Assembly: GCA_041665345.1 (NCBI GenBank)
Contig: JBAYJA010000001.1
Coordinates: 602,522-666,521, forward strand
Length of the DNA stretch: 64,000 bases
Direction: 5' to 3'
Source of the DNA: Patescibacteria group bacterium
GTDB lineage: Bacteria > Patescibacteriota > Patescibacteriia > PEXW01
Under the pieces are notes generated by a model. That model worked only from the letters and a program-made list of their open reading frames with translations, made no database searches and was not told where the DNA came from. The number at the start of each line of letters is the position of its first letter. Positions within the stretch are counted from its first letter, which is position 1. The translations under genes were made by a program, and so were the position numbers. Of the stretch, positions 1 through 64,000 are shown piece after piece.

Positions 1-294
1 GCAAGCCCAGACGCGGTGCAAACTGTACGAGAAGCAATGCGACAAGCAGTGACCAATGGCAGCGCCCGGCGCCTGCAAAGCTTAGGTGTCGCAGCCGGAG
101 GGAAGACTGGAACCGCACAATTTGGCAATGAAGGAAAAACGCATGGCTGGTTTGTGGGATTTGCACCGTATGATCACCCAACTATTGCAATTGCGGTCAT
201 TGTAGAAGCAGGTGGCGAAGGACATGCCACAGCCCTCCCAATTGCAGAGGCTGGACTCAAGGCCTGGTTGGCGAAAGGTACCCCGGCGAGTTGA
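1..294 (+). CDS. Penicillin-binding protein (transpeptidase domain), C-terminal fragment truncated by window start
   Basis: Frame continues from position 1. The KTGTA motif (SxxK/SxN/KTG class) and C-terminal tail are typical of class B PBPs. Confidence 0.55.
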   Translation, partial: ASPDAVQTVREAMRQAVTNGSARRLQSLGVAAGGKTGTAQFGNEGKTHGWFVGFAPYDHPTIAIAVIVEAGGEGHATALPIAEAGLKAWLAKGTPAS

Positions 295-348
295 CAGCTT
301 TTCCGTTCACCCGTATCCTGTCAACCACACCTCCATCTCGCTCGACTT

Positions 349-822
349 TTGATTGCTGCACCTATGACCCAGAAACAATTTCTCACGCCTGAGGGTTTAG
401 AAAAACTCACCGCTGAATTGCAGCAGCTGAAGGTTGAGAAACGCCGTGAGCTGGCAAACCGCATTCAGGAAGCAAAAGAGTTGGGTGACCTTTCTGAAAA
501 TGCAGAGTACCAGGAAGCGAAGAATGAGCAATCCTTTGTGGAAGGCCGAATTTTGGAAATTGAAATGACGCTCAAGAGCGCAGAGGTTATTCAACCATCC
601 AATTCTGGTACGGCGCAGGTTGGTTCGCACGTGACCATTGCCATGGCGGGGAAAAGCCATACCTACCACATTGTGGGTTCCAATGAAGCGGACCCAACGA
701 ATGGCCGTATTTCCAATGTGTCGCCGTTGGGCCAAGCCTTCCTTGGTCGGAAGGCGGGGGATACTGCCAGCATTGCCACCCCCAGTGGGGAAATTGAGGC
801 AAAAATTACCAAGGTCGCGTAA
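349..822 (+). CDS. greA: Transcription elongation factor GreA
   Basis: N-terminal coiled-coil LTPEGLEKLTAELQQL and the C-terminal FKBP-like domain are typical of GreA. An alternative start MTQKQ lies at 364. Confidence 0.85.
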   Translation: MIAAPMTQKQFLTPEGLEKLTAELQQLKVEKRRELANRIQEAKELGDLSENAEYQEAKNEQSFVEGRILEIEMTLKSAEVIQPSNSGTAQVGSHVTIAMAGKSHTYHIVGSNEADPTNGRISNVSPLGQAFLGRKAGDTASIATPSGEIEAKITKVA

Positions 823-909
823 TCAGCTCCGGTGTTTCGCATACCCAGAAGCGCCATGCGCGTCCGTTCTTGGCTTGTCAAAAAGCAGAAAAACCCATAA
901 AATCAGGGC

Positions 910-2364
910 ATGCCTGTGGATATTAATGACGAACGAAGTGTCCGATTGCAACGCCTGGGTGAGCTCCAGGGCGCGGGTATTTCGGCGTACCCAAGTCACT
1001 CGATGCGGACGCATACCATTGCGCAGCTCATCGCAGCCTTTGCCGATGGGGGCGAGGAAGTAACCATCGTTGGGCGGCTACGTGGCGTGCGCCGCCATGG
1101 CGGCTCCACATTTTTGGATCTTGAGGACAGTACTGGTCGCTTTCAGGTTTTTTGCAGTAAAGCGGATTTGGCAGCAGTGTACGAGCAGCTCATCACTCGG
1201 TTGGATTTAGGTGACCACGTCCAAGCGACAGGTAAACCTTTCCGTACCAAAGCTGGTTCACCGGCACTCCACGCTTCAGACGTGACGCTGCTCAGTAAGG
1301 CGCTCCGCCCTTTACCTGAACAATTTCACGGTTTGACCGATACAGAACTTCGGTACCGTCGCCGTGAGCTTGACTTGATTGCCAACCCCGAAGCTCGGTC
1401 CGTCGCCCGAACTCGGTCGATGATTCTCCGTACCCTGCGTGCGTACCTGGATGAAGCCGGTTTTTTGGAAGTGGAAACCCCAATATTACAATCTATTGCC
1501 AGTGGCGCTTCCGCAAAGCCTTTTGTGACACATCACAACACCTTGCACGAAGACCTCTACCTCCGCGTGGCACCAGAGCTCTACCTGAAACGTTTAATCG
1601 TGGGCGGTTTGGAAAAGGTGTACGAAGTTGCACGTTGCTTCCGGAACGAGGGTATGGATCCGCAGCATAATCCGGAGTTTACCCAAATTGAATTCTACGC
1701 AGCGTACTGGGACTACCAGCAGATGCTCACGTTCTGCCAGGATGTGCTGGTGCACACTGTGGAAAAGGTGCACGGCAAACTGGTATTGGAATTTGATGGG
1801 AAGGCCCTGGACTTCACGCCGCCCTTCGCCAAAGCCTCATACATTGAGCTCCTGAAGGAACATTGCGGCGTCAATATTTTAGAAGCGACTGAGCAGGAAC
1901 TTTCCGCCGCCATTGCAGCAGCCGGAGGAGACGCAGACCCCAAGGCTGGTCGTGGCAAACTCATTGACGAACTGTGGAAGACGGCGGTTCGGCCATCCAT
2001 CCAACGCCCAACATTCGTAACAGATTATCCAGCTGAACTCTCGCCACTCGCCAAACGCTCAGCGAAAGATCCACGCGTGGTAGAAATGTTCCAGCTGGTC
2101 ATTGCCGGCAGTGAGCTTATCAAAGCTTTTACAGAGTTGAATGACCCAGTTGACCAGCAGGCTCGTTTTACGGAGCAAGATGCCTTACGGAAAAAAGGTG
2201 ATGATGAAGCGCAGTATACTGACGAAGTATTTGTGGAATCTCTAGAGTACGGCATGCCGCCAACCGCGGGCGCTGGTCTGGGCATTGACCGGCTCACGAG
2301 TATTCTCACCGGCAGTCATAGTGTGAAAGAAGTGATTCTCTTTCCCACGCTGCGAAAAAATTAG
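910..2364 (+). CDS. lysS: Lysyl-tRNA synthetase, class II
   Basis: OB-fold anticodon-binding N-terminus plus class II motifs FRNEGMDPQHNPEFTQIEFY and GAGLGIDRL. Confidence 0.9.
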   Translation: MPVDINDERSVRLQRLGELQGAGISAYPSHSMRTHTIAQLIAAFADGGEEVTIVGRLRGVRRHGGSTFLDLEDSTGRFQVFCSKADLAAVYEQLITRLDLGDHVQATGKPFRTKAGSPALHASDVTLLSKALRPLPEQFHGLTDTELRYRRRELDLIANPEARSVARTRSMILRTLRAYLDEAGFLEVETPILQSIASGASAKPFVTHHNTLHEDLYLRVAPELYLKRLIVGGLEKVYEVARCFRNEGMDPQHNPEFTQIEFYAAYWDYQQMLTFCQDVLVHTVEKVHGKLVLEFDGKALDFTPPFAKASYIELLKEHCGVNILEATEQELSAAIAAAGGDADPKAGRGKLIDELWKTAVRPSIQRPTFVTDYPAELSPLAKRSAKDPRVVEMFQLVIAGSELIKAFTELNDPVDQQARFTEQDALRKKGDDEAQYTDEVFVESLEYGMPPTAGAGLGIDRLTSILTGSHSVKEVILFPTLRKN

Positions 2365-2370
2365 GTTCCC

Positions 2371-3648
2371 ATGCTTGACCGAAAAATTTTTCTCACGCAG
2401 CCAGACGCAGTTTTTGCCGGCCTGAAAAAACGTGGCAAGAAGTTTTTTGATGCAGCCAAACTGCTTGCGGAACTACTGGAAAAAAGTCAGGGCGAGCGGC
2501 AGGCACTGGAATTGCTGCAGAGCCAGCTGAATGCCGGCAGCAAAGCTTTGGCACAGGTGAAAGGGGATGAGCGAACCAGCAAGCTTGCAGAATTAAAAAA
2601 ACTTTCGGAGAAAGTGAAGGTTGATGAAGCACGGCTTCGAGCATCGGAAGAGGCAATTACCACGGGCATCCAGGCCTTGCCAAATATTCCGCTTGCGGAT
2701 GTGCCTGAAGGAAAAGACGCGGATGCCAATGTGACCCTGCACGAGGTAGGGGAGCGGCCAAACCTGCAATCACCCAAAGACTACCTTACCCTAGCCGAAA
2801 GCTTAGGAATTATTGACGTACAGCGTGCCGCGAAAGCCTCTGGCTCGCGTTTTGGCTACCTTGTGGGTTCTGGGGCGCTTTTAGAGTTTGCGTTGCTCCA
2901 ATACGCCATGAAAGGCCTTCTGGAGGCTGGTTTTACCCCCATGATCCCGCCAGTGCTGGTCAAAGAGGAGTTTATGGCTGGAATGGGGTACCTGGCACAA
3001 AGCGGGGAGGAGGAAGTGTACCACTTCCCAAAGGATAAGCAGTACTTGGTAGGAACGTCCGAACAAACCCTTGGCGCTTACCACGCAGATGAAATGTTGA
3101 CACCCGAAGAATTACCGAAAAAGTATGCTGGTTTTTCCACCTGCTTCAGAAGGGAAGCGGGGAGTTACGGGAAAGACACGAAGGGCATTCTACGGGTACA
3201 TCAGTTTGATAAAGTGGAAATGTTTGTGGTCTGCACACCTGAGGCATCGCAAGACCTGCACGAAGAACTTCTAGCGATGCAAGAAAAACTCGTTCAAGGT
3301 TTAGGCTTGCCGTACCGAGTAGTGAAACTTTGCACTGGTGACATGGGTTTCCCTTCGGCAAAAACCTACGACATTGAATGCTGGCTCCCAGGCCAGAATA
3401 GCGGTAAGGGTGAGTATCGAGAAACGCATTCCACGTCGAATACGACGGACTACCAAGCTCGCGCGCTGAATGTACGGGTGAAAAATGCCGAAGGGAAAAA
3501 TATTGTTGCACACATGCTGAACGGCACGGCGTTTGCTATGGGCCGGACCATCATCGCCATTCTGGAAAATTACCAGCAGGCAGATGGGACAATTCGGGTG
3601 CCAGAGGTTCTGCAACCTTTCATGCATGGGGTGACGGAAATCCGGTAA
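2371..3648 (+). CDS. serS: Seryl-tRNA synthetase
   Basis: N-terminal long coiled-coil arm plus class II core, with a TCFRREAGSYGKDTKGILRVHQF motif-2 region. Confidence 0.9.
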   Translation: MLDRKIFLTQPDAVFAGLKKRGKKFFDAAKLLAELLEKSQGERQALELLQSQLNAGSKALAQVKGDERTSKLAELKKLSEKVKVDEARLRASEEAITTGIQALPNIPLADVPEGKDADANVTLHEVGERPNLQSPKDYLTLAESLGIIDVQRAAKASGSRFGYLVGSGALLEFALLQYAMKGLLEAGFTPMIPPVLVKEEFMAGMGYLAQSGEEEVYHFPKDKQYLVGTSEQTLGAYHADEMLTPEELPKKYAGFSTCFRREAGSYGKDTKGILRVHQFDKVEMFVVCTPEASQDLHEELLAMQEKLVQGLGLPYRVVKLCTGDMGFPSAKTYDIECWLPGQNSGKGEYRETHSTSNTTDYQARALNVRVKNAEGKNIVAHMLNGTAFAMGRTIIAILENYQQADGTIRVPEVLQPFMHGVTEIR

Positions 3649-3663
3649 GCCAGCAACGAATCC

Positions 3664-4785
3664 ATGCTCACAAGTATTCACGTATCACGTTCCGCTCTGG
3701 TACGGAATGTGCAGATTTTTCAAAAACTACTCTCACCGCGAGTGCAGCTCATGGCAGTCGTGAAAAGTAATGCCTACGGTCACGGGGTCAAATTGTGTGC
3801 GCCGGTTTTTGATCATGCCGGCGTTCAGCGGTTTGGCACGGCCAGCGTTTCCGAGGCGCTATTGCTTCGAAAGTACGTGACGCGAAAACCCATCCTTGCC
3901 CTGAGCTACGTGGATGTCACAGATACTGAGCTCCGCCTCGCCTGGAAACTAGGTATCCGCGTTCCGGCGTATACCATGCAGATGCTCAAACGTTTTCAGA
4001 AAGTAGCTCGGCGGTCTCAATCACCCGTACGTATGCACCTAAAGGTAGACACCGGCACAACCCGCGTTGGTTTTCAGCTGCATGAAATGCCATCGGTGAT
4101 CCGTTACCTGAAAAAATGTCCGAAAATTATGGTAGAAGGGATTTTTAGCCACTTTGCCGATGCAGAAGGGGAGTCAACAGCTTTTTCCAGCCTTCAGACC
4201 AAACGATTTGTAAAAATTTCTCAGGGACTTGCCCAAATAAACAAAAAACGATTCCTTACGCATCTCTCGTGTTCGGCTGGGGTGTTCCGATTTCCAGAAG
4301 CAGATTTTTCCATGGTTCGAGTAGGTATGTCGCTCTACGGTATTGGCACAGTCACCAAGCAACAAGCAGTCAGCTCTCGGTCAGGGATTGACCAGTTGCG
4401 ACCCGCGCTCTCCTGGTACACACAACTTATTCAGGTCAAGGATGTTCCCGCAGGGACAAGTGTTGGGTACGGCCGGACATTCCGTTTTCAGAGGGCTGGA
4501 AAGGTTGGTATCCTGCCAGTTGGATACTGGGAAGGCTTAGATCGACGCCTGTCCAATAAGGGTAGCGTGAGCATAAGCGGGCAGCGTGTGCCGATCCGCG
4601 GGCGCATTTGCATGAACCTCTCCATGGTTGATGTAACGAAAGTAAAACGAGCGAAAGCCGGAACCCCAGTGGAGCTCATTGGCCCTCACCAACCTGCCAC
4701 AAAAACTGCAGAATTGGCTGGGATGATACCCTATGACTTTCTCACTCGCCTGAATCCAGAGATTCCCAGAGTCTTAGTACCGTAG
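3664..4785 (+). CDS. alr: Alanine racemase
   Basis: PLP-binding motif AVVKSNAYGHG near the N-terminus and TIM-barrel plus C-terminal beta domain architecture. Confidence 0.85.
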   Translation: MLTSIHVSRSALVRNVQIFQKLLSPRVQLMAVVKSNAYGHGVKLCAPVFDHAGVQRFGTASVSEALLLRKYVTRKPILALSYVDVTDTELRLAWKLGIRVPAYTMQMLKRFQKVARRSQSPVRMHLKVDTGTTRVGFQLHEMPSVIRYLKKCPKIMVEGIFSHFADAEGESTAFSSLQTKRFVKISQGLAQINKKRFLTHLSCSAGVFRFPEADFSMVRVGMSLYGIGTVTKQQAVSSRSGIDQLRPALSWYTQLIQVKDVPAGTSVGYGRTFRFQRAGKVGILPVGYWEGLDRRLSNKGSVSISGQRVPIRGRICMNLSMVDVTKVKRAKAGTPVELIGPHQPATKTAELAGMIPYDFLTRLNPEIPRVLVP

Positions 4786-4787
4786 CT

Positions 4788-5609
4788 ATGCGCTGGAATA
4801 ATCGAACTCGCTCAACGCACCGAGGCAACCCGCTCTTTGCTGAACCCCAGCAAGGATCGTGGATTCTTCGGCACCCGCGGTGGAGCATCTTCATTTTCTT
4901 GGTTATCGTCATTGGGGCAATGTACGGAATCTACGGCGCACCGTTTTGGCAACTGCAGAAAGCAGAAGTGCGAGGGACGTACACATTGCCTATTGACCAG
5001 CTTCGTGCCGAGATAAAAGCGCAAACCCAGGCGCGATGGTTGCTCTTCTTCCGGCAAAGTGGCTTGTGGTCGTTTGATACCAAAGCCCTGGAGCGACGCT
5101 TACGCTCCCGTTGGATATTTACAGATCTCAAGGTTACTCGTTCGCCCCTGCATACGCTGCGCATCACACTTCAGGAGGAGTTACCAACTTTCCTGTTGCC
5201 AGTAAATGGTATAACTTTTGGCATCAATAGCCAGGGCGTAGCCTCGGCCATGGTCGACGTTACCAAGCTTGGCCAGGTACCACTGCTCACCCCTGCGCAG
5301 CTCCCAAGTCCACTGGCGTTAGAAGCCGAGATTGTAAGCCCAGCTGATGCGAGCTTTCTCCATACGTTTTCCCAAGCGGTACGCGAACGCGACAGCAAGC
5401 AGCTCGCCGTGAAAAGTATTACCTTGCCCGCAGCGCCGGATCGTACAGCACAGCTGACCCTGGCCACTGGTTGGTCCATCATTGTTGACCGCTCTGGTGA
5501 CGCAAAGAAGCAGCTGGAAGCTTTCCTGCTGGCCTATGACCAGAAGCTGGTAGGGAAGTCCCTGGAGTACGTCAACGTGACTGTGCCAGCCCGGGTCTAC
5601 TACAAATAA
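4788..5609 (+). CDS. Cell division protein FtsQ/DivIB-like (single TM plus POTRA-like domain)
   Basis: N-terminal TM helix FIFLVIVIGAMYGIY followed by a POTRA-like segment, with a C-terminal YVNVTVPARVYYK resembling FtsQ. Homology is weak. Confidence 0.45.
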   Translation: MRWNNRTRSTHRGNPLFAEPQQGSWILRHPRWSIFIFLVIVIGAMYGIYGAPFWQLQKAEVRGTYTLPIDQLRAEIKAQTQARWLLFFRQSGLWSFDTKALERRLRSRWIFTDLKVTRSPLHTLRITLQEELPTFLLPVNGITFGINSQGVASAMVDVTKLGQVPLLTPAQLPSPLALEAEIVSPADASFLHTFSQAVRERDSKQLAVKSITLPAAPDRTAQLTLATGWSIIVDRSGDAKKQLEAFLLAYDQKLVGKSLEYVNVTVPARVYYK

Positions 5610-5615
5610 TTTTTT

Positions 5616-6053
5616 ATGCTCCTAAGTGTCCATGTGGTTACCGGTGCAGCAGTTGCGGTTGTGATCCGTGATCCTACACTCATCCCACCATTATGTTTTG
5701 CGACACATCTGGTTATGGACATGCTCCCACACTGGAATTTTCCCATTCCAAAAGGGAAGTCTCTTGGGCAATTTGTGGAATCCTTTGGTCCAGACTTGTT
5801 TGCGACGATCCTGGTGTACCTTGGATTGCTCCTGTGGCATCCAGAACTGTGGTGGTTAACCAGCTGGGGCGTGTTCTGGACCGTCCTGCCAGACTTCCTA
5901 ACCTTGTTCCGCAAGGACAAGCCTTGGCGGCTTTGGCTGCGTGGCTACTACAAGCTCCACAATGCACTGCAAACCGAAGTGCAGCCAAGTATTGGTTTGA
6001 TCATGCAAGCATTTGTAGTCTTCATTTGCATCATTATCTTGCGTAGTGCCTAA
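5616..6053 (+). CDS. Hypothetical small membrane protein
   Basis: Starts 6 nt after the preceding gene and has several hydrophobic segments, with a HLVMDMLPH motif. No family recognised. Confidence 0.4.
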   Translation: MLLSVHVVTGAAVAVVIRDPTLIPPLCFATHLVMDMLPHWNFPIPKGKSLGQFVESFGPDLFATILVYLGLLLWHPELWWLTSWGVFWTVLPDFLTLFRKDKPWRLWLRGYYKLHNALQTEVQPSIGLIMQAFVVFICIIILRSA

Positions 6054-6225
6054 GCAGGCATTCTAGGGGGAAAGTAGCCAGAAACCCCTTGGCATCACGT
6101 ACAAAGGTTTCTTTCTATCCTATTGGGTCATAAAAGGTATATTCTGCGACACATAATATGTACAGGATACTCATCATTCAGTACCATCCCCTGTAGCCAA
6201 AGTACATTTAAAAGAAGGAGAGTAC

Positions 6226-6489
6226 ATGAGGGCACTTCCATCGGTTACTGGAATGTCAAACTTTGAACTCAGGATTTTTCAATGGTTTTCCTGGGTCGGG
6301 TGGGTGTTCTTTTTCAGCATTATTGTCTGGGTTGTTTTACCGCAATGGACAAACATGCCGATGTGGATTCAGATAGTCCTAAATCCATTGACGGCAATCC
6401 TCAGTTGGTTGCTTGGCTATAAGTTACTAGTCGGTCCCCTCTTCTGCGGGTTTGCAACTCGGATTGAAACCAACCAAATCGGTGAGTAA
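6226..6489 (+). CDS. Hypothetical 2-TM small membrane protein
   Basis: RBS AAGGAG 7 nt upstream of the ATG, two hydrophobic helices, and a terminator immediately downstream. Confidence 0.4.
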   Translation: MRALPSVTGMSNFELRIFQWFSWVGWVFFFSIIVWVVLPQWTNMPMWIQIVLNPLTAILSWLLGYKLLVGPLFCGFATRIETNQIGE

Positions 6490-6498
6490 ACAAAATAG

Positions 6499-6530
6499 GC
6501 GTACCTATCCAATGGTACGCTTTCTTTTTT
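6499..6530. terminator. Rho-independent terminator between convergent genes
   Basis: Stem GCGTACC / GGTACGC with an 8-nt loop, followed by TTTCTTTTTT. Confidence 0.5.
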
Positions 6531-6541
6531 CACCTAAGTTC

Positions 6542-7801
6542 TTATGGCAAGTAATCTAACGGGTTCACCGGAATCCCGTTCAAACGCACTTCAAAGTGCA
6601 GGTGTGGCCCAGTGGTCATATTCCCTGCACCGGGTGTCCCGGGCATGCCACCGGACAGACCAATAATCTGCCCTTTCTTCACGAAGGTATCCTCCGCAAC
6701 ATTGATTTGGCTCACGTGGCCGTAGACTGTCGAGATGCTGTTGGAGTGCACCAGTAAAATGTAGCTGTACCCAAAACCAGCGTTCTTTGCCCGAGCCACG
6801 TAGCCATCATCTGGAGCGGCAATGGGTGTACGCTGCGGCGTTGGCACGTCAATGGCTGGGTGCTCAAAGTACTTGCGGTACGGGTAGCTTGGGTCATGGA
6901 AGTACGCGCTGATCCCCTTGGCGGGTGACACCGGCCAGGCGAGTTGCACGTTGCGGTTACCAGTGAACTTGGTTAGACCATCATCACTCCCCTGCCCGTT
7001 GGGTTCCAGCTTCGCTTTTACCTGCTCCTGCAGTTGGCGGATGTCACTGTCAGCGGAAAGTTGCTCCTGCCTTGACTGATCAAGGAGATTTGCGTACTGC
7101 TGCTCACTGGATTTCGTTTCATCGAGCAACGTTCCTTTGTAGGTTTTTTGGTCGTTCAAACTTGTCTGCGTGGCTAGCAGTTCTTTTTCTAAGTTTTCTA
7201 ATTCGCGCTTGCGCACCTCACGATCCTGGCGCTCTCGTTCCAAGTTTACTTTGACGCCTTTAAGGTCAGTAAGTGTATCCGTCACCTGACGTTCCATCGT
7301 TGTGGTTGTTCGTAAGTCATTCACCACATCGGAAAAAGAATTGTGAATGACTAAAAGCTCCAAAGGGTCTTTTTGGTCATACCGATGAATAGTACGGACC
7401 AGCTCACCTAAGTAGGCTCGCTTCGTCTGCATGTCCTTTTCCGTACTTTCAATCTGCAGTTGGGTTGCGGTAATTTCGCGTTGCTTATCTTCAACTGCAA
7501 AATCAATAGTTTGCATGTCCGCTTCAGCTTTTTGCATCTGTGCGTCAAGCAGCTCCAGTTCCCCATGCAAACTTGCAGCAACTTTCTGCTTTTCTGCAAC
7601 TTTCGCCGCATACTCCTCTTGCTTCTGCTGCAGTTGCTTGCGTTCAGCTTCTCGTTGCTCAATGGTTCGGTTCAGCTCCTCCACCGTGGTGTTCCCGCTC
7701 ACCTGCGCACGCACAAAGACCCGGGCTGGAATCAGCGCTAGGCTGGCGACTATAACGGTCACGCCGAGGATGAGGATTTTCTTTTTTTGCACTTTCTGCA
7801 T
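6542..7801 (-). CDS. M23 family metallopeptidase with long coiled-coil (EnvC-like murein hydrolase activator)
   Basis: C-terminal M23 motifs HxxxD...GPHLHFE (GHVSQINV, TGPHLHFEVRLNG), a coiled-coil N-terminal half and a signal/TM at the start. Start chosen at MQKVQKKK. Confidence 0.8.
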   Translation of the reverse strand: MQKVQKKKILILGVTVIVASLALIPARVFVRAQVSGNTTVEELNRTIEQREAERKQLQQKQEEYAAKVAEKQKVAASLHGELELLDAQMQKAEADMQTIDFAVEDKQREITATQLQIESTEKDMQTKRAYLGELVRTIHRYDQKDPLELLVIHNSFSDVVNDLRTTTTMERQVTDTLTDLKGVKVNLERERQDREVRKRELENLEKELLATQTSLNDQKTYKGTLLDETKSSEQQYANLLDQSRQEQLSADSDIRQLQEQVKAKLEPNGQGSDDGLTKFTGNRNVQLAWPVSPAKGISAYFHDPSYPYRKYFEHPAIDVPTPQRTPIAAPDDGYVARAKNAGFGYSYILLVHSNSISTVYGHVSQINVAEDTFVKKGQIIGLSGGMPGTPGAGNMTTGPHLHFEVRLNGIPVNPLDYLP

Positions 7802-7845
7802 GGCAAAACCACTATAGCACATTCCAAGCAAAAAATCAAGTTTAC

Positions 7846-9297
7846 CTACGACAGTGTACTGCTGGCTTCAACCAGGCGCTGCAGACTTTTTGCTTTGCCC
7901 AGAACAATAGCGACGCCAAAGACATCCGGACTTTTCGCTAGTCCTGTTAATGCAACTCGGGCTGGCCAGAGTACGGTGCTAGTATCCTGACCTGACGTCG
8001 TAATCCACGCCAAGGTTTGCTCTCGGAGACTATGAGCCGACTCCCAAGCGCTGTCCGTGAGCTGTGACCAGAAGGTGTGGATACTTTGTAAGGCGTGCTG
8101 GGTTGCCTTTGGCTCACCCTTTTTTGGCACCAAAAGCGTTGGCGCAAATGCCAGTTGGTCTGCGAGCAAAAAACTCAGGCGCTGGGGAATTTCGGAAAGG
8201 GTAACCGCCTGTTCTACCGCCAGAGGAATGGCTAGTCGGGCTTGCTCCGGGGTAAGGTGCAAACCTGCTGCTTGCGCCACAGTAATTGGATCAGCCGCGC
8301 GGAGGTGGAGCCGGTGCAGGTGCTGCAATTTTGCCAAGTCAAAGATTGCGCCAGCTTTGTTCACCTGCGTGATGTCAAAAGCGTTGATGAGCTCTGCATA
8401 GGTGGGGAAAAACTCCTGCTCGCTCTTTGGGTTCCAACCCAGGAGGGATATGAAGTTCACCATGGCAAAGGGAAGGTAGTCTTTCAGAAAGTCTCCAGCC
8501 GCGGTTGTGCCGTCACGCTTGGAAAGTTTTTTCCGGTTAGCGCCAAGGATGTGTGAGAGGTGGCCAAAGGTTGGTGCTGACCAGCCAAAGGCTTCGTAGA
8601 GCTGGAGGTGCAAAGGTAAGGACGGTAACCACTCCTCGGCCCGGAAGACGTGGGTGATTTCCATGGCATGGTCATCCACAACATTCGCCAGGTGATAGGT
8701 TGGAAAACCGTCACTTTTGAGAAGTACAGTATCTTCCAGCAGCGCGCTTTGGAAGTTGATGGAACCCCGAATGAGATCGGTGGCCAAAATTGCGCCGGCC
8801 GCTGGCATGCGAAACCGAATAATGTGCCGCTCCCCTGCTGCCGCACGCTCTGCAGCAGTGGTGGGTAGAATGTCGCGGCAGGTACCATCGTAGCCTGGTG
8901 GCAAGTGTTGGCGCTCCTGGGATGCGCGGAGCTCTTGTAAACGTTCTGGCGTGCAAAAGCACGGGTAGGCCTTGCCCGCTGCAACGAGCTGCTGTACTGC
9001 CGTGGTGTAGGATGCTAAACGCTTGGACTGCGTGTACGGTCCACAAGCGCCTTGCTCCGCAATTTTTCCATCAACCCGTACTGGCCCTTCGTCTGGAACC
9101 AAGCCGTACGCTTGCAAAGTATCAACGATGTCTTCAAACGCGCCAGGGACGAAGCGTTGCTGGTCAGTATCTTCAATCCGCAAAATGAACGTCCCACCAT
9201 GCTTCTTGGCAAAGAGGTAGTTGAAAAGCGCGGTACGTAAACCACCAATATGCAAACGACCGGTGGGTGAGGGAGCAAAACGGACACGAGGTTTCAT
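7846..9297 (-). CDS. gltX: Glutamyl-tRNA synthetase
   Basis: RFAPSPTGRLHIGG (HIGH) and KLSKR (KMSKS) class I motifs. Start placed at MKPRVRFAPSPTG to avoid a 90-nt overlap with the upstream gene. Confidence 0.9.
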   Translation of the reverse strand: MKPRVRFAPSPTGRLHIGGLRTALFNYLFAKKHGGTFILRIEDTDQQRFVPGAFEDIVDTLQAYGLVPDEGPVRVDGKIAEQGACGPYTQSKRLASYTTAVQQLVAAGKAYPCFCTPERLQELRASQERQHLPPGYDGTCRDILPTTAAERAAAGERHIIRFRMPAAGAILATDLIRGSINFQSALLEDTVLLKSDGFPTYHLANVVDDHAMEITHVFRAEEWLPSLPLHLQLYEAFGWSAPTFGHLSHILGANRKKLSKRDGTTAAGDFLKDYLPFAMVNFISLLGWNPKSEQEFFPTYAELINAFDITQVNKAGAIFDLAKLQHLHRLHLRAADPITVAQAAGLHLTPEQARLAIPLAVEQAVTLSEIPQRLSFLLADQLAFAPTLLVPKKGEPKATQHALQSIHTFWSQLTDSAWESAHSLREQTLAWITTSGQDTSTVLWPARVALTGLAKSPDVFGVAIVLGKAKSLQRLVEASSTLS

Positions 9298-9308
9298 GGG
9301 TAGTGGAT

Positions 9309-10061
9309 TTACTTCTGAAATCGGAGAAGCCAGAACTGCACCGTAGCCCGCCAAATCCGGGGGAAACGTTTGGGTTGGGTGACCAGGCGCCACCCCCACT
9401 CTAACCCAAGCGAACGCAAAAAGCGAGGCGCGCGGTGGCGGGCACCGGTAAGGAAGTCAATGGCACCACCCACACCGATCATGAGTTTGATGCTGGGCAA
9501 GTGCTTCTTGTTCGCCAGCATCCATTCCTCTTGCAGTGGTTGGCCCAAGGCAATGAAGAGTAATTGCGTGTCACTCGTACGAATTTGCTGGATGCATTCA
9601 GGGGTGTTTACCATCCAACACAGGACCTGGATGCCAGGAAATTTCTTCTGCATCGCTGCAATGACTTGATTGGGGCTTGAGAGACCCTGGGCTGGCACTA
9701 CAATGCCCACGGGTAAATTTCGCTGCACGGCTTGGGCACACAGGGCAAGCACGATATCCGCCCCTGGGTAGCGTTCAGCGACAGGCGTTTTTCGCTGCAC
9801 GGCCCATTGCAAGCCAACCCCGTCAATGAGACTGGCATCAGTGAGCCGGGACAATTCCTGCAGACGAGGTTGCTGCTGCGCAAGTACCACGTACTCTGGG
9901 TTTACGGTCATCACGGTTTTGGGGTGCGCGGTTTGCAAAAACCCATGGAGCAGGTGGACTTGCTCTTGCCTGGATCCGCAATCCACTGCTACGCCATGGT
10001 AGAAAATTCTTTGCATATCTGCATTGTGCTGATTTTCATGGTTTTTCGCAAGCTGCTGCAA
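9309..10061 (-). CDS. WecB/TagA/CpsF family glycosyltransferase (UDP-ManNAc transferase-like)
   Basis: Size and motifs (GVGGAIDFLTG ... RAPRFLRSLGLEWGWRL) are characteristic of the GT26 WecG/TagA family. Confidence 0.8.
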   Translation of the reverse strand: MQQLAKNHENQHNADMQRIFYHGVAVDCGSRQEQVHLLHGFLQTAHPKTVMTVNPEYVVLAQQQPRLQELSRLTDASLIDGVGLQWAVQRKTPVAERYPGADIVLALCAQAVQRNLPVGIVVPAQGLSSPNQVIAAMQKKFPGIQVLCWMVNTPECIQQIRTSDTQLLFIALGQPLQEEWMLANKKHLPSIKLMIGVGGAIDFLTGARHRAPRFLRSLGLEWGWRLVTQPKRFPRIWRATVQFWLLRFQK

Positions 10062-10116
10062 TACACAAAATTAGTAGGCTTGCAAATGTCTTGGCTGTGC
10101 TGTATACTCGTAGCTC

Positions 10117-11505
10117 ATGCAATTTCTTCATCTTCCTAGATGGAAAAAGCTCGCGGCTGTTCTTGCCCTCATGGCAATATGCATGCCGGTTTTTGCGCAA
10201 GCTGCCTTCCAACCGGGCAGCATTATTAGCGATGCAGAATTTACGGATGCAGGGAGTATGACGATTGCGGATATCCAGCGGTTCCTTGACCGGCGTGGCG
10301 GCGCACTCGCAAAACTATCTGTAGAAGATTTCAACAAGGTGCCGAAACCCGCAGCCCAGGCAATTTTTGAAGTGGCGCAACTGTACGCAATAAACCCACG
10401 GGTTATTCTCGTCACCCTCCAGAAAGAGCAGAGCCTGCTGACCCTCACCGCACCTTCCCAGCGAGGGCTAGACTACGCCATGGGCTATGGCTGCCCAGAC
10501 AGTGGTGGGTGCAGTGCAAATGCTGCAGGCTTCTACCGGCAAATTGATTTTGCCACCTGGCAATTCCGGAAGTACTTCACCTTCCCGTCCCAGTATACGT
10601 ACAAGAGTGGCGGAACCTACACGTTCCGAGATTTGGGAAATACCCGTATTTCCACGGTAACCATCCTCAACCAAGCGACGGCAAACCTGTACAACTACAC
10701 GCCGCACGTCTACAACGGGAATTTCAATTTCCATCGTTTCTACGCAGAGTGGTTTAGCAAAGTGTACCCTGACGGCTCGTTGCTCCGGATAGGGAAGAAC
10801 GGCGGCATTTGGCTCATCCAAAATGGTGAACGTCGCGCCATGCAAAACCGTGCCGCGTTCGTTACCCGCTTTGGCGATTTCAAAAAAGTCATTGAAGTAA
10901 CCGCCGACGTGATTGAACTCTACCCCCGGGGCGCAGACATTCGTTTACCAAACTACTCCTTGGTCCGCACACCGGACGGCCACATCTACATGCTCAGCGG
11001 GGATGAGAAACGGCTCATTGCCTCAGATGACGTTTTCCGTAACTTAGGGTTTAACCCTGAGGAAGTAACAGATGTCACCATGGAAGACATTGCGCCATAC
11101 TTGGATGGAGTGACCATATCTAATGCTAGTGCGTATCCTGCCGGCGCCTTGGCACAAATCAAAGAGACCGGTGCAATTGTCTGGATTGAGCAAGGTATCT
11201 GGTACCCCATTGTTGACCGTTCCATTTTGCAGTCTCGGTTCCCAAACCGCAAGCCAACCCTAAAAATCACTTCGAGTGAGTTAGCGAAGTACGAACGGGC
11301 AGCCTCGTTGACACTCCGGGATGGTGAGCTGGTTCGAACCAAAGGCGAAGGTGGTGTCTACGTCATCTCCAATGGTCTTCGCCGGGCAATTCGTTCGCGG
11401 CAAACCTTCAACCGGTACGGGTACAACATGAAAAATGTGCTGACCATTAGTCCCCGGGTCGCCGAAATGCACCCGGTTGGAACGCCGCTTGATGATCCAG
11501 CCTAA
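10117..11505 (+). CDS. Secreted hypothetical protein (signal peptide, 462 aa)
   Basis: N-terminal signal peptide LAAVLALMAICMPVFAQA, with the mature part Gly/Tyr/Asn-rich. No family recognised. Confidence 0.5.
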   Translation: MQFLHLPRWKKLAAVLALMAICMPVFAQAAFQPGSIISDAEFTDAGSMTIADIQRFLDRRGGALAKLSVEDFNKVPKPAAQAIFEVAQLYAINPRVILVTLQKEQSLLTLTAPSQRGLDYAMGYGCPDSGGCSANAAGFYRQIDFATWQFRKYFTFPSQYTYKSGGTYTFRDLGNTRISTVTILNQATANLYNYTPHVYNGNFNFHRFYAEWFSKVYPDGSLLRIGKNGGIWLIQNGERRAMQNRAAFVTRFGDFKKVIEVTADVIELYPRGADIRLPNYSLVRTPDGHIYMLSGDEKRLIASDDVFRNLGFNPEEVTDVTMEDIAPYLDGVTISNASAYPAGALAQIKETGAIVWIEQGIWYPIVDRSILQSRFPNRKPTLKITSSELAKYERAASLTLRDGELVRTKGEGGVYVISNGLRRAIRSRQTFNRYGYNMKNVLTISPRVAEMHPVGTPLDDPA

Positions 11506-11507
11506 CT

Positions 11508-12302
11508 ATGGCAATTGTCGCTGCGGCCTTCGTTTCCCACTCTCCCCTGCTCCTGCCTACCACCAAAGCAACACACGCCAAGCGGCTTGCGGATTTGCAC
11601 AATGCCATGGATCGAGCCATGGAACACCTGTACGCCGCGAAAGTAGATTCGATCATTGCCTTTAGCCCGCACGCCTTGCAGGTTGGGAATACCTTCACCT
11701 TCAACCTCTCTCCTACCCTGGAGGCGCACTTTGACGACTTTGGGGATGTGAGCACTGTTGCCCACGCAACTGGGGACCCCAGTTTTGGCTACCGGCTGAA
11801 AGAGCAACTGGAAGCCCTGCTCCCGGTCAGTGCTGTGCACGACCCTCGGCTCAATTACGGCAGCGGCATTCCCATGCTCTTCCTGAACGCCCTGCCCACC
11901 AAGCCCCGCTGGGTGAATATTTCCACCCGCCTGAGCACCCTGGATGAGCACATTCGCTTTGGCGTAGCACTCCAAGAAGAACTGCAGAACACCACCCACC
12001 GGATTGGGATTCTGGCCAGCGGCGACCTGACCGCCAGATTTTCTGATGCCGCGCCCCAGGGCAAGCACCCCAAAGCCGAAACGTTTGTCCAAGCCTGGCA
12101 CGCAGCGTTGCAGGCCCATACTCTGCCTAGCTTCCTCCGGAGCTGCAGCGCTGAGCAAATCCAAGACTTAGGTGCGTGCGGTGCCTGGAGCATGGCGCAA
12201 CTGCTGGGAAGCATAAATTCGCTTCAGATGCACCACCAGGAGCACTACGCCGCAGCGCCGTACGGAGTTGCCTACAGTGTGGTTACATGGACACCTGCCT
12301 AA
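11508..12302 (+). CDS. LigB-type extradiol dioxygenase fold / MEMO1-like protein
   Basis: N-terminal AAFVSHSPLL and FSPHAL His motifs resemble the class III extradiol dioxygenase/Memo family. The gene is 3 nt downstream of the secreted protein gene. Assignment is tentative. Confidence 0.4.
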   Translation: MAIVAAAFVSHSPLLLPTTKATHAKRLADLHNAMDRAMEHLYAAKVDSIIAFSPHALQVGNTFTFNLSPTLEAHFDDFGDVSTVAHATGDPSFGYRLKEQLEALLPVSAVHDPRLNYGSGIPMLFLNALPTKPRWVNISTRLSTLDEHIRFGVALQEELQNTTHRIGILASGDLTARFSDAAPQGKHPKAETFVQAWHAALQAHTLPSFLRSCSAEQIQDLGACGAWSMAQLLGSINSLQMHHQEHYAAAPYGVAYSVVTWTPA

Positions 12303-12348
12303 GACCTAGCACCTAGGAGCTTTTGGTGCATTCCAGTACACTGCGGGT

Positions 12349-14088
12349 ATGCAGCCAGCCTTTGTCCAAATCATTCCCCTCCGCCGGGTGCCCCGGCAAT
12401 TTGGTGTACTTGATTACCAGCTAGCTGCAGACCAACCCCACCTCCAGCCTGGAGATATTCTGCAGGTGCCTTTTGGCACGCAAAAAATGGAGGGTGTGGT
12501 GTGGGCATTACTCACTGAGTCGAAGTTGCAGAAAGTCCGAACCATCCCTGCTCAGCAACCCCAAAAGTATTTTACCCCTGCGCAAATAGAGGTTCTGACC
12601 CAGCTACACCGAGCAAGTCTGGCGCCTTTGGCAGCTATTGCCCGGGGCATGGAACCACAAACGTACCCTCGGGTAAAGCAGAAAAAGCAAACGTCAAAGC
12701 AAGTGGAACCAACCATAGTTCTCACGCGAGATTTGCAAGCCCGCACGAAAATGCTCCAAGAGATTGTCCGCCGTGCGAGCGCCGAAAAGCAGGGCTTGAC
12801 CTGCGTTGTGGTGCCCACGTACACCGCACTTGCCGAGTGGGAAAAAGTCGCTGGGTCTGCTGCAGTGATACTCACGGCTAAGCAATCGCACAAGGAGCAA
12901 GTTGCTGCACTGACCAAAATTGCACACACACAGCTCCTGCTCTGCCTAGGCACCCAGCTCCTCCTGCCTTTTCCCGGACTCCACCGTCTGGTGCTTGACC
13001 AAGCAGATGACGCCGCGTACGGTCTGTACGAACAGCAGCCGCGCTTTGATGTCCGATGCCTGGCGCAAATTGTGGTACAAGTCTACGGCGCTTCGCTTAC
13101 CGTCCTTGCCCGTTGGCACAGTCCACGCCTGCAAACCTGGATCCCAGCCCGTAGGACTCCGGTCACCTTAGGGACGCTGGCTCCGGTAACCATCATCAAC
13201 CGGCAATTGGAAACTTTGGAAGATCGTCGGCTACCACTCTCACCAACCTTACTGACTAACCTGCATTCGCAAAAAGTTCTGTGGCTCGTTGATACCCCAG
13301 ATGACGCCAGGGCGCTGTGGTGTGCAGCCTGCGGTACGCCAGTACGCTGTCCAACCTGTAGCAACACCCTTCAGGTACGCAGTGAGGGACGAGAATTATT
13401 CTGTTCAAAAGATCGAACACGCATGGCAGCACCAGCACTCTGTGCAGCGTGCGGCAGCGCGCATTTGACCATGCAGAAGAAAGGCACGGCCGCGGTCCGG
13501 CAGCAATTGCGGAGTGTGATTCCGGCAGAGGAGTTTACTGAGATTGTCTCCAAAAAACCTGAGTTACCGTCCGCCACAGCTAGGCACGTTCTCTCCACGA
13601 CAATAATCCAGCGCTTTCCAGAATTACAGTTTGACGCGGTGGTCATTCCCTTTTTGGATTACACTATTACCCGGGGTGATGACTTTGCCGCGAGTGAGCG
13701 AGCTATGGATATTCTCGCTCTCGCCCGCATGCATGTTGCCCCAGGTGGAAAGATTTTCGTGCAAACCTTCCAACCTGACGCAAGCTTCTTTACCCACGTC
13801 CAGAACCCAGAGGCCTGGGCAGCTCACCTTACTGAGGAACGGCGTGAGCTTGGCTACCCTCCAGCAGGCATCTTGGTTACCCTAGAACAGCAAAGTCCCA
13901 CAAAAGCCACGGCTTCGCTCCCAGACTTCCCTAGCTTTGTTCGAGCCAGCAGCTTGAGTGCGCACCTGACCAGCCTTCGAGTGCCAAGAGCAAACTACGC
14001 AGAACTTGTCCCACTTTTGCAAACGCTCTCAGGCCAAGGTTGGAACATCCAGGTGAATCCTCCACGTTTGCCACGCCTGCAGGCTTGA
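12349..14088 (+). CDS. priA: Primosomal protein N' (PriA)-like, helicase motifs degenerate
   Basis: PriA-like N-terminal 3'-DNA-binding domain (GDILQVPFGTQKMEGVV) and a Cys-rich zinc region (CAACG..CPTC...C......CAAC). A PriA-like segment LVLDQADDAAYGLYEQQPRFDVR replaces the usual DEEHDSSYKQ...RY segment. No GxGKT Walker A is visible. Confidence 0.6.
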   Translation: MQPAFVQIIPLRRVPRQFGVLDYQLAADQPHLQPGDILQVPFGTQKMEGVVWALLTESKLQKVRTIPAQQPQKYFTPAQIEVLTQLHRASLAPLAAIARGMEPQTYPRVKQKKQTSKQVEPTIVLTRDLQARTKMLQEIVRRASAEKQGLTCVVVPTYTALAEWEKVAGSAAVILTAKQSHKEQVAALTKIAHTQLLLCLGTQLLLPFPGLHRLVLDQADDAAYGLYEQQPRFDVRCLAQIVVQVYGASLTVLARWHSPRLQTWIPARRTPVTLGTLAPVTIINRQLETLEDRRLPLSPTLLTNLHSQKVLWLVDTPDDARALWCAACGTPVRCPTCSNTLQVRSEGRELFCSKDRTRMAAPALCAACGSAHLTMQKKGTAAVRQQLRSVIPAEEFTEIVSKKPELPSATARHVLSTTIIQRFPELQFDAVVIPFLDYTITRGDDFAASERAMDILALARMHVAPGGKIFVQTFQPDASFFTHVQNPEAWAAHLTEERRELGYPPAGILVTLEQQSPTKATASLPDFPSFVRASSLSAHLTSLRVPRANYAELVPLLQTLSGQGWNIQVNPPRLPRLQA

Positions 14089-14101
14089 CGAAAAGGACTT
14101 T

Positions 14102-14602
14102 TTGCTATACTATTCTCCGATGGCGCTTTTACCACTCACCCTCATCCCCAGCCCAATACTCCGGCAAAAGACCAAGCCGGTAGACCTTGCTGTTCTGGAA
14201 ACGAAAGACTTCCAAGTTTTTTGCGATGACCTGATTGAAACCATGTTCGAAAAAGATGGGATTGGCTTGGCCGCACCACAAGTTGGGCAGAGCATCAGCG
14301 TCTGCGTAGTCACCCATGTGGATGGTCCAGTGATCATGGTCAATCCAAAGATCACCAAACATTCATTTCGCAAGCAGGTTATGGAAGAAGGTTGCTTATC
14401 CATTCCTGGTGTCTTTGGGACAGTCCGACGTCCCAAGCGTGTGGCAGTGACGTACACTGATCGCTTTGGTAAGGAGCAGAGCGTTGACGCCCAAGGGCTT
14501 TTTGCCAGGGTGATACAGCACGAAATAGACCACCTGAACGGTATCCTCTTTACGGATATGGTCATCACCTACACCCATGGCGAGCGACCAGCCAAAAGCT
14601 AA
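14102..14602 (+). CDS. def: Peptide deformylase
   Basis: Motifs GIGLAAPQVG, EGCLSIPG and QHEIDHLNG. Confidence 0.9.
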   Translation: MLYYSPMALLPLTLIPSPILRQKTKPVDLAVLETKDFQVFCDDLIETMFEKDGIGLAAPQVGQSISVCVVTHVDGPVIMVNPKITKHSFRKQVMEEGCLSIPGVFGTVRRPKRVAVTYTDRFGKEQSVDAQGLFARVIQHEIDHLNGILFTDMVITYTHGERPAKS

Positions 14603-15530
14603 AACCTGGAAAATTCTCTTTGCTGGGTCACCAGCATACGCTGTTCCCAGTCTTGAAGCTATCCATGCACTACCAGAATGTTCTCTGGTGGGGGTCTGCG
14701 CTCAACCAGCCAAGCCGCATGGTCGTGGCCATGTGTTACAACCAACAGCGGTTGAAACCTGGGCAAAGGCGCACAACATTTTTTGTCTAACTCCAACTAC
14801 CCTTCGAACCCCAGAAGCCCAAGCTGCTATCCGGGCATTGGCCCCAGATGTTGCCGTTGTAGTTGCGTATGGCAAGCTTATTCCCGCAGACCTGCTGGAA
14901 ATGCTTCCCTATGGTTGGGTCAACGCCCATGGATCTTTGCTTCCCCGCTGGCGTGGCGCTTCGCCAATCCAGCAAGCAATCCTTGCGGGTGATACGGAAA
15001 CCGGCGTGACGCTTTTGAAGCTTGATGCGGGTATGGATACCGGGCCAGTCTTTGCCTCGCTTCACGTTCCCATTGCAGATGATGATACTGCGCCAACCCT
15101 GGCAGAAAAACTTGCACGGTTAAGTGCTCAGGCATTCCAAGAGCACCTTGTCCCCTACCTCCTGGGAGAACGTCCGCTCCAACCACAGCCTGTTGATGGC
15201 GTGACCGTTGCGCCAATCTTAGAGAAGTCGGACGGGCAATTGCACTGGGATGAACCGGCCTCTGCTCTGTGTAGGAAAATCCGCGCCCTCCAACCCTGGC
15301 CAGGCTGCACCACAATCTGGAATGGCCAGCAGTTGACCATTTGGAAAGCCGAAGAAATTGTAGGTTCTGCGCAACCCGGCCTTGTTCAAGCGAACGGTGT
15401 AAGCTGTACCATTGGAACTGCTAAAAATTTGCTCAACGTTCTGGAAGTGCAACTGGCGGGAAAAAAACGAGTGCCCGTAGACGCATTTCTGCGCGGGGCA
15501 CCCGGGTTTATTGGAACGACCTTACCTTAG
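14577..15530 (+). CDS. fmt: Methionyl-tRNA formyltransferase
   Basis: N-terminal formyltransferase domain (ILFAGSPAYAVPSL, HGSLLPRWRGASPIQ) and a C-terminal domain. Overlaps def by 26 nt, as in the classic def-fmt operon. Confidence 0.9.
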   Translation: MASDQPKAKTWKILFAGSPAYAVPSLEAIHALPECSLVGVCAQPAKPHGRGHVLQPTAVETWAKAHNIFCLTPTTLRTPEAQAAIRALAPDVAVVVAYGKLIPADLLEMLPYGWVNAHGSLLPRWRGASPIQQAILAGDTETGVTLLKLDAGMDTGPVFASLHVPIADDDTAPTLAEKLARLSAQAFQEHLVPYLLGERPLQPQPVDGVTVAPILEKSDGQLHWDEPASALCRKIRALQPWPGCTTIWNGQQLTIWKAEEIVGSAQPGLVQANGVSCTIGTAKNLLNVLEVQLAGKKRVPVDAFLRGAPGFIGTTLP

Positions 15531-16232
15531 TTACTCAGCAACAATTTCCACCTTCTCCATCACGTCGCCAACGGCGATTTGCTTTACGACTTCCAAGCCT
15601 TTGGTCACCTGTCCAAAGAGGTTGTACTGCTTGGGGAGTTTGGTGGTTAAATCATCCAGGGCAATGAAGAACTGCGAGCCATTTGTATCAGGTCCAGAAT
15701 TTGCCATGGAAACTGATCCTACCAGGTACTCACCCTGTACTGGTTCATCCTCAAACTTGTACCCAGGTCCACCCGTGCCGTTACCCACTGGGTCTCCACC
15801 TTGAATGACAAACTCAGGTTCGACCCGATGAAAGGTCAAACCATTGTAAAACCCTTGCTCCGCCAGGTACACAAAGTTGCTGACCGTCTTTGGCGCGGCA
15901 TCACTCTTGAGCGTAAACTCAATAACTCCTTTGTTTGTCGTTAAAACCACCTTCTTGCTGCCAATCCGATCTGCGGGTAAAACTCCTGGGAAGCTGTAGT
16001 TCATAGTTTTCGTTGTTGATTGCGAGGTGTTCACATTTAATGCACTATAATTGTCGGCATTGGTATTTTTTTTGGTTCCAGAGTTGGTCCCAGACCAAAT
16101 GAGCACCACCGCGGCTATGAGAACGATGCCTACGACAGAGCTAAGCACAAGGGTGAGTTTTTTTATACGCATAAAAGCAGACGGATAGCGTTTGATAGGC
16201 CTAGTATAGCAGGCTTCACTGTGAACGGCCAA
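15531..16232 (-). CDS. Peptidyl-prolyl cis-trans isomerase, cyclophilin type, membrane anchored
   Basis: Core motif FHRVEPEFVIQGGDPVGNGTGGPGYKFEDE with an N-terminal TM helix. Confidence 0.85.
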   Translation of the reverse strand: MAVHSEACYTRPIKRYPSAFMRIKKLTLVLSSVVGIVLIAAVVLIWSGTNSGTKKNTNADNYSALNVNTSQSTTKTMNYSFPGVLPADRIGSKKVVLTTNKGVIEFTLKSDAAPKTVSNFVYLAEQGFYNGLTFHRVEPEFVIQGGDPVGNGTGGPGYKFEDEPVQGEYLVGSVSMANSGPDTNGSQFFIALDDLTTKLPKQYNLFGQVTKGLEVVKQIAVGDVMEKVEIVAE

Positions 16233-16267
16233 ATGCGCTATACTATTTCCCAGAAAGGATACCCCTT

Positions 16268-17077
16268 ATGCGAAAAATGACTCTTGTGTTTAGTGCTTTT
16301 GTGTGTGCCCTCCTGCTGGGTACTCCAGCGTTGGCACAGGTCAACGGTTCAACCGATCTTACCAAACCCACTATTTCCAGTGTGACGGTTAGCAACATTA
16401 CGTCCACCCGGGCTGAAGTCACCTGGTCCACCAACGAACCAGCCACCAGCTATGTGGATTTTGGAACCAGTGACCTCTACGGCACCACTGCTGGTGAAGG
16501 GAGCTACCTGACCGCACACGTCGTTACGGTTTCCGGCTTAACCGCAAACACCATTTACCACTTCCGCATTCGTTCCAAAGATGCAGCTGGGAATGAGGCA
16601 ACCAGCACGGACACGACCTTCACCAGCGCAGCAACTGCCGTGACAAATACAAACACTGCGGTGAATAGTAATGGGAATGTGAATACAAAGGTGAACACGA
16701 ATACCGCAGTCAACGCGAACGCGAATAAGAATACCAACACCGCGGTCAACAAGAATACGAACACGAAGGTGAATACGAACGCCAACAAGAACGTGAATAC
16801 GAATGCAAATGCAAACAAGAATGTGAACAAAGCAGCGGATGAAACGAATGTGAATTCGGCAAACCTGAATACCAACACGGTGAATGAGAACGCAAATGAC
16901 GCACTGGATCTGAATGCTAGCGCAGACACCACCAACACGACGAACACGGCGGATACCGGAACAACGTCCGATGGACGGACTGGCGTGCTCTTAATTGTCT
17001 TGGGATTACTCTTGCTGGTTGGCGTCCTGGTCACCCTGTGGGTGAAGTCCCGCCGGGAGCGCGGACCCCGCCCTTAG
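16268..17077 (+). CDS. Cell-surface protein: signal peptide, Fn3/PAP-N-like domain, Asn/Thr-rich repeat stalk, C-terminal TM anchor
   Basis: Signal peptide CALLLGTPALAQV, then a beta-rich domain (TRAEVTWSTNEPATSYVDFG) typical of Fn3-like purple-acid-phosphatase N domains. It is followed by a VNTNT/ANKN low-complexity repeat and a C-terminal hydrophobic helix plus RRERGPRP. Confidence 0.55.
   Translation: MRKMTLVFSAFVCALLLGTPALAQVNGSTDLTKPTISSVTVSNITSTRAEVTWSTNEPATSYVDFGTSDLYGTTAGEGSYLTAHVVTVSGLTANTIYHFRIRSKDAAGNEATSTDTTFTSAATAVTNTNTAVNSNGNVNTKVNTNTAVNANANKNTNTAVNKNTNTKVNTNANKNVNTNANANKNVNKAADETNVNSANLNTNTVNENANDALDLNASADTTNTTNTADTGTTSDGRTGVLLIVLGLLLLVGVLVTLWVKSRRERGPRP
16650..16975 (+). repeat. 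Imperfect short tandem repeats encoding an (N-T-N-T-A-V-N / A-N-K-N-V-N) low-complexity stalk
   Basis: Recurrent aacacgaat/aacaagaat units in the DNA, with a very biased Asn/Thr/Val/Ala composition in the protein. Confidence 0.5.
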
Positions 17078-18144
17078 TCCAAGGGCTGGTCAATAGTAGC
17101 TCCACCCAGGCAGACCTGCTGGTCGTAGAACGCGCAGATTTGCCCAGGCGTGATTGCACGCTGTTTACGGACAAAGTTGACCGTCAGCAGCCCATCATCA
17201 CCCACAATCACTGTACAGGCCTCCACAGGCTGCCTGTAGCGTATTCGTGCTGCACAATTAAAGGTTGCCCCAGGTGGCGTCCCTGCAACCCAGCTGGCTC
17301 CTGAAGCGGTTAGGCCTTTGTGGTACAGCACTTCATCTCGGTTCCCTTTGGCGACGATTAAGGTGTTGGTAGCTGAGTCTTTTGCTGCAACGTAGTACGG
17401 CACGCCACCCCCAACCCCTAGCCCATGCCGTTGGCCAATGGTGTACAGGGCAATGCCCTCGTGCTGGCCAACCACTGTACCATCAGCGGTTTGCACTGGT
17501 CCGGGATGAACACCAAAACGCTCTTTGAGCAAAGCATGCACATCCACCTTGCCCACAAAGCAAATCCCCTGGCTGTCAGGTTTCGCAGCAGTTGGTAACT
17601 TTGCTGCCTTTGCCATTGCACGTACCTCGGGCTTCCGTAAATGGCCAATGGGAAACTGCACATGCCGCAGCATGTCCTGGCTGAGCATGCACAGAAAGTA
17701 CGTCTGGTCTTTTTCGGTATCAACAGCCGTAAGCAGCTGAACATGTTTTCCGTCACATTCAACCCTAGCATAGTGTCCGGTAGCGATTTGATCGTAGCCT
17801 TCTGCAATCGCTTTTTGTAAAAACACCCCAAACTTAATTTCTCGGTTGCACCACACGTCTGGGTTTGGCGTCCTGCCCGCTGCGTAGGTGGCGTAGAAGT
17901 ACTCCAAAACCGCAGCACTGTACTCTTTGGTAAAATTCCAGGTTTCCCAAGGAATACCAAGGTGCTTGCTCACCTTCTCTACATCTGCCTGATCAATTTC
18001 CCACGGGCAGTCTGCCAGAGCATCTGGCGGTGGTTCATAGTTCTTCATGAATACGCCGCGCACATCAAAACCCTGCTGCTGCAGAAGCAGCGCGGCTACG
18101 GACGAATCAACCCCACCGGAGAGAGCAACAATAATCTTAGACAT
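17074..18144 (-). CDS. mnmA: tRNA-specific 2-thiouridylase MnmA
   Basis: PP-loop SGGVDSS at the N-terminus plus full-length similarity to MnmA. Confidence 0.9.
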   Translation of the reverse strand: MSKIIVALSGGVDSSVAALLLQQQGFDVRGVFMKNYEPPPDALADCPWEIDQADVEKVSKHLGIPWETWNFTKEYSAAVLEYFYATYAAGRTPNPDVWCNREIKFGVFLQKAIAEGYDQIATGHYARVECDGKHVQLLTAVDTEKDQTYFLCMLSQDMLRHVQFPIGHLRKPEVRAMAKAAKLPTAAKPDSQGICFVGKVDVHALLKERFGVHPGPVQTADGTVVGQHEGIALYTIGQRHGLGVGGGVPYYVAAKDSATNTLIVAKGNRDEVLYHKGLTASGASWVAGTPPGATFNCAARIRYRQPVEACTVIVGDDGLLTVNFVRKQRAITPGQICAFYDQQVCLGGATIDQPLD

Positions 18145-18165
18145 GGACAGCTTCTTTGCGTTGGA

Positions 18166-20127
18166 TTACGCGGCTGCTTTAAATTTTTCCCCACTCACGT
18201 CACCAGTCTTTTTCTTGCGGAGGCGGAACGCAAACCGAGAATCTGGACTAAACTGGTCGTCATCCGCAACCCACTCCCCGTCCAATGACAGTCCGTCCTC
18301 GCTTCGTCCGAGAGAAAAAATGTCCGGATAGCTCCTCCTCCCAATAATTTGCTTCATGCCAGTATATAATGACTCGTTCATTGGCTGGTTGGCGTATTTC
18401 AGTCGGTACTGTGGCCCCACATTCGCAGCACACGGTTCCAAACCCAACTCCTGGGCACGTTTGAGGATTTCCTTGATCGTGGTGTATCTCTGGAAACCCA
18501 AGCTTTGCACGGTAGGGCAAATTAGGTGAGCTGCTTCAGATTTTTCCATCACTGAAAAATCTGAACCCCATAGCATAGCTTTTGCGTGATCACTTATTAT
18601 GACGCCTTGTTCCTCAAGCTGGCGGAGAAGTTCTTCTTTTGTTGTGCCGCCAATCTCTATAGTATCTTGTCTGATACGTCCTTCGGGGAAGGATGTGTAG
18701 ATGTGTGCCATGCCTTCGGGCAGCATCTGGAAGATACCAGGAACGAGTTTGCCCACGTAGGCCTTTGTATCTTCGGTAATATCCCCGGCGTCTCGGGCGA
18801 TTTGGTCTGGGCTACACTCGAACACCACAGGCATATCTGCTTCAGGGTTGCGAGTTTTAAGGAGTTCAGCAATCCGCGGGTCGCGATCATAGCCGAAACC
18901 CTCAATTTCGCTATCCAGTTCGTAGAGGAAACAGAGTTGTTCCTTCGTGAGGGCTTCTCCTGCCTTCGTGGCGTGCTCAATGGCCGTGAGTATCTTCATG
19001 TCCGCAGACTTCTTCTTGTACCCTTCTGCGCCGGGGAGGCTAGCCATTTTCTGCTCGGCGATGTCTGCCATGTTGCCTTCCAGGTTCTGCTGGTTATCTG
19101 CCACCCCACGGACTTCACCAATGTGGTCACCATCCATGCGGATGGCAATGCGGGGAATAGTGGGTTTGCCTTGGCTGTCGAGAGTGTAGTACACGTGGAA
19201 GTCGCCACCTTCGAGCTGCTTCTGGGCTGTGGCAAAGCCTTTGGTGCACCAAGCTGTGCCTTTGTTCTGCAGGGAGGCCCAGAGCGCGGTGGGGTCAGTG
19301 CCCTTTTGGTACGTCACCCACTTGCCTTGGGTTTCCTCACGCATCTCTGGGGTAATTTCCCCGGCCTGGCGGATACCCTCGGCGTACTGCTTGGCAAAGG
19401 AGAGTTTCGCAAAGGCGGCGGCTTTCTCCTTAGTGAGGAGCTCACCTGCTGGGAGGTTGTTATTCGCGGCGGCGCGCTGGGCATCCTGGAGGCGCACCAG
19501 CATGCCTGGGTCTTTCGCGGCCTCAATCATCTGCTGTACGTGCGCCAAGGCTCCGTGGTCCACATCGGGGAACAGGCGGGTGGTACCGGGGGAACGCTTC
19601 GTGAACTCGCCTTTGTCCTTGTCAAAGTCCCCCATCTCCAGCACGTTGCGAAAGGCGTAGTACCGGAACCAAGTGGGGTAGGGTTCGTTGGCGTCAGAGA
19701 GGTACAGCAGCCAGTTGTCCAGGGACTTTTCCAGGTCGACGACGGCAATGTCGCCACGCTGGTCCAACGCTTCTTCGTTATACCGTACATCCATTCCCAG
19801 GTTGCGGGCTGCACGCTCTTCTACCCGCGCGGCACCTTCGGCTAGCTTGTCTTTGTTGGTACGGACGTACTTCTCCATGACCATCTCCCGCAGCAAGGAG
19901 AGAGCACGGGGTCGGGATTTCCCAGCCACCATTTTCTTACCTTGGGTCTTCTCCGAGTCCATGGCCAGCCGTTCCAGACGGCCAAGGTAGTTCTGGATTT
20001 TTGCTGCTGGATCCTGCGGGACTTTTTCACCCGTCCGTCCCTCCGTATGCACAGCAGCACGTTCCACCTCATCACTGGTGTGGAGGTTATACTTTTCTTT
20101 TAGAAATTCAGGATTTTCGCCACGCAT
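18166..20127 (-). CDS. Hypothetical soluble protein, 653 aa, no recognised family
   Basis: Long ORF with balanced composition and AGGAG RBS 7 nt upstream, spaced 9 nt from the upstream DUF2079 gene. No motifs I can assign. Confidence 0.6.
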   Translation of the reverse strand: MRGENPEFLKEKYNLHTSDEVERAAVHTEGRTGEKVPQDPAAKIQNYLGRLERLAMDSEKTQGKKMVAGKSRPRALSLLREMVMEKYVRTNKDKLAEGAARVEERAARNLGMDVRYNEEALDQRGDIAVVDLEKSLDNWLLYLSDANEPYPTWFRYYAFRNVLEMGDFDKDKGEFTKRSPGTTRLFPDVDHGALAHVQQMIEAAKDPGMLVRLQDAQRAAANNNLPAGELLTKEKAAAFAKLSFAKQYAEGIRQAGEITPEMREETQGKWVTYQKGTDPTALWASLQNKGTAWCTKGFATAQKQLEGGDFHVYYTLDSQGKPTIPRIAIRMDGDHIGEVRGVADNQQNLEGNMADIAEQKMASLPGAEGYKKKSADMKILTAIEHATKAGEALTKEQLCFLYELDSEIEGFGYDRDPRIAELLKTRNPEADMPVVFECSPDQIARDAGDITEDTKAYVGKLVPGIFQMLPEGMAHIYTSFPEGRIRQDTIEIGGTTKEELLRQLEEQGVIISDHAKAMLWGSDFSVMEKSEAAHLICPTVQSLGFQRYTTIKEILKRAQELGLEPCAANVGPQYRLKYANQPMNESLYTGMKQIIGRRSYPDIFSLGRSEDGLSLDGEWVADDDQFSPDSRFAFRLRKKKTGDVSGEKFKAAA

Positions 20128-20136
20128 ATACTACTC

Positions 20137-22560
20137 CTACTCTATCCCCTTTTTCTTGAAAAACCAAAAGTTGTTCTCGTGGTTCACTAGCTCAAAACGT
20201 TCATCCTTTTGCAAGTCTTCAAACTGTACGTGGTTTCGCTGCCACTCTAAAGAACCTTCTTTTGCCAGGAGGACGAGAATGTAATCTGCCAACTCAATCC
20301 CCTGGGGGAATTGGTACAGGTGTTCCCGCTCAGCCAGTTGCGCGCCAACGGTGTTGGTTGCAGAGACTGGTGCATTTTCTGGGATCTGGTCAATTGCCGC
20401 GTGGATAACTGGCGCCATGGGTGCGCGCCAGTATGCCCGCATATCTGCATGCTGTGCATACGGTAGTGGGCTGAGCCGGTATGACTCCACTGCCCCTATA
20501 ACGAGCAAGAAGAGGGCCAAGAAACCAAAAAGAGATAGTCTCATCCAAGACTTTACCCGCCGATCCCACCAGGCTCCAAAACGACGCTGGAGTGCTGCGA
20601 TGCCAAAGATGGTACTAATGAAGACAAAACCGCCAATCGCCGCCTGATAGTGATAGATGAGGGTTCGTGGCTCGATCCGTTCATTGAAAAGGTTCACCAC
20701 AAAATCTGGCCAGGCAACAGCCAGCCAGAGCGGACTGGCGATGGAAAGAAAGCCAACTGGCCCCATGACCCCAGCGTACATATGCCGTGCCTGCTTCCCC
20801 GCCACCATGGAGACAATCAACCGCGGATTGGTCGTTGCAGTTTTCAGAATTTCCGAAGGTGACGAACCTAGGGTATCGTACAAAACTGTGTACTTATTAG
20901 GCACACCATGCCGTGCAGCAGGCATGATGAGGAAGTACACCAAGCAGAAGTACGCAACAGCCAAGCCAATAACCGTAAGTGCTCGTTTCCAGGCAATACG
21001 ATCTCGGAAGTACATGAGCACCCCCACCCCGGCCACCATCAGTGCCAGCTCCTCTTTGCATAATGCGAAGAGGATGGCGAAAATAGCAAACCGCCACCAA
21101 CGCTTTTCCACCATAGCCAGGATCATGCCAATGGCAAAGGTTGGCGCTAAGGTTAAACCATGAAAGTCAAAGAGCACGGCACGTTGCAGGGTTGGGTAGA
21201 ACAGGTAGCTGAGCGCTAGGACCGCGGCTAGCCACTCGTGCCCCAGGACTTTTCTGGCCAACCGGAACACGAACCACCCACCCAAGGCCACAATGCAAGC
21301 CTGCAAGACGAGTAGCAACATGGGGCTGGCAAAAATCCAGTACAGCGGGGCGATGAGAATGAGAATGAAGTCCGCGTGGTGAATTGCTCGGTAGACTGTT
21401 TCCGTGCTGTAGGGGTTGGTAAATTGGAATATCCTACCCTGGCTGGTGTTCCATACGGTCTGGTCCATATTCCCCAGGTCAAACCGGGAAGTTATGACTT
21501 TGGACTGCATGACCAGGGTGATGATGGAAAAGTAAACTGCAAAACCGATAATGAAAACAACAACGATCCCGGCTGGGGTGCGGATTTTTTGCCAGAGCCA
21601 TACTAATCCTTGCCTGATGTACGACCAGGCAAAGATGCCAACGCATACAAACTCTGCAATCGTTGCGCCCAAACGGACAAGTGTGGCGGCAATAACGCTG
21701 CTAGGTCCCAAGCTGACGCTCAAGAGGCCAGCGAGCACGGCCTCTCGCACGCCAATGCCGCTGGGGGTGAGGAAGCTCAGGTACCCCAATGCCCAGCTCA
21801 GAGGCAGTGCGGCCAGCGCCAACACAATGGATACAGCCGCTTCAGTTTGAAAAGCTCGGAGCAGCAAATACCCACCAACGCTGTACGACGTCCATGCGAG
21901 GAGCTCCCACACGAAAATAGTACAGAAAACTTGCCCGCCAATTGGCGCTGCAACGAATTGCTTCCCCATGCGCTGCATACCCCAAGCCAAGAACCGGTGG
22001 ACAAGCTTGGTTGCAAAGACTGCAACCACCGCGCCAGCCGCACCAAGACCGCCAGCATACCGAACCCATGATGGAAGATCTGAAGTGAAAAGCGCAAACG
22101 CACCACCTAACGTTGCCGCTGCAGCCAGCATGCCCGCGACTTCAATAATCGTTGCGTACAACCCGGTGCCAGACGCCATCCCAAACTTTGCACTCTGCGC
22201 CATGCGGCCAAGCACGCTCCATACATTCCCCGGAATGTACCGCACTGCATCAGAGAGCATGATAACCTGTCCGGCTTCCCGGTACGACAGACGCGTACCC
22301 AAGGCTTTACTCAGGTGCTGCCAGGCAAAAATGCGGAAAAAGGAAAAGCCACTAAAACCAAGTAAGCCCAGCACCAGCCAGCGGACGTCCGGTGCGTGCC
22401 ACGCCTGCGCAACCGTGCCCCAGCTCTGTTGCAGAGCGCGTGCGAAGAAAAGAACGACAAGCAGGACAACCACGGTTGCCAGCACCCGGCGTATGGGCTT
22501 TTGCAGATTAGACCAGCTCACCATGCCCATTCCATTCATCTCGCACAGGGACAGAATCAC
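20137..22560 (-). CDS. Fusion membrane protein: N-terminal UPF0104 flippase-like (lysyl-PG-synthase TM-like) domain plus C-terminal DUF2079-like polytopic domain
   Basis: N-terminal ~330 aa are multi-TM with an LTPSGIGVREAVLAGLL motif typical of UPF0104. The remainder is polytopic with DLGNMDQTVWNTSQG typical of DUF2079. Overlaps the GT2 gene ORF end. Confidence 0.6.
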   Translation of the reverse strand: MILSLCEMNGMGMVSWSNLQKPIRRVLATVVVLLVVLFFARALQQSWGTVAQAWHAPDVRWLVLGLLGFSGFSFFRIFAWQHLSKALGTRLSYREAGQVIMLSDAVRYIPGNVWSVLGRMAQSAKFGMASGTGLYATIIEVAGMLAAAATLGGAFALFTSDLPSWVRYAGGLGAAGAVVAVFATKLVHRFLAWGMQRMGKQFVAAPIGGQVFCTIFVWELLAWTSYSVGGYLLLRAFQTEAAVSIVLALAALPLSWALGYLSFLTPSGIGVREAVLAGLLSVSLGPSSVIAATLVRLGATIAEFVCVGIFAWSYIRQGLVWLWQKIRTPAGIVVVFIIGFAVYFSIITLVMQSKVITSRFDLGNMDQTVWNTSQGRIFQFTNPYSTETVYRAIHHADFILILIAPLYWIFASPMLLLVLQACIVALGGWFVFRLARKVLGHEWLAAVLALSYLFYPTLQRAVLFDFHGLTLAPTFAIGMILAMVEKRWWRFAIFAILFALCKEELALMVAGVGVLMYFRDRIAWKRALTVIGLAVAYFCLVYFLIMPAARHGVPNKYTVLYDTLGSSPSEILKTATTNPRLIVSMVAGKQARHMYAGVMGPVGFLSIASPLWLAVAWPDFVVNLFNERIEPRTLIYHYQAAIGGFVFISTIFGIAALQRRFGAWWDRRVKSWMRLSLFGFLALFLLVIGAVESYRLSPLPYAQHADMRAYWRAPMAPVIHAAIDQIPENAPVSATNTVGAQLAEREHLYQFPQGIELADYILVLLAKEGSLEWQRNHVQFEDLQKDERFELVNHENNFWFFKKKGIE

Positions 22561-23458
22561 GATCTACGGACCGGACGAGCAATTCTGCAAGGAGACCGGT
22601 AAAAATGAGCTGCAGACCAACGAGCGCAAAGAATATGCCAAAGGTGAGGAGTGGCCGGGTGCCAATTGCTGCGCCGGTGAAGAGTTTGACGCAGACGAGG
22701 TAGAGTAGAATGACACTACCCAGGAATGTCATGCTGGCGCCAATGCCACCAAAGAGGTGCAGCGGCCGCCGATTGTACTTGGTGAGAAAAAGTACAGTGA
22801 GCAAATCCAAGAAACCTCGAAGGTACCGTGCGCCGCGGTACTTCGTTTCGCCGTACTTTCGGACCCGCGTGTGCGTTGGCACTTCCACCACGGAAAAACC
22901 TTGGGTGTGCGCCAAGATAGGAATGTACCGATGCAGCTCGCCGTAGAGTACCAAACTCTGCGCAGCAGTTCGGGTGTAGGCCTTAATGGCAGAATTGAAG
23001 TCATGTAACTGCAAGCCAGACACTTTTCGGGTAATCGCATTAAAAAACTTGGACGGAAGTCGCTTCTCCAGACTGTCCGGCCGGTCAAACTTCCAACCAT
23101 TCACCACATCCGCCCCGTCTGCAATTTTCTCTAAGAGCTTGGGGATCTCTGCTGGGTCATTTTGCAAATCAGCATCCAGGGTCACAATCACCTCACCCCG
23201 AGCCTTTTGGAAACCAACGTAGAGTGCTGCAGCTTTCCCCATGTTCCGCCGGAGGATAATGGGATGTAATCGAGTGTCCGTCAGCGCTTGCGCACGGAGG
23301 AACGCTTGGCTGCGATCAGTCGAGCCGTCGTCCACCACAACAATTTCGTACGGGATGGCCAAAGTTTTGGCAAAGGCATGGAGTTCAGCAAAAAGCTCAG
23401 GCAAGCTCTGGCGCTCGTTGAATGCTGGGGTAACGAAAGAAATCGACCGGGGTGTCAT
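22508..23458 (-). CDS. GT2 family polyprenol-phosphate glycosyltransferase (GtrB/ArnC/DPM1-like) with C-terminal TM helices
   Basis: Motifs FVTPAFNER, VVVDDGSTDRS and TLDADLQNDP plus two C-terminal TM helices. Start moved to the ATG of MTPRSISF, which has an AGGGG RBS. Confidence 0.8.
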   Translation of the reverse strand: MTPRSISFVTPAFNERQSLPELFAELHAFAKTLAIPYEIVVVDDGSTDRSQAFLRAQALTDTRLHPIILRRNMGKAAALYVGFQKARGEVIVTLDADLQNDPAEIPKLLEKIADGADVVNGWKFDRPDSLEKRLPSKFFNAITRKVSGLQLHDFNSAIKAYTRTAAQSLVLYGELHRYIPILAHTQGFSVVEVPTHTRVRKYGETKYRGARYLRGFLDLLTVLFLTKYNRRPLHLFGGIGASMTFLGSVILLYLVCVKLFTGAAIGTRPLLTFGIFFALVGLQLIFTGLLAELLVRSVDRDSVPVRDEWNGHGELV

Positions 23459-23540
23459 ACCCCTGTATGCTAGCAAGCCCTGGAAGGATTTGGCAAACCC
23501 GATACCACAAGAGAAAGTAAGGAAATTTCACTATTCATAC

Positions 23541-23591
23541 AAAAGGAAAAGAGGGCATCGTTATCGACCGAAGTCGAATGTGCGTGCCCTC
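23541..23591 (-). terminator. Intrinsic-terminator-like structure with nested UUCG tetraloop hairpin
   Basis: On the minus strand, the outer stem GAGGGCA/UGCCCUC encloses CGAC-UUCG-GUCG and is followed by UUUUCCUUUU. It lies between gene C of the upstream operon and the GT2 gene. Confidence 0.45.
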
Positions 23592-23648
23592 ATGTTTGGG
23601 TCACTTGACCCTAAAGATAGATGTATTTGAAAACAGAATACGAAATAA

Positions 23649-23676
23649 AGTATACAGTAATGAAAGTTTTTGTCAA
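23649..23676 (-). promoter_or_regulatory. Candidate sigma70 promoter TTGACA-N16-TATACT (minus strand)
   Basis: Reverse complement reads TTGACAaaaactttcattactgTATACT. It lies upstream of the terminator-like structure and the GT2 operon. Confidence 0.4.
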
Positions 23677-23742
23677 ATGGAAAGCACATTTTTGGCTTAG
23701 CTAAGCTAAAATTCCTAAGATATATTAATACCTTAACCACTG

Positions 23743-25623
23743 CTACTTGAACCGCACGACCTGACCAAAAGCAATGGGTTGTTCAGGGTCAGACTCTTTG
23801 GCGAGCTTGGGTTTTTGGGCAGGTGGAATAGGCTTTGGCTCTTCTGCTGGTGTTTGCGTAGGTTGAGATGTCGCAGCTGGTGCAATTGGCCGCTGGGAGG
23901 CCTGGGGTGCTGGAACCTGTGGCTGCAGTGGCCGGGGTTGCTGGTTGAAGCGTGGTGAAGGATTGTACGACGGTCGTCCACCAGGGCCTTGCCGGCGGGG
24001 GCCTTGGTGCTGGCCAAAACTGGAACCACCTTCCCGCCCAGGGCCGGTGGGACGAGGACCTTGTGGACGTGGGTACGGCGGTCTTTCAGAACGGGGTGCA
24101 GGTGACGCTGTACGATTTTCGCTGGGTGGTGCTGTTGGCTGGCTTGGCTGCGACTGTGGCAGCAAATCGCTGAGCTTCATTGCTGGTTGCTCAGGCGTGC
24201 TGGCGACAACTGGTTCCACCTCCACTTGGTCACGCTGGAAGAGATTATTTGGCGGCCGGCGCTTCTTGCCCTCTGCCCGGTATGGCGACTCCTCTTGCTG
24301 CACGGCAATGTTCTCCTCTTCAGCCGAAGCTCGGTACACCTCATCAACTCCGCTCCAGCGGAGAATTTTCTCTTCAACTTCTTTCTGTGGGGCGCTGTAC
24401 CGTTCCCGTGAAGCAGCAATCACCTTTGCTCGGTTGTCAGTTCGACCACCCACGGGCGGCAACGTGGTAGCGCTAAACGGTTCAGAGGCAACCCCGTCAA
24501 TCATCAACTTGAGGTAGATTTCGTACTTAGGGAGGTTCACTAAATCCACCTGGGTAAAGGTCGGGAAAAACTCTTTTTCCAAAAATTCACCATCTGCCCC
24601 ACCCACCCGGAATGCCATAATCGTACCCACGTTCCCAAAGACCGCCGGTGCAACCTTCTCATCCAACTGCTCAATGTACTGGTGGGCAATGGTGAGATTC
24701 AAACGGTACTTCCGAGCTTCGGAGAGAATGTTCGCAAAACTCTCCGTGGCAAAGTTTTGGAATTCGTCCACGTACAGGAAGAAGTCATGACGCTCTTCTT
24801 CCGGAATGTCCACCCGGCTCATGGCTGCCAGCTGCATGCGAGTAATCATCATGGCGCCCAGCAAGGCAGAGTTATCTTCACCAATGCGACCTTTGGAAAG
24901 GTTGAAGAGCAAAATTTTTCGGCTGTCCATTATTTCCCGCAAATCAATGGAACTCTTGGACTGGCCAACAATGTTGCGAATAATGGCACTGGAGAGAAAT
25001 TGCCCAACCTTGTTTTGAATTGGGGCCACTGCTTCATTCCGAAATTTGTCATTGTAATTATTAAATTCATCAACCCAAAAACCCTTGACGATTGGATCAG
25101 TGACCTTGGTGAGTACGCGGGTGCGGTAATTCCGGTCAACCAGCATCCGCGCCACCCCCAACATGGTTGAGCCAGGATACTCCAAGAGTGCGAGAATGGT
25201 GTTGTTCAAGATGTACTCCATACGCGCAGACCACACCCCTTCCCAAATCTTGGTAAACACACCCATTAAACCGGAAGCAACTAAGTGCCGCTGCGTTGCG
25301 TCCACTGCTTCCAGTACGTTGAACGCAATGGGGTACTCCATGTCAGACGGATTGAAGTACACCACATCATTCACTCGGTGGTTGGGAATGAAGTCTAAGA
25401 CTTTTTCCACCAGGTCGCCGTGCGGGTCAACCAGGGCTAAGCCATGACCAGCGTTGATATCATTAATAATCAAATTTTCCAAAACCGTGGTTTTGCCCAT
25501 ACCCGTCTTCCCAATGAGGTACATGTGGCGCCGGCGGTCATCCAGCTTTATGCCAAAACGCCGATGCCCACCCTGGTAATTGGTGGCAGCAAAAACGTTA
25601 ATTTCTGGACGCGCTTCAGGCAT
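23743..25623 (-). CDS. VirD4/TraG/TraD (TrwB)-like coupling-protein-type P-loop ATPase lacking N-terminal TM domain, with long Pro/Gln-rich C-terminal tail
   Basis: Walker A LIGKTGMGKTT at aa 35-45, then VDPHGD and Walker B FFLYVDEFQNF, matching the T4CP/FtsK-HerA superfamily. No hydrophobic N-terminus. The last ~150 aa are P/Q/S-rich and disordered. Confidence 0.65.
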   Translation of the reverse strand: MPEARPEINVFAATNYQGGHRRFGIKLDDRRRHMYLIGKTGMGKTTVLENLIINDINAGHGLALVDPHGDLVEKVLDFIPNHRVNDVVYFNPSDMEYPIAFNVLEAVDATQRHLVASGLMGVFTKIWEGVWSARMEYILNNTILALLEYPGSTMLGVARMLVDRNYRTRVLTKVTDPIVKGFWVDEFNNYNDKFRNEAVAPIQNKVGQFLSSAIIRNIVGQSKSSIDLREIMDSRKILLFNLSKGRIGEDNSALLGAMMITRMQLAAMSRVDIPEEERHDFFLYVDEFQNFATESFANILSEARKYRLNLTIAHQYIEQLDEKVAPAVFGNVGTIMAFRVGGADGEFLEKEFFPTFTQVDLVNLPKYEIYLKLMIDGVASEPFSATTLPPVGGRTDNRAKVIAASRERYSAPQKEVEEKILRWSGVDEVYRASAEEENIAVQQEESPYRAEGKKRRPPNNLFQRDQVEVEPVVASTPEQPAMKLSDLLPQSQPSQPTAPPSENRTASPAPRSERPPYPRPQGPRPTGPGREGGSSFGQHQGPRRQGPGGRPSYNPSPRFNQQPRPLQPQVPAPQASQRPIAPAATSQPTQTPAEEPKPIPPAQKPKLAKESDPEQPIAFGQVVRFK

Positions 25624-25625
25624 AG

Positions 25626-27176
25626 TTACTCAATGAAAGGAAGATTTGTTGGAATTTGCGGTTGCGGTGGTGCAGGCTCCGTTGGCTGCGGTTGCGCTGG
25701 GGCTACAGCTGGGGGCGGGGTCAGTGGCTCTGCTGTGGGAAGTGCTGCCGGCGCTGAGGCTTTTGCGGCAACTGAAGCTGAGCGCATTTTTTGGATAATT
25801 TGTGGGGTTTCCGTTGGCAGGTAAACTGGCGCCCCGCCCCGCTTCGTCTCCGATTTCTGCACTTGCCCAGCTTTCACGTCAATGGTTGGGAAGTGGAAAA
25901 TGGATGCCATTTCTTCAACATTCATGTAGATTGCTTCGCGGCCACGCCACACCGAACGAATGCGATAGTTGTACAAATTACGCCGCTTCCGGTCTCGCAT
26001 CCGGTACTCCTTCAAAAGCACAATATCACTGGTCTTTGTGAGTTTGCTAAAGGTAAAAATGTTACTATCCGCAATTGCGTACTGCTTCAACGCACCAACG
26101 ACGCCGTTCACGCCCTTGGCTTTGTTAAAAGGTTTCCGACCATCTGGCCCGGGCGTGACTTTCCCCCAGTAAATGAAACGACCCTTGACCTTGAAAGCGA
26201 TTTTCGAAAGCTTCATTTCAATCTGGGTTACCGTATCCCGCTCACCCGGAGAGAGGTGCAGCATGAGGGAAGGCGGATCATCCTTCTTCTGCTTCTGCGT
26301 TTCCCATGACCCAGGAGGGATGAGCGAGGCGGTGAGCGCTTCCCGAACACCCTGACCCACAAGCCGTGGCACCTCCCAAGGGCTACCTTTTTCCTTCCCC
26401 TTCTTGCCAATAAGCTTGTGCACAATTTCCTGTGCTTTGTCGCGCCAGGCGTAGTCCTCTTGCTGCAAGCACCACTGAATCCAAATCTGCTCGTCAGGAC
26501 TAATACGGCTCATAATTTCCAGTAACGCACCCATAGGATCAATGAGCTTCTGCGACATGCTGTGTTCGAAGAAGGGGTAGGTCCGGATTGGGTAGGCACT
26601 GTGGCGTAAAAAGTTTATTTGTGCGGACCAGCAGTCCCACTCTTTCTGATGCTCCAGCTCTCTAGGCTTCGGCATGAAATCCACATAGTCCTCCACCTCG
26701 GTAATTTCCGCATCTGGGTACTGAGCGTAAATTGCAGACTCAATGATGTCTCGTTGAATAATAAGGCAACGGACAAAAAATTGGACGTACCCACCCAAAC
26801 TCGCAATTTCTACCGACATGTTTGGCGGCACGAAGCCGTACGAAAAAAACTCGGTGAAAGGCAAGCCCCACTTCTCTGGAAAAATTGGCTGTTTGGAAAT
26901 GCCATGGAAGTGCGCGAACATCTGCTCCGCTGCTTTTGGAGTTTGCTCGCTATTTTTGGGCACATCCACCGCCAAGAGCACGTACTTCCCCACGTAGTTC
27001 TTCATGACGTACCGGGTGGTAATCCACTCAAACCAGGCGTACTTCATGCCAACGAGAAAGGTCCAAACCACAGCGATCCAGCCACCGTTGTTGAAAATGA
27101 AAATCGCCATACTGACCGGGTTTCCGGCAGAGGCGCGAAAATCATTCAGGAGAAGCGTGGTGTCGAGGAGGGCCAT
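25626..27176 (-). CDS. Hypothetical membrane-anchored protein (single N-terminal TM, 516 aa, Pro/Ala-rich tail)
   Basis: TM segment VSMAIFIFNNGGWIAVVWTFLVGM, a large domain of unknown family, and a C-terminal PAxP-rich tail. Lies 2 nt upstream of the ATPase gene. Confidence 0.5.
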   Translation of the reverse strand: MALLDTTLLLNDFRASAGNPVSMAIFIFNNGGWIAVVWTFLVGMKYAWFEWITTRYVMKNYVGKYVLLAVDVPKNSEQTPKAAEQMFAHFHGISKQPIFPEKWGLPFTEFFSYGFVPPNMSVEIASLGGYVQFFVRCLIIQRDIIESAIYAQYPDAEITEVEDYVDFMPKPRELEHQKEWDCWSAQINFLRHSAYPIRTYPFFEHSMSQKLIDPMGALLEIMSRISPDEQIWIQWCLQQEDYAWRDKAQEIVHKLIGKKGKEKGSPWEVPRLVGQGVREALTASLIPPGSWETQKQKKDDPPSLMLHLSPGERDTVTQIEMKLSKIAFKVKGRFIYWGKVTPGPDGRKPFNKAKGVNGVVGALKQYAIADSNIFTFSKLTKTSDIVLLKEYRMRDRKRRNLYNYRIRSVWRGREAIYMNVEEMASIFHFPTIDVKAGQVQKSETKRGGAPVYLPTETPQIIQKMRSASVAAKASAPAALPTAEPLTPPPAVAPAQPQPTEPAPPQPQIPTNLPFIE

Positions 27177-27182
27177 CGTGAA

Positions 27183-28325
27183 TTAGGCCGAAGGTACGTT
27201 TGCGAGGGTGTACTCGCCGGTTGGGAGTTTGGTAAATTTGGAACGATTGGTGAGTGCCAGGTGGATGGTATTTCGTTTCACGACGCGCTGCTTCAGCACC
27301 TCCTGCACCAGTTCATCACGTCGCATTGGTCGGCCAGCTTTCTGTAAGGTAGTCACAAGTATGTCAGCAACTACGCCTGGCTGAAAGCCCCATTCCTGCA
27401 GAGCATAAATTCCACGGCCAATGAGCACGTACTCTTTATTGAGAATGAGCTCATTATGCACGGTTGGTGCGTACGCAGTCCGATGATCAAATTTTGCTTC
27501 ATTAATGAGCCGAGTGATCTCATTGAAGTGTAGGGGTTTCTTTGCCTTCTGTAGCACTAAGTGTATCTTATCATTCATTCGCTTGGGGACGATACTCCCC
27601 CACGCCACCAAGCCATACTCATCGTACGGATTACGAGCTAAAACCGTGCTGACATCAATGTACGCACTAATGGCGTTGTCGGTTAACTGAAAGCGGTGTT
27701 CCTGTGCGAAAGCGGTTTTTCCAATTTCTTGGAGCAATTCTTGCAATTTTATTGGTGTCTGACGTGCTTCGAGAATCCGCACCGCCTCGGTAATGGTATC
27801 AGCTACTAAGTGCACCGGGGCAGTCACAGACTGCCACGCTGGCCAGTAGCTTGGATTCTCCTGGAACCGCTTGCAACGATCAGCAAGCAAAAATTCCATC
27901 AAGAAGAGTGTGCAGGCGCGGTAGCCTGCATGCGTATCATTGACTCCCAAAAGTTGCTGCAGAAACATTTCTTCCCGCATGACTCCGCCGTGCTGGTCAA
28001 GCACTGTGGTAATAGCGTCTGCTACCGGTTGCAATAATTCATGCACGCCGTGCAATTTTCGGAGTTTCCCAATTGCGCCAGTGGCAATTTGACGAACCCG
28101 TTCTCGCGTCACCTTGTAGTAGGCACCAATCATCTCCAGGGTTTGCGCATCTTCTCCATTGAGGGCATGCCGACGACGCAAAATATCCTCTTCCCGAGTG
28201 GGTAAAGATTTTAGCAGCGTGGTTACCACCTCAACTGGGTTGAAGTGCTCAATCTCCTGGGTCTGCTTCTGGGAGAGTACTCGGTCGAGAATGGAACTGG
28301 TATTGTCGCTTTGCACGTTGTCCAT
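27183..28325 (-). CDS. Sigma-70 region 4-like HTH protein with large C-terminal domain of unknown function
   Basis: Residues ~45-100 LPTREEDILRRRHALNGEDAQTLEMIGAYYKVTRERVRQIATGAIGKLRK match the sigma-70 r4.2 HTH. Start placed at ATG (MDNVQ), because the -10 box lies inside the longer GTG-started ORF. Confidence 0.55.
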   Translation of the reverse strand: MDNVQSDNTSSILDRVLSQKQTQEIEHFNPVEVVTTLLKSLPTREEDILRRRHALNGEDAQTLEMIGAYYKVTRERVRQIATGAIGKLRKLHGVHELLQPVADAITTVLDQHGGVMREEMFLQQLLGVNDTHAGYRACTLFLMEFLLADRCKRFQENPSYWPAWQSVTAPVHLVADTITEAVRILEARQTPIKLQELLQEIGKTAFAQEHRFQLTDNAISAYIDVSTVLARNPYDEYGLVAWGSIVPKRMNDKIHLVLQKAKKPLHFNEITRLINEAKFDHRTAYAPTVHNELILNKEYVLIGRGIYALQEWGFQPGVVADILVTTLQKAGRPMRRDELVQEVLKQRVVKRNTIHLALTNRSKFTKLPTGEYTLANVPSA

Positions 28326-28351
28326 ACAATGGATTTCGCTAATCGTTGCAT

Positions 28352-28380
28352 AGTATATCACTTTGTTTACAACATGTCAA
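28352..28380 (-). promoter_or_regulatory. Sigma70 promoter TTGACA-N17-TATACT for the three-gene operon
   Basis: Reverse complement reads TTGACAtgttgtaaacaaagtgaTATACT, ~27 nt upstream of the ATG at 28325. Confidence 0.5.
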
Positions 28381-28429
28381 GTTTTTGTGATGAAATACAA
28401 AAAGACTCACCCCACCAATGAGCAGTCTT

Positions 28430-29332
28430 TTACGCCCGCCGCCGTTGCTTCCAGTTGTTCCAAACAACGAGCAAGGATGCAGCGACAAAAATAGAGGAAT
28501 ACGTTCCGGCGGCTATCCCGATGAGCAATGCAAGAATGAAGTACTGTATGGAACCCCCACCAAAGAGCACAAGCGCAATGAGAATGAAAATTGCTGTAAG
28601 TGAGGTGTTGATTGACCGAACCATGGTCTGGTTCAAACTTTCATTCACCACCTCGTCAAAGTGCTTTCCGACAGACTGTAATACTCGTTCTCGAATCCGG
28701 TCGTACACCACAATGGTATCGTGGACAGAAAACCCAAGGACAGTCAAGAGGGCGGTGACGAAGAGCGCATCAACTTCGACGCCTCCAAAGTGGCCAAGGA
28801 TGGCGAAGACGCCGATGACAATGCCAACATCATGGATGAGGGCAATAATTGCCGAAGCACCGTATACCCATGACGGCACAGGACCAGCGGACACTTTCCG
28901 AAACGCCCAGGTAACGTAGACAACAATCAAAGCGAGTACAAGAATAGTTGCGACAATTGCTTTACGCTTCAGTTCGGCACCAATGGTTGGACCTATCGTT
29001 TCAAAACTTGCTTCCGCAAAAGTTGGGTCCTGCTTCTGCAGCGCCGCAAGAATCGTATCGTGCTGCTCATTGGTTATGTGTTCCATCCGAAGGATGATCC
29101 CCTTGCTTTCACTGGTTTGCACATGCACTGTACTCACACCAGTGTCACGAACTGCTTTTTCCAAATCAGCCGTGCTTGGCACAGTTTCAGCAAACGAGCC
29201 ACGGAGCAATGTGCCGCCGGTGAAATCAATACCCAGCCGTAAACCCCAGACTGCCCACGCCACAAGCCCAGGAATGACCAGAACGAGTGAGAGGGTAAAG
29301 AAGATGTTTCGCTTTTGGACTATCCGGTACAT
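28430..29332 (-). CDS. secF: Protein translocase subunit SecF
   Basis: Six-TM RND-like topology with a conserved SecF periplasmic domain, immediately downstream of secD. Confidence 0.85.
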   Translation of the reverse strand: MYRIVQKRNIFFTLSLVLVIPGLVAWAVWGLRLGIDFTGGTLLRGSFAETVPSTADLEKAVRDTGVSTVHVQTSESKGIILRMEHITNEQHDTILAALQKQDPTFAEASFETIGPTIGAELKRKAIVATILVLALIVVYVTWAFRKVSAGPVPSWVYGASAIIALIHDVGIVIGVFAILGHFGGVEVDALFVTALLTVLGFSVHDTIVVYDRIRERVLQSVGKHFDEVVNESLNQTMVRSINTSLTAIFILIALVLFGGGSIQYFILALLIGIAAGTYSSIFVAASLLVVWNNWKQRRRA

Positions 29333-29335
29333 AAA

Positions 29336-31054
29336 TTACTTCGGTTCAGACGAATCAAGACGGACACCGTACAAGCTCAATTTTTGCGCCCATTTGAATT
29401 GTATGACCAAGCGGAGCAAATTCCGGGTCACGGTAATTGCAGAGAAGAGACTTACCACAATACCAATGAGTAACGTAATGGCAAAACCTTTAATGAGACT
29501 GGAACCAAACCAAATGAGAATGAGCGCCGTAATCATGCTCGAAGCATTGGAGTCTCGAATGGAAAGCCACGCTCGTTTAAAGCCTTCTTGGATTGCGCTA
29601 TCCAACGGGTGCCCGGCTCGCAACTCTTCTTTCGTTCGCTCAAAAATGAGGATATTCGCATCAACAGCAATGCCTATGGTCAAAATGAATCCAGCGATCC
29701 CAGCTAAGGTGAGCGTCACTGGCCAGAGTTTGAAAATCGTCAGCACCAGCAAGGTGTACAGACCCAACGCGATCACCGAGAGGAAGCCTGGTAAACGGTA
29801 GAAAAAAATCATGAATAGTGCCACGACGATGATTCCCAAAAGCCCAGCAAATAAGCTGCGCTGAATTGAATCTGCACCCAATGAAGCACCAACGGTTTGC
29901 TGGCTCACAAGGGTAACGGGAACAGGAAGCGCGCCGGCATTCAGGCGACGGGCCAGGTCTTTTGCATCTTTCAACGTAAAGCTTCCACTAATAACCGCAT
30001 TGCCACCGGTAATTTCCTGATTCACCGTTGGGTTACTGAGGATTTGGCCATCCAGGAAGATCGCTATGGTCTTCCCAATATTCCGCTTCGTAATTTCAGC
30101 GAAGAGTTTTGACCCCTCGTCGTTGAATGTGAGAGCCACCTCAGGCTCGCCAGTCGTTTGCGCAAACGTCACGTCTGCACGCTTCAACTGCTTGCCAGTT
30201 AAGCCAGTAGCAACAAATTGTGCACTCGTTTGGGCAGCAGGATCGGTAGTGGTGAAAAGGATATGACTTCCTCGAACTTCTTGCACATCTTTCCCATCAA
30301 CCTTTGTTGTCCGGGCTTCAATGCGCTTTATAATGTGGTAGCCAAATTGCGTTTTCACTAACTTGGACGTCACTTCTCCATCTTGCAGGTCATCGAAGAG
30401 GGCTTTCTCAAATTCCGCAACAAATGTACCACGCTGGGCAAAACCTAAATCGCCACCCTTTCCCTGTCCATCAGTTCCTGCATTACTTGGGTCTTGCGTA
30501 TTCTCATTTGCTAACTTCGCAAAGTCTGCGCCAGCCGTACGTGCCTGGGTTAAAATGCTTTCGGCTTTTTTCTTCACTTCGGCATTGGCTTTTTCAGCTG
30601 CCGCCTTCTGCTCAGCTGTAGGTGCGGGTGGCGTTCCCGCTTCTTGAAATTCCAAAATTGGCGTGTCACCAATGAGCTGGATTGCTTGGGAGATGTCCTT
30701 AATCCCAGCAAGCTCCACAATGATTCGCCATTTGTCCCCTACTCTACTGGTTTGGACTACTGGTTCTGATACTCCAAAAGCATTCACACGCTGTTCAATA
30801 ACGTCACGTGCGCTATCCAGTGCCGCGGCTTGATCAGCCGCAGCCAGAGCCTCTGTATTTGCTTCGTAGACCAAAGATGCTCCACCCTGTAAATCCAGCC
30901 CCAGGCGGAGGTCAAAAGACCGTTGCAAAAACGGCAATTTGACATTCAATTTTTCAGGAAGGGCAATGTGGGCGGTAACCGCGGTCAAGAGGATTATCCC
31001 ACCAAAGGCAGACCAGAGTTTTGTTCGTGTCGTCATAGGGCAAAAACGCGCCAA
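29336..31054 (-). CDS. secD: Protein translocase subunit SecD carrying an inserted parvulin-type PPIase domain
   Basis: SecD TM1 plus LGLDLQGG and a C-terminal six-TM bundle. Between ~aa 141 and 270 lies a rotamase domain (ADFAKLA...KGGDLGF...FVAEFEKALF...GEVTS..VKTQFGYHIIK..SHILF). Confidence 0.85.
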   Translation of the reverse strand: MARFCPMTTRTKLWSAFGGIILLTAVTAHIALPEKLNVKLPFLQRSFDLRLGLDLQGGASLVYEANTEALAAADQAAALDSARDVIEQRVNAFGVSEPVVQTSRVGDKWRIIVELAGIKDISQAIQLIGDTPILEFQEAGTPPAPTAEQKAAAEKANAEVKKKAESILTQARTAGADFAKLANENTQDPSNAGTDGQGKGGDLGFAQRGTFVAEFEKALFDDLQDGEVTSKLVKTQFGYHIIKRIEARTTKVDGKDVQEVRGSHILFTTTDPAAQTSAQFVATGLTGKQLKRADVTFAQTTGEPEVALTFNDEGSKLFAEITKRNIGKTIAIFLDGQILSNPTVNQEITGGNAVISGSFTLKDAKDLARRLNAGALPVPVTLVSQQTVGASLGADSIQRSLFAGLLGIIVVALFMIFFYRLPGFLSVIALGLYTLLVLTIFKLWPVTLTLAGIAGFILTIGIAVDANILIFERTKEELRAGHPLDSAIQEGFKRAWLSIRDSNASSMITALILIWFGSSLIKGFAITLLIGIVVSLFSAITVTRNLLRLVIQFKWAQKLSLYGVRLDSSEPK

Positions 31055-31119
31055 TGCGCCATCCCAGTGTACCAGAAAAAGCCCGGCTGTAAAGCCGGGC
31101 GTTAATCCAGTTGCGTACC

Positions 31120-32502
31120 TTACTCCTGCACAACCACCGTACTACCAACGGTCATCCATTTGAACACCTCAGCCGACTCCTTGGGCGAAAGACGGACGCA
31201 GCCATGGGACACGCGGGTGCCAAGATGACTTGTTCCTTCGTAGTAGACGCCGCCATTCTTCAAACGCCAGTACGGTAATGAGTGAATACCATACGCTCCA
31301 TCGGCAGTAATTGCCATCCAATTATCCATGTACAGCGCGTACCGGCTGGAATACGCGGTGGGAATTTTGTTGTGAATTTGGAACGTGCCAATGGGCGTGG
31401 GCATTGACCACTTTCCAGAAGAGATGACATGCGTGGCAATGAGCTGCCCATCTTGGTAGCGGTACATTTTCTGTTCGGAGATATCAATGCGAATTGCTTT
31501 GCCGGTTGGAGATGCTGGCGCGCTTGTTGGCGCGGCTCCAGGGACAACCAAGACTTCATTCTCTGCATCCGCATCCACATTCACCGACGCGACATTCAAC
31601 CCGTAGGTTGCATTTTTCCCAAATGGTACAAAATTCACACCACCGCGTGCACCATCAACTTGGTAGCTAATCACACGACCCTCTTTTCCAGTAGTGGTGC
31701 CAATAAGAATTTCTGGAACCGCGCCTGCAGTGGCCACGCGAACTGCACTGGGTGTACCCGCGCTAGTGAAAGATTGGAATACCTCACCGGTTGGCTGAAA
31801 AATTTTTACCAGCGCATTGGTGTCTGCACTTACAGCAATAATTTCTGCTGCCTGATCACCATCAACATCCGCAACGGAAACATTCAAACCTTTTCGAAAG
31901 GCCTGTGGGTACGCGAAAAATTGGTGTACGCGAGTTCCGTTGCCCCGGAAGAGTACCACCTGTGGTCCACCACCTTTGCCCGGCGCGGCAATAATTTCTG
32001 CCCGACCATCCGCATCAATATCTCCAACCGTAACCGAAACACCACCTCGGAAAGCTTTATCGAACGCCAAGAATGCAGCACGGCGTATGCCGTCCGTGCT
32101 GTAGACACGAATCTCCGGCGTCGTCCCCTGCCCAAAGGCAACAACGACTTCTGGGCGACCATCTGCATTCAAATCACCAAGTGCCACACGTACAGCAGGG
32201 AGGCCTTTCACATTCTCCAGGTACTTCGTTGTGATTACTGAACCATCCAAACGCAGTAAAGAAAAACTTGGCCGCACTCCAGCAGGGCTGCCTATGATAA
32301 TTTCTGGTGTACCATCCAGAGTCGCATCCGCAATCACGACGCTCGCCCCAGCCGGAATTTTTGGCAGCGTTCGAATGATCTTTCCATTCTGGTCGTAGAC
32401 CCCGGAGACAACCTTTGCTGCAGCTTGTGAAATTTGCCCAAAACAAAAGACGCCTAATGCTATGGCGAGTACTCCCAGATAGTGGATGGATCGTAAATGC
32501 AT
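31120..32502 (-). CDS. Secreted L,D-transpeptidase (YkuD domain) with N-terminal FG-GAP/VCBS-like repeats
   Basis: Signal peptide, then repeated DxDGDGxxE-type units (DLNADGRPEVVV, DIDADGRAEIIA, DVDGDQAAEIIA), and a C-terminal YkuD catalytic motif SHGCVRL. Confidence 0.7.
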   Translation of the reverse strand: MHLRSIHYLGVLAIALGVFCFGQISQAAAKVVSGVYDQNGKIIRTLPKIPAGASVVIADATLDGTPEIIIGSPAGVRPSFSLLRLDGSVITTKYLENVKGLPAVRVALGDLNADGRPEVVVAFGQGTTPEIRVYSTDGIRRAAFLAFDKAFRGGVSVTVGDIDADGRAEIIAAPGKGGGPQVVLFRGNGTRVHQFFAYPQAFRKGLNVSVADVDGDQAAEIIAVSADTNALVKIFQPTGEVFQSFTSAGTPSAVRVATAGAVPEILIGTTTGKEGRVISYQVDGARGGVNFVPFGKNATYGLNVASVNVDADAENEVLVVPGAAPTSAPASPTGKAIRIDISEQKMYRYQDGQLIATHVISSGKWSMPTPIGTFQIHNKIPTAYSSRYALYMDNWMAITADGAYGIHSLPYWRLKNGGVYYEGTSHLGTRVSHGCVRLSPKESAEVFKWMTVGSTVVVQE

Positions 32503-32682
32503 AAATTTCCTTTATTTTTGTTTAGTATGATTGCATTATAGCACAATATTGACGCTCTGTCAAAGAATCGGACTACTATTTTGTCTCCCAATCAAATTCT
32601 GTATAGGTCACGCCTTGTTGCTGCAGTGTAATTGCCTTTTTGATGTACGGGATGACATTATTGTTCATAGATGCTAAAAAAG

Positions 32683-32711
32683 TTGACACACTTTCAGCTT
32701 AGAGGTAGGTT
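32683..32711 (+). promoter_or_regulatory. Candidate promoter TTGACA-N17-TAGGTT
   Basis: Perfect -35 box with a weak -10, ~35 nt upstream of the GTG start of the small gene. Confidence 0.35.
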
Positions 32712-32745
32712 TGAAAAAATAAACACACTACCTAAGGAGGAGCCC

Positions 32746-32961
32746 GTGAGTAAAGTACCAGATACGTTAAAGGATTCTTTCTTGCAATTCTCACGTAACG
32801 GCCGCTGGGGCACATGCGCCGCATGTCCAAGAGACTCAAATGGTCATGCCTACCCTGAGTTCTGTTATTTCACAGAACGTTACGACCACCAACTAGACGT
32901 TGATGAACTTGCGAGCACATACAAAGTGTATACACAAAATGCTCCGCCCGCATCAGTATAA
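32746..32961 (+). CDS. Small Cys-containing protein (71 aa), unknown function
   Basis: AAGGAGG RBS 6 nt upstream of the GTG start and its own terminator. Sequence contains GTCAACPRDSNGHAYPEFCYF. The longer ATG-started ORF at 32671 would contain the promoter. Confidence 0.4.
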   Translation: MSKVPDTLKDSFLQFSRNGRWGTCAACPRDSNGHAYPEFCYFTERYDHQLDVDELASTYKVYTQNAPPASV

Positions 32962-32970
32962 GAACTTTCA

Positions 32971-32997
32971 ACCCACTGCAACGAGTGGGTTTTTTGT
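32971..32997 (+). terminator. Rho-independent terminator
   Basis: Stem ACCCACT/AGTGGGT with loop GCAACG, followed by TTTTTGT. Confidence 0.55.
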
Positions 32998-33028
32998 CTG
33001 CTGAAACGTATACATGCACTAGGTGCTG

Positions 33029-33427
33029 CTATGCAACTTCTAATTCCTGAAAACCAGTCGTTGCATCAAATACTCTTTTATATTTCACATCCTCAAAAAG
33101 ACCAATCACAATTTCAACTGTTACTCCAACTCTGCAACTATCCTTCAAATGACCGCCCAGCACTTTTCCTTCTTGATCTGAAACTGCAATGTGGATATGA
33201 CAACCATCTGCGGAAATCGTGCCAGTCCCAGACACAATCTCAAATGGGCCGACCAAATTTTTGACTATCTGGTTCTCTGCTGTGGCACCAGCCATACGGA
33301 GGTTAGCATTTTCTAAAGCACCAACGATAGAAAGTAATACACCGGCGGAAATATGCTTCGTCCGATTCTCAATTTCCTCTTTGAGGAGATCTCCTGGATG
33401 TAATCGAAAGGTGAGTTGCTGCATATA
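33029..33427 (-). CDS. PPC (DUF296) domain DNA-binding-like protein
   Basis: Start placed at MQQLTFRLHPGD. The beta-barrel PPC/DUF296 family signature (GxxLxxxI..F, ISADGCHIHIAVSDQEGKVLGGHL) is present. Confidence 0.55.
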   Translation of the reverse strand, partial: YMQQLTFRLHPGDLLKEEIENRTKHISAGVLLSIVGALENANLRMAGATAENQIVKNLVGPFEIVSGTGTISADGCHIHIAVSDQEGKVLGGHLKDSCRVGVTVEIVIGLFEDVKYKRVFDATTGFQELEVA

Positions 33428-33435
33428 AATACTTT

Positions 33436-33879
33436 CTAGTAAAACTTCTTTTTGGGAAAAAACATGTCGATACACTCTTCCAGGTCATGCATCAAGGGTA
33501 GGTCTGTTGCATTTTCTGGGGTGACCCATTGGTAGGCATCATGCTCACCATCCCGAATTTGGATGACAGGAGCGTTGGCTAAGGCGAGTGAGAACATAAC
33601 ATAGGCAAAATCAGAATCAGCATATCGAACGTAGACTTTCCGAAAGAACTGCAAGTCTTCTTCGGCAACCTGTATCCCAGTTTCTTCAAACAATTCACGA
33701 ACCATAGCTTGCACTTCCGTTTCACCTAGCTCCATCTTTCCGGCTGGCACACCCCATTTGCCGCCATGTGACTTGTGCAAAGGACGGTGCAGCAGCACAA
33801 ACTTCCCATCATGGACTACCCAGCAACCAACGACGGGCCGACGGGGTTGAAAATCTTTGGGTGGTTCAGAAAAAATCAT
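33436..33879 (-). CDS. NUDIX hydrolase
   Basis: Nudix box GGKWGVPAGKMELGETEVQAMVRELFEETGI. Confidence 0.8.
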   Translation of the reverse strand: MIFSEPPKDFQPRRPVVGCWVVHDGKFVLLHRPLHKSHGGKWGVPAGKMELGETEVQAMVRELFEETGIQVAEEDLQFFRKVYVRYADSDFAYVMFSLALANAPVIQIRDGEHDAYQWVTPENATDLPLMHDLEECIDMFFPKKKFY

Positions 33880-33983
33880 TGAACCTTAGCAATTGCTACG
33901 CCCCATGACACTTTTTGTACTTCTTCCCACTCCCATCCACCGACGCTGCTGCTTTGGTGGACTCCGCTTGTGGGTCTAGAAAA

Positions 33984-36713
33984 CTAAGCATCCTTGCCAT
34001 GACATTGTTTATACTTTTTTGGTGTTCCATCGGGTTTCTTCGCTCCGCATGGACAAGGGTCATTCCGGCCAACCTTTTGCCCAACGTAAGGATCTGTACT
34101 TGCTGCAGAAGAACTTACCTGCGGCATTGACTGACTACCAGGCGCTGGATCCTGTGCTTCTTTTGCCGGAGCGGTTAAGGTCATGGGTCGCTGCGTTTGC
34201 GCTTGAGACAAATTGGACGTGATCCGCGTTTTAAAAATTGTATGCGTCAGCTGTGAGCGAATACCATCCAGGAGCTGCGTGAAGAGCACGTACGCTTCTT
34301 TCTTGTACTCTACCAAGGGGTCGCGCTGCCCATACCCACGCAGGCCAATCCCCTGGCGCAAGTAGTCCATGAGTTGGAGGTGTTCGATCCACAGGGTGTC
34401 AATGATCCGAAGTTCCACGGCGCGTTCCAGTAAGCGCATGAAATTTTGACTGCTGCCCTGCGCCTGAGCTGCGCCAGAGCGTTGCACTTCCTTTTCCAGA
34501 TCTGCGTAAGCTTGCTGCAGCAGGCCGTGCAAGTGATCAGTTATTTTGCTTCGCGCGGCGGCGGTTGAGCCAACATCCCCTGTCCCTTGCCGGAAGGCTT
34601 CCATTTTCAAACGGGCTTCCAGTGGGATTGAAAAAATTGCATCAACGGATTCATATACTTCGTCCAAATTCCACTGCTCTTCACGCTCAGTGGACGTATG
34701 GGTGGACACAATCCGGTCAATCTCTTCCTGCATGGCTTGGAGCACCTGCGGACGCCGACCCTCCGGCGTTTCCAGCGAACGGAGCACATCTCGCCGGCGG
34801 GAGTAGATCACTTCCCGGTGCTTGTTAATCACGTCATCGTACTCCACCAAGTGTTTGCGGATATCAAAGTTATGTCCTTCCACTTTGCGTTGCGCGCTTT
34901 CAATACTTCGGGAGATCATGCGGTTCTCAATGGGCATATCATCTGGCACACCCATGCGCTCCATAAGCGACTTCACCCGGTCACCGCCAAAGATGCGCAT
35001 GAGGTCATCTTCCATGGACAGGAAGAACTGGGACGAACCAGGGTCACCTTGCCGGCCCGCGCGGCCACGGAGCTGGTTGTCTATGCGACGTGATTCGTGG
35101 CGTTCTGTACCAACGACGTGCAAACCACCGAAGTCACGAACAATATTCCCTTCCTCAGGAACGGGCGGATTGCCACCCAGAATAATGTCCACGCCGCGGC
35201 CAGCCATGTTGGTTGCCACGGTCACTGCGCCTTTTCGGCCAGCCTGAGCAATAATCTCAGCTTCACGCGCGTGGTTCTTGGCGTTGAGCACCTCATGGGG
35301 AATGCCCTCACGCTTCAAAATTTGGCTAAGTACCTCATTCTTCGCAATGGAAATGGTACCAATGAGCACGGGTTGCCCTTGCTGATTCCTCACCTTCACA
35401 TCACGGGCAATGGCTTCGTACTTTGCTTGCTCGGTTTTATACACGCTATCCGGACTGTCTTTCCGAATCATGTCACGGTTCGTGGGGATCGTCAGGACTT
35501 CAAGTTTGTAGATGGAAGCAAATTCTTCCGCTTCGGTTGAGGCCGTACCGGTCATCCCTGCTAACTTCTGGTACATGCGGAAGTAATTCTGGAACGTAAT
35601 GGTGGCCAAGGTTTGCGATTCCTGCTTAATGTCCACTTTCTCTTTCGCTTCAATTGCCTGGTGCAGCCCTTCTGAGTACCGCCGGCCAAACATCAAACGA
35701 CCAGTGAACTCATCCACAATCACCACTTCTCCTTCTTTCACCACGTAGTCACGGTCTTTCTTGAAGAGCGCATGCGCTTTTAGGGCTTGCTCCACGTGAT
35801 GCACCATTTCCACCCCACCCACATCATATATGTTGCCAACCCCAAGCCATTTCTCAATTTTCCCGATCCCCTGTTCGGTGAGGGTTACGGCGCGGAGCTT
35901 CTCATCCAAATTGTAATCCGGACCTTCTTCCAAACGCTGGACCAAATCTGCAAATTTGTAGTACTGCTCGCTGGGGGTTTGGCTGGGACCAGAAATGATG
36001 AGCGGGGTGCGCGCTTCGTCAATGAGAATGGAGTCTACTTCGTCCACAATCGCGTAAACCAGATCCCGCTGCGCCAAGTACTGTGGGTCTGGCACCATGT
36101 TGTCACGCAAAAAGTCAAAGCCAAACTCGTTGTTCGTCCCATAGGTTATGTCTGCTGCATACGCCGCAGGACGCTGGATGGGACGCAGCTGGTGCGTTTG
36201 CTCATCACCTTCGTAGAGAGGATCGTACTGAAAAGCTGCTTCGTGCTGGATAATGCCAACGGATAGACCGAGGAAATGGTAAATTTGCCCCATCCACCGT
36301 GCATCACGCTTGGCCAGGTAGTCGTTAACGGTGACGACGTGCACGCCTTTGCCCGTCAGCGCATTCAAATACACTGGCAGGGTTGCAACCAGGGTTTTCC
36401 CTTCACCAGTCCGCATTTCTGCAATCTTCCCTTGGTGGAGGACAATGCCACCGAGCAACTGCACGTCAAAGTGGCGCTGCTTAATGGTGCGCTTTCCCGC
36501 TTCTCGAACCAAAGCAAATGCTTCTGGGAGCAGGTCATCTAAAGACTCACCTTTGGAAAAGCGGTTGTACAGTGCTTTGGTCTTCTCAGGAAAGTCAGCG
36601 TCCTTCAACTTCTGCACTTCTGGTTCCAACGCATTAATGCGTTCTACCTGCGCCTGCAAGCCTTTCACTGCCCGTGCATTGGGATCACCGAACAACTTCT
36701 GGAGTAATGCCAT
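33984..36713 (-). CDS. secA: Preprotein translocase ATPase SecA
   Basis: DEAD-like motor motifs, the preprotein cross-linking domain, and a C-terminal zinc-binding tail CPCGAKKPDGTPKKYKQCHGK. Start set at MALLQKLFGD to avoid overlap with hpf. Confidence 0.9.
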   Translation of the reverse strand: MALLQKLFGDPNARAVKGLQAQVERINALEPEVQKLKDADFPEKTKALYNRFSKGESLDDLLPEAFALVREAGKRTIKQRHFDVQLLGGIVLHQGKIAEMRTGEGKTLVATLPVYLNALTGKGVHVVTVNDYLAKRDARWMGQIYHFLGLSVGIIQHEAAFQYDPLYEGDEQTHQLRPIQRPAAYAADITYGTNNEFGFDFLRDNMVPDPQYLAQRDLVYAIVDEVDSILIDEARTPLIISGPSQTPSEQYYKFADLVQRLEEGPDYNLDEKLRAVTLTEQGIGKIEKWLGVGNIYDVGGVEMVHHVEQALKAHALFKKDRDYVVKEGEVVIVDEFTGRLMFGRRYSEGLHQAIEAKEKVDIKQESQTLATITFQNYFRMYQKLAGMTGTASTEAEEFASIYKLEVLTIPTNRDMIRKDSPDSVYKTEQAKYEAIARDVKVRNQQGQPVLIGTISIAKNEVLSQILKREGIPHEVLNAKNHAREAEIIAQAGRKGAVTVATNMAGRGVDIILGGNPPVPEEGNIVRDFGGLHVVGTERHESRRIDNQLRGRAGRQGDPGSSQFFLSMEDDLMRIFGGDRVKSLMERMGVPDDMPIENRMISRSIESAQRKVEGHNFDIRKHLVEYDDVINKHREVIYSRRRDVLRSLETPEGRRPQVLQAMQEEIDRIVSTHTSTEREEQWNLDEVYESVDAIFSIPLEARLKMEAFRQGTGDVGSTAAARSKITDHLHGLLQQAYADLEKEVQRSGAAQAQGSSQNFMRLLERAVELRIIDTLWIEHLQLMDYLRQGIGLRGYGQRDPLVEYKKEAYVLFTQLLDGIRSQLTHTIFKTRITSNLSQAQTQRPMTLTAPAKEAQDPAPGSQSMPQVSSSAASTDPYVGQKVGRNDPCPCGAKKPDGTPKKYKQCHGKDA

Positions 36714-36789
36714 AGTTTCTCTATCTTCTCGGAAAACCAGCAAAAAAGCAAGCTTCTGCGGCTTTTCGGTGGTTTCCTGGCAAAAACTT

Positions 36790-37113
36790 CTAGTGGAGAC
36801 CGTGGTGCCCAACCCGTGCACTCAGGCCACGTTCTTTGGCATCCCGAAGTTGGCGTTGCAATTTTTCCACAGCCAGGTCAACCGCTGCATACATTTCATC
36901 TGCCTTTTCTCCGGCTTTGTAGGTTTTTCCTTGCCAGAGCGCGGAAACTTCCACGCGGAAAATATTCCCATGCTTCTGGTTCTTATCCACGTCAAAGCGC
37001 ACCCGGAGCTGGGTTAAGGGCTTTCGGCTGAGGTGCACCAGTGCACCAAATTTCTCTTCAGCGTATGCTTGCAGGCTGGGGGTCAGTTTGAAATTCTTGG
37101 CAGAGAAAATCAT
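36790..37113 (-). CDS. hpf: Ribosome hibernation promoting factor (HPF/RaiA family)
   Basis: Sigma-54 modulation protein/S30EA fold (KFGALVHL..., VEKLQRQL). Confidence 0.8.
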   Translation of the reverse strand: MIFSAKNFKLTPSLQAYAEEKFGALVHLSRKPLTQLRVRFDVDKNQKHGNIFRVEVSALWQGKTYKAGEKADEMYAAVDLAVEKLQRQLRDAKERGLSARVGHHGLH

Positions 37114-38033
37114 AGGGAGGCAAAATTTGCTTGCGAAGGAGTTTCAAAACCCAGGTACCGCACTTCTTCTTCTAACTGTACCCCAAGTTTATCACGGACT
37201 TGCTGCTTGACGTAACTAATGAGAATAACGATATCTTCGGCGGTTGCTGTGCCCGTATTGGTGATGAAATTTGCATGGTCTTCAGACACTTTGGCGCCAC
37301 CAATTTTCTTGCCTTTCAGCCCAGCTTCCTGGATGAGCTTCCCCGCGTGGTTCCCCGTGGGATTTTTGAAAATGCATCCAGCACACCACGCGCCCTTGGG
37401 TTGCCAGCCCCGGCGGGTTACCGCTTCACGCACGCGCTCTTGAATGACCGTTGGATTCTCAGGCGTCAATTCCAGCACCCCACCGGTGATGAGTTCCTGG
37501 GTATTGTACTTAAAGCGTGAGTAGCGGTAGGACACGTCAAGCTGATCCCGGGTGTAGGTTTTCTCTTCTCCGGCCAAGGTTAGGGCACGTACTTCTTTGG
37601 CAAATTCCGCAATGCCATGTCCACCCGTTCCTGCATTCCCAGCCAAAGCACCTCCAAATGAGCCGGGCACACCAACCGCAAATTCTATGCCACCCAAATT
37701 GGCACCAATTGCTGCACGAACGATGCGGCTGAGTGTCGTACCTGCATCCGCGTCTACCGTATTCCCTACGACTTCGCACCGGCTGGATGTGAACTGAATA
37801 ATCAAGCCGGGAAAACCAGCATCTGCGACTAGTACATTGCTGCCACCACCCAGCGGAGCTACCGGTAAATGCGCTTCGTTCGCAAGAGCTAAAGCCTTGG
37901 CGATGAGTGCTGTATCGCCAGATGACAGAAAGTACTTCGCCGGGCCGCCAACTTGGAAAGTGACGTGCTTGGCAAGTGGTTCGTTCTGCAGCATCCCTGG
38001 GAGTGCTGCAAGTGTCTGAAGTGGATTGGCCAT
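37110..38033 (-). CDS. murB: UDP-N-acetylenolpyruvoylglucosamine reductase MurB
   Basis: FAD-binding domain motif FQVGGPAKYF with full-length similarity. The ORF track extends to 38183, but the MANPLQ start gives the canonical length. Start coordinate is approximate. Confidence 0.75.
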   Translation of the reverse strand: MANPLQTLAALPGMLQNEPLAKHVTFQVGGPAKYFLSSGDTALIAKALALANEAHLPVAPLGGGSNVLVADAGFPGLIIQFTSSRCEVVGNTVDADAGTTLSRIVRAAIGANLGGIEFAVGVPGSFGGALAGNAGTGGHGIAEFAKEVRALTLAGEEKTYTRDQLDVSYRYSRFKYNTQELITGGVLELTPENPTVIQERVREAVTRRGWQPKGAWCAGCIFKNPTGNHAGKLIQEAGLKGKKIGGAKVSEDHANFITNTGTATAEDIVILISYVKQQVRDKLGVQLEEEVRYLGFETPSQANFASL

Positions 38034-38114
38034 AGACAGAGGTGGGGTGGGTTTGTATACTATAGCGAATAACAGATGAATTCCAAACTCGACACTGTTC
38101 CTTAGGAGGGAAAC

Positions 38115-39089
38115 GTGCCCTTTTACATACAAGTCATTATTTTCAGTATAGGTAGTGCAATAATACTCAGCGTTGTCCTGCATCGGTACTTTGAGGCGAG
38201 AGGTTTACGTGTCGCCCAGCTGCTGACACGAACGCTCTACTCGGTCGACTATGAAAAGATTGCGGTTCGGACATGGTTACCCTTCCAATGGTCTATTTCC
38301 GTACAATTCCCAAAGCGATCCCCTAGTGAGTCTGCAGTACCGGCCTTGCTCTCAACCAATCTCAGCACGAATGCACCACCACTCGCAATGCGTGGCAGTA
38401 CTCGACCAGACCAACCAACGATTGTTGAATTTGGTGAGTACTTCGTCTACTACCCACCGGAAAATCTTGATGCAAAGCACGCACTCGGGGTGGGTATACC
38501 GAAAACCGTCCCGCTGTTTGTTGGACCGCCAAGCGAAAAAACTATCCGCTGGGTGCCAGTTGCGCCAGTACTAGCGCCAGTCTCGGGTACATTTTACCCA
38601 GCAAAAATTGACGAGGGCACAAACTTTGCGATTAACCCACGAGAGGTAAAACGACGTGTGGTGTACCGGAATCCAATTTTCACCGATTTCTTGGCAAAAG
38701 GTGAAACATTCGGCATTATCATACAAGCGAAAGACTCGCCCCCCGTTCCAGTGCTAGCGCCAAGCGATGCTTTCGTAATCCTGTTCGGATGCTACGCAGG
38801 TACCAAGGTTGTACAAGGTGCCAATCTACTCTTGGTGAGTCCAGTTAGTGAAACCGAAATTGTCCTAAGCAACCATGTGGGAACCTACTTCAACCGAAAT
38901 CTGAAGGGCGAGCCCGTACCCGGTCCTGGTGACTTCGTCATAGCTGGAACCTCGCTTGGAGTGGTAAATGCCTTCGGCCTTGATGCCGAGGAACTTCTCG
39001 CGCCGTGCGATGCACACATTCTCCGACAACTTCGTACAGCCACCCCTGTGGACTTTCACATGCCAATCATGCTTCTACAGAAATTGTAA
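38115..39089 (+). CDS. Hypothetical membrane-anchored protein encoded antisense to the surrounding mur cluster
   Basis: GTG start with AGGAGG RBS 7 nt upstream, an N-terminal TM helix IQVIIFSIGSAIILSVVL, a 324-aa Pro/Val-rich unknown domain, and a strong terminator downstream. Confidence 0.5.
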   Translation: MPFYIQVIIFSIGSAIILSVVLHRYFEARGLRVAQLLTRTLYSVDYEKIAVRTWLPFQWSISVQFPKRSPSESAVPALLSTNLSTNAPPLAMRGSTRPDQPTIVEFGEYFVYYPPENLDAKHALGVGIPKTVPLFVGPPSEKTIRWVPVAPVLAPVSGTFYPAKIDEGTNFAINPREVKRRVVYRNPIFTDFLAKGETFGIIIQAKDSPPVPVLAPSDAFVILFGCYAGTKVVQGANLLLVSPVSETEIVLSNHVGTYFNRNLKGEPVPGPGDFVIAGTSLGVVNAFGLDAEELLAPCDAHILRQLRTATPVDFHMPIMLLQKL

Positions 39090-39095
39090 TTTCAG

Positions 39096-39124
39096 CCCCA
39101 TCTCATTGAGATGGGGTTTTTGTT
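39096..39124. terminator. Bidirectional rho-independent terminator (shared with convergent murC)
   Basis: 9-bp stem CCCCATCTC/GAGATGGGG with loop ATT, followed by TTTTTG. The murC stop codon lies inside the stem. Confidence 0.55.
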
Positions 39125-40470
39125 GCGACATCGTAGAAGGAAGTAATATTCCCAGCCCCTACGGTGAGCACGACATCTCCTGGCTGAAGGATTGCCTGGG
39201 TTTTGGTAATGGCATCAGCGACGTCGCGCGCATACTGGGCGCTCTCACCCAAGGCAGTCACAATTTCCTGACTAGAGATTGCTTCGCCCTGCTCACGACC
39301 AGCAACGTCGTAAATATCCAAGATCACTTGCTTATCCGCAAGCCGAAGTGCTTGGACAAACCCAGGCAGTAGCGCTTGGGTTCGGCTACGCTGGTGCGGC
39401 TGGAACACGCAGAGGATTCTCCGCCCTGGGAATGCCTGCCGCGCTGCCTGTAGGGTTGCCGTGAGTTCGGTTGGGTGATGTGCGTAGTCATCCACAATGT
39501 CCGCGCCTTGCCACGTGCCTCGCCGCTCAAACCTTCGCCAGGTGCCGGGGAAGGCAGTAAGTCCTTGGCAAATTGCCGTTGTTGGAATACCCAGATGATG
39601 AGCAACCAGCGCGGCAGCGAGCGCGTTGAGGACATTGTGCTCACCCGGAACCTGCAACGTCACGGTTTCCGAAAGCAGCCCGTGGAAAGTGAAAACGGTT
39701 TTTCCGCCTGCAGAAGATAAACCGTGAACCTGTAGATCACCAGCGCTGAGTCCAAAGGTATGCACGGTGCCGGTAGCGTGTAACCGCAAGGCTGGGGTGG
39801 AAAGGTCTTCAGCGGAGAGTGCAATGGATCCATGCGCAGGCACCCGTGCAACAAAGGTTGCGAAAGCTTCCCGCACCTCAGCGAGATCATGGTACACATC
39901 CACGTGGTCAAGCTCTACGTTCAGAACTGCGACGTGGGTTGGTTCGTACGCAAAAAAGGCACGCTGATACTCATCAGCTTCGACAAGTACTTCCTCGCCG
40001 TTCCCAATGCGTTCATTCGTTTGCCCAAAGAGCGCAACCCGCGTGCCAACAATAACCGTTGGGTCTTTCTTCGCCGCATCCAGAATGTACGCCAGCATTG
40101 CGGTGGTCGTGGATTTCCCATGCGTACCAGCAATGCCAATACCAACTTTCCCCTGCATGAGCTCGCCGACTGCCTGCGGGTATGTCAATAGAGGAATGTG
40201 CCGAGTAATCGCTGCTTGGACTTCTGGGTTGGTATCCCCTGCTGCCACTGTCCGAATGACGAGGTCACATGTATCTGGTACGTGAGCTGCCTGGTGTGGC
40301 CCAATGGCAACAGCTACACCATGCGCCTGTAGCCACTCGGTTACGGGTTGGGATTGCAAATCACTTCCAGATACTTTTTTCCCGTTTTCCAGTGCCCACT
40401 TGGCAATGGCAGACAAACCAATGCCGCTGATCCCAATGCAGTGAATGGAGCTGGCGTTGCGTAAGGTCAT
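39103..40470 (-). CDS. murC: UDP-N-acetylmuramate--L-alanine ligase MurC
   Basis: Mur ligase motifs IGISGIGLSAIA and GTHGKSTTTAML. Start placed at MTLRNASS. Confidence 0.85.
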   Translation of the reverse strand: MTLRNASSIHCIGISGIGLSAIAKWALENGKKVSGSDLQSQPVTEWLQAHGVAVAIGPHQAAHVPDTCDLVIRTVAAGDTNPEVQAAITRHIPLLTYPQAVGELMQGKVGIGIAGTHGKSTTTAMLAYILDAAKKDPTVIVGTRVALFGQTNERIGNGEEVLVEADEYQRAFFAYEPTHVAVLNVELDHVDVYHDLAEVREAFATFVARVPAHGSIALSAEDLSTPALRLHATGTVHTFGLSAGDLQVHGLSSAGGKTVFTFHGLLSETVTLQVPGEHNVLNALAAALVAHHLGIPTTAICQGLTAFPGTWRRFERRGTWQGADIVDDYAHHPTELTATLQAARQAFPGRRILCVFQPHQRSRTQALLPGFVQALRLADKQVILDIYDVAGREQGEAISSQEIVTALGESAQYARDVADAITKTQAILQPGDVVLTVGAGNITSFYDVATKTPSQ

Positions 40471-41516
40471 ACGAGGGAAAGAATTTTTTCCGCCAGGGTT
40501 GATGCGCCCGCAGTTGACCAAGACCCGGCGAGGGCTGTGCTGAGCTGCGTTCGATAGTCTGCATCAGCACAGATGCGGCTTATCAACCCTGCGAACTTCT
40601 CTGGCGTACACTCTGCTTGCTGGAGAACCACTGCGCCACGTTGAGCAAGGGTTTTTGCATTTTGCTCTTGGTGCGTGCCAGGCAGCGGCACAATAATTGC
40701 GGGTTTTTGCAGGGCAACGAGTTCGGCCAGGACATTCATCCCCGCCCGCGTGATGACCATAGTGGCTAGGGCGTACACATCCGGCAAATTTTCGTTGGTA
40801 AAGGAAATAGCCACGTACCCTGGTCGGTTGACGTGCGCAGCTTTCTGTTCGCCAGTGATGTGGAGCACTTGAAGGCTACTAGGCAGCAGCGGCAGCGCGC
40901 TGAGAAAAGCTGCATTCAGATCCCGCGCACCCGAACTCCCACCAACCACTACAACGGTTGGCTGGTGCGCATCCAACCCGTAGGTTTGGGCAGCCTGGCT
41001 AGCCTTGCCGGCCTGCAAATCCGCCCGGAGCACAAAACCTATTGCTTTAGCCCCACCTGGAACCTGCGCTGCTTGTTCTGGAAGCGCAGCGGTACGGAGT
41101 TTCGCGACCTTGGCAATCAGCCGGTTCGCCAAGCCCACCTGCATGTCCTGCTGGTACAGAACGACCGGAATACCCAAGCTCGCGGCTGCCCAGGCCACTG
41201 GCACAGCCACGTAACTACCAGCCGTTACAACTGCCGCAGGCCTGCTGAGCAGCAGACGAAACCAAGCCACCACGACAGCACAGGCGACCAGACAAATGTC
41301 CAAGAAATTTTGGAGCGAAAAATACTGCCGGTACTTGCCAGCCGGAATCCAGCTATAGGGCATGCCCGCAGCCTGCACCACGGACTTTTCCAGCCCAACG
41401 CGTCGCCCCCAAAACTTGACCTGGATGTCTGGCCGACGCTGGGCAATTGCACGGCTACAGGCCAGGAGCGGATTCACCGAACCCAGAGTCCCCCCACCCA
41501 CAAAAAGCAACTTCAT
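40467..41516 (-). CDS. murG: Undecaprenyldiphospho-muramoylpentapeptide beta-N-acetylglucosaminyltransferase MurG
   Basis: GT28 architecture (GGGTLGSVNP ... HQEQNA), placed within the dcw cluster. Confidence 0.85.
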   Translation of the reverse strand: MKLLFVGGGTLGSVNPLLACSRAIAQRRPDIQVKFWGRRVGLEKSVVQAAGMPYSWIPAGKYRQYFSLQNFLDICLVACAVVVAWFRLLLSRPAAVVTAGSYVAVPVAWAAASLGIPVVLYQQDMQVGLANRLIAKVAKLRTAALPEQAAQVPGGAKAIGFVLRADLQAGKASQAAQTYGLDAHQPTVVVVGGSSGARDLNAAFLSALPLLPSSLQVLHITGEQKAAHVNRPGYVAISFTNENLPDVYALATMVITRAGMNVLAELVALQKPAIIVPLPGTHQEQNAKTLAQRGAVVLQQAECTPEKFAGLISRICADADYRTQLSTALAGSWSTAGASTLAEKILSLV

Positions 41517-42610
41517 ACGCGCACGCTTTTAGAGACATTCAGAGCAATGCCAATGGCAGCCAGGGTAATAATTAAGGACGTGCCACCATTAGAAATGAAG
41601 GGTAAGGGTACACCGGTCAACGGCAAAATGCCACTCAGCGCCCCAATATTCACAAAGGCCTGCAAAGTGACCCAGGTAATGACCCCCACCATAATCAGCC
41701 GGCCAAACGGGTCGCTCAGCCGCCGTGCCAGCTGCTGCCCGCGCCAGAAGAAACCAACGTAGAGTGCAACGAGACCCACGACCATGAAGAAGCCTAGCTC
41801 TTCGGCCGCAATGGCAAAAATCGAATCGCCCTCAGCTTCCGGCAAGTAGTTAAATTTTTGGATGGACCGGCCGTAGCCCCGGCCAAAGAGCCCACCAGAG
41901 CCAATAGCCAGCAAGGACTGATTAATGTGGTACCCCTCATCTTGCTGGCTGGACGATGGGTTGAGGAAAATGGTCAGCCGTGCGGCGCGGTAGGGTTCAA
42001 AGGTAATGAGCAACATAATGGCCACGACGCCTGCTGCAAACAGCAGCGCAATGTACCGACCCGGCGCACCGGCCGCCACGTAGAGGACAGTCGCAATGCC
42101 CACAATGACAATGCTCGTACCCAAGTCAGGCTGCAGAATGAGCATACCGCCAATGGCGCCAATCAAAATCAGTAAACGCACAAACACCCGCTGGGGTTCA
42201 CGCTCCAAATCGCCTAGCTTGGTAAACCACCGCGCCAGGAAAAGAATAAGCGCCAACTTGAGCAACTCCGAAGGTTGGAAGAACAAACCACCAAAGGCAA
42301 TCCACCGCTTGGCGCCCAAAAGCGAGGTGCCCACTCCAGGGATGAAGAGGGCAACGACGAGCAGGAAACTCACCACCAGAATTGGGACTGCCCACTTCTG
42401 CCAGTGCAGGTACGGTACCCGGGCCAGGAGCAGCATGATGGCAATCCCCAAGCAGAGGGAAATGATTTGCTTGGTCACGTACCCGTTTGGGTCGCCCAAA
42501 TTTTGGAAGGCAGCCACACTGCTGGCTGAAGCCAAAATGATTATGCCAATGACGCAGAGAGCAAGGGTGAGGCTGAGTAAAATGCCGTCGACGCTCTGAG
42601 AGGATTTCAT
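41513..42610 (-). CDS. ftsW: SEDS family peptidoglycan glycosyltransferase FtsW
   Basis: Ten-TM SEDS family pattern, located between murD and murG. Confidence 0.85.
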   Translation of the reverse strand: MKSSQSVDGILLSLTLALCVIGIIILASASSVAAFQNLGDPNGYVTKQIISLCLGIAIMLLLARVPYLHWQKWAVPILVVSFLLVVALFIPGVGTSLLGAKRWIAFGGLFFQPSELLKLALILFLARWFTKLGDLEREPQRVFVRLLILIGAIGGMLILQPDLGTSIVIVGIATVLYVAAGAPGRYIALLFAAGVVAIMLLITFEPYRAARLTIFLNPSSSQQDEGYHINQSLLAIGSGGLFGRGYGRSIQKFNYLPEAEGDSIFAIAAEELGFFMVVGLVALYVGFFWRGQQLARRLSDPFGRLIMVGVITWVTLQAFVNIGALSGILPLTGVPLPFISNGGTSLIITLAAIGIALNVSKSVRV

Positions 42611-44718
42611 ACGAGCGTCCGAACAGCTTTGACGAATTGCGCACCCCGGTCAAATTCATTCCGGAACAGTCCAAAGCTGGCTGCCCCAGGAGAAAGCAGA
42701 ACTATATCCCCAGACTGAGCGTGCTTCTGCGCTTCTCGGACTGCACGAGGCATCGAATTGACCAGCTGGTGACGGACCCGCAAGGCTGGCAACATTTTCT
42801 GCGTGGCTGAACCGGGTAAGAGCACCACAAACTTTGCCGACGCATTCAGTGCTCGGATGAGTGGCTGTAAAGGGAAATGCTTGTCTGTTCCTCCGGCAAT
42901 GACAACACATTTTTTAGGGAAAGCACTCCGAATACTCATGGCCGCAGCTTCCGGGTTGGTTGCGGTCGTGTCGTTGATCCAGGTGACGCCGCGGTGCTGG
43001 CGGACGGTTTGAAAACGTTCAGGTACCCCAGGAAAAGTCTGCAAACTTTTCGCAATGGTTGCGGGGGCAATGCCAAGCGCACGAGCAGCTAAGGCGGCAA
43101 TCATTGCATTTTGCCAAAATGCTGGGTGCGCCACCGCTAATTTTCGCACTGCCACTAGCCTTTCAACCCGAGCACCAAGTTTTACCATAATCCAGCCACG
43201 GTCGAGCCAGGCATGGGCCCGAGCCTGTGGCTTGGCGGCAAACCACAGCACACGTGCCCGAGTTTGTTTGGCAAACTGCTGCGCCGCTGGATTATCCAAA
43301 GGCAAAAGCAGAAAATCCTTTTTGGTTTGTCCACGAGTAATGAGCTGCTTCGCTGCAAGGTACGGACGCATGCTGCCATACCGGTTCAGGTGGTCTGGAA
43401 AAAGGCTGGTCACAATGCCAATGCGCGGTGCTAAGGGCATGGCCTGCGTATCTTCCAACTGAAAAGAAGACACCTCCAGCACCACTCGCGTGCGCCCATC
43501 AAATGCCTGCGGAAAAGCCAGGGGCGATACCCCAACATTTCCCGCCAGCACAGTCTTGGGCAAATGACGCCGAAGGATGTGCGCCAGCATGGACGCGGTC
43601 GTGGTTTTTCCTTTCGTACCCGTTACCACATACACAGGGTTCTGGCTATGACTGCGGAAAAGCCCAAGGTCACCAATAATCAGCGCACCTTTTTTCCTGG
43701 CCGCACGCAGGGCTGGATGGTCTGGCCGGACGCCTGGATTTTTGATAATCACCTCAGCATTTGCAAGCAATGCACTGGGATTTTTTTTCCCAAAAGCGTA
43801 CTGCACTGGCAGGCCTCGGAGGTTGAGCAAAACTTGAGTAAAATCTTTGCGCGGTCGAGCATCAACAACGCTCACCTGTGCATGATTTGCAACCGCGTAG
43901 CGTACGCTCGCTTCTCCCCCACCCTGGACACCCAAACCAAAGACCGCAACTTTTCGACCTCGGAGATCTGTGGGTACTGACGTGCGGGAGATAATGGACA
44001 AGGTGTTGGTCTTCGTCTCCCCGTCCCGCCGAAAAGAAGGGAGAGCACTGGTTTCATGCGTGCATGGTGCCTTTGTGTCAATATTCGCTTTTCGCACGCC
44101 CATGGCAACCAACTGCCGAACCACCCCAGCCCGTAGGTCAACCAGCCCACCGCGCGCTGTGGGTTGAACACTCCCGCGCAGGGCTTTCCGGATAATTTGC
44201 AAACGTTTCTTATTGGTCACCTCGTAGCATCTTCCACAAATGGACGGCCCCAACCATACCCGCACTTTTTTTGGCTTAACCCCTTGGCGTTTGAGAAGCA
44301 TGATCACCTCAGCCGCAATATTTTTCACTGCACCTTTCCAACCTACATGGAGGAGGCCAACCCAGCCCGTTTCTGGTTCAGCCAGGAAAACTGGGATGCA
44401 ATCAGCAGTAAAAACCCCAAGGGCAATATTCGGCCGCTGTGTCAGGAGCCCGTCCGTTGCCGGCAAGTAGGTTTTAGGCGCCAGCACCCCGGCGCCAATA
44501 TCATGATCAGTAACAATGCGCACCCGTTGTCCATGCACTTGTCGGCCGAGCACTAGCCGGTCAACAACAATCCCAACGGCTTTCCCAAACGCTCGCCGCT
44601 GCGCCAGCACCTTTTGCCGCGGGTTTGCCCGGAAAGTCAACGGCAAAAAGCCTCTGGCGGCGGTGCCAAACTGAATTCCTGGGAGCTGCGCTAGTTTTGC
44701 TGAACGAAAAACCTCCAT
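42607..44718 (-). CDS. murD: Fusion protein: N-terminal peptidoglycan editing factor PgeF (YfiH/DUF152, laccase-like) plus C-terminal UDP-N-acetylmuramoylalanine--D-glutamate ligase MurD
   Basis: Residues 1-245 carry FTADCIPVFL, LLHVGWKG, CGRCYEV and SFRRDGETKTN, typical of YfiH/PgeF. From ~aa 250, RKVAVFGLGVQGG and VTGTKGKTTT indicate MurD. There is one continuous frame with no stop. Junction near nt 43970-43980. Confidence 0.75.
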   Translation of the reverse strand: MEVFRSAKLAQLPGIQFGTAARGFLPLTFRANPRQKVLAQRRAFGKAVGIVVDRLVLGRQVHGQRVRIVTDHDIGAGVLAPKTYLPATDGLLTQRPNIALGVFTADCIPVFLAEPETGWVGLLHVGWKGAVKNIAAEVIMLLKRQGVKPKKVRVWLGPSICGRCYEVTNKKRLQIIRKALRGSVQPTARGGLVDLRAGVVRQLVAMGVRKANIDTKAPCTHETSALPSFRRDGETKTNTLSIISRTSVPTDLRGRKVAVFGLGVQGGGEASVRYAVANHAQVSVVDARPRKDFTQVLLNLRGLPVQYAFGKKNPSALLANAEVIIKNPGVRPDHPALRAARKKGALIIGDLGLFRSHSQNPVYVVTGTKGKTTTASMLAHILRRHLPKTVLAGNVGVSPLAFPQAFDGRTRVVLEVSSFQLEDTQAMPLAPRIGIVTSLFPDHLNRYGSMRPYLAAKQLITRGQTKKDFLLLPLDNPAAQQFAKQTRARVLWFAAKPQARAHAWLDRGWIMVKLGARVERLVAVRKLAVAHPAFWQNAMIAALAARALGIAPATIAKSLQTFPGVPERFQTVRQHRGVTWINDTTATNPEAAAMSIRSAFPKKCVVIAGGTDKHFPLQPLIRALNASAKFVVLLPGSATQKMLPALRVRHQLVNSMPRAVREAQKHAQSGDIVLLSPGAASFGLFRNEFDRGAQFVKAVRTLV

Positions 44719-44775
44719 ACCTGCAGAATAGCATATGCTTTTCCTCCCCTGCGAATGGTACGGCGAAGCGTGGTT

Positions 44776-45821
44776 CTAACCCCGCTCCACCAGGAAGAGC
44801 ACAATGCCCAGCACGCAGAACACCCCCGCGATGACCCAGAAACGCATGACGATTTTTGCTTCGGGCCAGCCTTTGGCTTCCAGGTGGTGATGGAATGGAG
44901 CCGACAGAAAAACTTTTTTCTTGCGAAAGCGTTTCGATAGAAGCTGAATAATGACGCTGACAGACTCGAGAACGAAAAGGATGCCAATGACGGGGAGCAA
45001 AAAAACCTCATTGGTGAGCATGGCTAAAATGCCAAGGGTCACACCGAGAGACATGGCACCGGTATCGCCCATGAAGAAGCGCGCCGGCGGTATGTTGAAC
45101 CATAAGAAAGCAAGCAATGCACCCACCACCACGGCCGTGAACGTAGCTAACTCAAACCGACCCTGGGCAAATGCAATGGCGCCAAAGGCCGTAAACGCGG
45201 CGAGTAACGTTCCCCCTGAGAGCCCATCTAAACCATCAATTTCATTCACCGAAAAAGCTGTGGAAACAATGACAAAAATGAAGAGCGGGAAGTACCACCA
45301 CCCAATGGCAAAATTACCAAAAAATGGAACGTGAATTGTATCAAAATCGAGTTTAAAAAAGAACCACCAAGCACCTATGAGTGCAATCGCGGTGTAAATG
45401 AGCACTTTATGCCGGACCTGCAGCCCCCCGCCCTTCGGCCCCCACCCGCGGACATTGAAGTAGTCATCCACCAAGCCAACCAGAGCCGAAGCCACAAGTG
45501 TCGCTAATGGCAACCAGGTTTGCTGACGGGTGAGAAAATTAAGATCATGCCAAAACCCGCTGGGCACAACTTGCCGCAGCACAAAGAAGAACACTGCAAA
45601 GAGTGCAACCGTAAACCAAATAAGCACGCCACCCATGGTTGGCGTTCCAGCTTTTTTCTTATGGAACTGCGCAAATACTGGCGCATCAGTCGTGGCCCGA
45701 ATTTTTTTCCCCAAGCGATACTTGTACAGGATACTTGCCCAGAGCGGCGTTAATCCCATGGTAAATGCAAACGCCAACGTTGCAAGCAGAAGAATGCGAA
45801 TAATCGGAAAGAGGTCGGTCA
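44776..45821 (-). CDS. mraY: Phospho-N-acetylmuramoyl-pentapeptide transferase MraY
   Basis: Ten-TM MraY with DD/DG motifs (VDDYFNV, NEIDGLDGL). Start placed at MTDLFPIIRI. Confidence 0.9.
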
Positions 45822-46187
45822 TACAACAATTTGCTGGAAGCGGAGCAAGAAGAGCACCCACAGGACACCAAGATTCACCATGCACGTGCCTGCAGAGAGT
45901 AGGGATGGGAGGTGCTGCGAACGTCGGTACACCCATGGCGCAAACCACAGCCACAGTCCCAAGGTAAGAATGCTCGCAATGAGCGGGAGGCTCCACAGTA
46001 GCCAACCCACCCCAATGCCGTCAATCCCATAGGGAATGCTATAATGGGTAACCACATTCGCACTACTGGGAGGAATACTGCTAACGACAATGAACCACGC
46101 CCCAACGAGCGCACCTGCACCAACGGCAAATCCAATGGTAACCCCACGACGCAATGCAACCACCCCAGCGAACGCTCGGTGGAACAT
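45819..46187 (-). CDS. Hypothetical small polytopic membrane protein translationally coupled to mraY
   Basis: ATGA stop/start overlap with mraY and 3-4 hydrophobic helices. Start uncertain between 46187 and 46280. Tightly divergent from the GT-C gene. Confidence 0.3.
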   Translation of the reverse strand: MFHRAFAGVVALRRGVTIGFAVGAGALVGAWFIVVSSIPPSSANVVTHYSIPYGIDGIGVGWLLWSLPLIASILTLGLWLWFAPWVYRRSQHLPSLLSAGTCMVNLGVLWVLFLLRFQQIVV

Positions 46188-46209
46188 TCCTCGTCCTCTT
46201 CGTTTGTGC

Positions 46210-47967
46210 ATGGTTGGAAGTATGCTTTGCCTCATGGCGTTCTTGCAGTGTACCTCCATGCGGGGAGAAGTCCAAACCATTGACGAAGGTGCGCACCTGG
46301 CTGCCGGGATGAGCTACTGGCAAACCCGGGATTTCCGGCTCAATGAGGAACACCCACCACTCATCAAGCTTCTGGCCGGTGCCGCTGCCCTTACTGCCCG
46401 ACCCACACTCCCGTTTGACAATGCTTCGTGGAAGGAAGGGAACCAGTGGGCTTTCGCTCAAGACCTTCTGTACCACAGTGGTAATAATGCCGATGATCTC
46501 CTATTTCGAGGACGCGTACCGATGGTTGCGCTTAGTCTCCTTCTGGGTTGGGTTATCTACCTGTGGGCACGTCGCTTCGGGGGTGATATTGCCGGGCTCC
46601 TCGCTCTAGGTTGGTACATTTTTGACCCGAACTTCCTTGCGCATGGTCGGTACATTACCACCGATGTGCCAGTGGCTCTGGGCTTTGCAGCAACACTCTA
46701 CCTCCTCACGCGTTACATTTCGAAGGCAACGTGGAAGTACGGCGTGGCTTTCGGCGCCGTCTTTGCGTTGACGCAAGCAACAAAATTTTCTGCAATTATT
46801 CTGTGGCCAATCATTTTCTTCACCCCGCTCCTCTGGATGCTCTGGTCACCAGGGACACGTGGTCAGTGGCGGCTTGCGTGGCAACGCACGTACCGCACGC
46901 TTGGGTGGGCGATTGCCGGTATGGTGGTCATTATTCCTCTGGTCTACCTTGGCCAATTCCAAAAAGGCAGCCAAGACTCCTGGATTACCTGGGCCATGGA
47001 GGAGCGTGACCGCGTCGTGAGTTCCGAAGCAATGACCACGCAACCCCCAGCGGTGCAACGTCTCATCACGCTATCAGATCCAAGTACCAGTACAGGAAAA
47101 GTGGTTCGCAACATCCTTCTGAACACTCCCATCCCCGCTTGGTCGTACGGCAAGGGCTTGGCGCTGGTCATCAACCATGACTTCTGGGGACACCTTTCCT
47201 ACCTCAACGGTATGTACGGCAACAAAGGCTGGGTACAGTACTTCCCCATCACCTTCCTGGTCAAAACACCGTTTGCAACTCTCATCGTCTTTGCACTCGC
47301 GATTGTCGCGGGTTTGGTTGCAGCCAGAAAAAAACTGCTGCAACTGCCTCCAGCTTTCTGGGTACTGAGTGGTAGCGCAATCCTCTACTTCGCCTGGAGT
47401 CTCACTAGTCACATCAACCTGGGGCAACGGCACATTTTCCCGGTCTACCCTGCAGTGTTCGTGACCATTGGTCTGTTTCTTGCCGCGGTTGTCCAGCAGC
47501 ACCGCCGCTGGCTCACCTGGCTGTTTGCCAGCATCACCGGTCTGTACCTACTCACCAGTCTGCTCACCTACCCTGCGTATACTTCCTACTTTTCCGAAGT
47601 CATTGGCGGCACTGCCAACGGCCCGCGCTACCTGGTGGATTCAAACATTGACTGGGGGCAAGATGTGAAACGTTTACAAACGTACATGGAGGAAAAGCAA
47701 ATACCTTTCGTTTGCATGAGCTACTTCGGCCAAGCAAATTTGGTCTACTACGGCTTGGACTTCCGGTACCTCCCAACCAAAGCTGACCGACACGATCCTG
47801 CCGCAGTAAATTGTGCAGTTGCAATTAGCGTTACGAGTCTCCTGGCACAGGATGGTGACTACTGGTGGCTGCGGCAGTACGAACCCGATGCACGTATTGG
47901 TGGGTCGCTCTACGTGTACGATTTCCGCAACGGCCGATCACCGCAGCTGGCAGCAAATCCGCTGTAA
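46210..47967 (+). CDS. GT-C fold membrane glycosyltransferase (PMT/ArnT, GT39/GT83-like)
   Basis: N-terminal TM, then IDEGAH (DE motif in the first extracytoplasmic loop) and a polytopic body typical of the PMT_2/ArnT family. Start uncertain between 46210 and 46258. Confidence 0.55.
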   Translation: MVGSMLCLMAFLQCTSMRGEVQTIDEGAHLAAGMSYWQTRDFRLNEEHPPLIKLLAGAAALTARPTLPFDNASWKEGNQWAFAQDLLYHSGNNADDLLFRGRVPMVALSLLLGWVIYLWARRFGGDIAGLLALGWYIFDPNFLAHGRYITTDVPVALGFAATLYLLTRYISKATWKYGVAFGAVFALTQATKFSAIILWPIIFFTPLLWMLWSPGTRGQWRLAWQRTYRTLGWAIAGMVVIIPLVYLGQFQKGSQDSWITWAMEERDRVVSSEAMTTQPPAVQRLITLSDPSTSTGKVVRNILLNTPIPAWSYGKGLALVINHDFWGHLSYLNGMYGNKGWVQYFPITFLVKTPFATLIVFALAIVAGLVAARKKLLQLPPAFWVLSGSAILYFAWSLTSHINLGQRHIFPVYPAVFVTIGLFLAAVVQQHRRWLTWLFASITGLYLLTSLLTYPAYTSYFSEVIGGTANGPRYLVDSNIDWGQDVKRLQTYMEEKQIPFVCMSYFGQANLVYYGLDFRYLPTKADRHDPAAVNCAVAISVTSLLAQDGDYWWLRQYEPDARIGGSLYVYDFRNGRSPQLAANPL

Positions 47968-47983
47968 TTTTTTAATACCGCGC

Positions 47984-48012
47984 TTGGTGAAAAGTAGCTT
48001 TTTTGGTATAAT
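47984..48012 (+). promoter_or_regulatory. Promoter with extended -10: TTGGTG-N17-(TGg)TATAAT upstream of pilB
   Basis: TTGGTGaaaagtagcttttttggTATAAT lies ~36 nt upstream of the pilB ATG. Confidence 0.5.
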
Positions 48013-48047
48013 CATTTCACCATGCTGCAAACAAACGGCCAATAATA

Positions 48048-49775
48048 ATGAAAACGGAAATTCTCACCAAACTCATTACAGAGGCCAATTTGCTTCCAGT
48101 ACAGTCCTTACTGGATGCGCAAAAAGCTGCGGATGCAAACCATACCCCCTTGGAGCAATACCTAGTGGAGGAAAATGTCGTATCCGAGAATGTACTATAC
48201 GAGGCAATTGCAAATTACTACCGGCTGCCATTTACTGACCTGAAGCAGAGTACTATCCGCAAAGATGTGCTGAATTTAGTTCCCGAACCTCTGGTGCAGG
48301 TCCACCAAGTGGTGGCTTTTGACAGTGACGCGAAAACGATTAAACTTGCAACGCTTGACCCGCGTGACCTGCAAACGTTTGAATTTATCAAGAAAAAAAC
48401 TGGTCTCACGCCTGAGTTGTCCATCACCACCCCTTCCAGCATCAAGAATGCCATTAGCCAGTACCACAAAGGCATGTCCGCAAAGTTTAAGGAGATTGCT
48501 GAGGAAACGGAAGCCAAAGATGCTGGGGGAGCGAAAGAGTTGACTGAGCTTGCCGAAGATTTGCCCATCATCCGGATTGTGGACAGCATGCTGGAGTATG
48601 CCATTTTCGAAAGTGCATCTGACATTCACCTGGAGCCCCAAGAAAAGGACTTAAGCGTTCGCTACCGCATTGACGGCCGGCTGAAGCAAGTGATGACCCT
48701 GCCAAAAGCTGTGCAGTCCGGGATTATTGCGCGCATCAAAATCCTTTCCAACCTAAAAATTGACGAGCACCGCTTACCCCAGGATGGACGCTTTACCATT
48801 ACGACGAAAGACTACAAGGTGGCTTTTCGGGTTTCCATTCTCCCCGTGTACGATGGGGAAAAAGCCGTCCTGCGCATCCTCAACGAATCCGCCCAAGTAC
48901 TGACCATGGAACAGCTTGGCTTGCAGCCCGGCCCCTTGGACATTCTCAAGCGAAACATTCAAAAACCGCACGGTATCATCCTGGTTACCGGGCCAACTGG
49001 TTCTGGGAAAACCACGACGCTCTACACCGTCCTGAACATTTTGAATAAGCCCGAAGTGAATATCTCCACGGTGGAAGACCCAATTGAGTATCGCATGCCC
49101 CGGGTAAACCAAAGCCAGGTGAATCCCAAAATTGGCTTCACGTTTGCTGGCGGCTTACGCTCACTCCTCCGCCAAGACCCAAACATCATCATGGTGGGGG
49201 AAATTCGGGACAATGAAACCGCGGAAATTGCCGCAAACGCCGCGATGACTGGGCACTTGGTCCTTTCCACCCTGCACACCAACGATGCCGTTACCGCCTT
49301 GCCTCGGCTGGGGGAAATGGGTGTCCCCTCTTTCCTCATTGCGTCCACGACAAACATCATCATGGCCCAGCGTTTGGTACGCAAAATTTGCCTGCACTGC
49401 ATCCAAAGTTACACATTGTCGGAAGCAGCCGTGCAGGATCTGCAGAAGCATTTCAACATTGACTTCATTCTCAAAACTCTGGAACGCGAGGGCGCCATTG
49501 TCTCTGCCAAAGCTCCCATTGCCTCACTCCTGTTCTACCGTGGCAAAGGCTGCAAGCAGTGCAACCACGAAGGGTACAAAGGCCGCATTGGTATTTACGA
49601 AGTTTTGGAGGTTACCCACAGCGTTGCTGACCTGATTTTGAACAAAGGCACCACCGAAGATCTCCGCCGCGCAGCCCAGGAGCAAGGCATGCTCACCATG
49701 GCGGAAGATGGTTTCATCAAAGCAAAATTCGGCATCACCACCATTGAGGAAGTCCTCCGCGTTACCAAAGAGTAA
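48048..49775 (+). CDS. pilB: Type IV pilus assembly ATPase PilB (GspE family)
   Basis: N-terminal GSPII_E N domains, Walker A VTGPTGSGKTTTLY, Asp/His boxes, and a tetracysteine motif CLHC...CKQC. Confidence 0.85.
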   Translation: MKTEILTKLITEANLLPVQSLLDAQKAADANHTPLEQYLVEENVVSENVLYEAIANYYRLPFTDLKQSTIRKDVLNLVPEPLVQVHQVVAFDSDAKTIKLATLDPRDLQTFEFIKKKTGLTPELSITTPSSIKNAISQYHKGMSAKFKEIAEETEAKDAGGAKELTELAEDLPIIRIVDSMLEYAIFESASDIHLEPQEKDLSVRYRIDGRLKQVMTLPKAVQSGIIARIKILSNLKIDEHRLPQDGRFTITTKDYKVAFRVSILPVYDGEKAVLRILNESAQVLTMEQLGLQPGPLDILKRNIQKPHGIILVTGPTGSGKTTTLYTVLNILNKPEVNISTVEDPIEYRMPRVNQSQVNPKIGFTFAGGLRSLLRQDPNIIMVGEIRDNETAEIAANAAMTGHLVLSTLHTNDAVTALPRLGEMGVPSFLIASTTNIIMAQRLVRKICLHCIQSYTLSEAAVQDLQKHFNIDFILKTLEREGAIVSAKAPIASLLFYRGKGCKQCNHEGYKGRIGIYEVLEVTHSVADLILNKGTTEDLRRAAQEQGMLTMAEDGFIKAKFGITTIEEVLRVTKE

Positions 49776-49784
49776 ACCACTAGT

Positions 49785-51005
49785 ATGCCAACCTTTGCGT
49801 ACACTGCCCGCGCTACCAACGGTGCCACCACCTCTGGGACGTTGGAAGCAAAAGATGAAAAATTCCTAGCCGCGGTCCTCAACGTTCGCGGACTTGCATT
49901 GCTCAACGCACACCAGGCTGAAGCAAAGAGTGGGAAGAAAAAATTTAGCCTGAATATTTCTTTTGGTGGGGTTCCCATTGTCCAGAAAATTTTCTTCTTG
50001 CAGAATTTGCAAGTGATGGTCCGAACCGGTTTCTCCCTTGGGCACGCGCTCGATACCCTTGCCCTGCAAACGGAGCATAAAATGTTCCGGGGGATTATTC
50101 AGGAACTCAGCCACGATGTTGAGGCGGGCACGACGCTTTCCGCAGCCATGGGCAAGCACCCCAAGGTTTTTACGGAGCTGTTCACCAACATGATTGCAGC
50201 TGGTGAAGTGTCAGGTAAATTAGAGGAAGTGCTGAAGCGACTGACTATTCAAATTAAGAAGCAGCACCAACTTGTTTCAAAAATCAAGGGTGCACTCACC
50301 TACCCCATCATTGTGGTTTCCGCCATGGTTGTTCTCGGCGTGGTCATGATGGTTGCGGTGCTCCCCAAACTCCTTACGGTATTTGATCAATCTGGCGGCG
50401 TGCTCCCGCTGCCGACACGCATTCTCATTGCCATCTCCAATTTTCTGCAACACAACTTGGTGTACGTCATCATTGGCGCGATTATCGTGGTCTTCACCTT
50501 CCGCTGGGCGGTGAAAAAGGGCAAGGGCCGTGCGTACTGGCATAGCTTTTTGCTGCAGCTGCCAATCCTGGCGCCAATCATGAAGAAAATTAACTTAGCA
50601 AAGTTTACCCGAAACTTAAGTTCACTCCTCAAAACCGACATCCCGATTGTGCAAACGTTTCAAATTATTTCCAAAACCTTGGGGAACGATAGCTACCGAC
50701 GCGCACTGGAGCACACGGCCGAGATGCTGAAGAAAGGTGCAAATATATCAAAAGTCCTTGCTCAGTCTCCCAAACTTTTTCCGCCCATTGTCGTGCAAAT
50801 GATTGCCGTGGGTGAAGAAAGTGGTACGCTGGATACAATCTCCGAAGAAATTGCAAACTTCTACGAAGAAGACGTTGACCAAATCATGTCTAACCTGACG
50901 TCTATCTTAGAACCAATTCTCATTCTCCTGCTGGGCGCGGGTGTTGCAGGCATGGTGGTTGCCGTAATTTTGCCTATTTACTCCCTCAGTGATCAAATAA
51001 CCTAA
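49785..51005 (+). CDS. pilC: Type IV pilus inner-membrane platform protein PilC (GspF family)
   Basis: Two GspF repeats and three TM segments of typical size. Confidence 0.85.
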   Translation: MPTFAYTARATNGATTSGTLEAKDEKFLAAVLNVRGLALLNAHQAEAKSGKKKFSLNISFGGVPIVQKIFFLQNLQVMVRTGFSLGHALDTLALQTEHKMFRGIIQELSHDVEAGTTLSAAMGKHPKVFTELFTNMIAAGEVSGKLEEVLKRLTIQIKKQHQLVSKIKGALTYPIIVVSAMVVLGVVMMVAVLPKLLTVFDQSGGVLPLPTRILIAISNFLQHNLVYVIIGAIIVVFTFRWAVKKGKGRAYWHSFLLQLPILAPIMKKINLAKFTRNLSSLLKTDIPIVQTFQIISKTLGNDSYRRALEHTAEMLKKGANISKVLAQSPKLFPPIVVQMIAVGEESGTLDTISEEIANFYEEDVDQIMSNLTSILEPILILLLGAGVAGMVVAVILPIYSLSDQIT

Positions 51006-51008
51006 TCC

Positions 51009-52091
51009 ATGTCGCTACTTCACCCCTTCAAACATGCAATGGGCATAGATATCAGCGACCAGGTGTTGCGGATGGTGCAACTTGCACCAGCCCGTAAAGG
51101 GTACCGAGTTCGTTCGGTCAGCGCTCGCCCGGTTCCAGCAGAAGCTATTCAAGAAGGTGAAATTCGCCAACCTGAAGTAGTCGTGAACATTCTCCGAGAT
51201 CTGATCCGTCGGAGTGCACTGAAGCACCCAAATACGCGGGCTGCAGTGGTGTGCTTACCAGAACGAAAAACCTTTACCAAAATTATTGAAGTGCCAAACG
51301 TTGAAGACGCACAATTTACCGTGTCACTCCGTAATGCACTGGCAGAGCACATTCCACTCAATCTCGACGAAGCATTTGTTGACTGGCAACCCATTGGCTC
51401 AGCTGATCCAAAAGCAAAAACCAGGCGGGTTATTGTTGCCGTCGCTCCGCAATTGCTCATTGAGAGCTACGTTTCCGCACTGAAAGCAGTTGGCATTATC
51501 CCCATCGTTTTTGAACCAGAGTCAGCCGCACTCAGCCGAGTTGCCATTCCGTCATCAGCGGCGAAAGGCAGCCATCTGATTATTGATCTGGGCGCAACCC
51601 GAACTGGACTGATTATCACTGAGGGTGATCTGGTAGCCTACTCTTCTACCCTCCCACTCTCTGGAACTGGGCTAACAAGCATTTTACAGGCGAAGCTTAG
51701 CCTAACCACAGAACAAGCTGAGCAAGCGAAACGTTTATGCGGGCTGGATCCGCGGAAGGGCAAGGGCGCAGTACGAGAATTACTGGAACCTGAGTTAAAA
51801 CCATTACTGCAAAGAATTCTGGAAATCATTAGCTACTACGAGGAACATGCAACTGCTGTGCTGCATGTGGTAGACGTAACCCTGGTTGGTGGTGGGGCAG
51901 CTATGCTAGGTCTCCCTGAACTAATGCAGTCAACTCTCAGCCTCCCAGTGCACGCTGGTACCTGGCCAGCAAATATTCGGGTACCTTCAACTCAGCTGCA
52001 GGCAGTGGCAACCTCCTACCTCACAGCCTTGGGTCTTGCGCTCCGTGGTGCCTCCGCGCATGCCTGGCGGAATGGGAATAACGACCTATGA
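51009..52091 (+). CDS. pilM: Type IV pilus assembly protein PilM (actin-like ATPase fold)
   Basis: GIDISDQVLRMVQL N-terminus and an ASKHA fold pattern, immediately followed by pilN/pilO-like genes. Confidence 0.8.
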   Translation: MSLLHPFKHAMGIDISDQVLRMVQLAPARKGYRVRSVSARPVPAEAIQEGEIRQPEVVVNILRDLIRRSALKHPNTRAAVVCLPERKTFTKIIEVPNVEDAQFTVSLRNALAEHIPLNLDEAFVDWQPIGSADPKAKTRRVIVAVAPQLLIESYVSALKAVGIIPIVFEPESAALSRVAIPSSAAKGSHLIIDLGATRTGLIITEGDLVAYSSTLPLSGTGLTSILQAKLSLTTEQAEQAKRLCGLDPRKGKGAVRELLEPELKPLLQRILEIISYYEEHATAVLHVVDVTLVGGGAAMLGLPELMQSTLSLPVHAGTWPANIRVPSTQLQAVATSYLTALGLALRGASAHAWRNGNNDL

Positions 52092-52624
52092 TGTTGCTCA
52101 ACCTCACCACTCCAGACCTTCGATCTGAAATTCGTACCCGGCTGACCATCGGTGTTATCCGCAGTACACTCGTCACCCTGTTGGTTATTGCGCTTCTTGC
52201 CATACTCATTTCTGGCACTGGCGTTGTGCTGTTGCAAATGAAGGCAAAGGACTTAGCAGCTGAAGCAAATCAATCCACGCTTTTGCTGCAAGCCCAAGGA
52301 CAATCCAGCATTGCCGAAACCACCCTCAAGCTCAATAGCCAAATTCTGGCTCTCCAAGGTGTGCAGAAGCGCTTTCAAAAATGGTCGCCAGTCATTGAAC
52401 AATTTGCAGCGCTCACCCCTGCAGGTGTGACTTTAGAAAGCTTGAGCATTAGCCAAGGAACCAACAAGCTTACCTTCAGCGGCACCGCAGCAACCCGAGA
52501 AGCGTATACGAACTACGAAAAAGTGTTGCAAAATAGCAGTATTGTGGCTGATGTGATTTTCCCATTGCAAACGAAACGAACTGACTTAGAATTTTCGCTC
52601 ACCGCGTCAATGAAGAAGCCATGA
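52088..52624 (+). CDS. pilN: PilN-like fimbrial assembly protein (single TM plus coiled coil)
   Basis: 4-nt overlap with pilM, an N-terminal TM LVTLLVIALLAILISG and a periplasmic coiled-coil. Confidence 0.6.
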   Translation: MMLLNLTTPDLRSEIRTRLTIGVIRSTLVTLLVIALLAILISGTGVVLLQMKAKDLAAEANQSTLLLQAQGQSSIAETTLKLNSQILALQGVQKRFQKWSPVIEQFAALTPAGVTLESLSISQGTNKLTFSGTAATREAYTNYEKVLQNSSIVADVIFPLQTKRTDLEFSLTASMKKP

Positions 52625-53163
52625 TACGCCGCTCCCCCAAAATGACCCTTTTCGTTTGGTCCATTGGCGGCACGCTTCTGCTGGCTGCTCTTGGGTGGAT
52701 GAGCATTGTATACATACCCCAAAAAATTTACTCCGTTTCAGCGGACATTGAGGATGCACGCGTGACCATCGCATTGAATGACCTGCAGCGCCAAAACCTT
52801 TCAACGCTCACCACGCAGTACGCCACTATCCAGGAGCAGTCAGCAAAACTGAGCGGCGCATTCCTGGATCGCACGCAACCCCTGGTCTTCGTTGAGCATA
52901 TGGAAAAACTTGCAACCGAAACCAAGGTTGAGCAAGCTTTCGTTCCAACCGAGCCATCCCGTACCCGACCTGGCGGAAATGCATTTAGCCTCGATGAAAA
53001 GGCCTTCACCCTCAGCGTCACCGGACCCACAGCAAATGTGCTGCTCTTCCTAAGAAAATTTGAAGCTGATCCTGGCTACGCAATTACCACGTCCATTTCC
53101 CTGGCAGAAGTTGAGGCTGGCAATACGTCGCTCCAGCTCGTTGGTACTATCCCCTGGCACTAG
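52621..53163 (+). CDS. pilO: PilO-like pilus assembly protein
   Basis: Overlaps the pilN stop. Single TM then a ferredoxin-like periplasmic domain, with positional homology. Confidence 0.5.
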   Translation: MIRRSPKMTLFVWSIGGTLLLAALGWMSIVYIPQKIYSVSADIEDARVTIALNDLQRQNLSTLTTQYATIQEQSAKLSGAFLDRTQPLVFVEHMEKLATETKVEQAFVPTEPSRTRPGGNAFSLDEKAFTLSVTGPTANVLLFLRKFEADPGYAITTSISLAEVEAGNTSLQLVGTIPWH

Positions 53164-53165
53164 TA

Positions 53166-53464
53166 TGAAGAAAGTGAACCTGACACAATTTCGCCAACAC
53201 CTGCACCCAGAGCGGATTAGCCTTTGGTTTGGATGGGTGCTGCTCGCCATGCTCATTATTGGCTTAGGGATTACTGGGTGGAAGAACTACAGCACGTGGA
53301 TTCGAACATTAACCGTCAACGAAGTATCAGCCGACGTCCTCTCCCAGAAGCAAGAGCGTATTCGGCTAAAAGAGCTAGAAACCGCCCAAAAAGCCTGGGA
53401 AGCGAAGCAGCAGCTCGCACCCACGCCAGAAAAGGCTATCCAGGTCTTTTCCAATGGGTCTTGA
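53166..53464 (+). CDS. Small single-TM protein downstream of pilO (possible PilP-like or accessory component)
   Basis: Start at MKKVNLTQ and a TM helix WFGWVLLAMLIIGLGITGW. No pilin-like N-terminus. Confidence 0.35.
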
Positions 53465-53523
53465 CGGATGCAGCTGTAGACTTTAGAATACGTTCACACG
53501 TTTTTTCTTGATTAACCCTCTGT

Positions 53524-53808
53524 ATGGCACACGTCAAAGGTGTAGGCACAACTAGTCTCGGGCGCGATTCCCAGTCCAAACGCCTGGGCACCAAAGTCTA
53601 CGCCGGCCAGAAGATCTCTGCTGGCGCAATTATCGTCCGCCAGCGTGGCACCAAAATCCGCCCAGGCAAGAATGTTCGCCGGGGTGGGGATGACACCTTG
53701 TTTGCCATGCTGCCGGGGGTGGTTGCTTTCCGCACGCGCAAAGTCCGCCGCTTCAACGGCAAGTTGCTCCCCGCAACCTTCGCGGACGTTGTTCCGGTAA
53801 AAGTCTAA
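53524..53808 (+). CDS. rpmA: 50S ribosomal protein L27
   Basis: [24 protein letters not shown]... is highly conserved L27. Confidence 0.9.
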
Positions 53809-53939
53809 AGTAGCTAAAGTGCAACCTTAGGGTAACCTAAAGTTTTTTTGTTTTTTAACTTAGTGATTGACAAAGAGGTCAGTCTGTGCTAGTTTCAGGT
53901 GAAAACGAAAAACCACACATAACTCTTTTGGAGGAATAC

Positions 53940-54275
53940 ATGTCCGAATTGAAAAATGTCCAGCAAATTGAGAATGCTGCACAAGTGGTCATTGAAATCC
54001 GCACTGCCAGTGGCTCAATGTACAAGTTCTCGTTACCGGATGCCGACGGGTTTCGCGACATCACTGCAGTGCAACTACATCGGGCAGTTCGATTCCGAGG
54101 AAAAATCCACGGTATCGCAATGAAAAATCCCCCAAAGAAAATTGGGGATGTCCTTGAAGACAAACGTTTCGTAGTTCCTACGAACACCGTGAAAGTCGGC
54201 GATTCGTTGGTCATCTTGCGAGAAGATGGTCAATTCGCCAGTACAACCGAAATAGCCTCAATCTACGAGGCGTAG
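53940..54275 (+). CDS. Hypothetical protein (111 aa)
   Basis: ATG with GGAGG RBS (the ORF track GTG start at 53886 is less likely), a promoter-like TTGACA at ~53867, and a terminator downstream. No family recognised. Confidence 0.45.
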   Translation: MSELKNVQQIENAAQVVIEIRTASGSMYKFSLPDADGFRDITAVQLHRAVRFRGKIHGIAMKNPPKKIGDVLEDKRFVVPTNTVKVGDSLVILREDGQFASTTEIASIYEA

Positions 54276-54297
54276 TGCATCGCCCTGTTAGGCATGA

Positions 54298-54327
54298 AAG
54301 AGCTGGACGTATTCAGCTCTTTTTTTC
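54298..54327. terminator. Bidirectional rho-independent terminator between convergent hypothetical gene and pyrG
   Basis: Stem AGAGCTG/CAGCTCT with loop GACGTATT, then TTTTTT. A-run on the other side. Confidence 0.5.
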
Positions 54328-55967
54328 TATTCGCCTTTTGCCCGCGCAGCATTTTTGCAGGCACCCAGGAAATCCAGGAACAACGGCTGGGGTTGGATGG
54401 GCCGAGAGGTAAATTCTGGGTGAAACTGAACTCCCACGAACCAGGGGTGATCAGCCACTTCCACTATTTCCACAAGATGACCGTCTGGCGAGGTGCCAGC
54501 GATAATCAGCCCAGCTTTTTCCAACTGCTCGCGGTACGTGTTATTCAATTCAAAACGATGCCGATGTCGCTCCTGCACCTGCGCTGTACCGTATGCCTTC
54601 GCGCTCAGCGTTTTGGGGGTAATTTTGCATGGCCAACTCCCTAAACGCATGGTGGCACCGTAATCTTGGCTGAGCATTTTCTTCTCTTGATCAGGCATAA
54701 TGTGAATCACTGGAACTTTCGCTTCGGGGTCAAACTCGGTGCTCGTGGCTCCGGCTAACCCTGCCACATGCCGTGCAAATTCAATGGTGGCAATCTGCAT
54801 TCCCAAGCACAGCCCAAAGTACGGGACCTTTTTCTCACGTGCATACTGCACCGCGGAAATTTTGCCTTCAATGCCGCGGTTGCCAAATCCGCCTGGAACC
54901 AAGATACCGTGGCTACGTTTGAGCTTCCCCCACTCCTTGGAATCCTTCTCTTCAAGGCCAACAGAATCCACCCAATCCACAACCAATTTGACGCTCTGCG
55001 CGTACGAGGCACTGCGGAGTGCTTCAATGACCGAAAGGTAGGCATCCCCAAGCTCCGTATACTTCCCCACCACGGCAATGTGCACCGTGGGTTTCCCGTT
55101 CCGCGCCCGCTTCACCAGCTCTTTCCAGGGTGCCAGGGCTGGCTTCTTCTTAGGCATGCCAAAGTGAGCAAAAATCGTTTTGGAGATTTGGTACTTTTCC
55201 AAGTGCAAGGGTACTTCATAAATGCTCTTCGCAGTTTGTGCAGGAATGACCGAAGTCAGCGGAACGTTGCAGAAAAGACCCAGCTTCTCCAAATGTTCCT
55301 TGTGGATTGGTTCGTCAGCCCGGGCAATGATCACGTCAGGCTGAATCCCCGCCCGCTGCAATTCCCGAACCGAGGCCTGTGCGGGTTTGGTTTTTAACTC
55401 TCGGGTAGCCTTGAGGAAGGGTAGCAGCGCCACATGAACGAACAGCACCTGGTTCCCAAATTCATTCCGCATTTGTCGGGCGGCTTCCAAAAATGGTTCA
55501 CCTTCAATATCGCCAACCGTCCCCCCAATTTCCATAATCAGCACATCTGGTTGCTGCTCTGCCACCACATCCTGGATAGACTGTTTAATGGCATTGGTTA
55601 TATGCGGTACTATCTGGATGGTTTTCCCCAAATACCTCCCTGCACGCTCTTGGGAAATGACTCGTTGGTACAGTTGGCCGGTGGAAACCGAAGATGAACG
55701 AGAAAGCCGGACATCCAAAAAGCGCTCATAGTGCCCCAAGTCTAAATCCGTCTCCGTGCCATCATCAAGCACAAAAACTTCCCCATGCTGGTAGGGGTTC
55801 ATGGTGCCTGGATCTACGTTCAGGTAGGGGTCAAATTTTATGGAAAAAACCTCCAGCTTACTGGCTTTCAAGATTGCACCAATGGACGCCGCTGCAATCC
55901 CCTTCCCTAAACCAGAGCACACCCCACCCGTGACGAAAATGTAGGAGGTTTTGTGCGCAGCGGTCAT
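54327..55967 (-). CDS. pyrG: CTP synthase
   Basis: N-terminal synthetase domain YIFVTGGVCSGLGKG and a C-terminal glutamine amidotransferase domain with the Cys in GLCLGMQ. Start at MTAAHKTSYIF. The ORF track extends to 56084. Confidence 0.9.
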   Translation of the reverse strand: MTAAHKTSYIFVTGGVCSGLGKGIAAASIGAILKASKLEVFSIKFDPYLNVDPGTMNPYQHGEVFVLDDGTETDLDLGHYERFLDVRLSRSSSVSTGQLYQRVISQERAGRYLGKTIQIVPHITNAIKQSIQDVVAEQQPDVLIMEIGGTVGDIEGEPFLEAARQMRNEFGNQVLFVHVALLPFLKATRELKTKPAQASVRELQRAGIQPDVIIARADEPIHKEHLEKLGLFCNVPLTSVIPAQTAKSIYEVPLHLEKYQISKTIFAHFGMPKKKPALAPWKELVKRARNGKPTVHIAVVGKYTELGDAYLSVIEALRSASYAQSVKLVVDWVDSVGLEEKDSKEWGKLKRSHGILVPGGFGNRGIEGKISAVQYAREKKVPYFGLCLGMQIATIEFARHVAGLAGATSTEFDPEAKVPVIHIMPDQEKKMLSQDYGATMRLGSWPCKITPKTLSAKAYGTAQVQERHRHRFELNNTYREQLEKAGLIIAGTSPDGHLVEIVEVADHPWFVGVQFHPEFTSRPIQPQPLFLDFLGACKNAARAKGE

Positions 55968-56395
55968 ACGGATAGTATAAAGGAAATTGCGGGATGTGTA
56001 TCGGGGCAATGCACTGTGTGCGACCCAGCGGTTTTGAGGGTTGGGATATGCCGCAGCACGCTCTTGGGTATGGGCATACCGCACTGTGTGGCCAGAGCCG
56101 TGGCGATCTGCTTTGGCGTTAGCGCGGCGTACAGTGTGCCTTGCGCATTTGCTTTTGCAGGGATGCTGAATGTCTTGCCGTGAAGCAACCCCAGCACGGC
56201 CTCGGCTTGCTGTGCCGCCTGGACTTTGGTGTGCTGCTCACGTTGCACGCGTGCCGCATGGGCTGCCAAATGATCTGCCGTTGCCGGCTGTGCAACGTTA
56301 CGAGGGAAGAGGAAATTCCTTGCGTAGCCTTCGGCCACCTCAGCGATGTCCCCAGATTTGTGCGACTGCAGCGCTTTGGTGAAAATCACTTTCAT
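55964..56395 (-). CDS. rplI: 50S ribosomal protein L9
   Basis: MKVIFTKALQSHKSGDIAEVAEGYARNFLFPRNVA has typical L9 N- and C-domains. Stop overlaps the pyrG start. Confidence 0.85.
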   Translation of the reverse strand: MKVIFTKALQSHKSGDIAEVAEGYARNFLFPRNVAQPATADHLAAHAARVQREQHTKVQAAQQAEAVLGLLHGKTFSIPAKANAQGTLYAALTPKQIATALATQCGMPIPKSVLRHIPTLKTAGSHTVHCPDTHPAISFILSV

Positions 56396-57636
56396 GGCTT
56401 TTCTGACAAGATTTTCACTGCCCGATCCAGCTGCGCATCAGCGCCACTTGCTGCTTTTTCAGGGATTTCCACCACGACATCCGGGACAATGCCCGCCTTA
56501 TCAATGGTTCGACCCAAAGGGGTATACCAGCGAGCAATGGTTAACTTCAACTGTGAACCATCTGGCAACGTTTCCAGGGTCTGCACGCTTCCCTTGCCAA
56601 AGGTCTTTGTCCCAACCACGGTTGCGCGCTTGGCGTCTTGCAGGGCGCCGGCCACAATTTCTGAGGCTGAGGCGCTGCCCCCATTCACCAAGATCACCAT
56701 GGGTGTATCCCCAAAACGGGCACTGCGGGTAGAACGTTCCACCTGCTCTTCCCCTTTGGCATCACGCTCCCGAACCACCACTTCCTTCCCAATGAACTCA
56801 CCAGTAACCTCAATGGCAGCGTCCAGCAGGCCACCGGGATTGCTCCGGACATCCAGAATGATACCCGCAGGTGGCTTCAGTAAGATATCCTGAATTGCGG
56901 CATCTAATTCTGGTAGGGTCTGATCGTTAAAACTGACCAAACGAATGTATGCAAGATTGGGCTCCAGCCGCTTGGTGATGACTGTATCCAAGGTAATTTT
57001 CTCTCGGGTAACGGTAAACGTTTTTTCTGCATCATTGCGAACGACAATGATAACCACTTTTGTCCCAGCTTTCCCACGAATACGCTGCACAGCTTCGTCA
57101 AGGCTCAAAGCGGTAACATCCTGACCATCAATACTTACCAGCAAATCACCTGGCTGTAAGCCGGCACGTTCGGCCGGAGAATTTGGAAGTGGCGCAATTA
57201 TGGCGAGATTCTTCTCTTTAAAACCAATTTCCGCGCCAATACCTTCAATGCTCAGGTTCAAATCCGCTGCAAACTGCTTGGCCTCAGTTGGGGTGAAAAA
57301 TGATGAGTATGGATCACCCAGACTGTCGACAATCCCAGACAGCGCACCGTAGAAAAGCGCAGACTGATCCACTGGCTGCTGAACGTAGCTTTGCTGAATG
57401 CTCTCCAGGGTTTTATCAAGCACTGCCTGGTTTGCCGGTTGCACGCCCAGCCGTTCCTGCAAGGCCGAAACGCCGGTCTTTCCACCAAAGCTCTGCATCG
57501 CTGAACCATACCCACTCACAAAACCCGTAAGGAGTAACGCCAAAACAAGGAAAACCCAAAAACCCGCTCGCCGACGGCGTGGGGTGGGTAACGGAAATTG
57601 GACGGGTGTCTCAGTCATTTCGGGTAATGGTTGCAC
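56392..57636 (-). CDS. ctpA: Carboxy-terminal processing protease (S41, CtpA-like) with PDZ domain and N-terminal TM
   Basis: S41 motifs (GGSASASEIVAGALQD, TKTFGKGS), a PDZ (GLQPGDLLVSIDGQ) and an N-terminal hydrophobic anchor. Confidence 0.8.
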   Translation of the reverse strand: MQPLPEMTETPVQFPLPTPRRRRAGFWVFLVLALLLTGFVSGYGSAMQSFGGKTGVSALQERLGVQPANQAVLDKTLESIQQSYVQQPVDQSALFYGALSGIVDSLGDPYSSFFTPTEAKQFAADLNLSIEGIGAEIGFKEKNLAIIAPLPNSPAERAGLQPGDLLVSIDGQDVTALSLDEAVQRIRGKAGTKVVIIVVRNDAEKTFTVTREKITLDTVITKRLEPNLAYIRLVSFNDQTLPELDAAIQDILLKPPAGIILDVRSNPGGLLDAAIEVTGEFIGKEVVVRERDAKGEEQVERSTRSARFGDTPMVILVNGGSASASEIVAGALQDAKRATVVGTKTFGKGSVQTLETLPDGSQLKLTIARWYTPLGRTIDKAGIVPDVVVEIPEKAASGADAQLDRAVKILSEKP

Positions 57637-58903
57637 CTAATTGGCGGAGGCGAGCTTCAAGTTGGACGTACCCTCGATCAAGATGTTCTATCCCATTCAC
57701 TGTGGATGTCCCTTGGGCAATGAGTGCTGCTATAACATGGGCAATACCTGCACGGATGTCAGGGATTTCCAATGTTGCTGCGTGCAGCGGGGTTGAACCG
57801 GTAATTGTGGCGTAGTGCTGTGCGTGGCGACCGGCAAAGCGACACTCTGCGACTGGGCATTCAGCAGAAACTCCAATATCTGCACCCATATTGCACAAGT
57901 CCCGGGTATAACCAAAACGATCTTCGTAAATGGTTTCGTGCACATGGGAAACGCCTTCCGCTTGCGTCAAGACGGTTACCATTGGCTGCTGCCAATCAGT
58001 CATGAAGCCTGGGTGGGTATCGGTAGTAATGGACACGGGTTGCAGTGCACCTTGGCGCCAGAAGCGAATCCCATCTGGCTGCACCTCGTAGTGCGCGCCG
58101 ATTTTGCGAACGACATTAAGGAAGCTTATCAAATGCTGGTGCTCTGCGCCTTCAATGAAAATATCCCCGCCCGTACCAATAGCTGCGGCAGCAAACGACA
58201 CAACTTCATTCCGATCCGTCAGCACCCGGTGCGTGGCACCATGGAGCTTCTGCACCCCGTCTATTTCAATCACCCGGTCTGCACCCAGGTGGATAATCGC
58301 TCCCATTTTTTGGAGAAACATGACCAGCTCGGTAATCTCTGGTTCCACCGCTGCATTTTCCAAACGCGTATGCCCATTTGCGCAAACTGAGGCGAACAGC
58401 ACAGTCTCCGTTGCGCCAACCGAGGGAAATGGCAAACGAAAGGTCGCCCCATGTAAACGCGAAGCATCAGCAATGTATGCGGTGTCAGTCTGTTCCACCT
58501 TTGCGCCCATGTCCCGTAAGGCAGTCAGGTGGAAGTCAACTGGACGCGGGCCAATTTTATCTCCACCCAACACCGGAACTTCGGCATGTCCACCCCGGTG
58601 CAGCAGTGGGGCAATGGCTAAAATGGGAATCCGGTTCTTCCGGCTCAAGGCCCGCACCTCGGCATTTTTGATGGTTGGGGTGTGGACGTGCAGGGTATTC
58701 CCTTCCCACTCAACCTGCGCCCCAATGCCCTGCAGCAGCTCAGCCGTAATGTCCGTGTCCCCCAGTTGCGGGCAATTTTCAATCCGACATGGCTCATCGG
58801 TCAACAGCGTTGCCACCATAAGTTTGGTTGCAGCGTTCTTGGCTCCGGCCACACGGGTTCGACCGGTGAGAGGAGTCCCGCCGGTAATGCGAAAGGAAGG
58901 CAT
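57611..58903 (-). CDS. murA: UDP-N-acetylglucosamine 1-carboxyvinyltransferase MurA
   Basis: EPSP-synthase fold with an N-terminal ITGGTPLTGRTRVAGAKNAATK signature. Confidence 0.9.
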   Translation of the reverse strand: MPSFRITGGTPLTGRTRVAGAKNAATKLMVATLLTDEPCRIENCPQLGDTDITAELLQGIGAQVEWEGNTLHVHTPTIKNAEVRALSRKNRIPILAIAPLLHRGGHAEVPVLGGDKIGPRPVDFHLTALRDMGAKVEQTDTAYIADASRLHGATFRLPFPSVGATETVLFASVCANGHTRLENAAVEPEITELVMFLQKMGAIIHLGADRVIEIDGVQKLHGATHRVLTDRNEVVSFAAAAIGTGGDIFIEGAEHQHLISFLNVVRKIGAHYEVQPDGIRFWRQGALQPVSITTDTHPGFMTDWQQPMVTVLTQAEGVSHVHETIYEDRFGYTRDLCNMGADIGVSAECPVAECRFAGRHAQHYATITGSTPLHAATLEIPDIRAGIAHVIAALIAQGTSTVNGIEHLDRGYVQLEARLRQLGATITRND

Positions 58904-58953
58904 ATCCCTGTGAGTATACCGAAAGTTTTTGCAATGTGCTACCCCACAGATAT

Positions 58954-58991
58954 AGAAAAACCCCGGTCTTCCAAAGTGTGGAAGATCCGGG
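58954..58991 (-). terminator. Rho-independent terminator of gene 59028-59537
   Basis: 12-bp stem (one bulge) CCCGGATCTTCCA/TGGAAGACCGGG followed by GTTTTTCTAT on the minus strand. Confidence 0.55.
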
Positions 58992-59027
58992 ATTTCGTAC
59001 TACGTAAAATAAAGGGCTGATACCTGC

Positions 59028-59537
59028 CTACAATGAAACTTCATCGAGCAGACCCGCGGGATAACTAGCATCCCAGCCGTGGACGTCGATCAAATAGCAG
59101 CGCTCCCAGCGCCAGGAACCGTCACTGTCCTGGTCCAGACAGAGGACGCTGCGGTGACCGGCCGGATCCTGCAGAATCGTGTTCCAGCACGAGAGGGATT
59201 TGATGCCCTTTGTCTTGTTAAGCCAACGGAGGGTAACTCGACCCTCTTCCTCATACAGCGCCCGACCGTCTGCCGCACCCAGCTGAGGCTTACAATCAGC
59301 TGCGCTCGCCTTAATGCGATGGAGGTGCTCGTCAGCGGTAATCCAGCGCTCCCCTGGCTGAAGGTAAACCTTGGTGATAATCTTGGTGGCATCCAGGATA
59401 CTGTCCGTGCGTGGGTGCAGAACCTCAATTACCTTCCAGCCTACCCCGAGGAACTTTTCTGGGTCAAAAGGCTTGAGTGGGAGAAAGTAGGGCTGAGTAG
59501 TGGGCAGGCCATCTTCAACAATTTTCTTCGTACTCAT
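59028..59537 (-). CDS. Hypothetical protein (169 aa), monocistronic with consensus promoter, RBS and terminator
   Basis: AAGGAG RBS, promoter TTGACT-N16-TATACT at 59602-59629 and a strong terminator. Sequence shows no family I can assign, with Trp/Cys-containing motifs (CWNTILQDPAGHRSVLCLDQDSDGSWRWERCYLIDVHGW). Confidence 0.5.
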   Translation of the reverse strand: MSTKKIVEDGLPTTQPYFLPLKPFDPEKFLGVGWKVIEVLHPRTDSILDATKIITKVYLQPGERWITADEHLHRIKASAADCKPQLGAADGRALYEEEGRVTLRWLNKTKGIKSLSCWNTILQDPAGHRSVLCLDQDSDGSWRWERCYLIDVHGWDASYPAGLLDEVSL

Positions 59538-59601
59538 GGGTAACTCCTTATTTCAAACTTCTGTTTTTTTAAGTTTTAAGAGACATGATAGAGAACGTCC
59601 A

Positions 59602-59629
59602 AGTATACAGAAAAGGTCGAAAAAGTCAA
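59602..59629 (-). promoter_or_regulatory. Sigma70 promoter TTGACT-N16-TATACT
   Basis: Reverse complement reads TTGACTttttcgaccttttctgTATACT, upstream of the 59537 start. Confidence 0.5.
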
Positions 59630-59660
59630 TAGCAACCTTCGAATATGCTATGCTGCGAAT

Positions 59661-60938
59661 ATGCGGTTACTCCACCGTCGTCTCCTTGCCTTGACCTTCA
59701 TCTGCCTGTTTCTGGTCTGCGCCCCTTTGGCCGTGGCCTACAGCCGTGGGTTTCGTTTTGATCCAAAATCTTTAGACTTTTACAAAACCGGAGCAATTGT
59801 CCTTAGCGGCAAACCCAAGTCTGTCCTCATTCAAGTCAATGCTGAGCCCGGGCGGACAAAATCCCTGCCGACGTCTATCCGGAATTTGCGTCCTGGTACG
59901 TACCAGCTCAGTCTTTCAGCTCCGGGATATGAACCGTGGCAGCAGGAAGTTCGGGTTCGTGATGGTGAAGCAACCATCCTTGACCCGGTGCAGCTGTTCC
60001 GAACACCTGCATTCGAAACTGTTCGCACAGCAATTGGCGCTGGAGCGAAGTTTGCCCCCCAGGGTGGAAGTGTGGCGTGGCGGCAGGGTTCGACACTGAC
60101 AATTACAACGCCAACCACACTGGTCACCTGTACGAGCATTCCCGAAGGACAAACGTTTGTATGGGATAGCCAGGGACAGAGACTGGTGGTTTTGGGGAAA
60201 GACGATACTGTGCTTGGCACCTGCTCACGCCAAGGGGTATGGAAACAAATCCCCGTTCCACCCGCTGCTGTGCGCTTTGCGAGCGCAGATGGTGACACAC
60301 TCCTTGCAACCACGCCAACCGGCCTAGCGCTGCTGCGTGGGAACACCTGGGTTACCGCAACAGTAAAAAACCTGAAGCAAGCGGTCTTGAACAATGGAAA
60401 AAGTTTTTCCCTGGTCCAAACCCCAACCGGTTTTGCTCTGCTTCGGCTGAATGACCAACTGAAAACCATGAGCACGCAGGAACTACCAGCGAGCATCAAA
60501 ACCCCCAAACTCTTTGGGGATCACCAAGTGCTGTGGATTAGCGATGCAACTTCAAACTCTTCACTCTGGATCCGGGGTGAGCAGGCATCCGACGTCCTGA
60601 CGCTGCCATTGCTGGCGCATACTGCCCAACGCATTCCGGGCACGGCTGATGTACTTTTCATCAATGCGTTTTCCGCGATGATTGGGAAGGCAGATGGTGC
60701 AAGTACCACGGCTTCCCGCTGGATTACCCCAGTCTTTGGCGTGACGCATCTGGGCAGGGAAACGGTAAGCATTGCGCGGGCTGACCGATTGCTCATCCGG
60801 CACATTCCACACAACACCGTGCTGGATATCCCCTTGGAAAAAGGTGTGGCTGTGAGCCAAACTTCAACTGAGGGTGTACTTGAGTTTCTACTGGAGGACG
60901 GCAAAATTCTCCGCTGGGTACAGCTCCAGGTTTTCTAA
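59661..60938 (+). CDS. Membrane-anchored PEGA-domain protein with C-terminal beta-rich domain
   Basis: N-terminal TM LLALTFICLFLVCAPLAVAY, then a PEGA-like segment (PGTYQLSLSAPGYEPWQQEVRVRDGEA). The remainder is unknown. Confidence 0.5.
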   Translation: MRLLHRRLLALTFICLFLVCAPLAVAYSRGFRFDPKSLDFYKTGAIVLSGKPKSVLIQVNAEPGRTKSLPTSIRNLRPGTYQLSLSAPGYEPWQQEVRVRDGEATILDPVQLFRTPAFETVRTAIGAGAKFAPQGGSVAWRQGSTLTITTPTTLVTCTSIPEGQTFVWDSQGQRLVVLGKDDTVLGTCSRQGVWKQIPVPPAAVRFASADGDTLLATTPTGLALLRGNTWVTATVKNLKQAVLNNGKSFSLVQTPTGFALLRLNDQLKTMSTQELPASIKTPKLFGDHQVLWISDATSNSSLWIRGEQASDVLTLPLLAHTAQRIPGTADVLFINAFSAMIGKADGASTTASRWITPVFGVTHLGRETVSIARADRLLIRHIPHNTVLDIPLEKGVAVSQTSTEGVLEFLLEDGKILRWVQLQVF

Positions 60939-60943
60939 AAAGC

Positions 60944-62506
60944 CTACTGGCTAAGTTCAACCAAGGTTATCCCATTGGGTCCCACCAACGGGCTGCTTTG
61001 CTTTCTGCCAGGAAATCGCTGGGATACCAAGTATTGCTGGTCAGGATTGGAAAGGGTGATGAACAACCGAGTACCAGCTGGCAAATTCGTATACTGTTCG
61101 TCGCCAGGTGGAATAGTGCCATCAAAACCAATTGCATGGCGGCGAGGGAAAACCAGTTTGTCCCGGCTTCCAGCCAGCACAACCGAACCAGCAGGAATCT
61201 GCTCCACTAACCACCGTGATTGTGCTTGGGCTTCTGCCACCCGCGGCCACGTGTGGAGGATGCCAATGGTTGAATCATTCAACACTAGCCACGTACTAAC
61301 CACAAGCATTGCTCCTCCCAGCACCCAGCTCAACCGCCAGGTGACCTGACTTTTCACCTGCAACTTTCCTAAGGCATACCCGCACCCGAGCGCTGCAAGC
61401 GGAACAAGTGGTAACCAGTACCGAAGGTAGGACAAGTCCAGCACTGGTTCACGAATCGCCGGGAACTCCACAAACTTGTAGTTCCCATAGAGAATAACCA
61501 GGAGCAGCCCTCCCACCAGCGAGCCACCCAGCACGGCTCGATGGGTTGGGTCTCTCCACTTTTGGAGTCCAAGCCAAAAAATGCCAACTGCTCCAGGGAT
61601 CAGGATGTACCCCAACGGCCCAACCGCGTATACTTTCAACCGCTCCCACGCCACTCCAGGTTTTGTCCCAAACGGAAAGAAGACATTCTTCACCTGCTGG
61701 AACGTGTTGAGTTCTTGCACAATTGGCGCCGGCGAAAAAGCACCGTTGGCTCGGTACCCAACCGCTGCCAGCTCACCGTACGTTTGCTTTTGGAAGACGA
61801 AGAGTGCAAGCATGGGCACCAGAGCAACCGCACCGGCGATGAGCGTCATGCGCCACGGAATGTGCTTCCACGAGAGCAGGGCAAAAACAATGAGACCAGG
61901 AACCACCCACGAGACTTCGCTGGGACGAATTGCCAGCATTGTTCCCCAGACCAAACCCGTAAGCATTGCACTCCCCCACCACCGCGTGCGCCAAGTCTGC
62001 TGCCCGCACCACAAACCCAGAATGAGCAGACTGGTGAACACGCCATTTTGCCACATCCCCCGACCGGCGTAGAACCAAAATGTGGGGAAGCTGGCAAGAA
62101 TAACAGTACTCCACCACGCAACCGCTGAGCCAAAACTTCGTTTAAGTAAGGACCACCAAGCAAGCATTGCTGTTGATGCTAAGGCGGGTCCAAACATGAG
62201 CATGCCAAACGTGCCCAAGACTTTTCCAATGAATCCAAGCAGGTGTGGGAAGAAGACGAAACTTCCTGGGACGAGCGCTGTGCCGTTATTCAGGACACTC
62301 CGAGATGCACCAGGGAGTACTGTTGGGATCTTCGTTTGACTGGTAGCCTTGTCCTGTTGGGCAAAACTGTAGTTTGCCGTTTCATCCGGGGAACTGAAGA
62401 CTGGCCACTGCAGAGTTTGCCAGGCTGGAATGCTGAACACCCCAAACAAGCCAAGCCAGATGGCGACTATCCCCAAGATACGTTTGACTGAAGGTGAAAG
62501 CTGCAT
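60944..62506 (-). CDS. Polytopic membrane protein, GT-C-like glycosyltransferase candidate (PMT/ArnT-like)
   Basis: ~12 predicted TM helices, a first loop containing SSPDETANY (Asp-Glu motif), and adjacency to rfbD. Confidence 0.45.
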   Translation of the reverse strand: MQLSPSVKRILGIVAIWLGLFGVFSIPAWQTLQWPVFSSPDETANYSFAQQDKATSQTKIPTVLPGASRSVLNNGTALVPGSFVFFPHLLGFIGKVLGTFGMLMFGPALASTAMLAWWSLLKRSFGSAVAWWSTVILASFPTFWFYAGRGMWQNGVFTSLLILGLWCGQQTWRTRWWGSAMLTGLVWGTMLAIRPSEVSWVVPGLIVFALLSWKHIPWRMTLIAGAVALVPMLALFVFQKQTYGELAAVGYRANGAFSPAPIVQELNTFQQVKNVFFPFGTKPGVAWERLKVYAVGPLGYILIPGAVGIFWLGLQKWRDPTHRAVLGGSLVGGLLLVILYGNYKFVEFPAIREPVLDLSYLRYWLPLVPLAALGCGYALGKLQVKSQVTWRLSWVLGGAMLVVSTWLVLNDSTIGILHTWPRVAEAQAQSRWLVEQIPAGSVVLAGSRDKLVFPRRHAIGFDGTIPPGDEQYTNLPAGTRLFITLSNPDQQYLVSQRFPGRKQSSPLVGPNGITLVELSQ

Positions 62507-62545
62507 ATTCGCATTCTAGCAGCCTCCCAAAGGCCAGCAATGGCT

Positions 62546-63403
62546 CTAGGCGGTGCCTGAGCCTTTCAAATAGTCTGCAAGTGCTTCCTGCCACGGACGC
62601 AGAGCAGGGAGCTTTGTCGTCTGTAATTGGGAAAACCCTGGCCGCTTTGCCGGTCGTGGGTACTTTTCGGGCGGGACAGGCGTCACCGGCACGGATCGCC
62701 CTGCCACCCGGAGAATTTCCTGGGCAAAAGTATACCAGGTGCACGCCCCGGCATTCGTCCGATGGTATATCCCAAAAGGTGCTTCAGATTGGACAAGGTG
62801 GAGCGTCGCCTCCGCGAGGTCAGGTGCATAGGTTGGGCTGGAAAATTCCGCTTCGACTACCTCAATAGTTGGCTGCTCTTTGGCTAGCTGGAGCATAACG
62901 TCCACAAAACTCCGTTTGGCATTTTCAGATTTCGCTGGTTTGCCAAAAAGTCGTGAGAGTCTGACGACGTAATGCTGTGGATTTTTTGCTGCCTCAAGTT
63001 CGCCGTCTGCTTTTGACTGCCCGTAAACACTCACGGGATCTGGGGTATCACTTTCCACATACCCACCCTGCTTTGTCCCGGCAAAAACGTAGTCTGTAGA
63101 AAAATGAACAAGAGTTGCGCCAAGTTCCGCACAGGTCGTGGCGAGATGTGCAACCGCGGTTGCATTGAGTAACTTTGCTTTCTCGGGAGCAACTTCAGCG
63201 CCATCAACATTGTTGTATGCCGCGCAGTTAATGACAATCTGTGGCTCCGCTGCGGTGAGTTTGACCGTGACACTTCGGCCATCAGTAATATCCAAATTCT
63301 CCATATCCCAGGCAACCACGTTGTACCCTGGATTTTCTGAAAACACCCGGACAATCTCTTGCCCTAGCATGCCTTTAGCACCGGTGACAATTACTTTTTG
63401 CAT
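62546..63403 (-). CDS. rfbD: dTDP-4-dehydrorhamnose reductase
   Basis: Rossmann motif VTGAKGMLG, the catalytic region HFSTDYVFAG, and typical size. Confidence 0.85.
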   Translation of the reverse strand: MQKVIVTGAKGMLGQEIVRVFSENPGYNVVAWDMENLDITDGRSVTVKLTAAEPQIVINCAAYNNVDGAEVAPEKAKLLNATAVAHLATTCAELGATLVHFSTDYVFAGTKQGGYVESDTPDPVSVYGQSKADGELEAAKNPQHYVVRLSRLFGKPAKSENAKRSFVDVMLQLAKEQPTIEVVEAEFSSPTYAPDLAEATLHLVQSEAPFGIYHRTNAGACTWYTFAQEILRVAGRSVPVTPVPPEKYPRPAKRPGFSQLQTTKLPALRPWQEALADYLKGSGTA

Positions 63404-63411
63404 CTCCTATT

Positions 63412-64000
63412 CTATTCCAAACTTACCATAGCTGTCTCCCGCACCGCTAGAATGATAGCCGCTTGTATTTTTTTCCAAGGTACTGGTAAGAGCATCCTCG
63501 GCATTGGTTCTGTTTCCGCATCCTCAAAGTAGACCAGGCTCTTCAGTATATGAGCGGTGTTAAAATGGACCGAGGAATACTTTTTGGAGAAAAGGGTAAA
63601 AAGTTTCGACAGATTGTACTCCTGTAGTAAAAAATAAAGATCAACAAAATCTTTCTTGCTGCCACGGTCAGAGATGGCATCGAGCTTCATACAGGCAATA
63701 TCTCGTCGATCAGCAAGGGACACTCCCTGATCTTTCAGAAATGGAAAAAGGAGCCTGTACCGATACGCAAAAAAACTTACTTTTACCCCATCAACCCGAG
63801 CAATGAGAGTGTCAGCTTCCTGCAGCACCGGTTCGTATCTGCCGAGTGATTGCAGGCACTTGCGCAGAACCGGAACAGAAAAATGCTTCGGGGTAAAAAA
63901 GTCTAAATCTACCGAGACACGATGACCTAGCTGCAATGCCAAGGCTGTACCCCCAGCCAGGTAAAATGCCTTCAGGGACGGTTCGCGCCCTATCGTTGCG
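63412..64000 (-). CDS. AbiEii/AbiGii-family nucleotidyltransferase (DUF1814, type IV TA toxin-like), 5' end beyond window
   Basis: The in-frame upstream translation continues to the window edge (..KAFYLAGGTALALQLGHRVSVDLDFF..). The GGTAL...S(V)DLDFF nucleotidyltransferase motif is typical of AbiEii. The listed ORF TTG start is internal. Confidence 0.5.
   Translation of the reverse strand, partial: ATIGREPSLKAFYLAGGTALALQLGHRVSVDLDFFTPKHFSVPVLRKCLQSLGRYEPVLQEADTLIARVDGVKVSFFAYRYRLLFPFLKDQGVSLADRRDIACMKLDAISDRGSKKDFVDLYFLLQEYNLSKLFTLFSKKYSSVHFNTAHILKSLVYFEDAETEPMPRMLLPVPWKKIQAAIILAVRETAMVSLE

Follow-up and report, generated by a model that had tools for sequence, protein, structure and literature searches.

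Two neighbouring genes of a Patescibacteria (CPR) bacterium, here called B and C, very probably encode parts of one machine. The balance tips slightly towards B and C being the halves of one membrane-anchored ATPase of the coupling-protein lineage, whose gene underwent fission between two domains. Together with an upstream gene A, both are found in the window (i.e., the whole analysed stretch of 64,000 nt), which is housekeeping chromosome and not a mobile element. The respective features are as follows.

23743..25623, minus strand: gene C, 626 aa
25626..27176, minus strand: gene B, 516 aa
27183..28361, minus strand: open reading frame of gene A; from its ATG 27183..28325, 380 aa
28380..28352, minus strand: promoter-like site TTGACA-17-TATACT, 11/12 matches, with an extended -10 TG
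28430..29332, minus strand: secF, directly upstream of the A-B-C unit
29336..31054, minus strand: secD, upstream neighbour, next to secF

The reading frames and junctions confirm what an earlier sequence-only reading had described, i.e., three minus-strand genes separated by 6 nt (A-B, TAA-TTCACG-ATG) and 2 nt (B-C, TAA-CT-ATG) behind a near-consensus promoter just after secDF. For gene A, the ATG at 28325 yields 380 aa, which is also the length given in public records, while the upstream GTG of the reading frame falls within the promoter. The promoter-like site is placed just past secF, about 27 nt 5' of this ATG. In a scan of 5.4 kb (23300-28700), only two sites reach such quality and both are intergenic and ahead of genes; promoter-like matches overall show no excess (5 observed vs. 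4.1 expected from shuffling). This supports a compact unit of three genes that has a promoter of its own.

The surroundings within the window, which is taken from a contig of 1.08 Mb, are housekeeping genes, with SecA in the same block. Gene annotation covered about 2.9-35.6 kb and 39.8-61 kb of the window, and six more reading frames outside or inside these spans were scanned one by one. Among these genes and reading frames, none encodes a relaxase, VirB4, an integrase or another mobile-element function, and no nuclease, Sir2, methylase or transposase is near the locus. The reported lack of relaxase and VirB genes is hence upheld, and embedding in an ICE, named beforehand as an outcome that would speak against the earlier interpretation, is not seen. 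Paralogues of A, B or C are not found elsewhere in the window. The GC content of the locus (0.51-0.53) shows no anomaly compared to the window (0.46-0.56).

Gene C is, as judged from its motifs and profile matches, a soluble P-loop ATPase of the TrwB/VirD4/DotL type. The coupling-protein signature noted earlier is present, i.e., a Walker A motif (GKTGMGKT, aa 38), VDPHGD and a Walker B motif (FLYVDEFQNF, aa 282), all in an ATPase region spanning aa 1-455. Pfam assigns TrwB_AAD_bind (2.6e-11) and T4SS-DNA_transf (6.5e-8) as well as DUF87 and TraG-D_C; AAA_10, P-loop_TraG and CagE_TrbE_VirB do not match. The best NCBIfam match is the VirD4-like CD1115 family, accompanied by a weak match to the DNA-translocating ATPase CedD (1.1e-5). 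A search of PDB sequences retrieves TrwB (1.2e-8) and DotL (5.3e-8), with neither VirB4 nor FtsK at E <= 1. Likewise, FtsK_SpoIIIE from Pfam gives no match at E < 0.1 and no gamma domain is found, such that the profile searches place C among coupling proteins and not with housekeeping FtsK/SpoIIIE. Hydropathy reveals no membrane segment, in agreement with the anchor-less protein proposed before. The disordered, Pro/Gln-rich tail comprises 171 aa (40 Pro, 21 Gln). Among the homologues, roughly half carry a PG(Q/E)x(I/V)-type motif at the tip of this tail; in some lineages, a zinc ribbon takes its place.

Hydropathy and composition also bear out the N-terminal membrane helix and the Pro/Ala-rich tail ascribed to gene B. 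The single N-terminal helix (about aa 24-52, with the hydrophobic segment at about aa 24-45) reaches a maximum KD of 1.66, i.e., no more than a moderate hydrophobicity, and its flanking charges predict the N-terminus to be outside and the C-terminus inside. It is followed by an alpha/beta domain of roughly 370 aa (about aa 65-430), predicted to be cytoplasmic, and by a disordered tail of 80 aa (aa 437-516) that ends in the family-wide motif PPxNLP[FVI] (present in 69/80 species). The domain, formerly described as large and unknown, belongs to Pfam family PF26449 (DUF8128), which is carried by the homologues of B, and its predicted fold resembles the VirB4 N-terminal domain. That is, for the AlphaFold2 model (pLDDT 76, pTM 0.70), the best 14 Foldseek matches are all TrwK/VirB4. 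This likeness is at the level of the modelled fold only, and profile comparisons with VirB4 sequences and all PDB sequences gave no match. The N-terminal domain of VirB4 is located under the membrane and touches channel subunits. The B family comprises 3,315 representatives at 50% identity.

Proteins in which both parts are fused provide evidence for B and C being halves of one protein. In the phage family phrog_5156 (824 positions), B matches at 77-285 (8e-9) and C at 407-806 (6e-60). For its member gp156 of Bacillus phage G (825 aa), hhalign aligns B aa 68-252 with a probability of 97.2% (E 3.6e-11), and tblastn relates it to gene C at 1e-39. Furthermore, the same CPR genomes encode an 856-aa protein (L017:1530-4100) that aligns to B aa 34-444 (probability 99.7%, E 2.8e-25), including the membrane helix and an EELASxxHFP motif, and that carries TrwB_AAD_bind at aa 433-785. 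The existence of such fused proteins, along with the B-C adjacency described below, backs the earlier suggestion that B supplies the membrane anchor in trans.

Gene B is present in at least 507 CPR species. We evaluated the neighbourhood of loci from 80 species, where denominators refer to decidable loci. C is found immediately 3' of B in 58 of about 75 loci (~77%; median gap ~3 nt), while B is without adjacent C in about 17/75 species. B-C is a core gene pair, for which the former label "orphan" is misleading, and the neighbourhood check finds this pairing conserved across species but gene A in only about half of them. SecD-SecF immediately precedes (A)B in 42 loci (~60%), is farther away in 6, and absent in 22. 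Among the 42, there are 20 with C directly downstream that have nothing between secF and B. The same block includes SecA in 23 loci, a 364-aa family in 27 (presumably MnmA) and a 602-aa family in 22 (which we take to be alanyl-tRNA synthetase). Downstream of C, no neighbour is conserved, each candidate family occurring in at most 8 loci. Across species, C shows a median identity of 65% (60 orthologues) compared to 52% for SecD and 47% for SecF. We lean, if only slightly, towards A-B-C being a vertically inherited transcription unit of the core chromosome of Patescibacteria. Its link to secDF is positional, and A-B-C has its own promoter in the window.

Gene A, which contains the string TLEMIGAYYKVTRERVRQIATGAIGKLRK, has a sigma-70 region 4 domain (about aa 30-90; Sigma70_r4 1.7e-11), confirming the helix-turn-helix recognized earlier. 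The subsequent ~280 aa, for which no family had been given, form four tandem winged helices (about aa 94-166, 171-239, 250-309 and 319-374). The third of these matches HARE-HTH (Pfam, 4.6e-8) and resembles the N-domain of the RNA polymerase delta subunit; the respective NCBIfam model RNAP_delt_lowGC scores 33.6 bits, i.e., below its cut-off of 42, and gene A is without the acidic C-terminal tail of delta. Using the AlphaFold2 model (pLDDT 89, pTM 0.73), Foldseek finds region 4 of sigmaA (30-45% identity) and tandem winged-helix proteins, e.g., SelB WH2-4, UFL1/DDRGK1 and Rpc5, but no solved protein with the whole four-winged-helix architecture. As in sigmaA, the recognition helix is intact, and its -35-recognition residues TRERxRQI are invariant across the A family. 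In contrast to sigma-70, gene A has no sigma region 2 or 3 and therefore cannot open promoters. It probably binds DNA or RNA polymerase.

Since gene A is directly upstream of B in only about 40/77 decidable species loci, its link to B-C is loose. This and its likeness to an RNA-polymerase-related factor weaken the earlier proposal of A as a DNA-binding partner of the module. It is co-transcribed with B-C here, and together this makes a regulator or adaptor more likely than an obligatory subunit. That A is functionally unrelated to B-C, i.e., a general CPR transcription factor that associates with RNA polymerase and merely shares the neighbourhood, is a serious possibility, if one we incline slightly against. 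Its region 4 would then bind the beta-flap and the -35 element, with the delta-like HARE-HTH as an addition, which fits both the invariant recognition helix and the delta match. The spacing points the same way, since A-B gaps often exceed 100 nt across species compared to the ~3 nt of B-C, and Uhrbacteria and Magasanikbacteria keep SecDF-B-C without A. On the other hand, 6 nt separate A from B in the window, with one promoter ahead of both, the two genes are neighbours again in distant lineages despite a B identity of only 31-42%, and the perfect TTGACA of the operon promoter could be recognized by A itself.

When compared to known systems, the motor of C is of the same lineage as type IV coupling proteins (VirD4/TrwB/TraD/DotL), and its long disordered C-terminal tail with conserved tip is reminiscent of TraD. 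Fused relatives with a long N-terminus are found among the long coupling proteins of monoderms, with a relaxase-type protein and a VirB4-like ATPase encoded alongside. For instance, on the Embleya plasmid NZ_CP108778, an 812-aa relative fills the coupling-protein slot of a Gram-positive-type conjugation cluster (PrgI, VirB4-like ATPase, the 812-aa protein, Replic_Relax, NlpC/P60). Unlike coupling proteins, the B-C protein is split over two genes, has one helix plus a VirB4-NTD-like domain instead of the usual two-helix anchor, is without relaxase, VirB4 or channel gene nearby, and is vertically inherited in a housekeeping block by secDF.

VirB4/TrwK has the same layout, with a membrane-proximal domain at the N-terminus ahead of a RecA-like ATPase, and its total length (~800-850 aa) is comparable to the 825-856 aa of the fused proteins from CPR bacteria and phages. 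In some VirB4 proteins, VirB3 is fused to the N-terminus, which the N-terminal helix of B parallels. Different from VirB4, the motor of C scores as VirD4-type and B has no sequence similarity to VirB4 N-domains. The phrog_5156 proteins (gp156 and its homologues in SPO1-like phages) show the fused B-like plus C-like architecture with only 24-27% identity to gene C. The gene of gp156 adjoins that of a VirB4-like ATPase (gp155) and, unlike B, gp156 lacks a membrane helix at its N-terminus; its alignment to B begins at aa 17. Finally, the dsDNA translocases FtsK/SpoIIIE and TraB of Streptomyces belong to the same HerA-FtsK superfamily as C, and they resemble the proposed machine in being membrane-anchored hexameric motors with winged-helix DNA recognition and Pro/Gln-rich disordered linkers. 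Here, the domain order differs from these translocases, and the putative DNA-recognition module would be a separate protein, namely A.

We consider it fairly probable that B-C is a polymer translocase. B would provide one N-out/C-in membrane helix along with the cytoplasmic VirB4-NTD-like domain, and C the P-loop motor, whose hexamer B would hold against the membrane from the cytoplasmic side. Powered by ATP hydrolysis, C would push a polymer substrate towards a membrane conduit encoded elsewhere, and the short conserved motifs that end the disordered tails of both proteins are probably docking peptides. Going by the behaviour of the family, DNA or a nucleoprotein would be the most likely substrate, with protein as the alternative; DNA specifically is a tentative assignment that we hold at rather less than even confidence. 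A candidate for this conduit is the T4SS that CPR bacteria encode on the chromosome, without relaxase. Within 10 kb, neither the window nor the 80 loci contain channel, VirB4, VirB6, pilin or relaxase genes, and VirB3, VirB6 and VirB8 were not found as neighbours of B-C; the conduit is therefore hypothetical, and docking of B-C on the CPR T4SS is possible but doubtful. According to a 2025 survey (Quinonero-Coronel et al. 2025, PMC12102498), VirD4-like genes are found in 96% of CPR genomes vs. 80% for VirB4, and Tn-seq of Southlakia epibionticum (citing Wang 2023) found the VirD4-like gene dispensable and T4SS genes essential. Both argue against an obligatory T4SS partnership.

The gene order suggests that B-C might instead cooperate with SecDF/SecA at the membrane as a protein-handling motor, e.g., as a dislocase or assembly ATPase akin to VirB4 that acts on pilins or other envelope proteins inserted by Sec. 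VirB4 has been proposed as an extractor of pilin from the membrane, SecD-SecF is directly upstream in about 42/70 loci, conservation of the neighbour is much stronger upstream than downstream, and SecA is in the block both in the window and in other loci. We nonetheless regard this as unlikely. The block also holds the unrelated 364-aa and 602-aa families, such that part of the secDF linkage may be frozen gene order; there is no SecDF nearby in 22 loci, the unit in the window has its own strong promoter after secF, and C, by its sequence, belongs to a class of motors known above all for handling DNA. A housekeeping DNA pump that works independently of a T4SS, with C as motor, B as anchor and A as DNA-recognition module, seems about equally improbable. 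It would serve FtsK-like chromosome segregation or power DNA uptake or exchange, analogous to TraB of Streptomyces, which is FtsK-like, and to the Ced importer of archaea. The conservation of C above that of SecDF, its weak CedD match, the five DNA-binding-type domains of the co-transcribed A and the missing relaxase and channel genes are in favour, as are the near-universal VirD4-like genes of CPR (PMC12102498) and their natural competence and reliance on scavenged nucleotides (PMC12857230, citing Wang 2023). The missing FtsK_SpoIIIE match and gamma domain of C are at odds with it, and so is FtsK itself, reported from at least one CPR bacterium (TM7x). Moreover, about half of the species lack A at this locus and its sigma region 4 and delta-like modules suggest RNA polymerase rather than a translocase, the VirD4-like gene was dispensable in S. 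epibionticum co-culture (PMC12102498), and competence of that species is ascribed to type IV pili and ComEC (PMC12857230).

Very improbable is an anti-phage defence module, be it of the MADS type or of the HerA/FtsK-like type suggested earlier, or a decayed conjugative element or prophage remnant. PADLOC does match C (mad8 5e-15 plus weak HerA models), region 4 of A matches the defence-associated sigma factor MzaA, and Bacillus phages as well as plasmids carry homologues. However, the MzaA match spans the generic region 4 only, the position is fixed in a housekeeping block in at least 80 species with C at 65% identity, and neither an effector partner or mobile-element gene (nuclease, Sir2, methylase, integrase, relaxase, transposase) nor a GC anomaly is found at the locus.

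For the coupling-protein-lineage machine B-C, these results connect to the 2025 survey (PMC12102498), which reports 5,713 VirD4-like homologues in 2,918/3,035 Patescibacteria genomes (96%), i.e., about two per genome, of which just 148 are near virB4. In the passages covered by reading or term search, we found no mention of B (DUF8128), its fold, the split/fused paralogue pair, gene A or the secDF synteny. The set of C genes almost certainly corresponds to the orphan VirD4-like genes of the survey. Their occurrence in 96% of CPR genomes is thus already known, and the survey's authors allow for an exaptation of these genes.

Three co-directional genes on the minus strand lie just behind secDF in the window. 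The open reading frames, their spacing, the promoter, the position relative to secDF and every motif quoted by the sequence-only reading were confirmed. Genes and promoters are located as follows.

Genes and promoters of the A-B-C unit
27183..28361, minus strand: open reading frame of gene A (sigma region 4 and winged-helix protein); 380 aa from the ATG at 28325
25626..27176, minus strand: gene B (membrane-anchored DUF8128-family protein); 516 aa
23743..25623, minus strand: gene C (VirD4/TrwB-type ATPase); 626 aa
28380..28352, minus strand: promoter of A-B-C, TTGACA-17-TATACT; 11/12 positions matched, extended -10 TG
23676..23649, minus strand: second near-consensus promoter, TTGACA-16-TATACT; 11/12 positions matched, after C and before a glycosyltransferase gene

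Gene A almost certainly starts at the ATG at 28325, since public assemblies call this start and the upstream GTG falls within the promoter. The A/B junction reads TAA-TTCACG-ATG (gap 6 nt) and the B/C junction TAA-CT-ATG (gap 2 nt). The two promoters are the only sites of 11/12 quality in the 5.4 kb scanned, for which promoter-like matches in total are not above shuffle expectation; the one at 23649..23676 forms the 3' boundary of the unit. An AT-rich hairpin past secF (about 28431-28400) fails the terminator scan. The immediate upstream neighbours of A are secF and secD. The respective SecD (29336..31054, minus strand) contains, ahead of its P1-head domain, an inserted peptidyl-prolyl isomerase of parvulin type (Pfam Rotamase, Rotamase_3), and the same insertion is seen in a Kerfeldbacteria SecD (L001:4141-5793).

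Two contigs carry the identical genes, namely a metagenomic one of 1.08 Mb and one of 25.9 kb from GCA_041660445.1, and the nearest homologues are titled Patescibacteria group bacterium. The GC content of the locus is ordinary for the window. The gene content of the window is housekeeping only, i.e., aminoacyl-tRNA synthetases, alanine racemase, PriA, Def, Fmt, MnmA, SecA, SecD and SecF, the envelope and cell-wall genes MurB, MurC, MurD, MurG, FtsW and MraY, as well as RmlD, ribosomal proteins and the genes of a type IV pilus. A search of these genes for a relaxase, VirB4, integrase or transposase gave no match. The triad is thus not part of an ICE or conjugative element, a setting that the sequence-only reading had named as speaking against its proposal.

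The type IV pilus assembly cluster (about 48048..53400, plus strand; PilB-like ATPase, PilC, PilM, PilN and small unannotated ORFs) is the sole other envelope-spanning machine within the window. The mur/ftsW/mraY cluster includes a 703-aa fusion (42607..44718, minus strand) of a Cu-oxidase_4 domain (YfiH/PgeF-type) with a complete MurD ligase. For the ORF at 46090-47967, a look-up gave no record. An ~800-aa fusion of LPG_synthase_TM and DUF2079 (20137..22560, minus strand) neighbours a 653-aa ORF without Pfam family (18166..20127, minus strand).

Pfam, NCBIfam and PDB-profile matches assign the P-loop domain of C to the VirD4/TrwB clade, i.e., they predict C to be a coupling-protein-type motor. 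That is, C matches TrwB_AAD_bind (2.6e-11), T4SS-DNA_transf (6.5e-8), DUF87 and TraG-D_C above the curated Pfam cut-offs, NCBIfam matches it best with the VirD4-like CD1115 family, and the C family profile has TrwB (1.2e-8) and DotL (5.3e-8) as nearest PDB sequences, with no VirB4 or FtsK chain at E <= 1. The motifs Walker A (GKTGMGKT, aa 38) and Walker B (FLYVDE, aa 282) are intact. None of the Pfam models AAA_10, P-loop_TraG and CagE_TrbE_VirB matches C, which places it outside the VirB4-clade ATPases. Nor does C score as FtsK/SpoIIIE, the second outcome named beforehand as adverse: FtsK_SpoIIIE (PF01580) gives no match at E < 0.1, and the combination of motor domain and gamma winged helix was not found.

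The same-chain N-terminal membrane anchor is absent from C and lies instead on B, a protein of its own. Hydropathy of C peaks at KD 1.17, such that no hydrophobic segment is seen, and the family consensus begins ~28 aa ahead of Walker A. With regard to the all-alpha domain that coupling proteins carry within the nucleotide-binding domain, TrwB_AAD_bind aligns over profile positions 13-309 of 387. The tail of C comprises 171 aa, among them 40 Pro and 21 Gln. Compared to type IV coupling proteins, the P-loop motor is alike, whereas the same-chain anchor and the association with relaxase or T4SS genes are lacking. C shares a median of 65% identity with its orthologues from 60 further CPR (i.e., Patescibacteria) species and is better conserved than SecD (52%) and SecF (47%) of the same loci, which argues for an important, so far unrecognised cellular role; respective medians are 36% for A and 35% for B.

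B has one hydrophobic segment (about aa 24-45), for which the flanking charges predict an N-out/C-in orientation with a cytoplasmic domain. There is no match to B in local Pfam, NCBIfam and PADLOC, and local Pfam is likewise silent on homologues bearing a precomputed PF26449. This recent Pfam family (DUF8128) is annotated for most of the listed B homologues at 36-45% identity. The B family comprises 3,315 representatives at 50% identity and is present in genomes of at least 507 species. Rather than an orphan operon, the finding is considered a phylum-wide machine. Among the B-encoding records, every title with a CPR lineage name refers to Patescibacteria; a minority of B-bearing MAG titles is labelled otherwise (e.g., 'uncultured Gammaproteobacteria').

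The AlphaFold model of B (36 sequences; pLDDT 76, pTM 0.70) consists of N-terminal helices, an alpha/beta domain (aa 65-430) and a disordered tail. The top 14 Foldseek hits of this model are TrwK/VirB4 chains (E 5e-5 to 1e-2). Based on the model, B is predicted to carry a VirB4-type N-terminal domain, with kinship at the fold level only. The link is considered structural since profile comparisons with VirB4 sequences are negative, i.e., the B profile finds nothing at E <= 10 among all PDB sequences and reaches a probability below 1% for both an Embleya VirB4-like protein and phage G gp155. With regard to VirB4, the N-domain of B is thus alike in fold, whereas the ATPase of C is not of the VirB4 clade.

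Sequence comparisons and modelling together indicate that B-C is the gene-fission form of a membrane-anchored ATPase in which a motor of VirD4 type would be joined to an N-domain resembling that of VirB4. Three independent fused B+C forms were found, namely the phage family phrog_5156, phage G gp156 and a CPR paralogue. Within phrog_5156 (824 positions), B is located at 77-285 and C at 407-806. For gp156 of the Bacillus jumbo phage G (825 aa), the hhalign probability versus aa 68-252 of B is 97.2%, and C is matched at 1e-39 by tblastn. No tblastn match of B was found in phage genomes; the link between B and phages came solely via PHROG profile and hhalign. CPR genomes with the split pair also encode the fused paralogue (~855 aa), which accounts for the literature value of about two VirD4-like genes in each CPR genome. 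Its copy L017:1530-4100 matches aa 34-444 of B (probability 99.7%, E 2.8e-25), membrane helix and EELASxxHFP motif included, and continues into a TrwB_AAD_bind domain (aa 433-785); other copies are L010:27-2585 and L083:17950-20514. The existence of such fused forms with a membrane helix supports the earlier suggestion that the anchor of C is supplied in trans by B.

A disordered tail is lacking in the fused paralogue, whose helix is strongly hydrophobic; split B and split C have each gained such a tail. B ends in PPxNLP[FVI] in 69/80 species, and about half of the species show a PG(Q/E)x(I/V)-type motif (also given as PG(Q/E)x(I/V)xF) at the C-terminus of C. In some lineages, a zinc ribbon takes the place of the latter; comparison by eye, with no statistic, gave no obvious relation between zinc ribbon or terminal motif and the presence of A. 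The terminal motifs (C-termini at window 25626..25670 for B and 23743..23790 for C; orthologues L005-L084) follow long disordered linkers. Several lineages with non-adjacent C differ in the B terminus (e.g., EEYG, KFG, LPYG).

The surroundings of the fused forms were recorded as well. In phage G (L085, JN638751.1; 1295-5437), the VirB4-like ATPase gp155 is directly followed by the fused B-like/C-like gp156, and SPO1-like Bacillus phages also encode a C-like ATPase. The CPR fused paralogue is preceded by a conserved ~165-aa ORF without known family (L017:1027-1524, plus strand; L083:20511-21005, minus strand; 53% identical over 91 aa), to which the A profile shows no similarity, and dnaX is found near the paralogue in two genomes.

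Conservation of the neighbourhood was assessed for 80 species loci with 10-kb flanks on each side of B. Of about 75 loci decidable for C, 58 have it immediately after B (median gap ~3 nt), and A is directly upstream in about 40/77 with gaps often above 100 nt. That is, the link of A to B-C is real in the window and loose across the phylum. SecD-SecF immediately precede (A)B in 42 loci, lie farther off in 6 and are absent in 22; the order SecD-SecF-B-C without A is observed in 20 loci, mostly from Uhrbacteria and Magasanikbacteria. Clustering of neighbouring ORFs reveals a wider conserved block with families of 906 aa (23 loci), 364 aa (27 loci) and 602 aa (22 loci), which we take to be SecA, MnmA and alanyl-tRNA synthetase, respectively. 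No gene directly following C is conserved in more than 8 loci. The secDF linkage is clearly stronger than the downstream linkage, yet embedded in general core-genome synteny. Given this synteny and the own promoter of A-B-C in the window, we consider the Sec link of B-C a lead rather than a result.

Single-sequence queries for VirB4, PrgI and Replic_Relax, which are of limited sensitivity, gave no similar ORF up to 10 kb from B in any of the 80 loci. The association with a relaxase or T4SS channel known from coupling proteins is thus seen neither in the 64-kb window nor in the 80 loci. B-C is a vertically inherited, strongly constrained CPR core gene pair outside any mobile element; a mobile-element reading was rejected in view of genomic context and conservation. 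The same holds for a defence-type HerA/FtsK-like system as considered by the sequence-only reading. It can draw on generic ATPase similarity of C alone (PADLOC: mad8 5e-15, HerA 1e-7), while the HerA/MADS partners (NurA, Sir2, DUF4297, mad1-7) are absent among the annotated window genes and the locus is fixed, syntenic in 80 species and strongly conserved.

In the model of A (pLDDT 89), four winged-helix domains come after a sigma region 4 domain; the third one matches HARE-HTH and, at a score under the model cut-off, the N-domain of RNA polymerase delta. Region 4 is 30-45% identical to that of sigmaA, and the recognition helix TRERxRQI is invariant across the A family. Possible binding targets of A are the RNA polymerase flap or -35-like DNA, such as the TTGACA element in front of A itself. 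A is not a sigma-70 factor since region 2 is absent: Sigma70_r4 is the sole Pfam sigma domain, NCBIfam sigma models align by their C-terminal 60-100 residues alone and far under their cut-offs, and winged helices make up the remainder of the model. An RNA polymerase delta subunit was rejected as well, because the respective model TIGR04567 scores 33.6 bits (cut-off 42; aa 261-324 only) and no acidic C-terminal tail is visible in the sequence. The A profile shows no similarity to the Replic_Relax protein.

Outside CPR, 335 plasmid records encode C-like ATPases, with Streptomyces, Bacillus, haloarchaea and Sulfolobus among the hosts. Among the plasmid records listed, C is closest to a 395-aa ATPase that stands alone between transposases on an alphaproteobacterial plasmid (Sulfitobacter mediterraneus NZ_CP081110.1, L088, 6935-8122; 43% over 366 aa), which may reflect horizontal transfer. 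A Gram-positive-type conjugation cluster on an Embleya plasmid (PrgI, VirB4-like ATPase, 812-aa protein, Replic_Relax, NlpC/P60) includes a protein of 812 aa whose C-like domain spans about aa 410-790. The wider C family is thereby placed where monoderm-type T4SSs have their coupling protein, in agreement with the monoderm (MPF-FATA) ancestry proposed for the CPR T4SS (PMC12102498). The B profile is collinear with the N-terminus of the 812-aa protein over 307 columns, with a common ELAxLxHxP motif (probability 10.8%, E 0.003), which is suggestive of N-terminal kinship.

A T4SS-type partner of B-C is favoured by homology and by the VirB4-like docking domain. On the other hand, Quinonero-Coronel et al. 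2025 (PMC12102498) reports VirB4 in 2,417/3,035 CPR genomes and VirD4-like homologues in 2,918/3,035 (96%; 5,713 copies, 148 of them near virB4), and the VirD4-like gene of S. epibionticum as dispensable in Tn-seq while T4SS genes are essential. Higher prevalence and dispensability both argue against an obligatory T4SS role. In the same study, relaxases are almost absent from CPR genomes, and exaptation of the VirD4-like genes "cannot be ruled out". Wang et al. 2023 found no recognisable coupling protein in the S. epibionticum T4SS cluster. According to Guglielmini et al. 2013, VirD4 and VirB4 are sister clades, and coupling proteins acquired an integral-membrane N-terminus. A literature search on DUF8128 found no paper, and nothing decisive was found on a link of SecDF and coupling proteins in CPR or on FtsK distribution in CPR. 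The split, the fold of B, gene A and the secDF synteny are not described in the literature consulted.

Mechanistically, B would tether a C hexamer beneath the membrane, and the C motor would feed a polymer into a conduit encoded elsewhere. By family precedent, DNA would be the most likely cargo, with protein as the alternative. B-C may dock on the relaxase-less CPR T4SS, act autonomously or cooperate with the Sec machinery. As a far-reaching and rather unlikely reading, B-C, possibly with A, might be a CPR-wide housekeeping membrane translocase descended from a conjugative coupling protein and no longer serving conjugation or any T4SS, i.e., a VirB4-type N-domain on a VirD4-type motor that, beside SecDF, moves DNA or protein over the single membrane of epibionts, e.g., to acquire host-derived nucleic acid. 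In this reading, it would be a living intermediate between the two signature ATPases of type IV secretion.

Much of bacterial diversity belongs to Patescibacteria, whose genomes are tiny and which rely on host cells. Their VirD4-like ATPases, present in 96% of genomes, were assigned to no system by the 2025 survey. This orphan now has a defined predicted architecture, i.e., a membrane-anchored motor made of two chains, one of which belongs to the uncharacterised family DUF8128 and would have a VirB4-like fold. Added to this are a fused paralogue, a conserved place beside secDF and, with A, a candidate partner that may bind DNA or RNA polymerase. The pairing of a VirB4-type N-domain with a motor of VirD4 type is relevant to the divergence of both type IV secretion ATPases.

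What the first reader, a model, noticed from the sequence alone, without database searches (positions are those of the whole stretch)
30244..30634. Parvulin-type PPIase domain inserted into the periplasmic head of SecD
Seen in the translated sequence: SecD residues ~141-270, between the conserved ..DTPILEF segment and the rest of the P1 domain, encode a complete rotamase (PpiC/PrsA/SurA-type). The evidence is ADFAKLA..S..KGGDLGF..GTFVAEFEKALF..DGEVTS.LVKTQFGYHIIK followed by SHILF.

Parvulins (PrsA, SurA, PpiD) normally act as separate periplasmic or extracytoplasmic foldases near the Sec exit. Here the foldase is built into the SecD head that contacts emerging substrates. This would place a chaperone/PPIase on the translocon itself, which is attractive in an organism with few periplasmic chaperones.
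Basis: partly seen in the sequence, partly recalled or inferred. Interest (0 to 1): 0.62.

Follow-up and report, generated by a model that had tools for sequence, protein, structure and literature searches.

The report
SecD carrying a built-in parvulin foldase
The SecD subunit of this candidate-phyla-radiation bacterium's protein-export machine carries a prolyl-isomerase (parvulin) folding domain spliced into its outward-facing arm; the arrangement is conserved in many related bacteria, and I found no paper that describes it.

Summary
Residues 141-270 of a 572-aa SecD (window 29336-31054, minus strand) match the Pfam parvulin profiles (E 5e-19). They lie between the SecD P1-base N-terminal segment and an intact P1-head domain. 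SecF follows 3 nt downstream.

It is not an assembly artefact. All 120 best homologues (56-100% identity, Patescibacteria/CPR) have the same architecture, as do 21 species-representative genomes and 60 of the 150 best 50%-identity cluster representatives.

One new detail: the domain appears circularly permuted. The strand with the first catalytic His (GSHILF) follows the last strand (GYHIIK) as a hairpin instead of opening the domain. Moving it to the front in silico restores a full-length profile match.

The best reading is a PrsA-like foldase fused to the arm of SecD that pulls on exported proteins. Catalysis, the domain's position relative to the substrate cavity, and whether free PrsA-like genes are missing from this genome were not tested. 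I found no paper describing the fusion. It is a new variant of known kinds.

The parts
29336..31054 (-). secD gene, 572 aa from TTG 31054 (the alternative ATG at 31036 gives the 566-aa NCBI protein P0001)
   Evidence: ORF. TIGR01129 scores 392.6 bits against a cutoff of 244.4. Thermus SecDF 3aqp matches at E 5.5e-83. Foldseek gives E 4e-24 to SecDF 5xan.
30962..31030 (-). TM1 of SecD (residues 9-31), which places what follows outside the cytoplasm
   Evidence: Helix 9-31 in the AF2 model. Topology is inferred by homology to solved SecDF.
30641..30817 (-). P1-base N-terminal segment (residues 80-138), ending in the conserved strand DTPILEFQE
   Evidence: Pfam SecD_1st, E 5.3e-17. Aligns to Thermus SecDF residues 23-118.
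30209..30637 (-). Whole insert relative to Thermus SecDF (residues 140-282): entry linker, parvulin domain, variable exit linker
   Evidence: The query region between residues 139 and 285 corresponds to only Thermus residues 118-160. The exit linker 269-282 has only 24% mean identity among homologues.
30251..30616 (-). Parvulin (PpiC-type PPIase) domain core, residues 147-268, in the order alpha1...beta4-beta1'
30251..30343 (-). Long beta-hairpin, residues 238-268: beta4 (GYHIIKRIEAR), a turn, then the relocated beta1' (VQEVRGSHILFT)
   Evidence: DSSP strands 238-252 and 255-268, equal to strands 100-114 and 117-130 in the domain-only model. Moving this strand to the front extends the PF00639 match from profile positions 8-96 to 1-96.
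30491..30493 (-). Codon for Asp188, at the position of Pin1 Cys113 / Par14 Asp74
   Evidence: Invariant in 121 of 121 sequences. The mapping onto Pin1 and Par14 is my own alignment from recalled sequences.
30350..30352 (-). Codon for Thr235, five residues before His240, as Pin1 Thr152 / Par14 Thr118
   Evidence: Thr in 101 and Ser in 20 of 121 sequences.
30335..30337 (-). Codon for His240 (the beta4 histidine, as Pin1 His157)
   Evidence: Invariant in 121 of 121 sequences.
30263..30265 (-). Codon for His264 (the beta1' histidine, as Pin1 His59)
   Evidence: Invariant in 121 of 121 sequences.
29921..30208 (-). P1-head subdomain (residues 283-378), intact
   Evidence: Pfam SecDF_P1_head, E 2.3e-32, profile positions 19-114. 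Aligns to Thermus residues 160 onward.
29408..29911 (-). TM2-TM6 bundle (residues 382-549), including the invariant Asp465, which aligns with Thermus TM4 Asp340
   Evidence: Pfam SecD_SecF_C. In the alignment, AVDAN matches Thermus AVDGN. D465 is invariant.
28430..29332 (-). secF, 300 aa, starting 3 nt after the secD stop codon
   Evidence: TIGR00966 scores 274 bits against a cutoff of 160. The junction sequence is shown. SecF directly follows SecD in 19 of the 21 related fusion loci; L015 and L018 end before it.

Best explanation
This is a genuine SecD of a Patescibacteria (CPR) bacterium, encoded next to SecF. Its extracytoplasmic P1 domain carries an extra parvulin-type PPIase domain of about 120 aa at the junction between P1 base and P1 head.

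The domain keeps the parvulin His/Asp/Thr/His active-site set. Its strand order looks circularly permuted: the beta1 strand, with the first catalytic His, comes after beta4 as a hairpin. The chain therefore enters at helix alpha1 and leaves after beta1'. In the canonical fold those two points are neighbours, which suits an inserted domain.

Proposed mechanism (inferred, not shown):
- SecDF uses the proton-motive force to swing the P1 head, which grips the emerging unfolded chain.
- The parvulin rides at the root of that arm, so it meets every substrate as it is pulled out and released.
- There it binds exposed hydrophobic or proline-containing stretches and catalyses Xaa-Pro cis/trans isomerisation.
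- In effect it does the job of the PrsA lipoprotein of monoderm bacteria, but in a fixed 1:1 ratio with the translocation motor.

Shown here: the domain's identity, its position in the sequence, its fold, and conservation of the architecture and of the active-site residues.

Inferred: catalytic activity, substrate contact, and spatial coupling to the head cavity.
For: - Domain identity: Pfam Rotamase and Rotamase_3 at E 6e-18 and 5e-19, flanked by the SecD_1st and SecDF_P1_head profiles. The SecD equivalog model scores above its cutoff.
- Not an artefact: all 120 best homologues carry PF00639/PF13616 together with the SecD domains. 21 GTDB species-representative loci have the order N part, parvulin, C part in one frame, and in 19 of them SecF lies directly downstream; L015 and L018 end before it. 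60 of the 150 best 50%-identity cluster representatives are SecD plus parvulin.
- Selection: the parvulin core has 59% mean identity, against 67-75% for the SecD parts and 24% for the exit linker. D188, H240 and H264 are invariant, T235 is T or S, and the GGDLG and F215 motifs are conserved.
- Permutation: the DSSP order is helix 147-172, helix 178-185, strand 202-207, helix 213-222, strand 238-252, strand 255-268, with no strand carrying HIL upstream. The native PF00639 match starts at profile position 8. When residues 253-270 are placed in front, the match covers 1-96 and gains 5-7 bits. A shuffled strand gives no gain, and 4 of 4 sequences tested behave the same way.
- Functional plausibility from the literature: the P1-head cavity contacts precursor proteins (PMC5974789). 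In E. coli, SurA binds the holotranslocon, and AlphaFold places its parvulin domains on the SecDF P1 head (PMC9987972). In Mycoplasma pneumoniae, PrsA-like parvulin lipoproteins form a complex with SecDF-SecYEG (bioRxiv 10.1101/2025.04.25.650208 and 10.1101/2024.09.05.611430).
Against: - No enzymatic or genetic data exist. Conserved parvulin histidines can also serve fold stability, so invariance does not prove catalysis.
- The position of the parvulin relative to the head cavity is unknown. pTM of the full model is only 0.55 and I had no coordinates.
- The permutation rests on a predicted structure and a modest gain in profile score. In SurA-type tandem parvulins the same 'beta4, about 15 aa, xHILL' pattern exists, but there the HIL strand belongs to the next domain.
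- Some SecD relatives (the Peribacteria type) carry a canonical-order parvulin instead.
- Whether this genome lacks a free PrsA-like foldase is untested.
Confidence: 0.7

Rival explanations
1. The inserted parvulin is a non-catalytic substrate-binding (holdase) module that simply enlarges the polypeptide-capturing surface of the P1 arm. This would resemble the inactive parvulin domain of PpiD or the chaperone role of SurA P1. On this view prolyl isomerisation is irrelevant.
For: - The fold and position are the same as in the best explanation.
- The P1 head is itself a promiscuous binder of unfolded chains (PMC5974789).
- Long-type SecD relatives carry an additional degenerate parvulin-like unit that lacks the histidines (GYYVFS), which shows that non-catalytic units are tolerated at this site.
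Against: All four active-site positions are kept in 121 of 121 sequences (D188, H240 and H264 invariant; T235 is T or S), along with the hydrophobic pocket residues F211/F215. Inactive parvulins usually lose these residues; that statement rests on my own knowledge of PpiD.
Confidence: 0.2
2. The domain has a structural or regulatory role unrelated to substrate folding. Examples: a strut that biases the swing between P1 head and base, or a docking site for another envelope component such as a cell-wall enzyme or pilus protein.
For: - The insertion lies exactly at the base-to-head connection, where motion originates.
- This region of P1 varies in length among SecDs: E. coli SecD has about 165 more residues than Thermus before the conserved head segment (alignments).
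- An L,D-transpeptidase gene lies directly upstream.
Against: - Conservation of a complete enzyme-type active site has no explanation in this model.
- The gene neighbourhood apart from secF is not conserved among the related loci: YkuD and SecA are adjacent only in L013.
Confidence: 0.08
3. The apparent fusion is an artefact: a frameshift, a chimeric assembly, or a gene-calling merge of a separate parvulin gene with secD.
For: None found. The only grounds for suspicion are that the sequence comes from a metagenome-assembled genome.
Against: - It is a single open frame with SecD profile matches on both sides of the insert.
- The identical protein occurs on two independently assembled long contigs.
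- The same architecture appears in more than 120 homologues down to 56% identity and in 21 species-representative genomes.
- The N-terminal SecD part alone would lack its head and its TM2-6 bundle.
Confidence: 0.01

Closest known systems
SecDF of Thermus thermophilus / Deinococcus radiodurans (PDB 3AQP, 5XAN, 5YHF)
   Same: It has TM1, the P1 base, the P1 head and the TM2-6 bundle, with the TM4 Asp conserved (D465, equivalent to Thermus D340). A SecF partner follows. Sequence match E 5.5e-83; Foldseek E 4e-24.
   Different: The stretch of about 40 aa between the base strand (VLEFRIV) and the head (LLTGADL) is replaced here by an insert of about 143 aa containing a parvulin domain. SecD and SecF are separate genes.
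PrsA foldase lipoprotein of Bacillus and other Gram-positive bacteria (PDB 4WO7, 1ZK6, 6VJ6)
   Different: There is no lipobox and no N/C (SurA-like) chaperone domain. The NCBIfam PrsA models score far below cutoff (42.9 against 361). The anchor is SecD itself, and the strand order is permuted.
SurA (tandem parvulins) and its reported contact with the SecDF P1 head
   Different: SurA is a soluble periplasmic protein with its own chaperone core. In SurA the HIL strand after beta4 starts the next parvulin domain. Here there is no next domain, and the strand is predicted to fold back onto the same one.
PpiD-YfgM at the SecYEG translocon
   Different: PpiD is a separate single-pass protein with a SurA-like domain. 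Its parvulin domain lacks catalytic activity (my own knowledge). Here the catalytic-type residues are invariant.
Mycoplasma pneumoniae 'dome' translocation-folding complex (Mdp444/436/489 with SecDF-SecYEG)
   Same: In a genome-reduced bacterium without an outer membrane, PrsA-like parvulin proteins are physically coupled to SecDF at the translocon exit (bioRxiv 10.1101/2025.04.25.650208; 10.1101/2024.09.05.611430).
   Different: There the coupling is non-covalent and involves large trimeric lipoproteins that form a chamber. Here a single small domain is spliced into SecD.

Membership tests
SecD (TIGR01129 / SecDF RND-type translocation motor) | Full-length match to the SecD equivalog model above its curated cutoff | tested here: met
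   392.6 bits against a cutoff of 244.4, covering residues 51-547 and model positions 1-397.
SecD (TIGR01129 / SecDF RND-type translocation motor) | P1 base, P1 head and six-TM architecture as in solved SecDF | tested here: met
   Pfam SecD_1st, SecDF_P1_head and SecD_SecF_C all match. The AF2 model matches 5xan, 3aqp and 3aqo.
SecD (TIGR01129 / SecDF RND-type translocation motor) | Conserved TM4 aspartate of the proton path (Thermus D340) | tested here: met
   Query AVD465AN aligns with Thermus AVD340GN. D465 is invariant in 86 sequences.
SecD (TIGR01129 / SecDF RND-type translocation motor) | Partner SecF encoded adjacently | tested here: met
   secF at 28430-29332 scores 274 bits on TIGR00966 against a cutoff of 160. 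The same order is seen in 19 of the 21 related fusion loci; L015 and L018 end before it.
SecD (TIGR01129 / SecDF RND-type translocation motor) | PMF-dependent stimulation of protein export | not testable with these tools
   Needs genetics or biochemistry.
Parvulin (PpiC-type PPIase; PF00639 / PF13616) | Profile match above the gathering threshold | tested here: met
   69.4 and 66.0 bits against cutoffs of 22.5 and 21.7.
Parvulin (PpiC-type PPIase; PF00639 / PF13616) | Parvulin fold (four-stranded sheet packed by helices) | tested here: met
   [not shown]
Parvulin (PpiC-type PPIase; PF00639 / PF13616) | Active-site set His(beta1) / Asp-or-Cys / Thr-or-Ser / His(beta4) | tested here: met
   H264, D188, T235 and H240 are all present. 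Three are invariant and T235 is T or S in 121 sequences. The mapping onto Pin1 and Par14 uses my own alignment.
Parvulin (PpiC-type PPIase; PF00639 / PF13616) | Canonical element order, with beta1 first (beta1-alpha1...beta4) | tested here: not met
   The profile match begins at position 8 and no HIL strand lies upstream. The HIL strand follows beta4. In-silico re-permutation restores profile positions 1-96. It is therefore a permuted variant.
Parvulin (PpiC-type PPIase; PF00639 / PF13616) | Prolyl cis/trans isomerase activity | not testable with these tools
   Needs an enzyme assay.
PrsA foldase (NCBIfam PRK03095 and related models) | Full-length match above cutoff; lipoprotein with an N/C SurA-like chaperone domain flanking the parvulin | tested here: not met
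   The best PrsA model scores 42.9 bits against a cutoff of 361 and matches only the parvulin part. No SurA_N-type Pfam hit was found. The protein may work like PrsA but is not a member.
SurA / PpiD | SurA-like N-terminal chaperone domain | tested here: not met
   No SurA_N, SurA_N_2 or SurA_N_3 hit in this protein. By contrast, the standalone proteins L026, L039 and L043 do have such hits.

The most novel reading that the evidence does not exclude
In these CPR bacteria the SecD-embedded, circularly permuted parvulin is the main or only extracytoplasmic foldase. Together with the P1 head it forms a proton-driven 'pull-and-fold' device. Each swing of the head hands the gripped segment to the PPIase groove, so translocation and prolyl isomerisation are mechanically coupled. 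The fusion would then be a Rosetta-stone record of a general parvulin-SecDF partnership that is non-covalent elsewhere: SurA-SecDF in E. coli and the PrsA-like dome with SecDF in Mycoplasma.
Probability: 0.2. Interest if true: 0.8.

Novelty: new variant of a known kind. Interest (0 to 1): 0.6.

Why it matters
SecDF is thought to pull proteins out of SecYEG, and parvulin foldases (PrsA, SurA, PpiD) are thought to receive them. How the two are physically coupled is only now being worked out, for example through SurA on the holotranslocon and the Mycoplasma dome complex.

A natural, widely conserved covalent fusion of a catalytically equipped parvulin to the root of the SecD arm is independent evolutionary evidence that the two activities belong together. 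It also offers a compact single-chain system in which to test the coupling.

The work also points to a circularly permuted form of the parvulin fold. This form is shared with free PrsA-like proteins of several phyla. It is of interest for the evolution of protein folds and for domain annotation, because current profiles miss the relocated strand.

For CPR biology, it identifies a probable envelope-proteostasis factor that annotation currently hides under the plain name 'SecD'.

Tried and rejected
- **AFDB search.** The afdb50 fold search, intended to give UniProt and organism names for the architecture, was unavailable.
- **Coordinates.** The tools return no model coordinates or PAE. I therefore could not measure whether beta1' contacts beta4 and beta2, or where the parvulin groove points relative to the head cavity. 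I relied on the DSSP order, confidence values and profile tests.
- **GTDB scan.** The scan was dominated by the QFGYHIIK pattern. 59 of its 80 loci are ordinary free parvulins of many phyla. The longer matches that looked like fusions (L042, L046, L058, L062, L023, L078, L043, L040) turned out to be SurA/PpiD-type proteins. I found no verified fusion outside CPR.
- **Cluster look-up.** The cluster-member look-up for taxonomy gave almost no names.
- **Free foldase in this genome.** Only the 64-kb window and the ±10-kb flanks of related loci could be searched, and both were negative. That is weak evidence.
- **Conserved SecD strand as beta1.** I considered whether the conserved SecD strand PILEFQE could serve as the parvulin beta1. 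I rejected this because it belongs to the SecD_1st profile found in all SecDs, it lacks the His, and the invariant H264 strand fits the beta1 profile.
- **Literature.** Searches for SecD with parvulin, PPIase, rotamase or PpiC, for CPR with PrsA or SecDF, and for parvulin with circular permutation found no description of the fusion or of the permutation.
Full report
**What is there.** The finding lies inside one uninterrupted ORF on the minus strand, 29336-31054. It has 572 aa counted from a TTG. NCBI's version of the identical protein starts six codons later, at ATG 31036 (P0001). Pfam places four SecD elements and one foreign element along it:
- SecD_1st, residues 80-138.
- Rotamase_3 / Rotamase (PpiC-type PPIase), residues 150-246: E 4.9e-19 and 6.2e-18, about 66-69 bits against cutoffs near 22.
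- SecDF_P1_head, residues 283-378: E 2.3e-32.
- SecD_SecF_C, residues 382-549.

The NCBIfam SecD equivalog model TIGR01129 scores 392.6 bits against a cutoff of 244.4. SecF (TIGR00966, 274 bits) starts 3 nt after the secD stop. The finding's coordinates correspond to residues 141-270.

**Where the insert sits.** Against Thermus thermophilus SecDF (3AQP), query residues 39-139 align with Thermus 23-118, and query 285-549 align with Thermus 160-424.
- About 143 residues here take the place of about 40 in Thermus, directly after the conserved base strand (DTPILEFQE here, AVLEFRIV in Thermus) and before the head segment (TGLTGKQL here, LLTGADL in Thermus).
- The head profile is otherwise complete, matching positions 19-114 of 114. 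The full-length AF2 model (mean pLDDT 85) still matches solved SecDF and the isolated P1 domain.
- The parvulin is therefore an additional domain at the base-to-head junction and does not replace the head.
- Helix 9-31 is TM1 and helices from 394 onward form TM2-6, so by homology the insert is extracytoplasmic.
- The TM4 aspartate of the proton path is conserved: D465 aligns with Thermus D340 and is invariant.

**It is not an artefact.**
- The identical protein occurs on two independently assembled contigs of 0.70 and 1.08 Mb.
- All 120 best database homologues (56-100% identity) carry PF00639/PF13616 together with the SecD domains. The names given include Patescibacteria, Kerfeldbacteria and Nomurabacteria.
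- In a scan of GTDB species-representative genomes, 21 loci encode the order SecD N part, parvulin, SecD C part in one frame; SecF lies directly downstream in 19 of them, and L015 and L018 end before it. Titles include Buchananbacteria, Magasanikiibacteriota, Parcubacteria and Peribacteria.
- A search of 1.84 billion cluster representatives with residues 100-300 found that 60 of the 150 best representatives are SecD-with-parvulin proteins.
- Some records are labelled Gammaproteobacteria, Bathyarchaeia, Bdellovibrionales, Lysobacteraceae or Bacteroidales. These are third-party MAGs or short contigs, and I could not verify the labels.
- The longer matches outside CPR that I checked by Pfam were ordinary SurA/PpiD proteins.

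**The domain is a parvulin with its active site kept.**
- A domain-only AF2 model of residues 139-286 has mean pLDDT 90 and pTM 0.81.
- Across 121 aligned sequences, D188, H240 and H264 are invariant and T235 is T (101) or S (20). GGDLG, F215 and G238 are essentially invariant.
- By my own alignment to Par10, Par14 and Pin1 (recalled sequences, so a lead and not a test), these correspond to the Asp/Cys-His-His-Thr network: Pin1 C113, H59, H157 and T152.
- The parvulin core is nearly as conserved (59% mean identity) as the SecD parts (67-75%). The exit linker is free to vary (24%).

**A circular permutation.** Canonical parvulins begin with strand beta1 (xxHILv, carrying the first catalytic His) and end with beta4 (GyHIIk).
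- Here the Pfam match starts only at profile position 8, and no HIL strand precedes helix alpha1.
- The motif GSHILF instead follows beta4 by about 20 residues.
- Both AF2 models predict beta4 (238-252) and this strand (255-268) as one long hairpin at pLDDT 94-98.
- I tested homology of the strand directly. Moving residues 253-270 in front of alpha1 in silico extends the PF00639 match from positions 8-96 to 1-96 and raises the score by 5-7 bits. For PF13616 the match goes from 28-114 to 13-114.
- A shuffled version of the strand gives no gain, and three other family members behave the same way.
- With H264 invariant, the most economical reading is that beta1 has been relocated behind beta4. 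In the canonical fold the end of beta1 and the start of alpha1 are adjacent, so the permuted domain's two ends are close together, which suits an inserted domain.
- This is a prediction (confidence about 0.75), because I had no coordinates to measure contacts.

**Relatives of the permuted unit.**
- The same order (no upstream HIL, SHILI after GYHIIK) occurs in free, membrane-anchored SurA_N-plus-parvulin proteins. These are PrsA-like proteins of Saccharibacteria (L026, L027, L061), Paceibacter (L032) and another Patescibacteria MAG (L039). It also occurs in Pyrinomonadaceae, Firestonebacteria and Cloacimonadota.
- In SurA-type tandem parvulins, such as B. fragilis PPIase 8HM4, the pattern 'GFHIIQ..., about 12 aa...TRHILLK' also occurs. 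There the HIL strand opens the next domain.
- Many of the closest non-SecD representatives are such tandem arrays.
- My inference is that the SecD insert is a register-shifted excerpt (alpha1 of one unit through beta1 of the next) of a tandem array. This is the classical duplication-and-truncation route to a circular permutation.
- A second, longer SecD type supports a history involving tandem units. It is found in Peribacteria L018 and in 16 of the 60 representatives, at about 655-1075 aa. At the same site it carries a degenerate parvulin-like unit followed by a canonical-order parvulin (VKASHILL...GYHIIK).

**How it most likely works.** Published structures and crosslinking indicate that the P1 head has an amphiphilic cavity that contacts precursor proteins, and that it swings between membrane-facing and upright forms, driven by proton flow (PMC5974789).
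- A catalytically equipped parvulin at the root of this arm would meet each emerging chain.
- I propose it acts as a PrsA-like foldase and holdase tethered 1:1 to the motor.
- Independent work makes this partnership plausible. SurA binds the E. coli holotranslocon, and AlphaFold places its parvulin domains on the SecDF P1 head (PMC9987972). In Mycoplasma pneumoniae, PrsA-like parvulin lipoproteins form a complex with SecDF-SecYEG (bioRxiv 10.1101/2025.04.25.650208; 10.1101/2024.09.05.611430).
- The CPR protein looks like the covalent version of that partnership.
- The main rival is that the domain serves only as an extra binding surface without catalysis. Sequence alone cannot exclude this.
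- Structural or regulatory roles are less likely, given the conserved active site.

**What remains open.**
No other parvulin lies in the 64-kb window or in the flanks of the 21 related loci.
- Free PrsA-like genes exist in some CPR lineages, and a survey reports PrsA in all CPR classes (PMC9166423).
- Catalysis, substrate contact and the spatial relation to the head cavity all need experiments or coordinates.

**Novelty and score.**
- Full-text searches combining SecD or SecDF with parvulin, PPIase, rotamase or PpiC, and CPR with PrsA or SecDF, found no description of the fusion. The search for 'parvulin' with 'circular permutation' returned nothing.
- Database pipelines already attach the Pfam domains to these proteins but name them plain SecD.
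- Both parent families are well known, so I rate this a new variant of a known kind.
- Interest is about 0.6. It would be a real surprise for Sec specialists, it offers a ready-made test system for translocation-folding coupling, and the fold permutation is a bonus.

Noticed in passing
L026:9281-10396, L027:9239-10354, L061:1080-2168, L032:9092-10390, L039:1385-2434; also L022:9077-10594, L024:2744-4087, L035:989-2782, L068:1616-3145: These are free, membrane-anchored SurA_N-plus-parvulin (PrsA-like) proteins whose parvulin has the same order as the SecD insert, with beta1 after beta4: no HIL strand upstream, and 'SHILI' 12-25 aa after GYHIIK. They occur in Saccharibacteria, Paceibacter and other CPR lineages, and also in Pyrinomonadaceae, Firestonebacteria and Cloacimonadota. 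The permuted parvulin is therefore a wider, apparently undescribed subclass.
   Followed up: partly
L018:9821-12199 (Candidatus Peribacteria); cluster representatives P0134, P0144, P0152, P0159, P0164, P0186, P0224, P0253: This is a second, longer type of SecD insert, about 390 aa at the same site. It consists of a degenerate parvulin-like unit (GYYVFS, without the histidines) followed by a canonical-order parvulin (VKASHILL...GYHIIK). Some representatives are 900-1075 aa and may be SecDF fusions or carry further domains.
   Followed up: partly
L001, L002, L003, L004, L006, L008, L009, L010, L014, L020; P0064: These contigs carry the CPR-type SecD-parvulin gene (51-59% identical), but their record titles say Gammaproteobacteria, Bathyarchaeia, Bdellovibrionales, Lysobacteraceae or Bacteroidales. 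They are probably mislabelled or misbinned MAG contigs. If the labels were correct, the fusion would extend beyond CPR.
   Followed up: no
window 23743-27176 (-): A TrwB/TraG-like type IV coupling ATPase (626 aa) lies next to a 516-aa protein that has no Pfam hit and a proline-rich C-terminal tail. Both are just downstream of the secDF cluster on the same strand.
   Followed up: no
window 27183-28361 (-): This 392-aa protein combines a Sigma-70 region 4 helix-turn-helix (residues 49-102) with a HARE-HTH segment. It has no other sigma-factor regions and lies immediately downstream of secF.
   Followed up: no
window 31120-32502 (-): A 460-aa secreted protein with FG-GAP repeats fused to a YkuD L,D-transpeptidase domain lies directly upstream of secD. 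The same neighbour (54% identity), together with SecA, is kept in the closest related locus, L013.
   Followed up: partly
[not shown]
   Followed up: no

What the first reader, a model, noticed from the sequence alone, without database searches (positions are those of the whole stretch)
42607..44718. PgeF (YfiH/DUF152 peptidoglycan editing factor) fused in frame to MurD
Seen: one uninterrupted 703-aa ORF. Its first ~245 residues carry the YfiH/PgeF hallmarks (FTADCIPVFL, LLHVGWKG, CGRCYEV, ..SFRRDGET..). The remainder is a complete MurD (GLGVQGG.., VTGTKGKTTT).

Established knowledge: PgeF removes mis-incorporated amino acids from the peptidoglycan stem peptide. Its gene often lies in the dcw cluster. 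A covalent PgeF-MurD protein would physically couple stem-peptide proofreading to the ligase step that follows MurC.
Basis: partly seen in the sequence, partly recalled or inferred. Interest (0 to 1): 0.55.

Follow-up and report, generated by a model that had tools for sequence, protein, structure and literature searches.

The report
Cell-wall proofreading enzyme fused to MurD
In a lineage of tiny uncultivated bacteria (Patescibacteria), the enzyme that removes wrongly attached amino acids from cell-wall precursors (PgeF) is permanently joined to the next enzyme of the pathway (MurD); this conserved fusion was not described in the literature I could search and offers a test case for whether proofreading is physically coupled to cell-wall synthesis.

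Summary
Window 42607-44718 (- strand) is one uninterrupted 703-aa ORF between mraY and ftsW. Residues 1-245 match PgeF/YfiH and residues 256-703 match MurD, both above curated cut-offs.

It is not an artefact:
- A second assembly encodes the identical protein.
- At least 24 full-length orthologue clusters (34-78% identical, Patescibacteria MAGs) share the architecture.
- Junction spacing is fixed at 33-34 residues in 23 of them.
- The AF2 model is confident across the junction (pLDDT 90.8, pTM 0.81).

All residues needed for editing (Gln69, His71, Asp89, Asp106, Cys107, His124) and for MurD catalysis are conserved. Both modules are equally constrained.

Likely origin: pgeF lies immediately upstream of murD as a separate gene in Parcubacteria (2-nt gap) and Chloroflexota. 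One Kerfeldbacteria branch lost the module secondarily.

One twist: Arg235, which clamps the substrate carboxylate in E. coli, is Asn in all 21 close relatives. It is also absent in the murD-adjacent unfused forms.

The most likely function is a bifunctional editing amidase plus ligase acting on MurC's product pool. Kinetic coupling is inferred, not shown. This is a new variant of the known Mur-chimera kind, of moderate interest.

The parts
42607..44718 (-). Complete pgeF-murD fusion ORF (703 aa plus stop)
   Evidence: ORF. (both profiles above curated cut-offs). (identical protein P0001 in public assemblies, named only 'MurD').
43984..44718 (-). PgeF/YfiH (PF02578) module, residues 1-245
   Evidence: fold match to YlmD 6T1B (TM 0.84) and B. 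cereus PgeF 7FBG; catalytic residues conserved.
44398..44400 (-). Codon of the catalytic Cys107 (same number as E. coli Cys107), in the TADC beta-turn
   Evidence: Cys in 21/21 fused proteins and 115/115 stand-alone homologues. Its requirement for editing is from PMC8844914 and PMC12280929.
44005..44007 (-). Codon of Asn238, the position equivalent to E. coli Arg235 (carboxylate clamp), part of the clade signature H/K-x-N-T-L
   Evidence: Asn in 21/21 fused proteins versus Arg in 110/115 stand-alone homologues.
43954..43983 (-). Junction, residues 246-255 (TSVPTDLRGR): about 5 linker residues followed by MurD's own N-terminal D-L-R-G-K/R segment
   Evidence: spacing from S-x-R-R to G-x-G is 33-34 aa in 23 of 24 fusions; block-mean pLDDT over residues 231-260 is 83, 89 and 91, with no disordered segment. 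D251, L252 and G254 are at least 90% conserved.
42607..43953 (-). MurD module (three Mur-ligase domains), residues 256-703 plus stop
   Evidence: TIGR01087, 368.5 bits; 1UAG TM 0.88; active-site residues invariant.
43600..43620 (-). MurD ATP-binding P-loop, G367-T373 (GTKGKTT)
   Evidence: K371 = E. coli K115, 24/24. (invariant columns).
44776..45822 (-). mraY, immediately upstream on the same strand
   Evidence: PF00953, MraY_sig1. (called gene mapped to window coordinates).
44725..44733 (-). TGCTATTCT, an extended -10-like box 6 nt before the start codon (seen by eye; unverified)
   Evidence: related boxes TGGTATAGT, TGGTATACT and TGGTATGCT at the same place in L011, L095, L092 and L001; the consensus scan finds no full sigma-70 promoter here.
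41513..42610 (-). ftsW, overlapping the fusion's stop codon by 4 nt
   Evidence: PF01098, E 3.8e-103.
40467..41516 (-). murG
39103..40470 (-). murC, the enzyme whose mis-ligation products PgeF edits; same operon-like string
   Evidence: PF01225, PF08245 and PF02875 gene mapped to the window. (weak Mur-ligase hit at 39130-39591).
37110..38033 (-). murB

Best explanation
This is a genuine bifunctional protein.

Shown:
- One conserved ORF encodes a complete PgeF-type Cys-His-Asp amidase module joined by a very short, length-conserved linker to a complete MurD ligase.
- Both modules keep their catalytic residues and evolve under equal constraint.
- The gene sits at MurD's canonical place (mraY-murD-ftsW-murG-murC).

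Inferred origin: loss of the stop codon between adjacent, co-oriented pgeF and murD genes. That arrangement still exists in Parcubacteria and Chloroflexota.

Inferred mechanism: MurC occasionally makes UDP-MurNAc-L-Ser or UDP-MurNAc-Gly instead of UDP-MurNAc-L-Ala. The N-module hydrolyses these back to UDP-MurNAc. The C-module adds D-Glu to the correct UDP-MurNAc-L-Ala. Both modules draw on the same metabolite pool. The fusion therefore fixes proofreader and committing ligase at 1:1 and places the editing site next to the enzyme that would otherwise carry a wrong intermediate forward.

My confidence by step: real fusion about 0.97, both modules catalytic about 0.75, a real kinetic advantage from proximity about 0.4.
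For: - ORF and profiles.
- Conservation of the architecture: 21 full-length clusters at 42-78% identity, plus P0241, P0242 and P0275 at 34-38%.
- Same syntenic block in L005, L011 and L092.
- Editing residues Q69, H71, D106, C107 and H124 are invariant in all 21 close fusions and D89 in 20 of 21. PMC12280929 shows each of H71, D89, D106, C107 and H124 is required for editing, and PMC8844914 shows Gln69 is the specificity determinant.
- MurD residues K115, E157, H183, K198, R302, T321, K348 and S415 are invariant and N138 is conserved in 23 of 24 fusions.
- Equal constraint: mean pairwise identity 0.509 (PgeF) versus 0.518 (MurD).
- Fixed 33-34-residue junction spacing.
- AF2 mean pLDDT 90.8 and pTM 0.81, with a confident junction.
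- Folds match PgeF/YlmD and substrate-bound MurD.
- Pre-fusion state: stand-alone pgeF ends 2 nt before murD in L008 and L009; the genes are adjacent but in different frames in Chloroflexota L028, L031 and L032.
- UDP-MurNAc-monopeptides are PgeF's preferred substrates (PMC12280929, PMC8844914).
Against: [quoted passage not shown]
- The MurNAc-stacking Tyr227 is Ala in 16 of 21 and Phe in the window. Canonical substrate binding is therefore not guaranteed.
- In E. coli no PgeF-MurC or PgeF-MurD interaction was detected (PMC12280929).
- One sub-lineage (P0025 and P0026) lost the module, so the fusion is dispensable there.
- No biochemical data exist for any member.
Confidence: 0.55

Rival explanations
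1. Both modules are active with canonical functions, but the fusion is selectively neutral. It arose by stop-codon loss between adjacent operon genes and gives co-expression only, with no channelling or kinetic gain.
For: - Adjacency without fusion works in Parcubacteria and Chloroflexota.
- One branch lost the module.
- E. coli PgeF works without contacting MurC or MurD (PMC12280929).
- Several known Mur chimeras join non-consecutive enzymes (PMC10214165).
Against: - The architecture persists down to 34% identity.
- Linker length is fixed in 23 of 24 fusions.
- The junction and inter-domain arrangement are predicted confidently.
- An unrelated hydrolase occupies the same N-terminal position of MurD in a syntenic locus. 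This hints at selection for a hydrolase-MurD unit.
Confidence: 0.25
2. The murD-linked PgeF subtype has a shifted substrate. Without the Arg235 carboxylate clamp it edits intermediates whose first-residue carboxylate is no longer free. These would be UDP-MurNAc-X-D-Glu (the MurD product) or a MurD-bound acyl-phosphate. That would be post-transfer editing in cis, analogous to the editing domains of aminoacyl-tRNA synthetases.
For: - Arg235 is Asn in 21/21 close fusions, Ser or Thr in the murD-adjacent Parcubacteria genes, and Thr in the murD-adjacent Chloroflexota genes. It is Arg in 110/115 other homologues.
- A PgeF in the classical ftsZ-downstream position keeps Arg.
- E. coli YfiH already cleaves UM-dipeptides weakly (PMC8844914, PMC12280929).
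Against: - A conserved His or Lys two residues before the Asn (21/21) could replace the Arg.
- P0241 keeps an Arg at this position.
- Gln69, which reads the side chain of residue 1, is retained.
- There is no structural or biochemical test.
Confidence: 0.12
3. The N-module is catalytically silent. It serves as a substrate-binding, regulatory or structural cap for MurD.
For: Two substrate-contact residues are lost (Arg235, Tyr227). Vertebrate homologues keep the triad yet lack editing activity (PMC12280929).
Against: The full Cys-His-Asp triad, His71, Asp106, Gln69 and the oxyanion turn are near-invariant across 42-78% identity. Overall constraint equals that on MurD.
Confidence: 0.04
4. The N-module works as a purine nucleoside phosphorylase, adenosine deaminase or laccase (other activities reported for DUF152), unrelated to peptidoglycan editing.
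For: RefSeq still names E. coli YfiH a purine nucleoside phosphorylase. Weak PNP activity has been measured for bacterial homologues (PMC6978800, PMC12280929).
Against: - PNP activity needs more than 500-fold more enzyme, has no phenotype, and does not use the conserved triad (PMC12280929).
- Here the triad is invariant, and the module is welded to or adjacent to murD inside the dcw string in three lineages.
Confidence: 0.03
5. Assembly or annotation artefact: two genes merged by a sequencing frameshift or a missed stop.
For: Raw reads were not examined. The two assemblies carrying the identical protein differ by only 2 SNPs and one run of N, so they may derive from the same population.
Against: The same in-frame architecture appears in at least 24 divergent clusters from NCBI, JGI, ENA and Logan assemblies.
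Confidence: 0.01

Closest known systems
E. coli PgeF/YfiH (b2593; PDB 7F3V, 1Z9T) and Geobacillus/Bacillus YlmD/PgeF (PDB 6T0Y, 1T8H, 7FBG, 6DZD)
   Same: Same fold (TM 0.78-0.84). Same catalytic set: Gln69, His71, Asp89, Asp106, Cys107, His124, Trp127, Arg228. Association with the dcw region.
   Different: - It is covalently fused to MurD rather than free-standing.
- Arg235 is replaced by Asn within an H/K-x-N-T-L signature, and Tyr227 by Phe or Ala.
- It is only 28-43% identical to any stand-alone homologue.
- The gene sits upstream of murD, not downstream of ftsZ as in Actinomycetes or next to rluD as in E. coli.
E. coli MurD (b0088; PDB 1UAG, 2UAG, 4UAG)
   Same: Three-domain Mur ligase fold (TM 0.88). 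P-loop, carbamylated-Lys position, His183 and D-Glu-binding residues are conserved. Same gene position between mraY and ftsW.
   Different: It carries a 245-aa N-terminal hydrolase module. It is about 28% identical.
Natural Mur chimeras (MurE-MurF of Bordetella pertussis, MurC-Ddl of Chlamydia, MurC-MurB, MurG-MurC, MurD-FtsW, MraY-MurG; PMC10214165)
   Same: Neighbouring dcw genes are fused into one polypeptide. The linker-less rigid head-to-tail type resembles the B. pertussis MurE-MurF subtype.
   Different: The partner is a hydrolytic proofreading enzyme, not another biosynthetic enzyme. This type is not in that survey, which excluded unidentified species. It has so far been seen only in Patescibacteria MAGs.
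Cis-editing domains of aminoacyl-tRNA synthetases (e.g. the CP1 domain of IleRS, ValRS and LeuRS). This is a functional analogy drawn from general knowledge.
   Same: A hydrolytic proofreading module is covalently attached to an ATP-dependent amino-acid ligase, removing near-cognate small amino acids such as Ser and Gly in place of Ala.
   Different: The folds and chemistry are unrelated. Here the error is made by the preceding enzyme (MurC), not by the ligase that carries the editor. No translocation mechanism is known.
Vertebrate LACC1/FAMIN
   Same: A PF02578 domain embedded in a larger multidomain protein.
   Different: In LACC1 the domain is C-terminal and the partner is unrelated. It has no PG-editing activity (PMC12280929) and Thr replaces the Gln69 specificity residue (PMC8844914).

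Membership tests
PgeF/YfiH (TIGR00726, PF02578) | Profile match above the curated cut-off | tested here: met
   TIGR00726: 146.2 bits against 141.15, a narrow margin. PF02578: 170.7 bits against 22.9.
PgeF/YfiH (TIGR00726, PF02578) | Catalytic triad Cys107-His124-Asp89, plus His71 and Asp106, each required for editing (PMC12280929) | tested here: met
   C, H, H and D106 in 21/21; D89 in 20/21. Window residues are H62, D89, D106, C107 and H124.
PgeF/YfiH (TIGR00726, PF02578) | Gln69, the specificity determinant for L-Ser over L-Ala (PMC8844914) | tested here: met
   Gln in 21/21 (window Q60). The distant fusion P0242 appears to lack it, by visual inspection only.
PgeF/YfiH (TIGR00726, PF02578) | Arg235, which forms a salt bridge to the free carboxylate of the stem amino acid (PMC8844914) | tested here: not met
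   Asn in 21/21 fused proteins (window N238), Arg in 110/115 stand-alone homologues. A conserved His or Lys lies two residues upstream.
PgeF/YfiH (TIGR00726, PF02578) | UDP-MurNAc groove residues Trp127, Arg/Lys128, Tyr227 and Arg228 | tested here: inconclusive
   W127 and R228 are invariant and position 128 is K or R. Tyr227 is Phe (window and 2 others), Ala (16), Arg (1) or His (1).
PgeF/YfiH (TIGR00726, PF02578) | YfiH/YlmD fold | tested here: met
   6T1B TM 0.84 (rmsd 2.2), 7FBG 0.82, 6DZD 0.78. The model has pLDDT 90.8.
PgeF/YfiH (TIGR00726, PF02578) | Amidase activity on UDP-MurNAc-L-Ser or UDP-MurNAc-Gly | not testable with these tools
   Requires enzyme assays.
MurD (TIGR01087) | Equivalog profile above cut-off with full-length coverage | tested here: met
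   368.5 bits against 211.95, profile positions 1-440 of 441. The next best Mur ligase models (MurF, MurC, MurE) score 70-85 bits, far below their cut-offs.
MurD (TIGR01087) | ATP and Mg site (P-loop Lys115, Glu157, His183, carbamylated Lys198, Arg302) and D-Glu site (Thr321, Lys348, Ser415). The residue list is from my memory of the E. coli MurD structure papers. | tested here: met
   all are invariant in 24/24 fusions; Asn138 in 23/24. Phe422 is not conserved (Glu).
MurD (TIGR01087) | Three-domain Mur ligase fold | tested here: met
   1UAG TM 0.88, 4UAG 0.87 (rmsd 3.1).
MurD (TIGR01087) | Position between mraY and ftsW in the dcw cluster | tested here: met
   The order is the same as in E. 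coli.
Natural Mur chimeras (PMC10214165) | Two dcw-associated enzymes encoded as one polypeptide, conserved among related genomes | tested here: met
   at least 24 full-length clusters. The PgeF-MurD pair itself is not among the types listed in that survey.

The most novel reading that the evidence does not exclude
murD-linked PgeFs (adjacent in Parcubacteria and Chloroflexota, fused in Kerfeldbacteria-like Patescibacteria) form a distinct subtype. Having lost the Arg235 carboxylate clamp, they proofread at or after the MurD step, acting on the MurD-bound intermediate or on UDP-MurNAc-X-D-Glu. The fusion would then be a true cis-editing ligase, the peptidoglycan counterpart of aminoacyl-tRNA-synthetase editing domains. 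The alpha/beta-hydrolase-MurD variant found at the same syntenic position (P0291, P0386) would be a non-homologous replacement of that editor.
Probability: 0.12. Interest if true: 0.8.

Novelty: new variant of a known kind. Interest (0 to 1): 0.5.

Why it matters
PgeF was established only recently (2017-2025) as the proofreader of the first stem-peptide position. [quoted passage not shown]

What this locus adds:
- It shows that nature has made that connection covalently, and with MurD rather than MurC, in a lineage of minimal-genome bacteria.
- It shows that pgeF-murD adjacency extends to Chloroflexota.
- It gives independent 'Rosetta-stone' genomic support for the peptidoglycan role of DUF152 over the disputed PNP and laccase annotations.
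- It adds a new type to the catalogue of Mur chimeras.
- It provides a tractable single-polypeptide system for testing whether proximity improves editing.
- Public annotation currently hides it, since every member with a name is called only 'MurD'.

The Arg235 loss and the alternative hydrolase-MurD fusion suggest there may be more than one way to guard the MurD step.

Tried and rejected
1. **'Deletion scar' in the unfused Kerfeldbacteria MurDs.** Their first 12-13 residues (MLFNMAVFNLKK) matched fused N-termini. After trimming the ML·N prefix the similarity equals that of control MurDs (48 of 94 controls score at least as high). The prefix overlaps a conserved -10-like box. I withdrew this as evidence for the direction of change. 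Secondary loss rests on the trees.

2. **Several independent fusion events.** NJ trees never join the MurD halves of P0241, P0242 or P0275 to the main clade (0/100). However, P0241 and P0242 share the full synteny and the 34-residue junction spacing. Independent origin is therefore not established for them. P0275, with a longer linker and a PgeF nearest to stand-alone Parcubacteria genes (64/100), may be separate. NJ with Kimura distances at 0.7-1.3 substitutions per site is weak here.

3. **Census of GTDB genomes.** It did not recover the close relatives and is not a census.

4. **N-domain-only homologue search.** It did not list the fused proteins themselves, so it cannot be used to count fusions.

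5. **AFDB50 fold search.** The library was unavailable.

6. **Sigma-70 promoter scan upstream of the ORF.** Nothing was found.

7. **First MurD active-site check.** It used numbering off by one and was redone.

8. **Arg235 absence as a strict marker of murD linkage.** Not strict. P0139 lacks it and is not murD-linked, though it has an Arg two residues earlier. P0241 is fused yet keeps an Arg.

9. **tRNA and Rfam scans of the whole window.** No hits.
Full report
**Observation**

The window carries one uninterrupted ORF at 42607-44718 on the minus strand (703 aa, ATG start). On the same strand it is preceded by mraY (44776-45822). It is followed by ftsW (41513-42610, 4-nt overlap), murG, murC and murB.

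Pfam places PF02578 (Cu-oxidase_4/DUF152) at residues 33-241 (E 4.5e-50). The three MurD domains lie at 256-349, 365-499 and 568-677. NCBIfam gives the MurD equivalog TIGR01087 at 368.5 bits (cut-off 211.95), covering 1-440 of 441 profile positions. It gives the PgeF equivalog TIGR00726 at 146.2 bits (cut-off 141.15).

**Not an artefact**

The window is identical to a 1,075,605-bp ENA contig. A separate JGI assembly, 99.93% identical over 18 kb, encodes the same 703-aa protein. A search of 5.8 billion proteins found 21 full-length clusters of 691-707 aa with the same architecture at 42-78% identity. They come from NCBI, JGI, ENA and Logan assemblies. Where named, they are called only 'MurD' from Patescibacteria or Parcubacteria MAGs. 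Three shorter hits (P0022-P0024) start mid-domain or at the linker. For P0023 and P0024 this coincides with a contig end or a very short contig, so they look like truncated fusions. The exhaustive search of 1.84 billion representatives added three more distant fusions: P0241 (a Kerfeldbacteria MAG), P0242 and P0275, at 34-38% identity.

**Anatomy**

Against E. coli YfiH and 115 stand-alone homologues, the fused module keeps Gln69, His71, Asp106, Cys107, His124, Trp127 and Arg228 in 21/21 sequences and Asp89 in 20/21. The literature shows that H71, D89, D106, C107 and H124 are each required for editing (PMC12280929). It also shows that Gln69 is the Ser-versus-Ala specificity determinant (PMC8844914).

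In the MurD half, the P-loop Lys, Glu157, His183, the carbamylated-Lys position 198, Arg302, Thr321, Lys348 and Ser415 are invariant in all 24 fusions.

Mean pairwise identity is 0.509 for the PgeF module and 0.518 for MurD, so neither is decaying.

The last PgeF strand (…NTLSIISR) is followed by about five residues and then MurD's own N-terminal D-L-R-G-K segment. The spacing from the S-x-R-R motif to the G-x-G motif is 33-34 residues in 23 of 24 fusions.

An AlphaFold2 model built on the 21-sequence alignment has mean pLDDT 90.8 and pTM 0.81. It has no low-confidence segment at the junction. Its halves superpose on YlmD/PgeF structures (TM up to 0.84) and on substrate-bound MurD (TM 0.88). 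No PDB entry spans both.

**A family-specific departure**

Arg235 of E. coli YfiH makes a bidentate salt bridge with the free carboxylate of the stem amino acid. Its removal strongly reduces activity (PMC8844914). It is Arg in 110 of 115 stand-alone homologues but Asn in all 21 close fusions, within a signature H/K-x-N-T-L. Tyr227, which stacks on MurNAc, is Phe in the window and Ala in 16 of 21.

The murD-adjacent but unfused genes of Parcubacteria (Ser or Thr) and Chloroflexota (Thr) also lack the Arg. A PgeF in the classical ftsZ-downstream position keeps it. The correlation is not strict. P0241 keeps an Arg, and P0139 lacks it without murD linkage. I cannot tell whether the conserved His/Lys substitutes for the Arg or whether substrate preference has shifted.

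**Origin and evolution**

In Parcubacteria loci L008 and L009 a stand-alone pgeF ends 2 nt before murD, in the string mraY-murI-(Na/Ca exchanger)-pgeF-murD-ftsW-murG. In three Chloroflexota MAGs pgeF is immediately upstream of murD in a different frame. In Actinomycetes it lies 1.4-2.7 kb from the nearest MurD-like (Mur ligase) match, elsewhere in the dcw region. The simplest origin is therefore stop-codon loss between adjacent genes.

The window, P0241 and P0242 share a full syntenic block: T2SS-F, T2SS-E, PMT_2, a small ORF, mraY, the fusion, ftsW and onward.

On a MurD tree, the 21 close fusions plus the two unfused Kerfeldbacteria MurDs (P0025, P0026) form a clade in 100/100 bootstraps. 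The unfused pair nests inside a subclade with P0015, P0019 and P0021 (100/100). The PgeF modules of the 21 are monophyletic (91/100) and share the unique signature. One gain followed by one loss is therefore the parsimonious reading.

I first took an N-terminal similarity as a deletion scar. I withdrew it after a control showed it depends on a prefix that overlaps a conserved -10-like box.

**Mechanism**

Shown: a conserved single polypeptide with two complete, constrained catalytic modules at MurD's place in the dcw string.

From the literature: PgeF hydrolyses UDP-MurNAc-L-Ser and UDP-MurNAc-Gly, which are MurC's mistakes, far better than the L-Ala form. It prefers monopeptides, and at high enzyme levels it loses discrimination (PMC8844914, PMC12280929).

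Inferred: fusing it to MurD fixes the two competitors for the UDP-MurNAc-monopeptide pool at 1:1. It also puts the editor next to the enzyme that would commit an error. Whether proximity gives a kinetic gain is untested.

The authors of PMC12280929 looked for PgeF-MurC and PgeF-MurD association in E. coli and found none. This natural fusion is thus a direct counterpart to their question.

**Rivals**

- A neutral operon fusion (0.25).
- A shifted, post-MurD editing specificity suggested by the Arg235 loss (0.12).
- A silent binding module (0.04).
- A PNP or laccase function (0.03). This is disfavoured because PNP activity does not use the conserved triad (PMC12280929), while the triad is invariant here.
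- An artefact (0.01).

**Comparison and novelty**

Each half is an ordinary member of its family by profile, fold and catalytic residues. The exception is the unmet Arg235 feature in the PgeF half.

The combination is a Mur chimera of a type not listed in the systematic survey of such chimeras. That survey reports MurE-MurF, MurC-Ddl, MurC-MurB, MurG-MurC, MurD-FtsW and MraY-MurG, and it excluded unidentified species (PMC10214165). Full-text searches for PgeF, YfiH, DUF152 or ylmD together with MurD found no description of the fusion. The proteins exist in public databases but are named only MurD.

I rate it a new variant of a known kind, of moderate interest.

Noticed in passing
L095 7001-9142 (P0291, Kerfeldbacteria GCA_016214565.1); also P0386: At the same syntenic position (T2SS-F/E, PMT_2, mraY, NUDIX, X-MurD, ftsW, murG, murC, murB, secA), MurD carries an unrelated N-terminal alpha/beta-hydrolase module instead of PgeF. 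The module matches Hydrolase_4/S33 and has a GHSLGG nucleophile elbow. There are two clusters, 61% identical, both on contigs of about 1.1 Mb. This may be a non-homologous replacement of the editor.
   Followed up: partly
L011 9229-11095 (Kerfeldbacteria GCA_016204645.1): The gene after ftsW carries MurG domains plus the FAD_binding_4 domain of MurB in one product of 622 aa that reaches the end of the contig. This is an apparent MurG-MurB fusion in the same cluster as the PgeF-MurD fusion P0241.
   Followed up: no
P0298, P0292, P0346: Other long MurD architectures appear among the top representatives: GrpB-MurD (600 aa), MurD with a C-terminal lactonase-type beta-propeller (855 aa), and a double Mur ligase (941 aa).
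   Followed up: no
window 44725-44733 (-); L011, L092, L095 and L001 just upstream of the start codons: A conserved extended -10-like box lies 6-13 nt before the murD or fusion start codon. It reads TGGTATAGT, TGGTATACT, TGGTATGCT, and TGCTATTCT in the window. This suggests an internal promoter and possibly a very short or absent leader. It also explains spurious 'ML·N' N-terminal extensions in some gene calls. The only strong GGAGG in the window's upstream region precedes an out-of-frame ATG inside this box. The consensus promoter scan found nothing.
   Followed up: partly
L008 749-4844 (Parcubacteria GCA_043826745.1): murI (glutamate racemase, the supplier of D-Glu for MurD) sits in the same string: mraY-murI-Na/Ca exchanger-pgeF-murD.
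   Followed up: no
window 1-64000: No tRNA gene and no Rfam family at gathering threshold in the entire 64-kb window.
   Followed up: no
window 46234-52091 (+ strand genes, divergent from mraY): A PMT_2 glycosyltransferase and the type IV pilus/T2SS genes (T2SS-E, T2SS-F, PilM, PilN) lie directly upstream of, and divergent from, the dcw string. This arrangement is conserved in all the Kerfeldbacteria-like loci examined.
   Followed up: no
window 44776-46005 (-): The mechanical mraY ORF (409 aa from TTG) is 61 aa longer than the called gene (348 aa, 44776-45822). It overlaps a 122-aa DUF2127-like ORF at 45819-46187.
   Followed up: no
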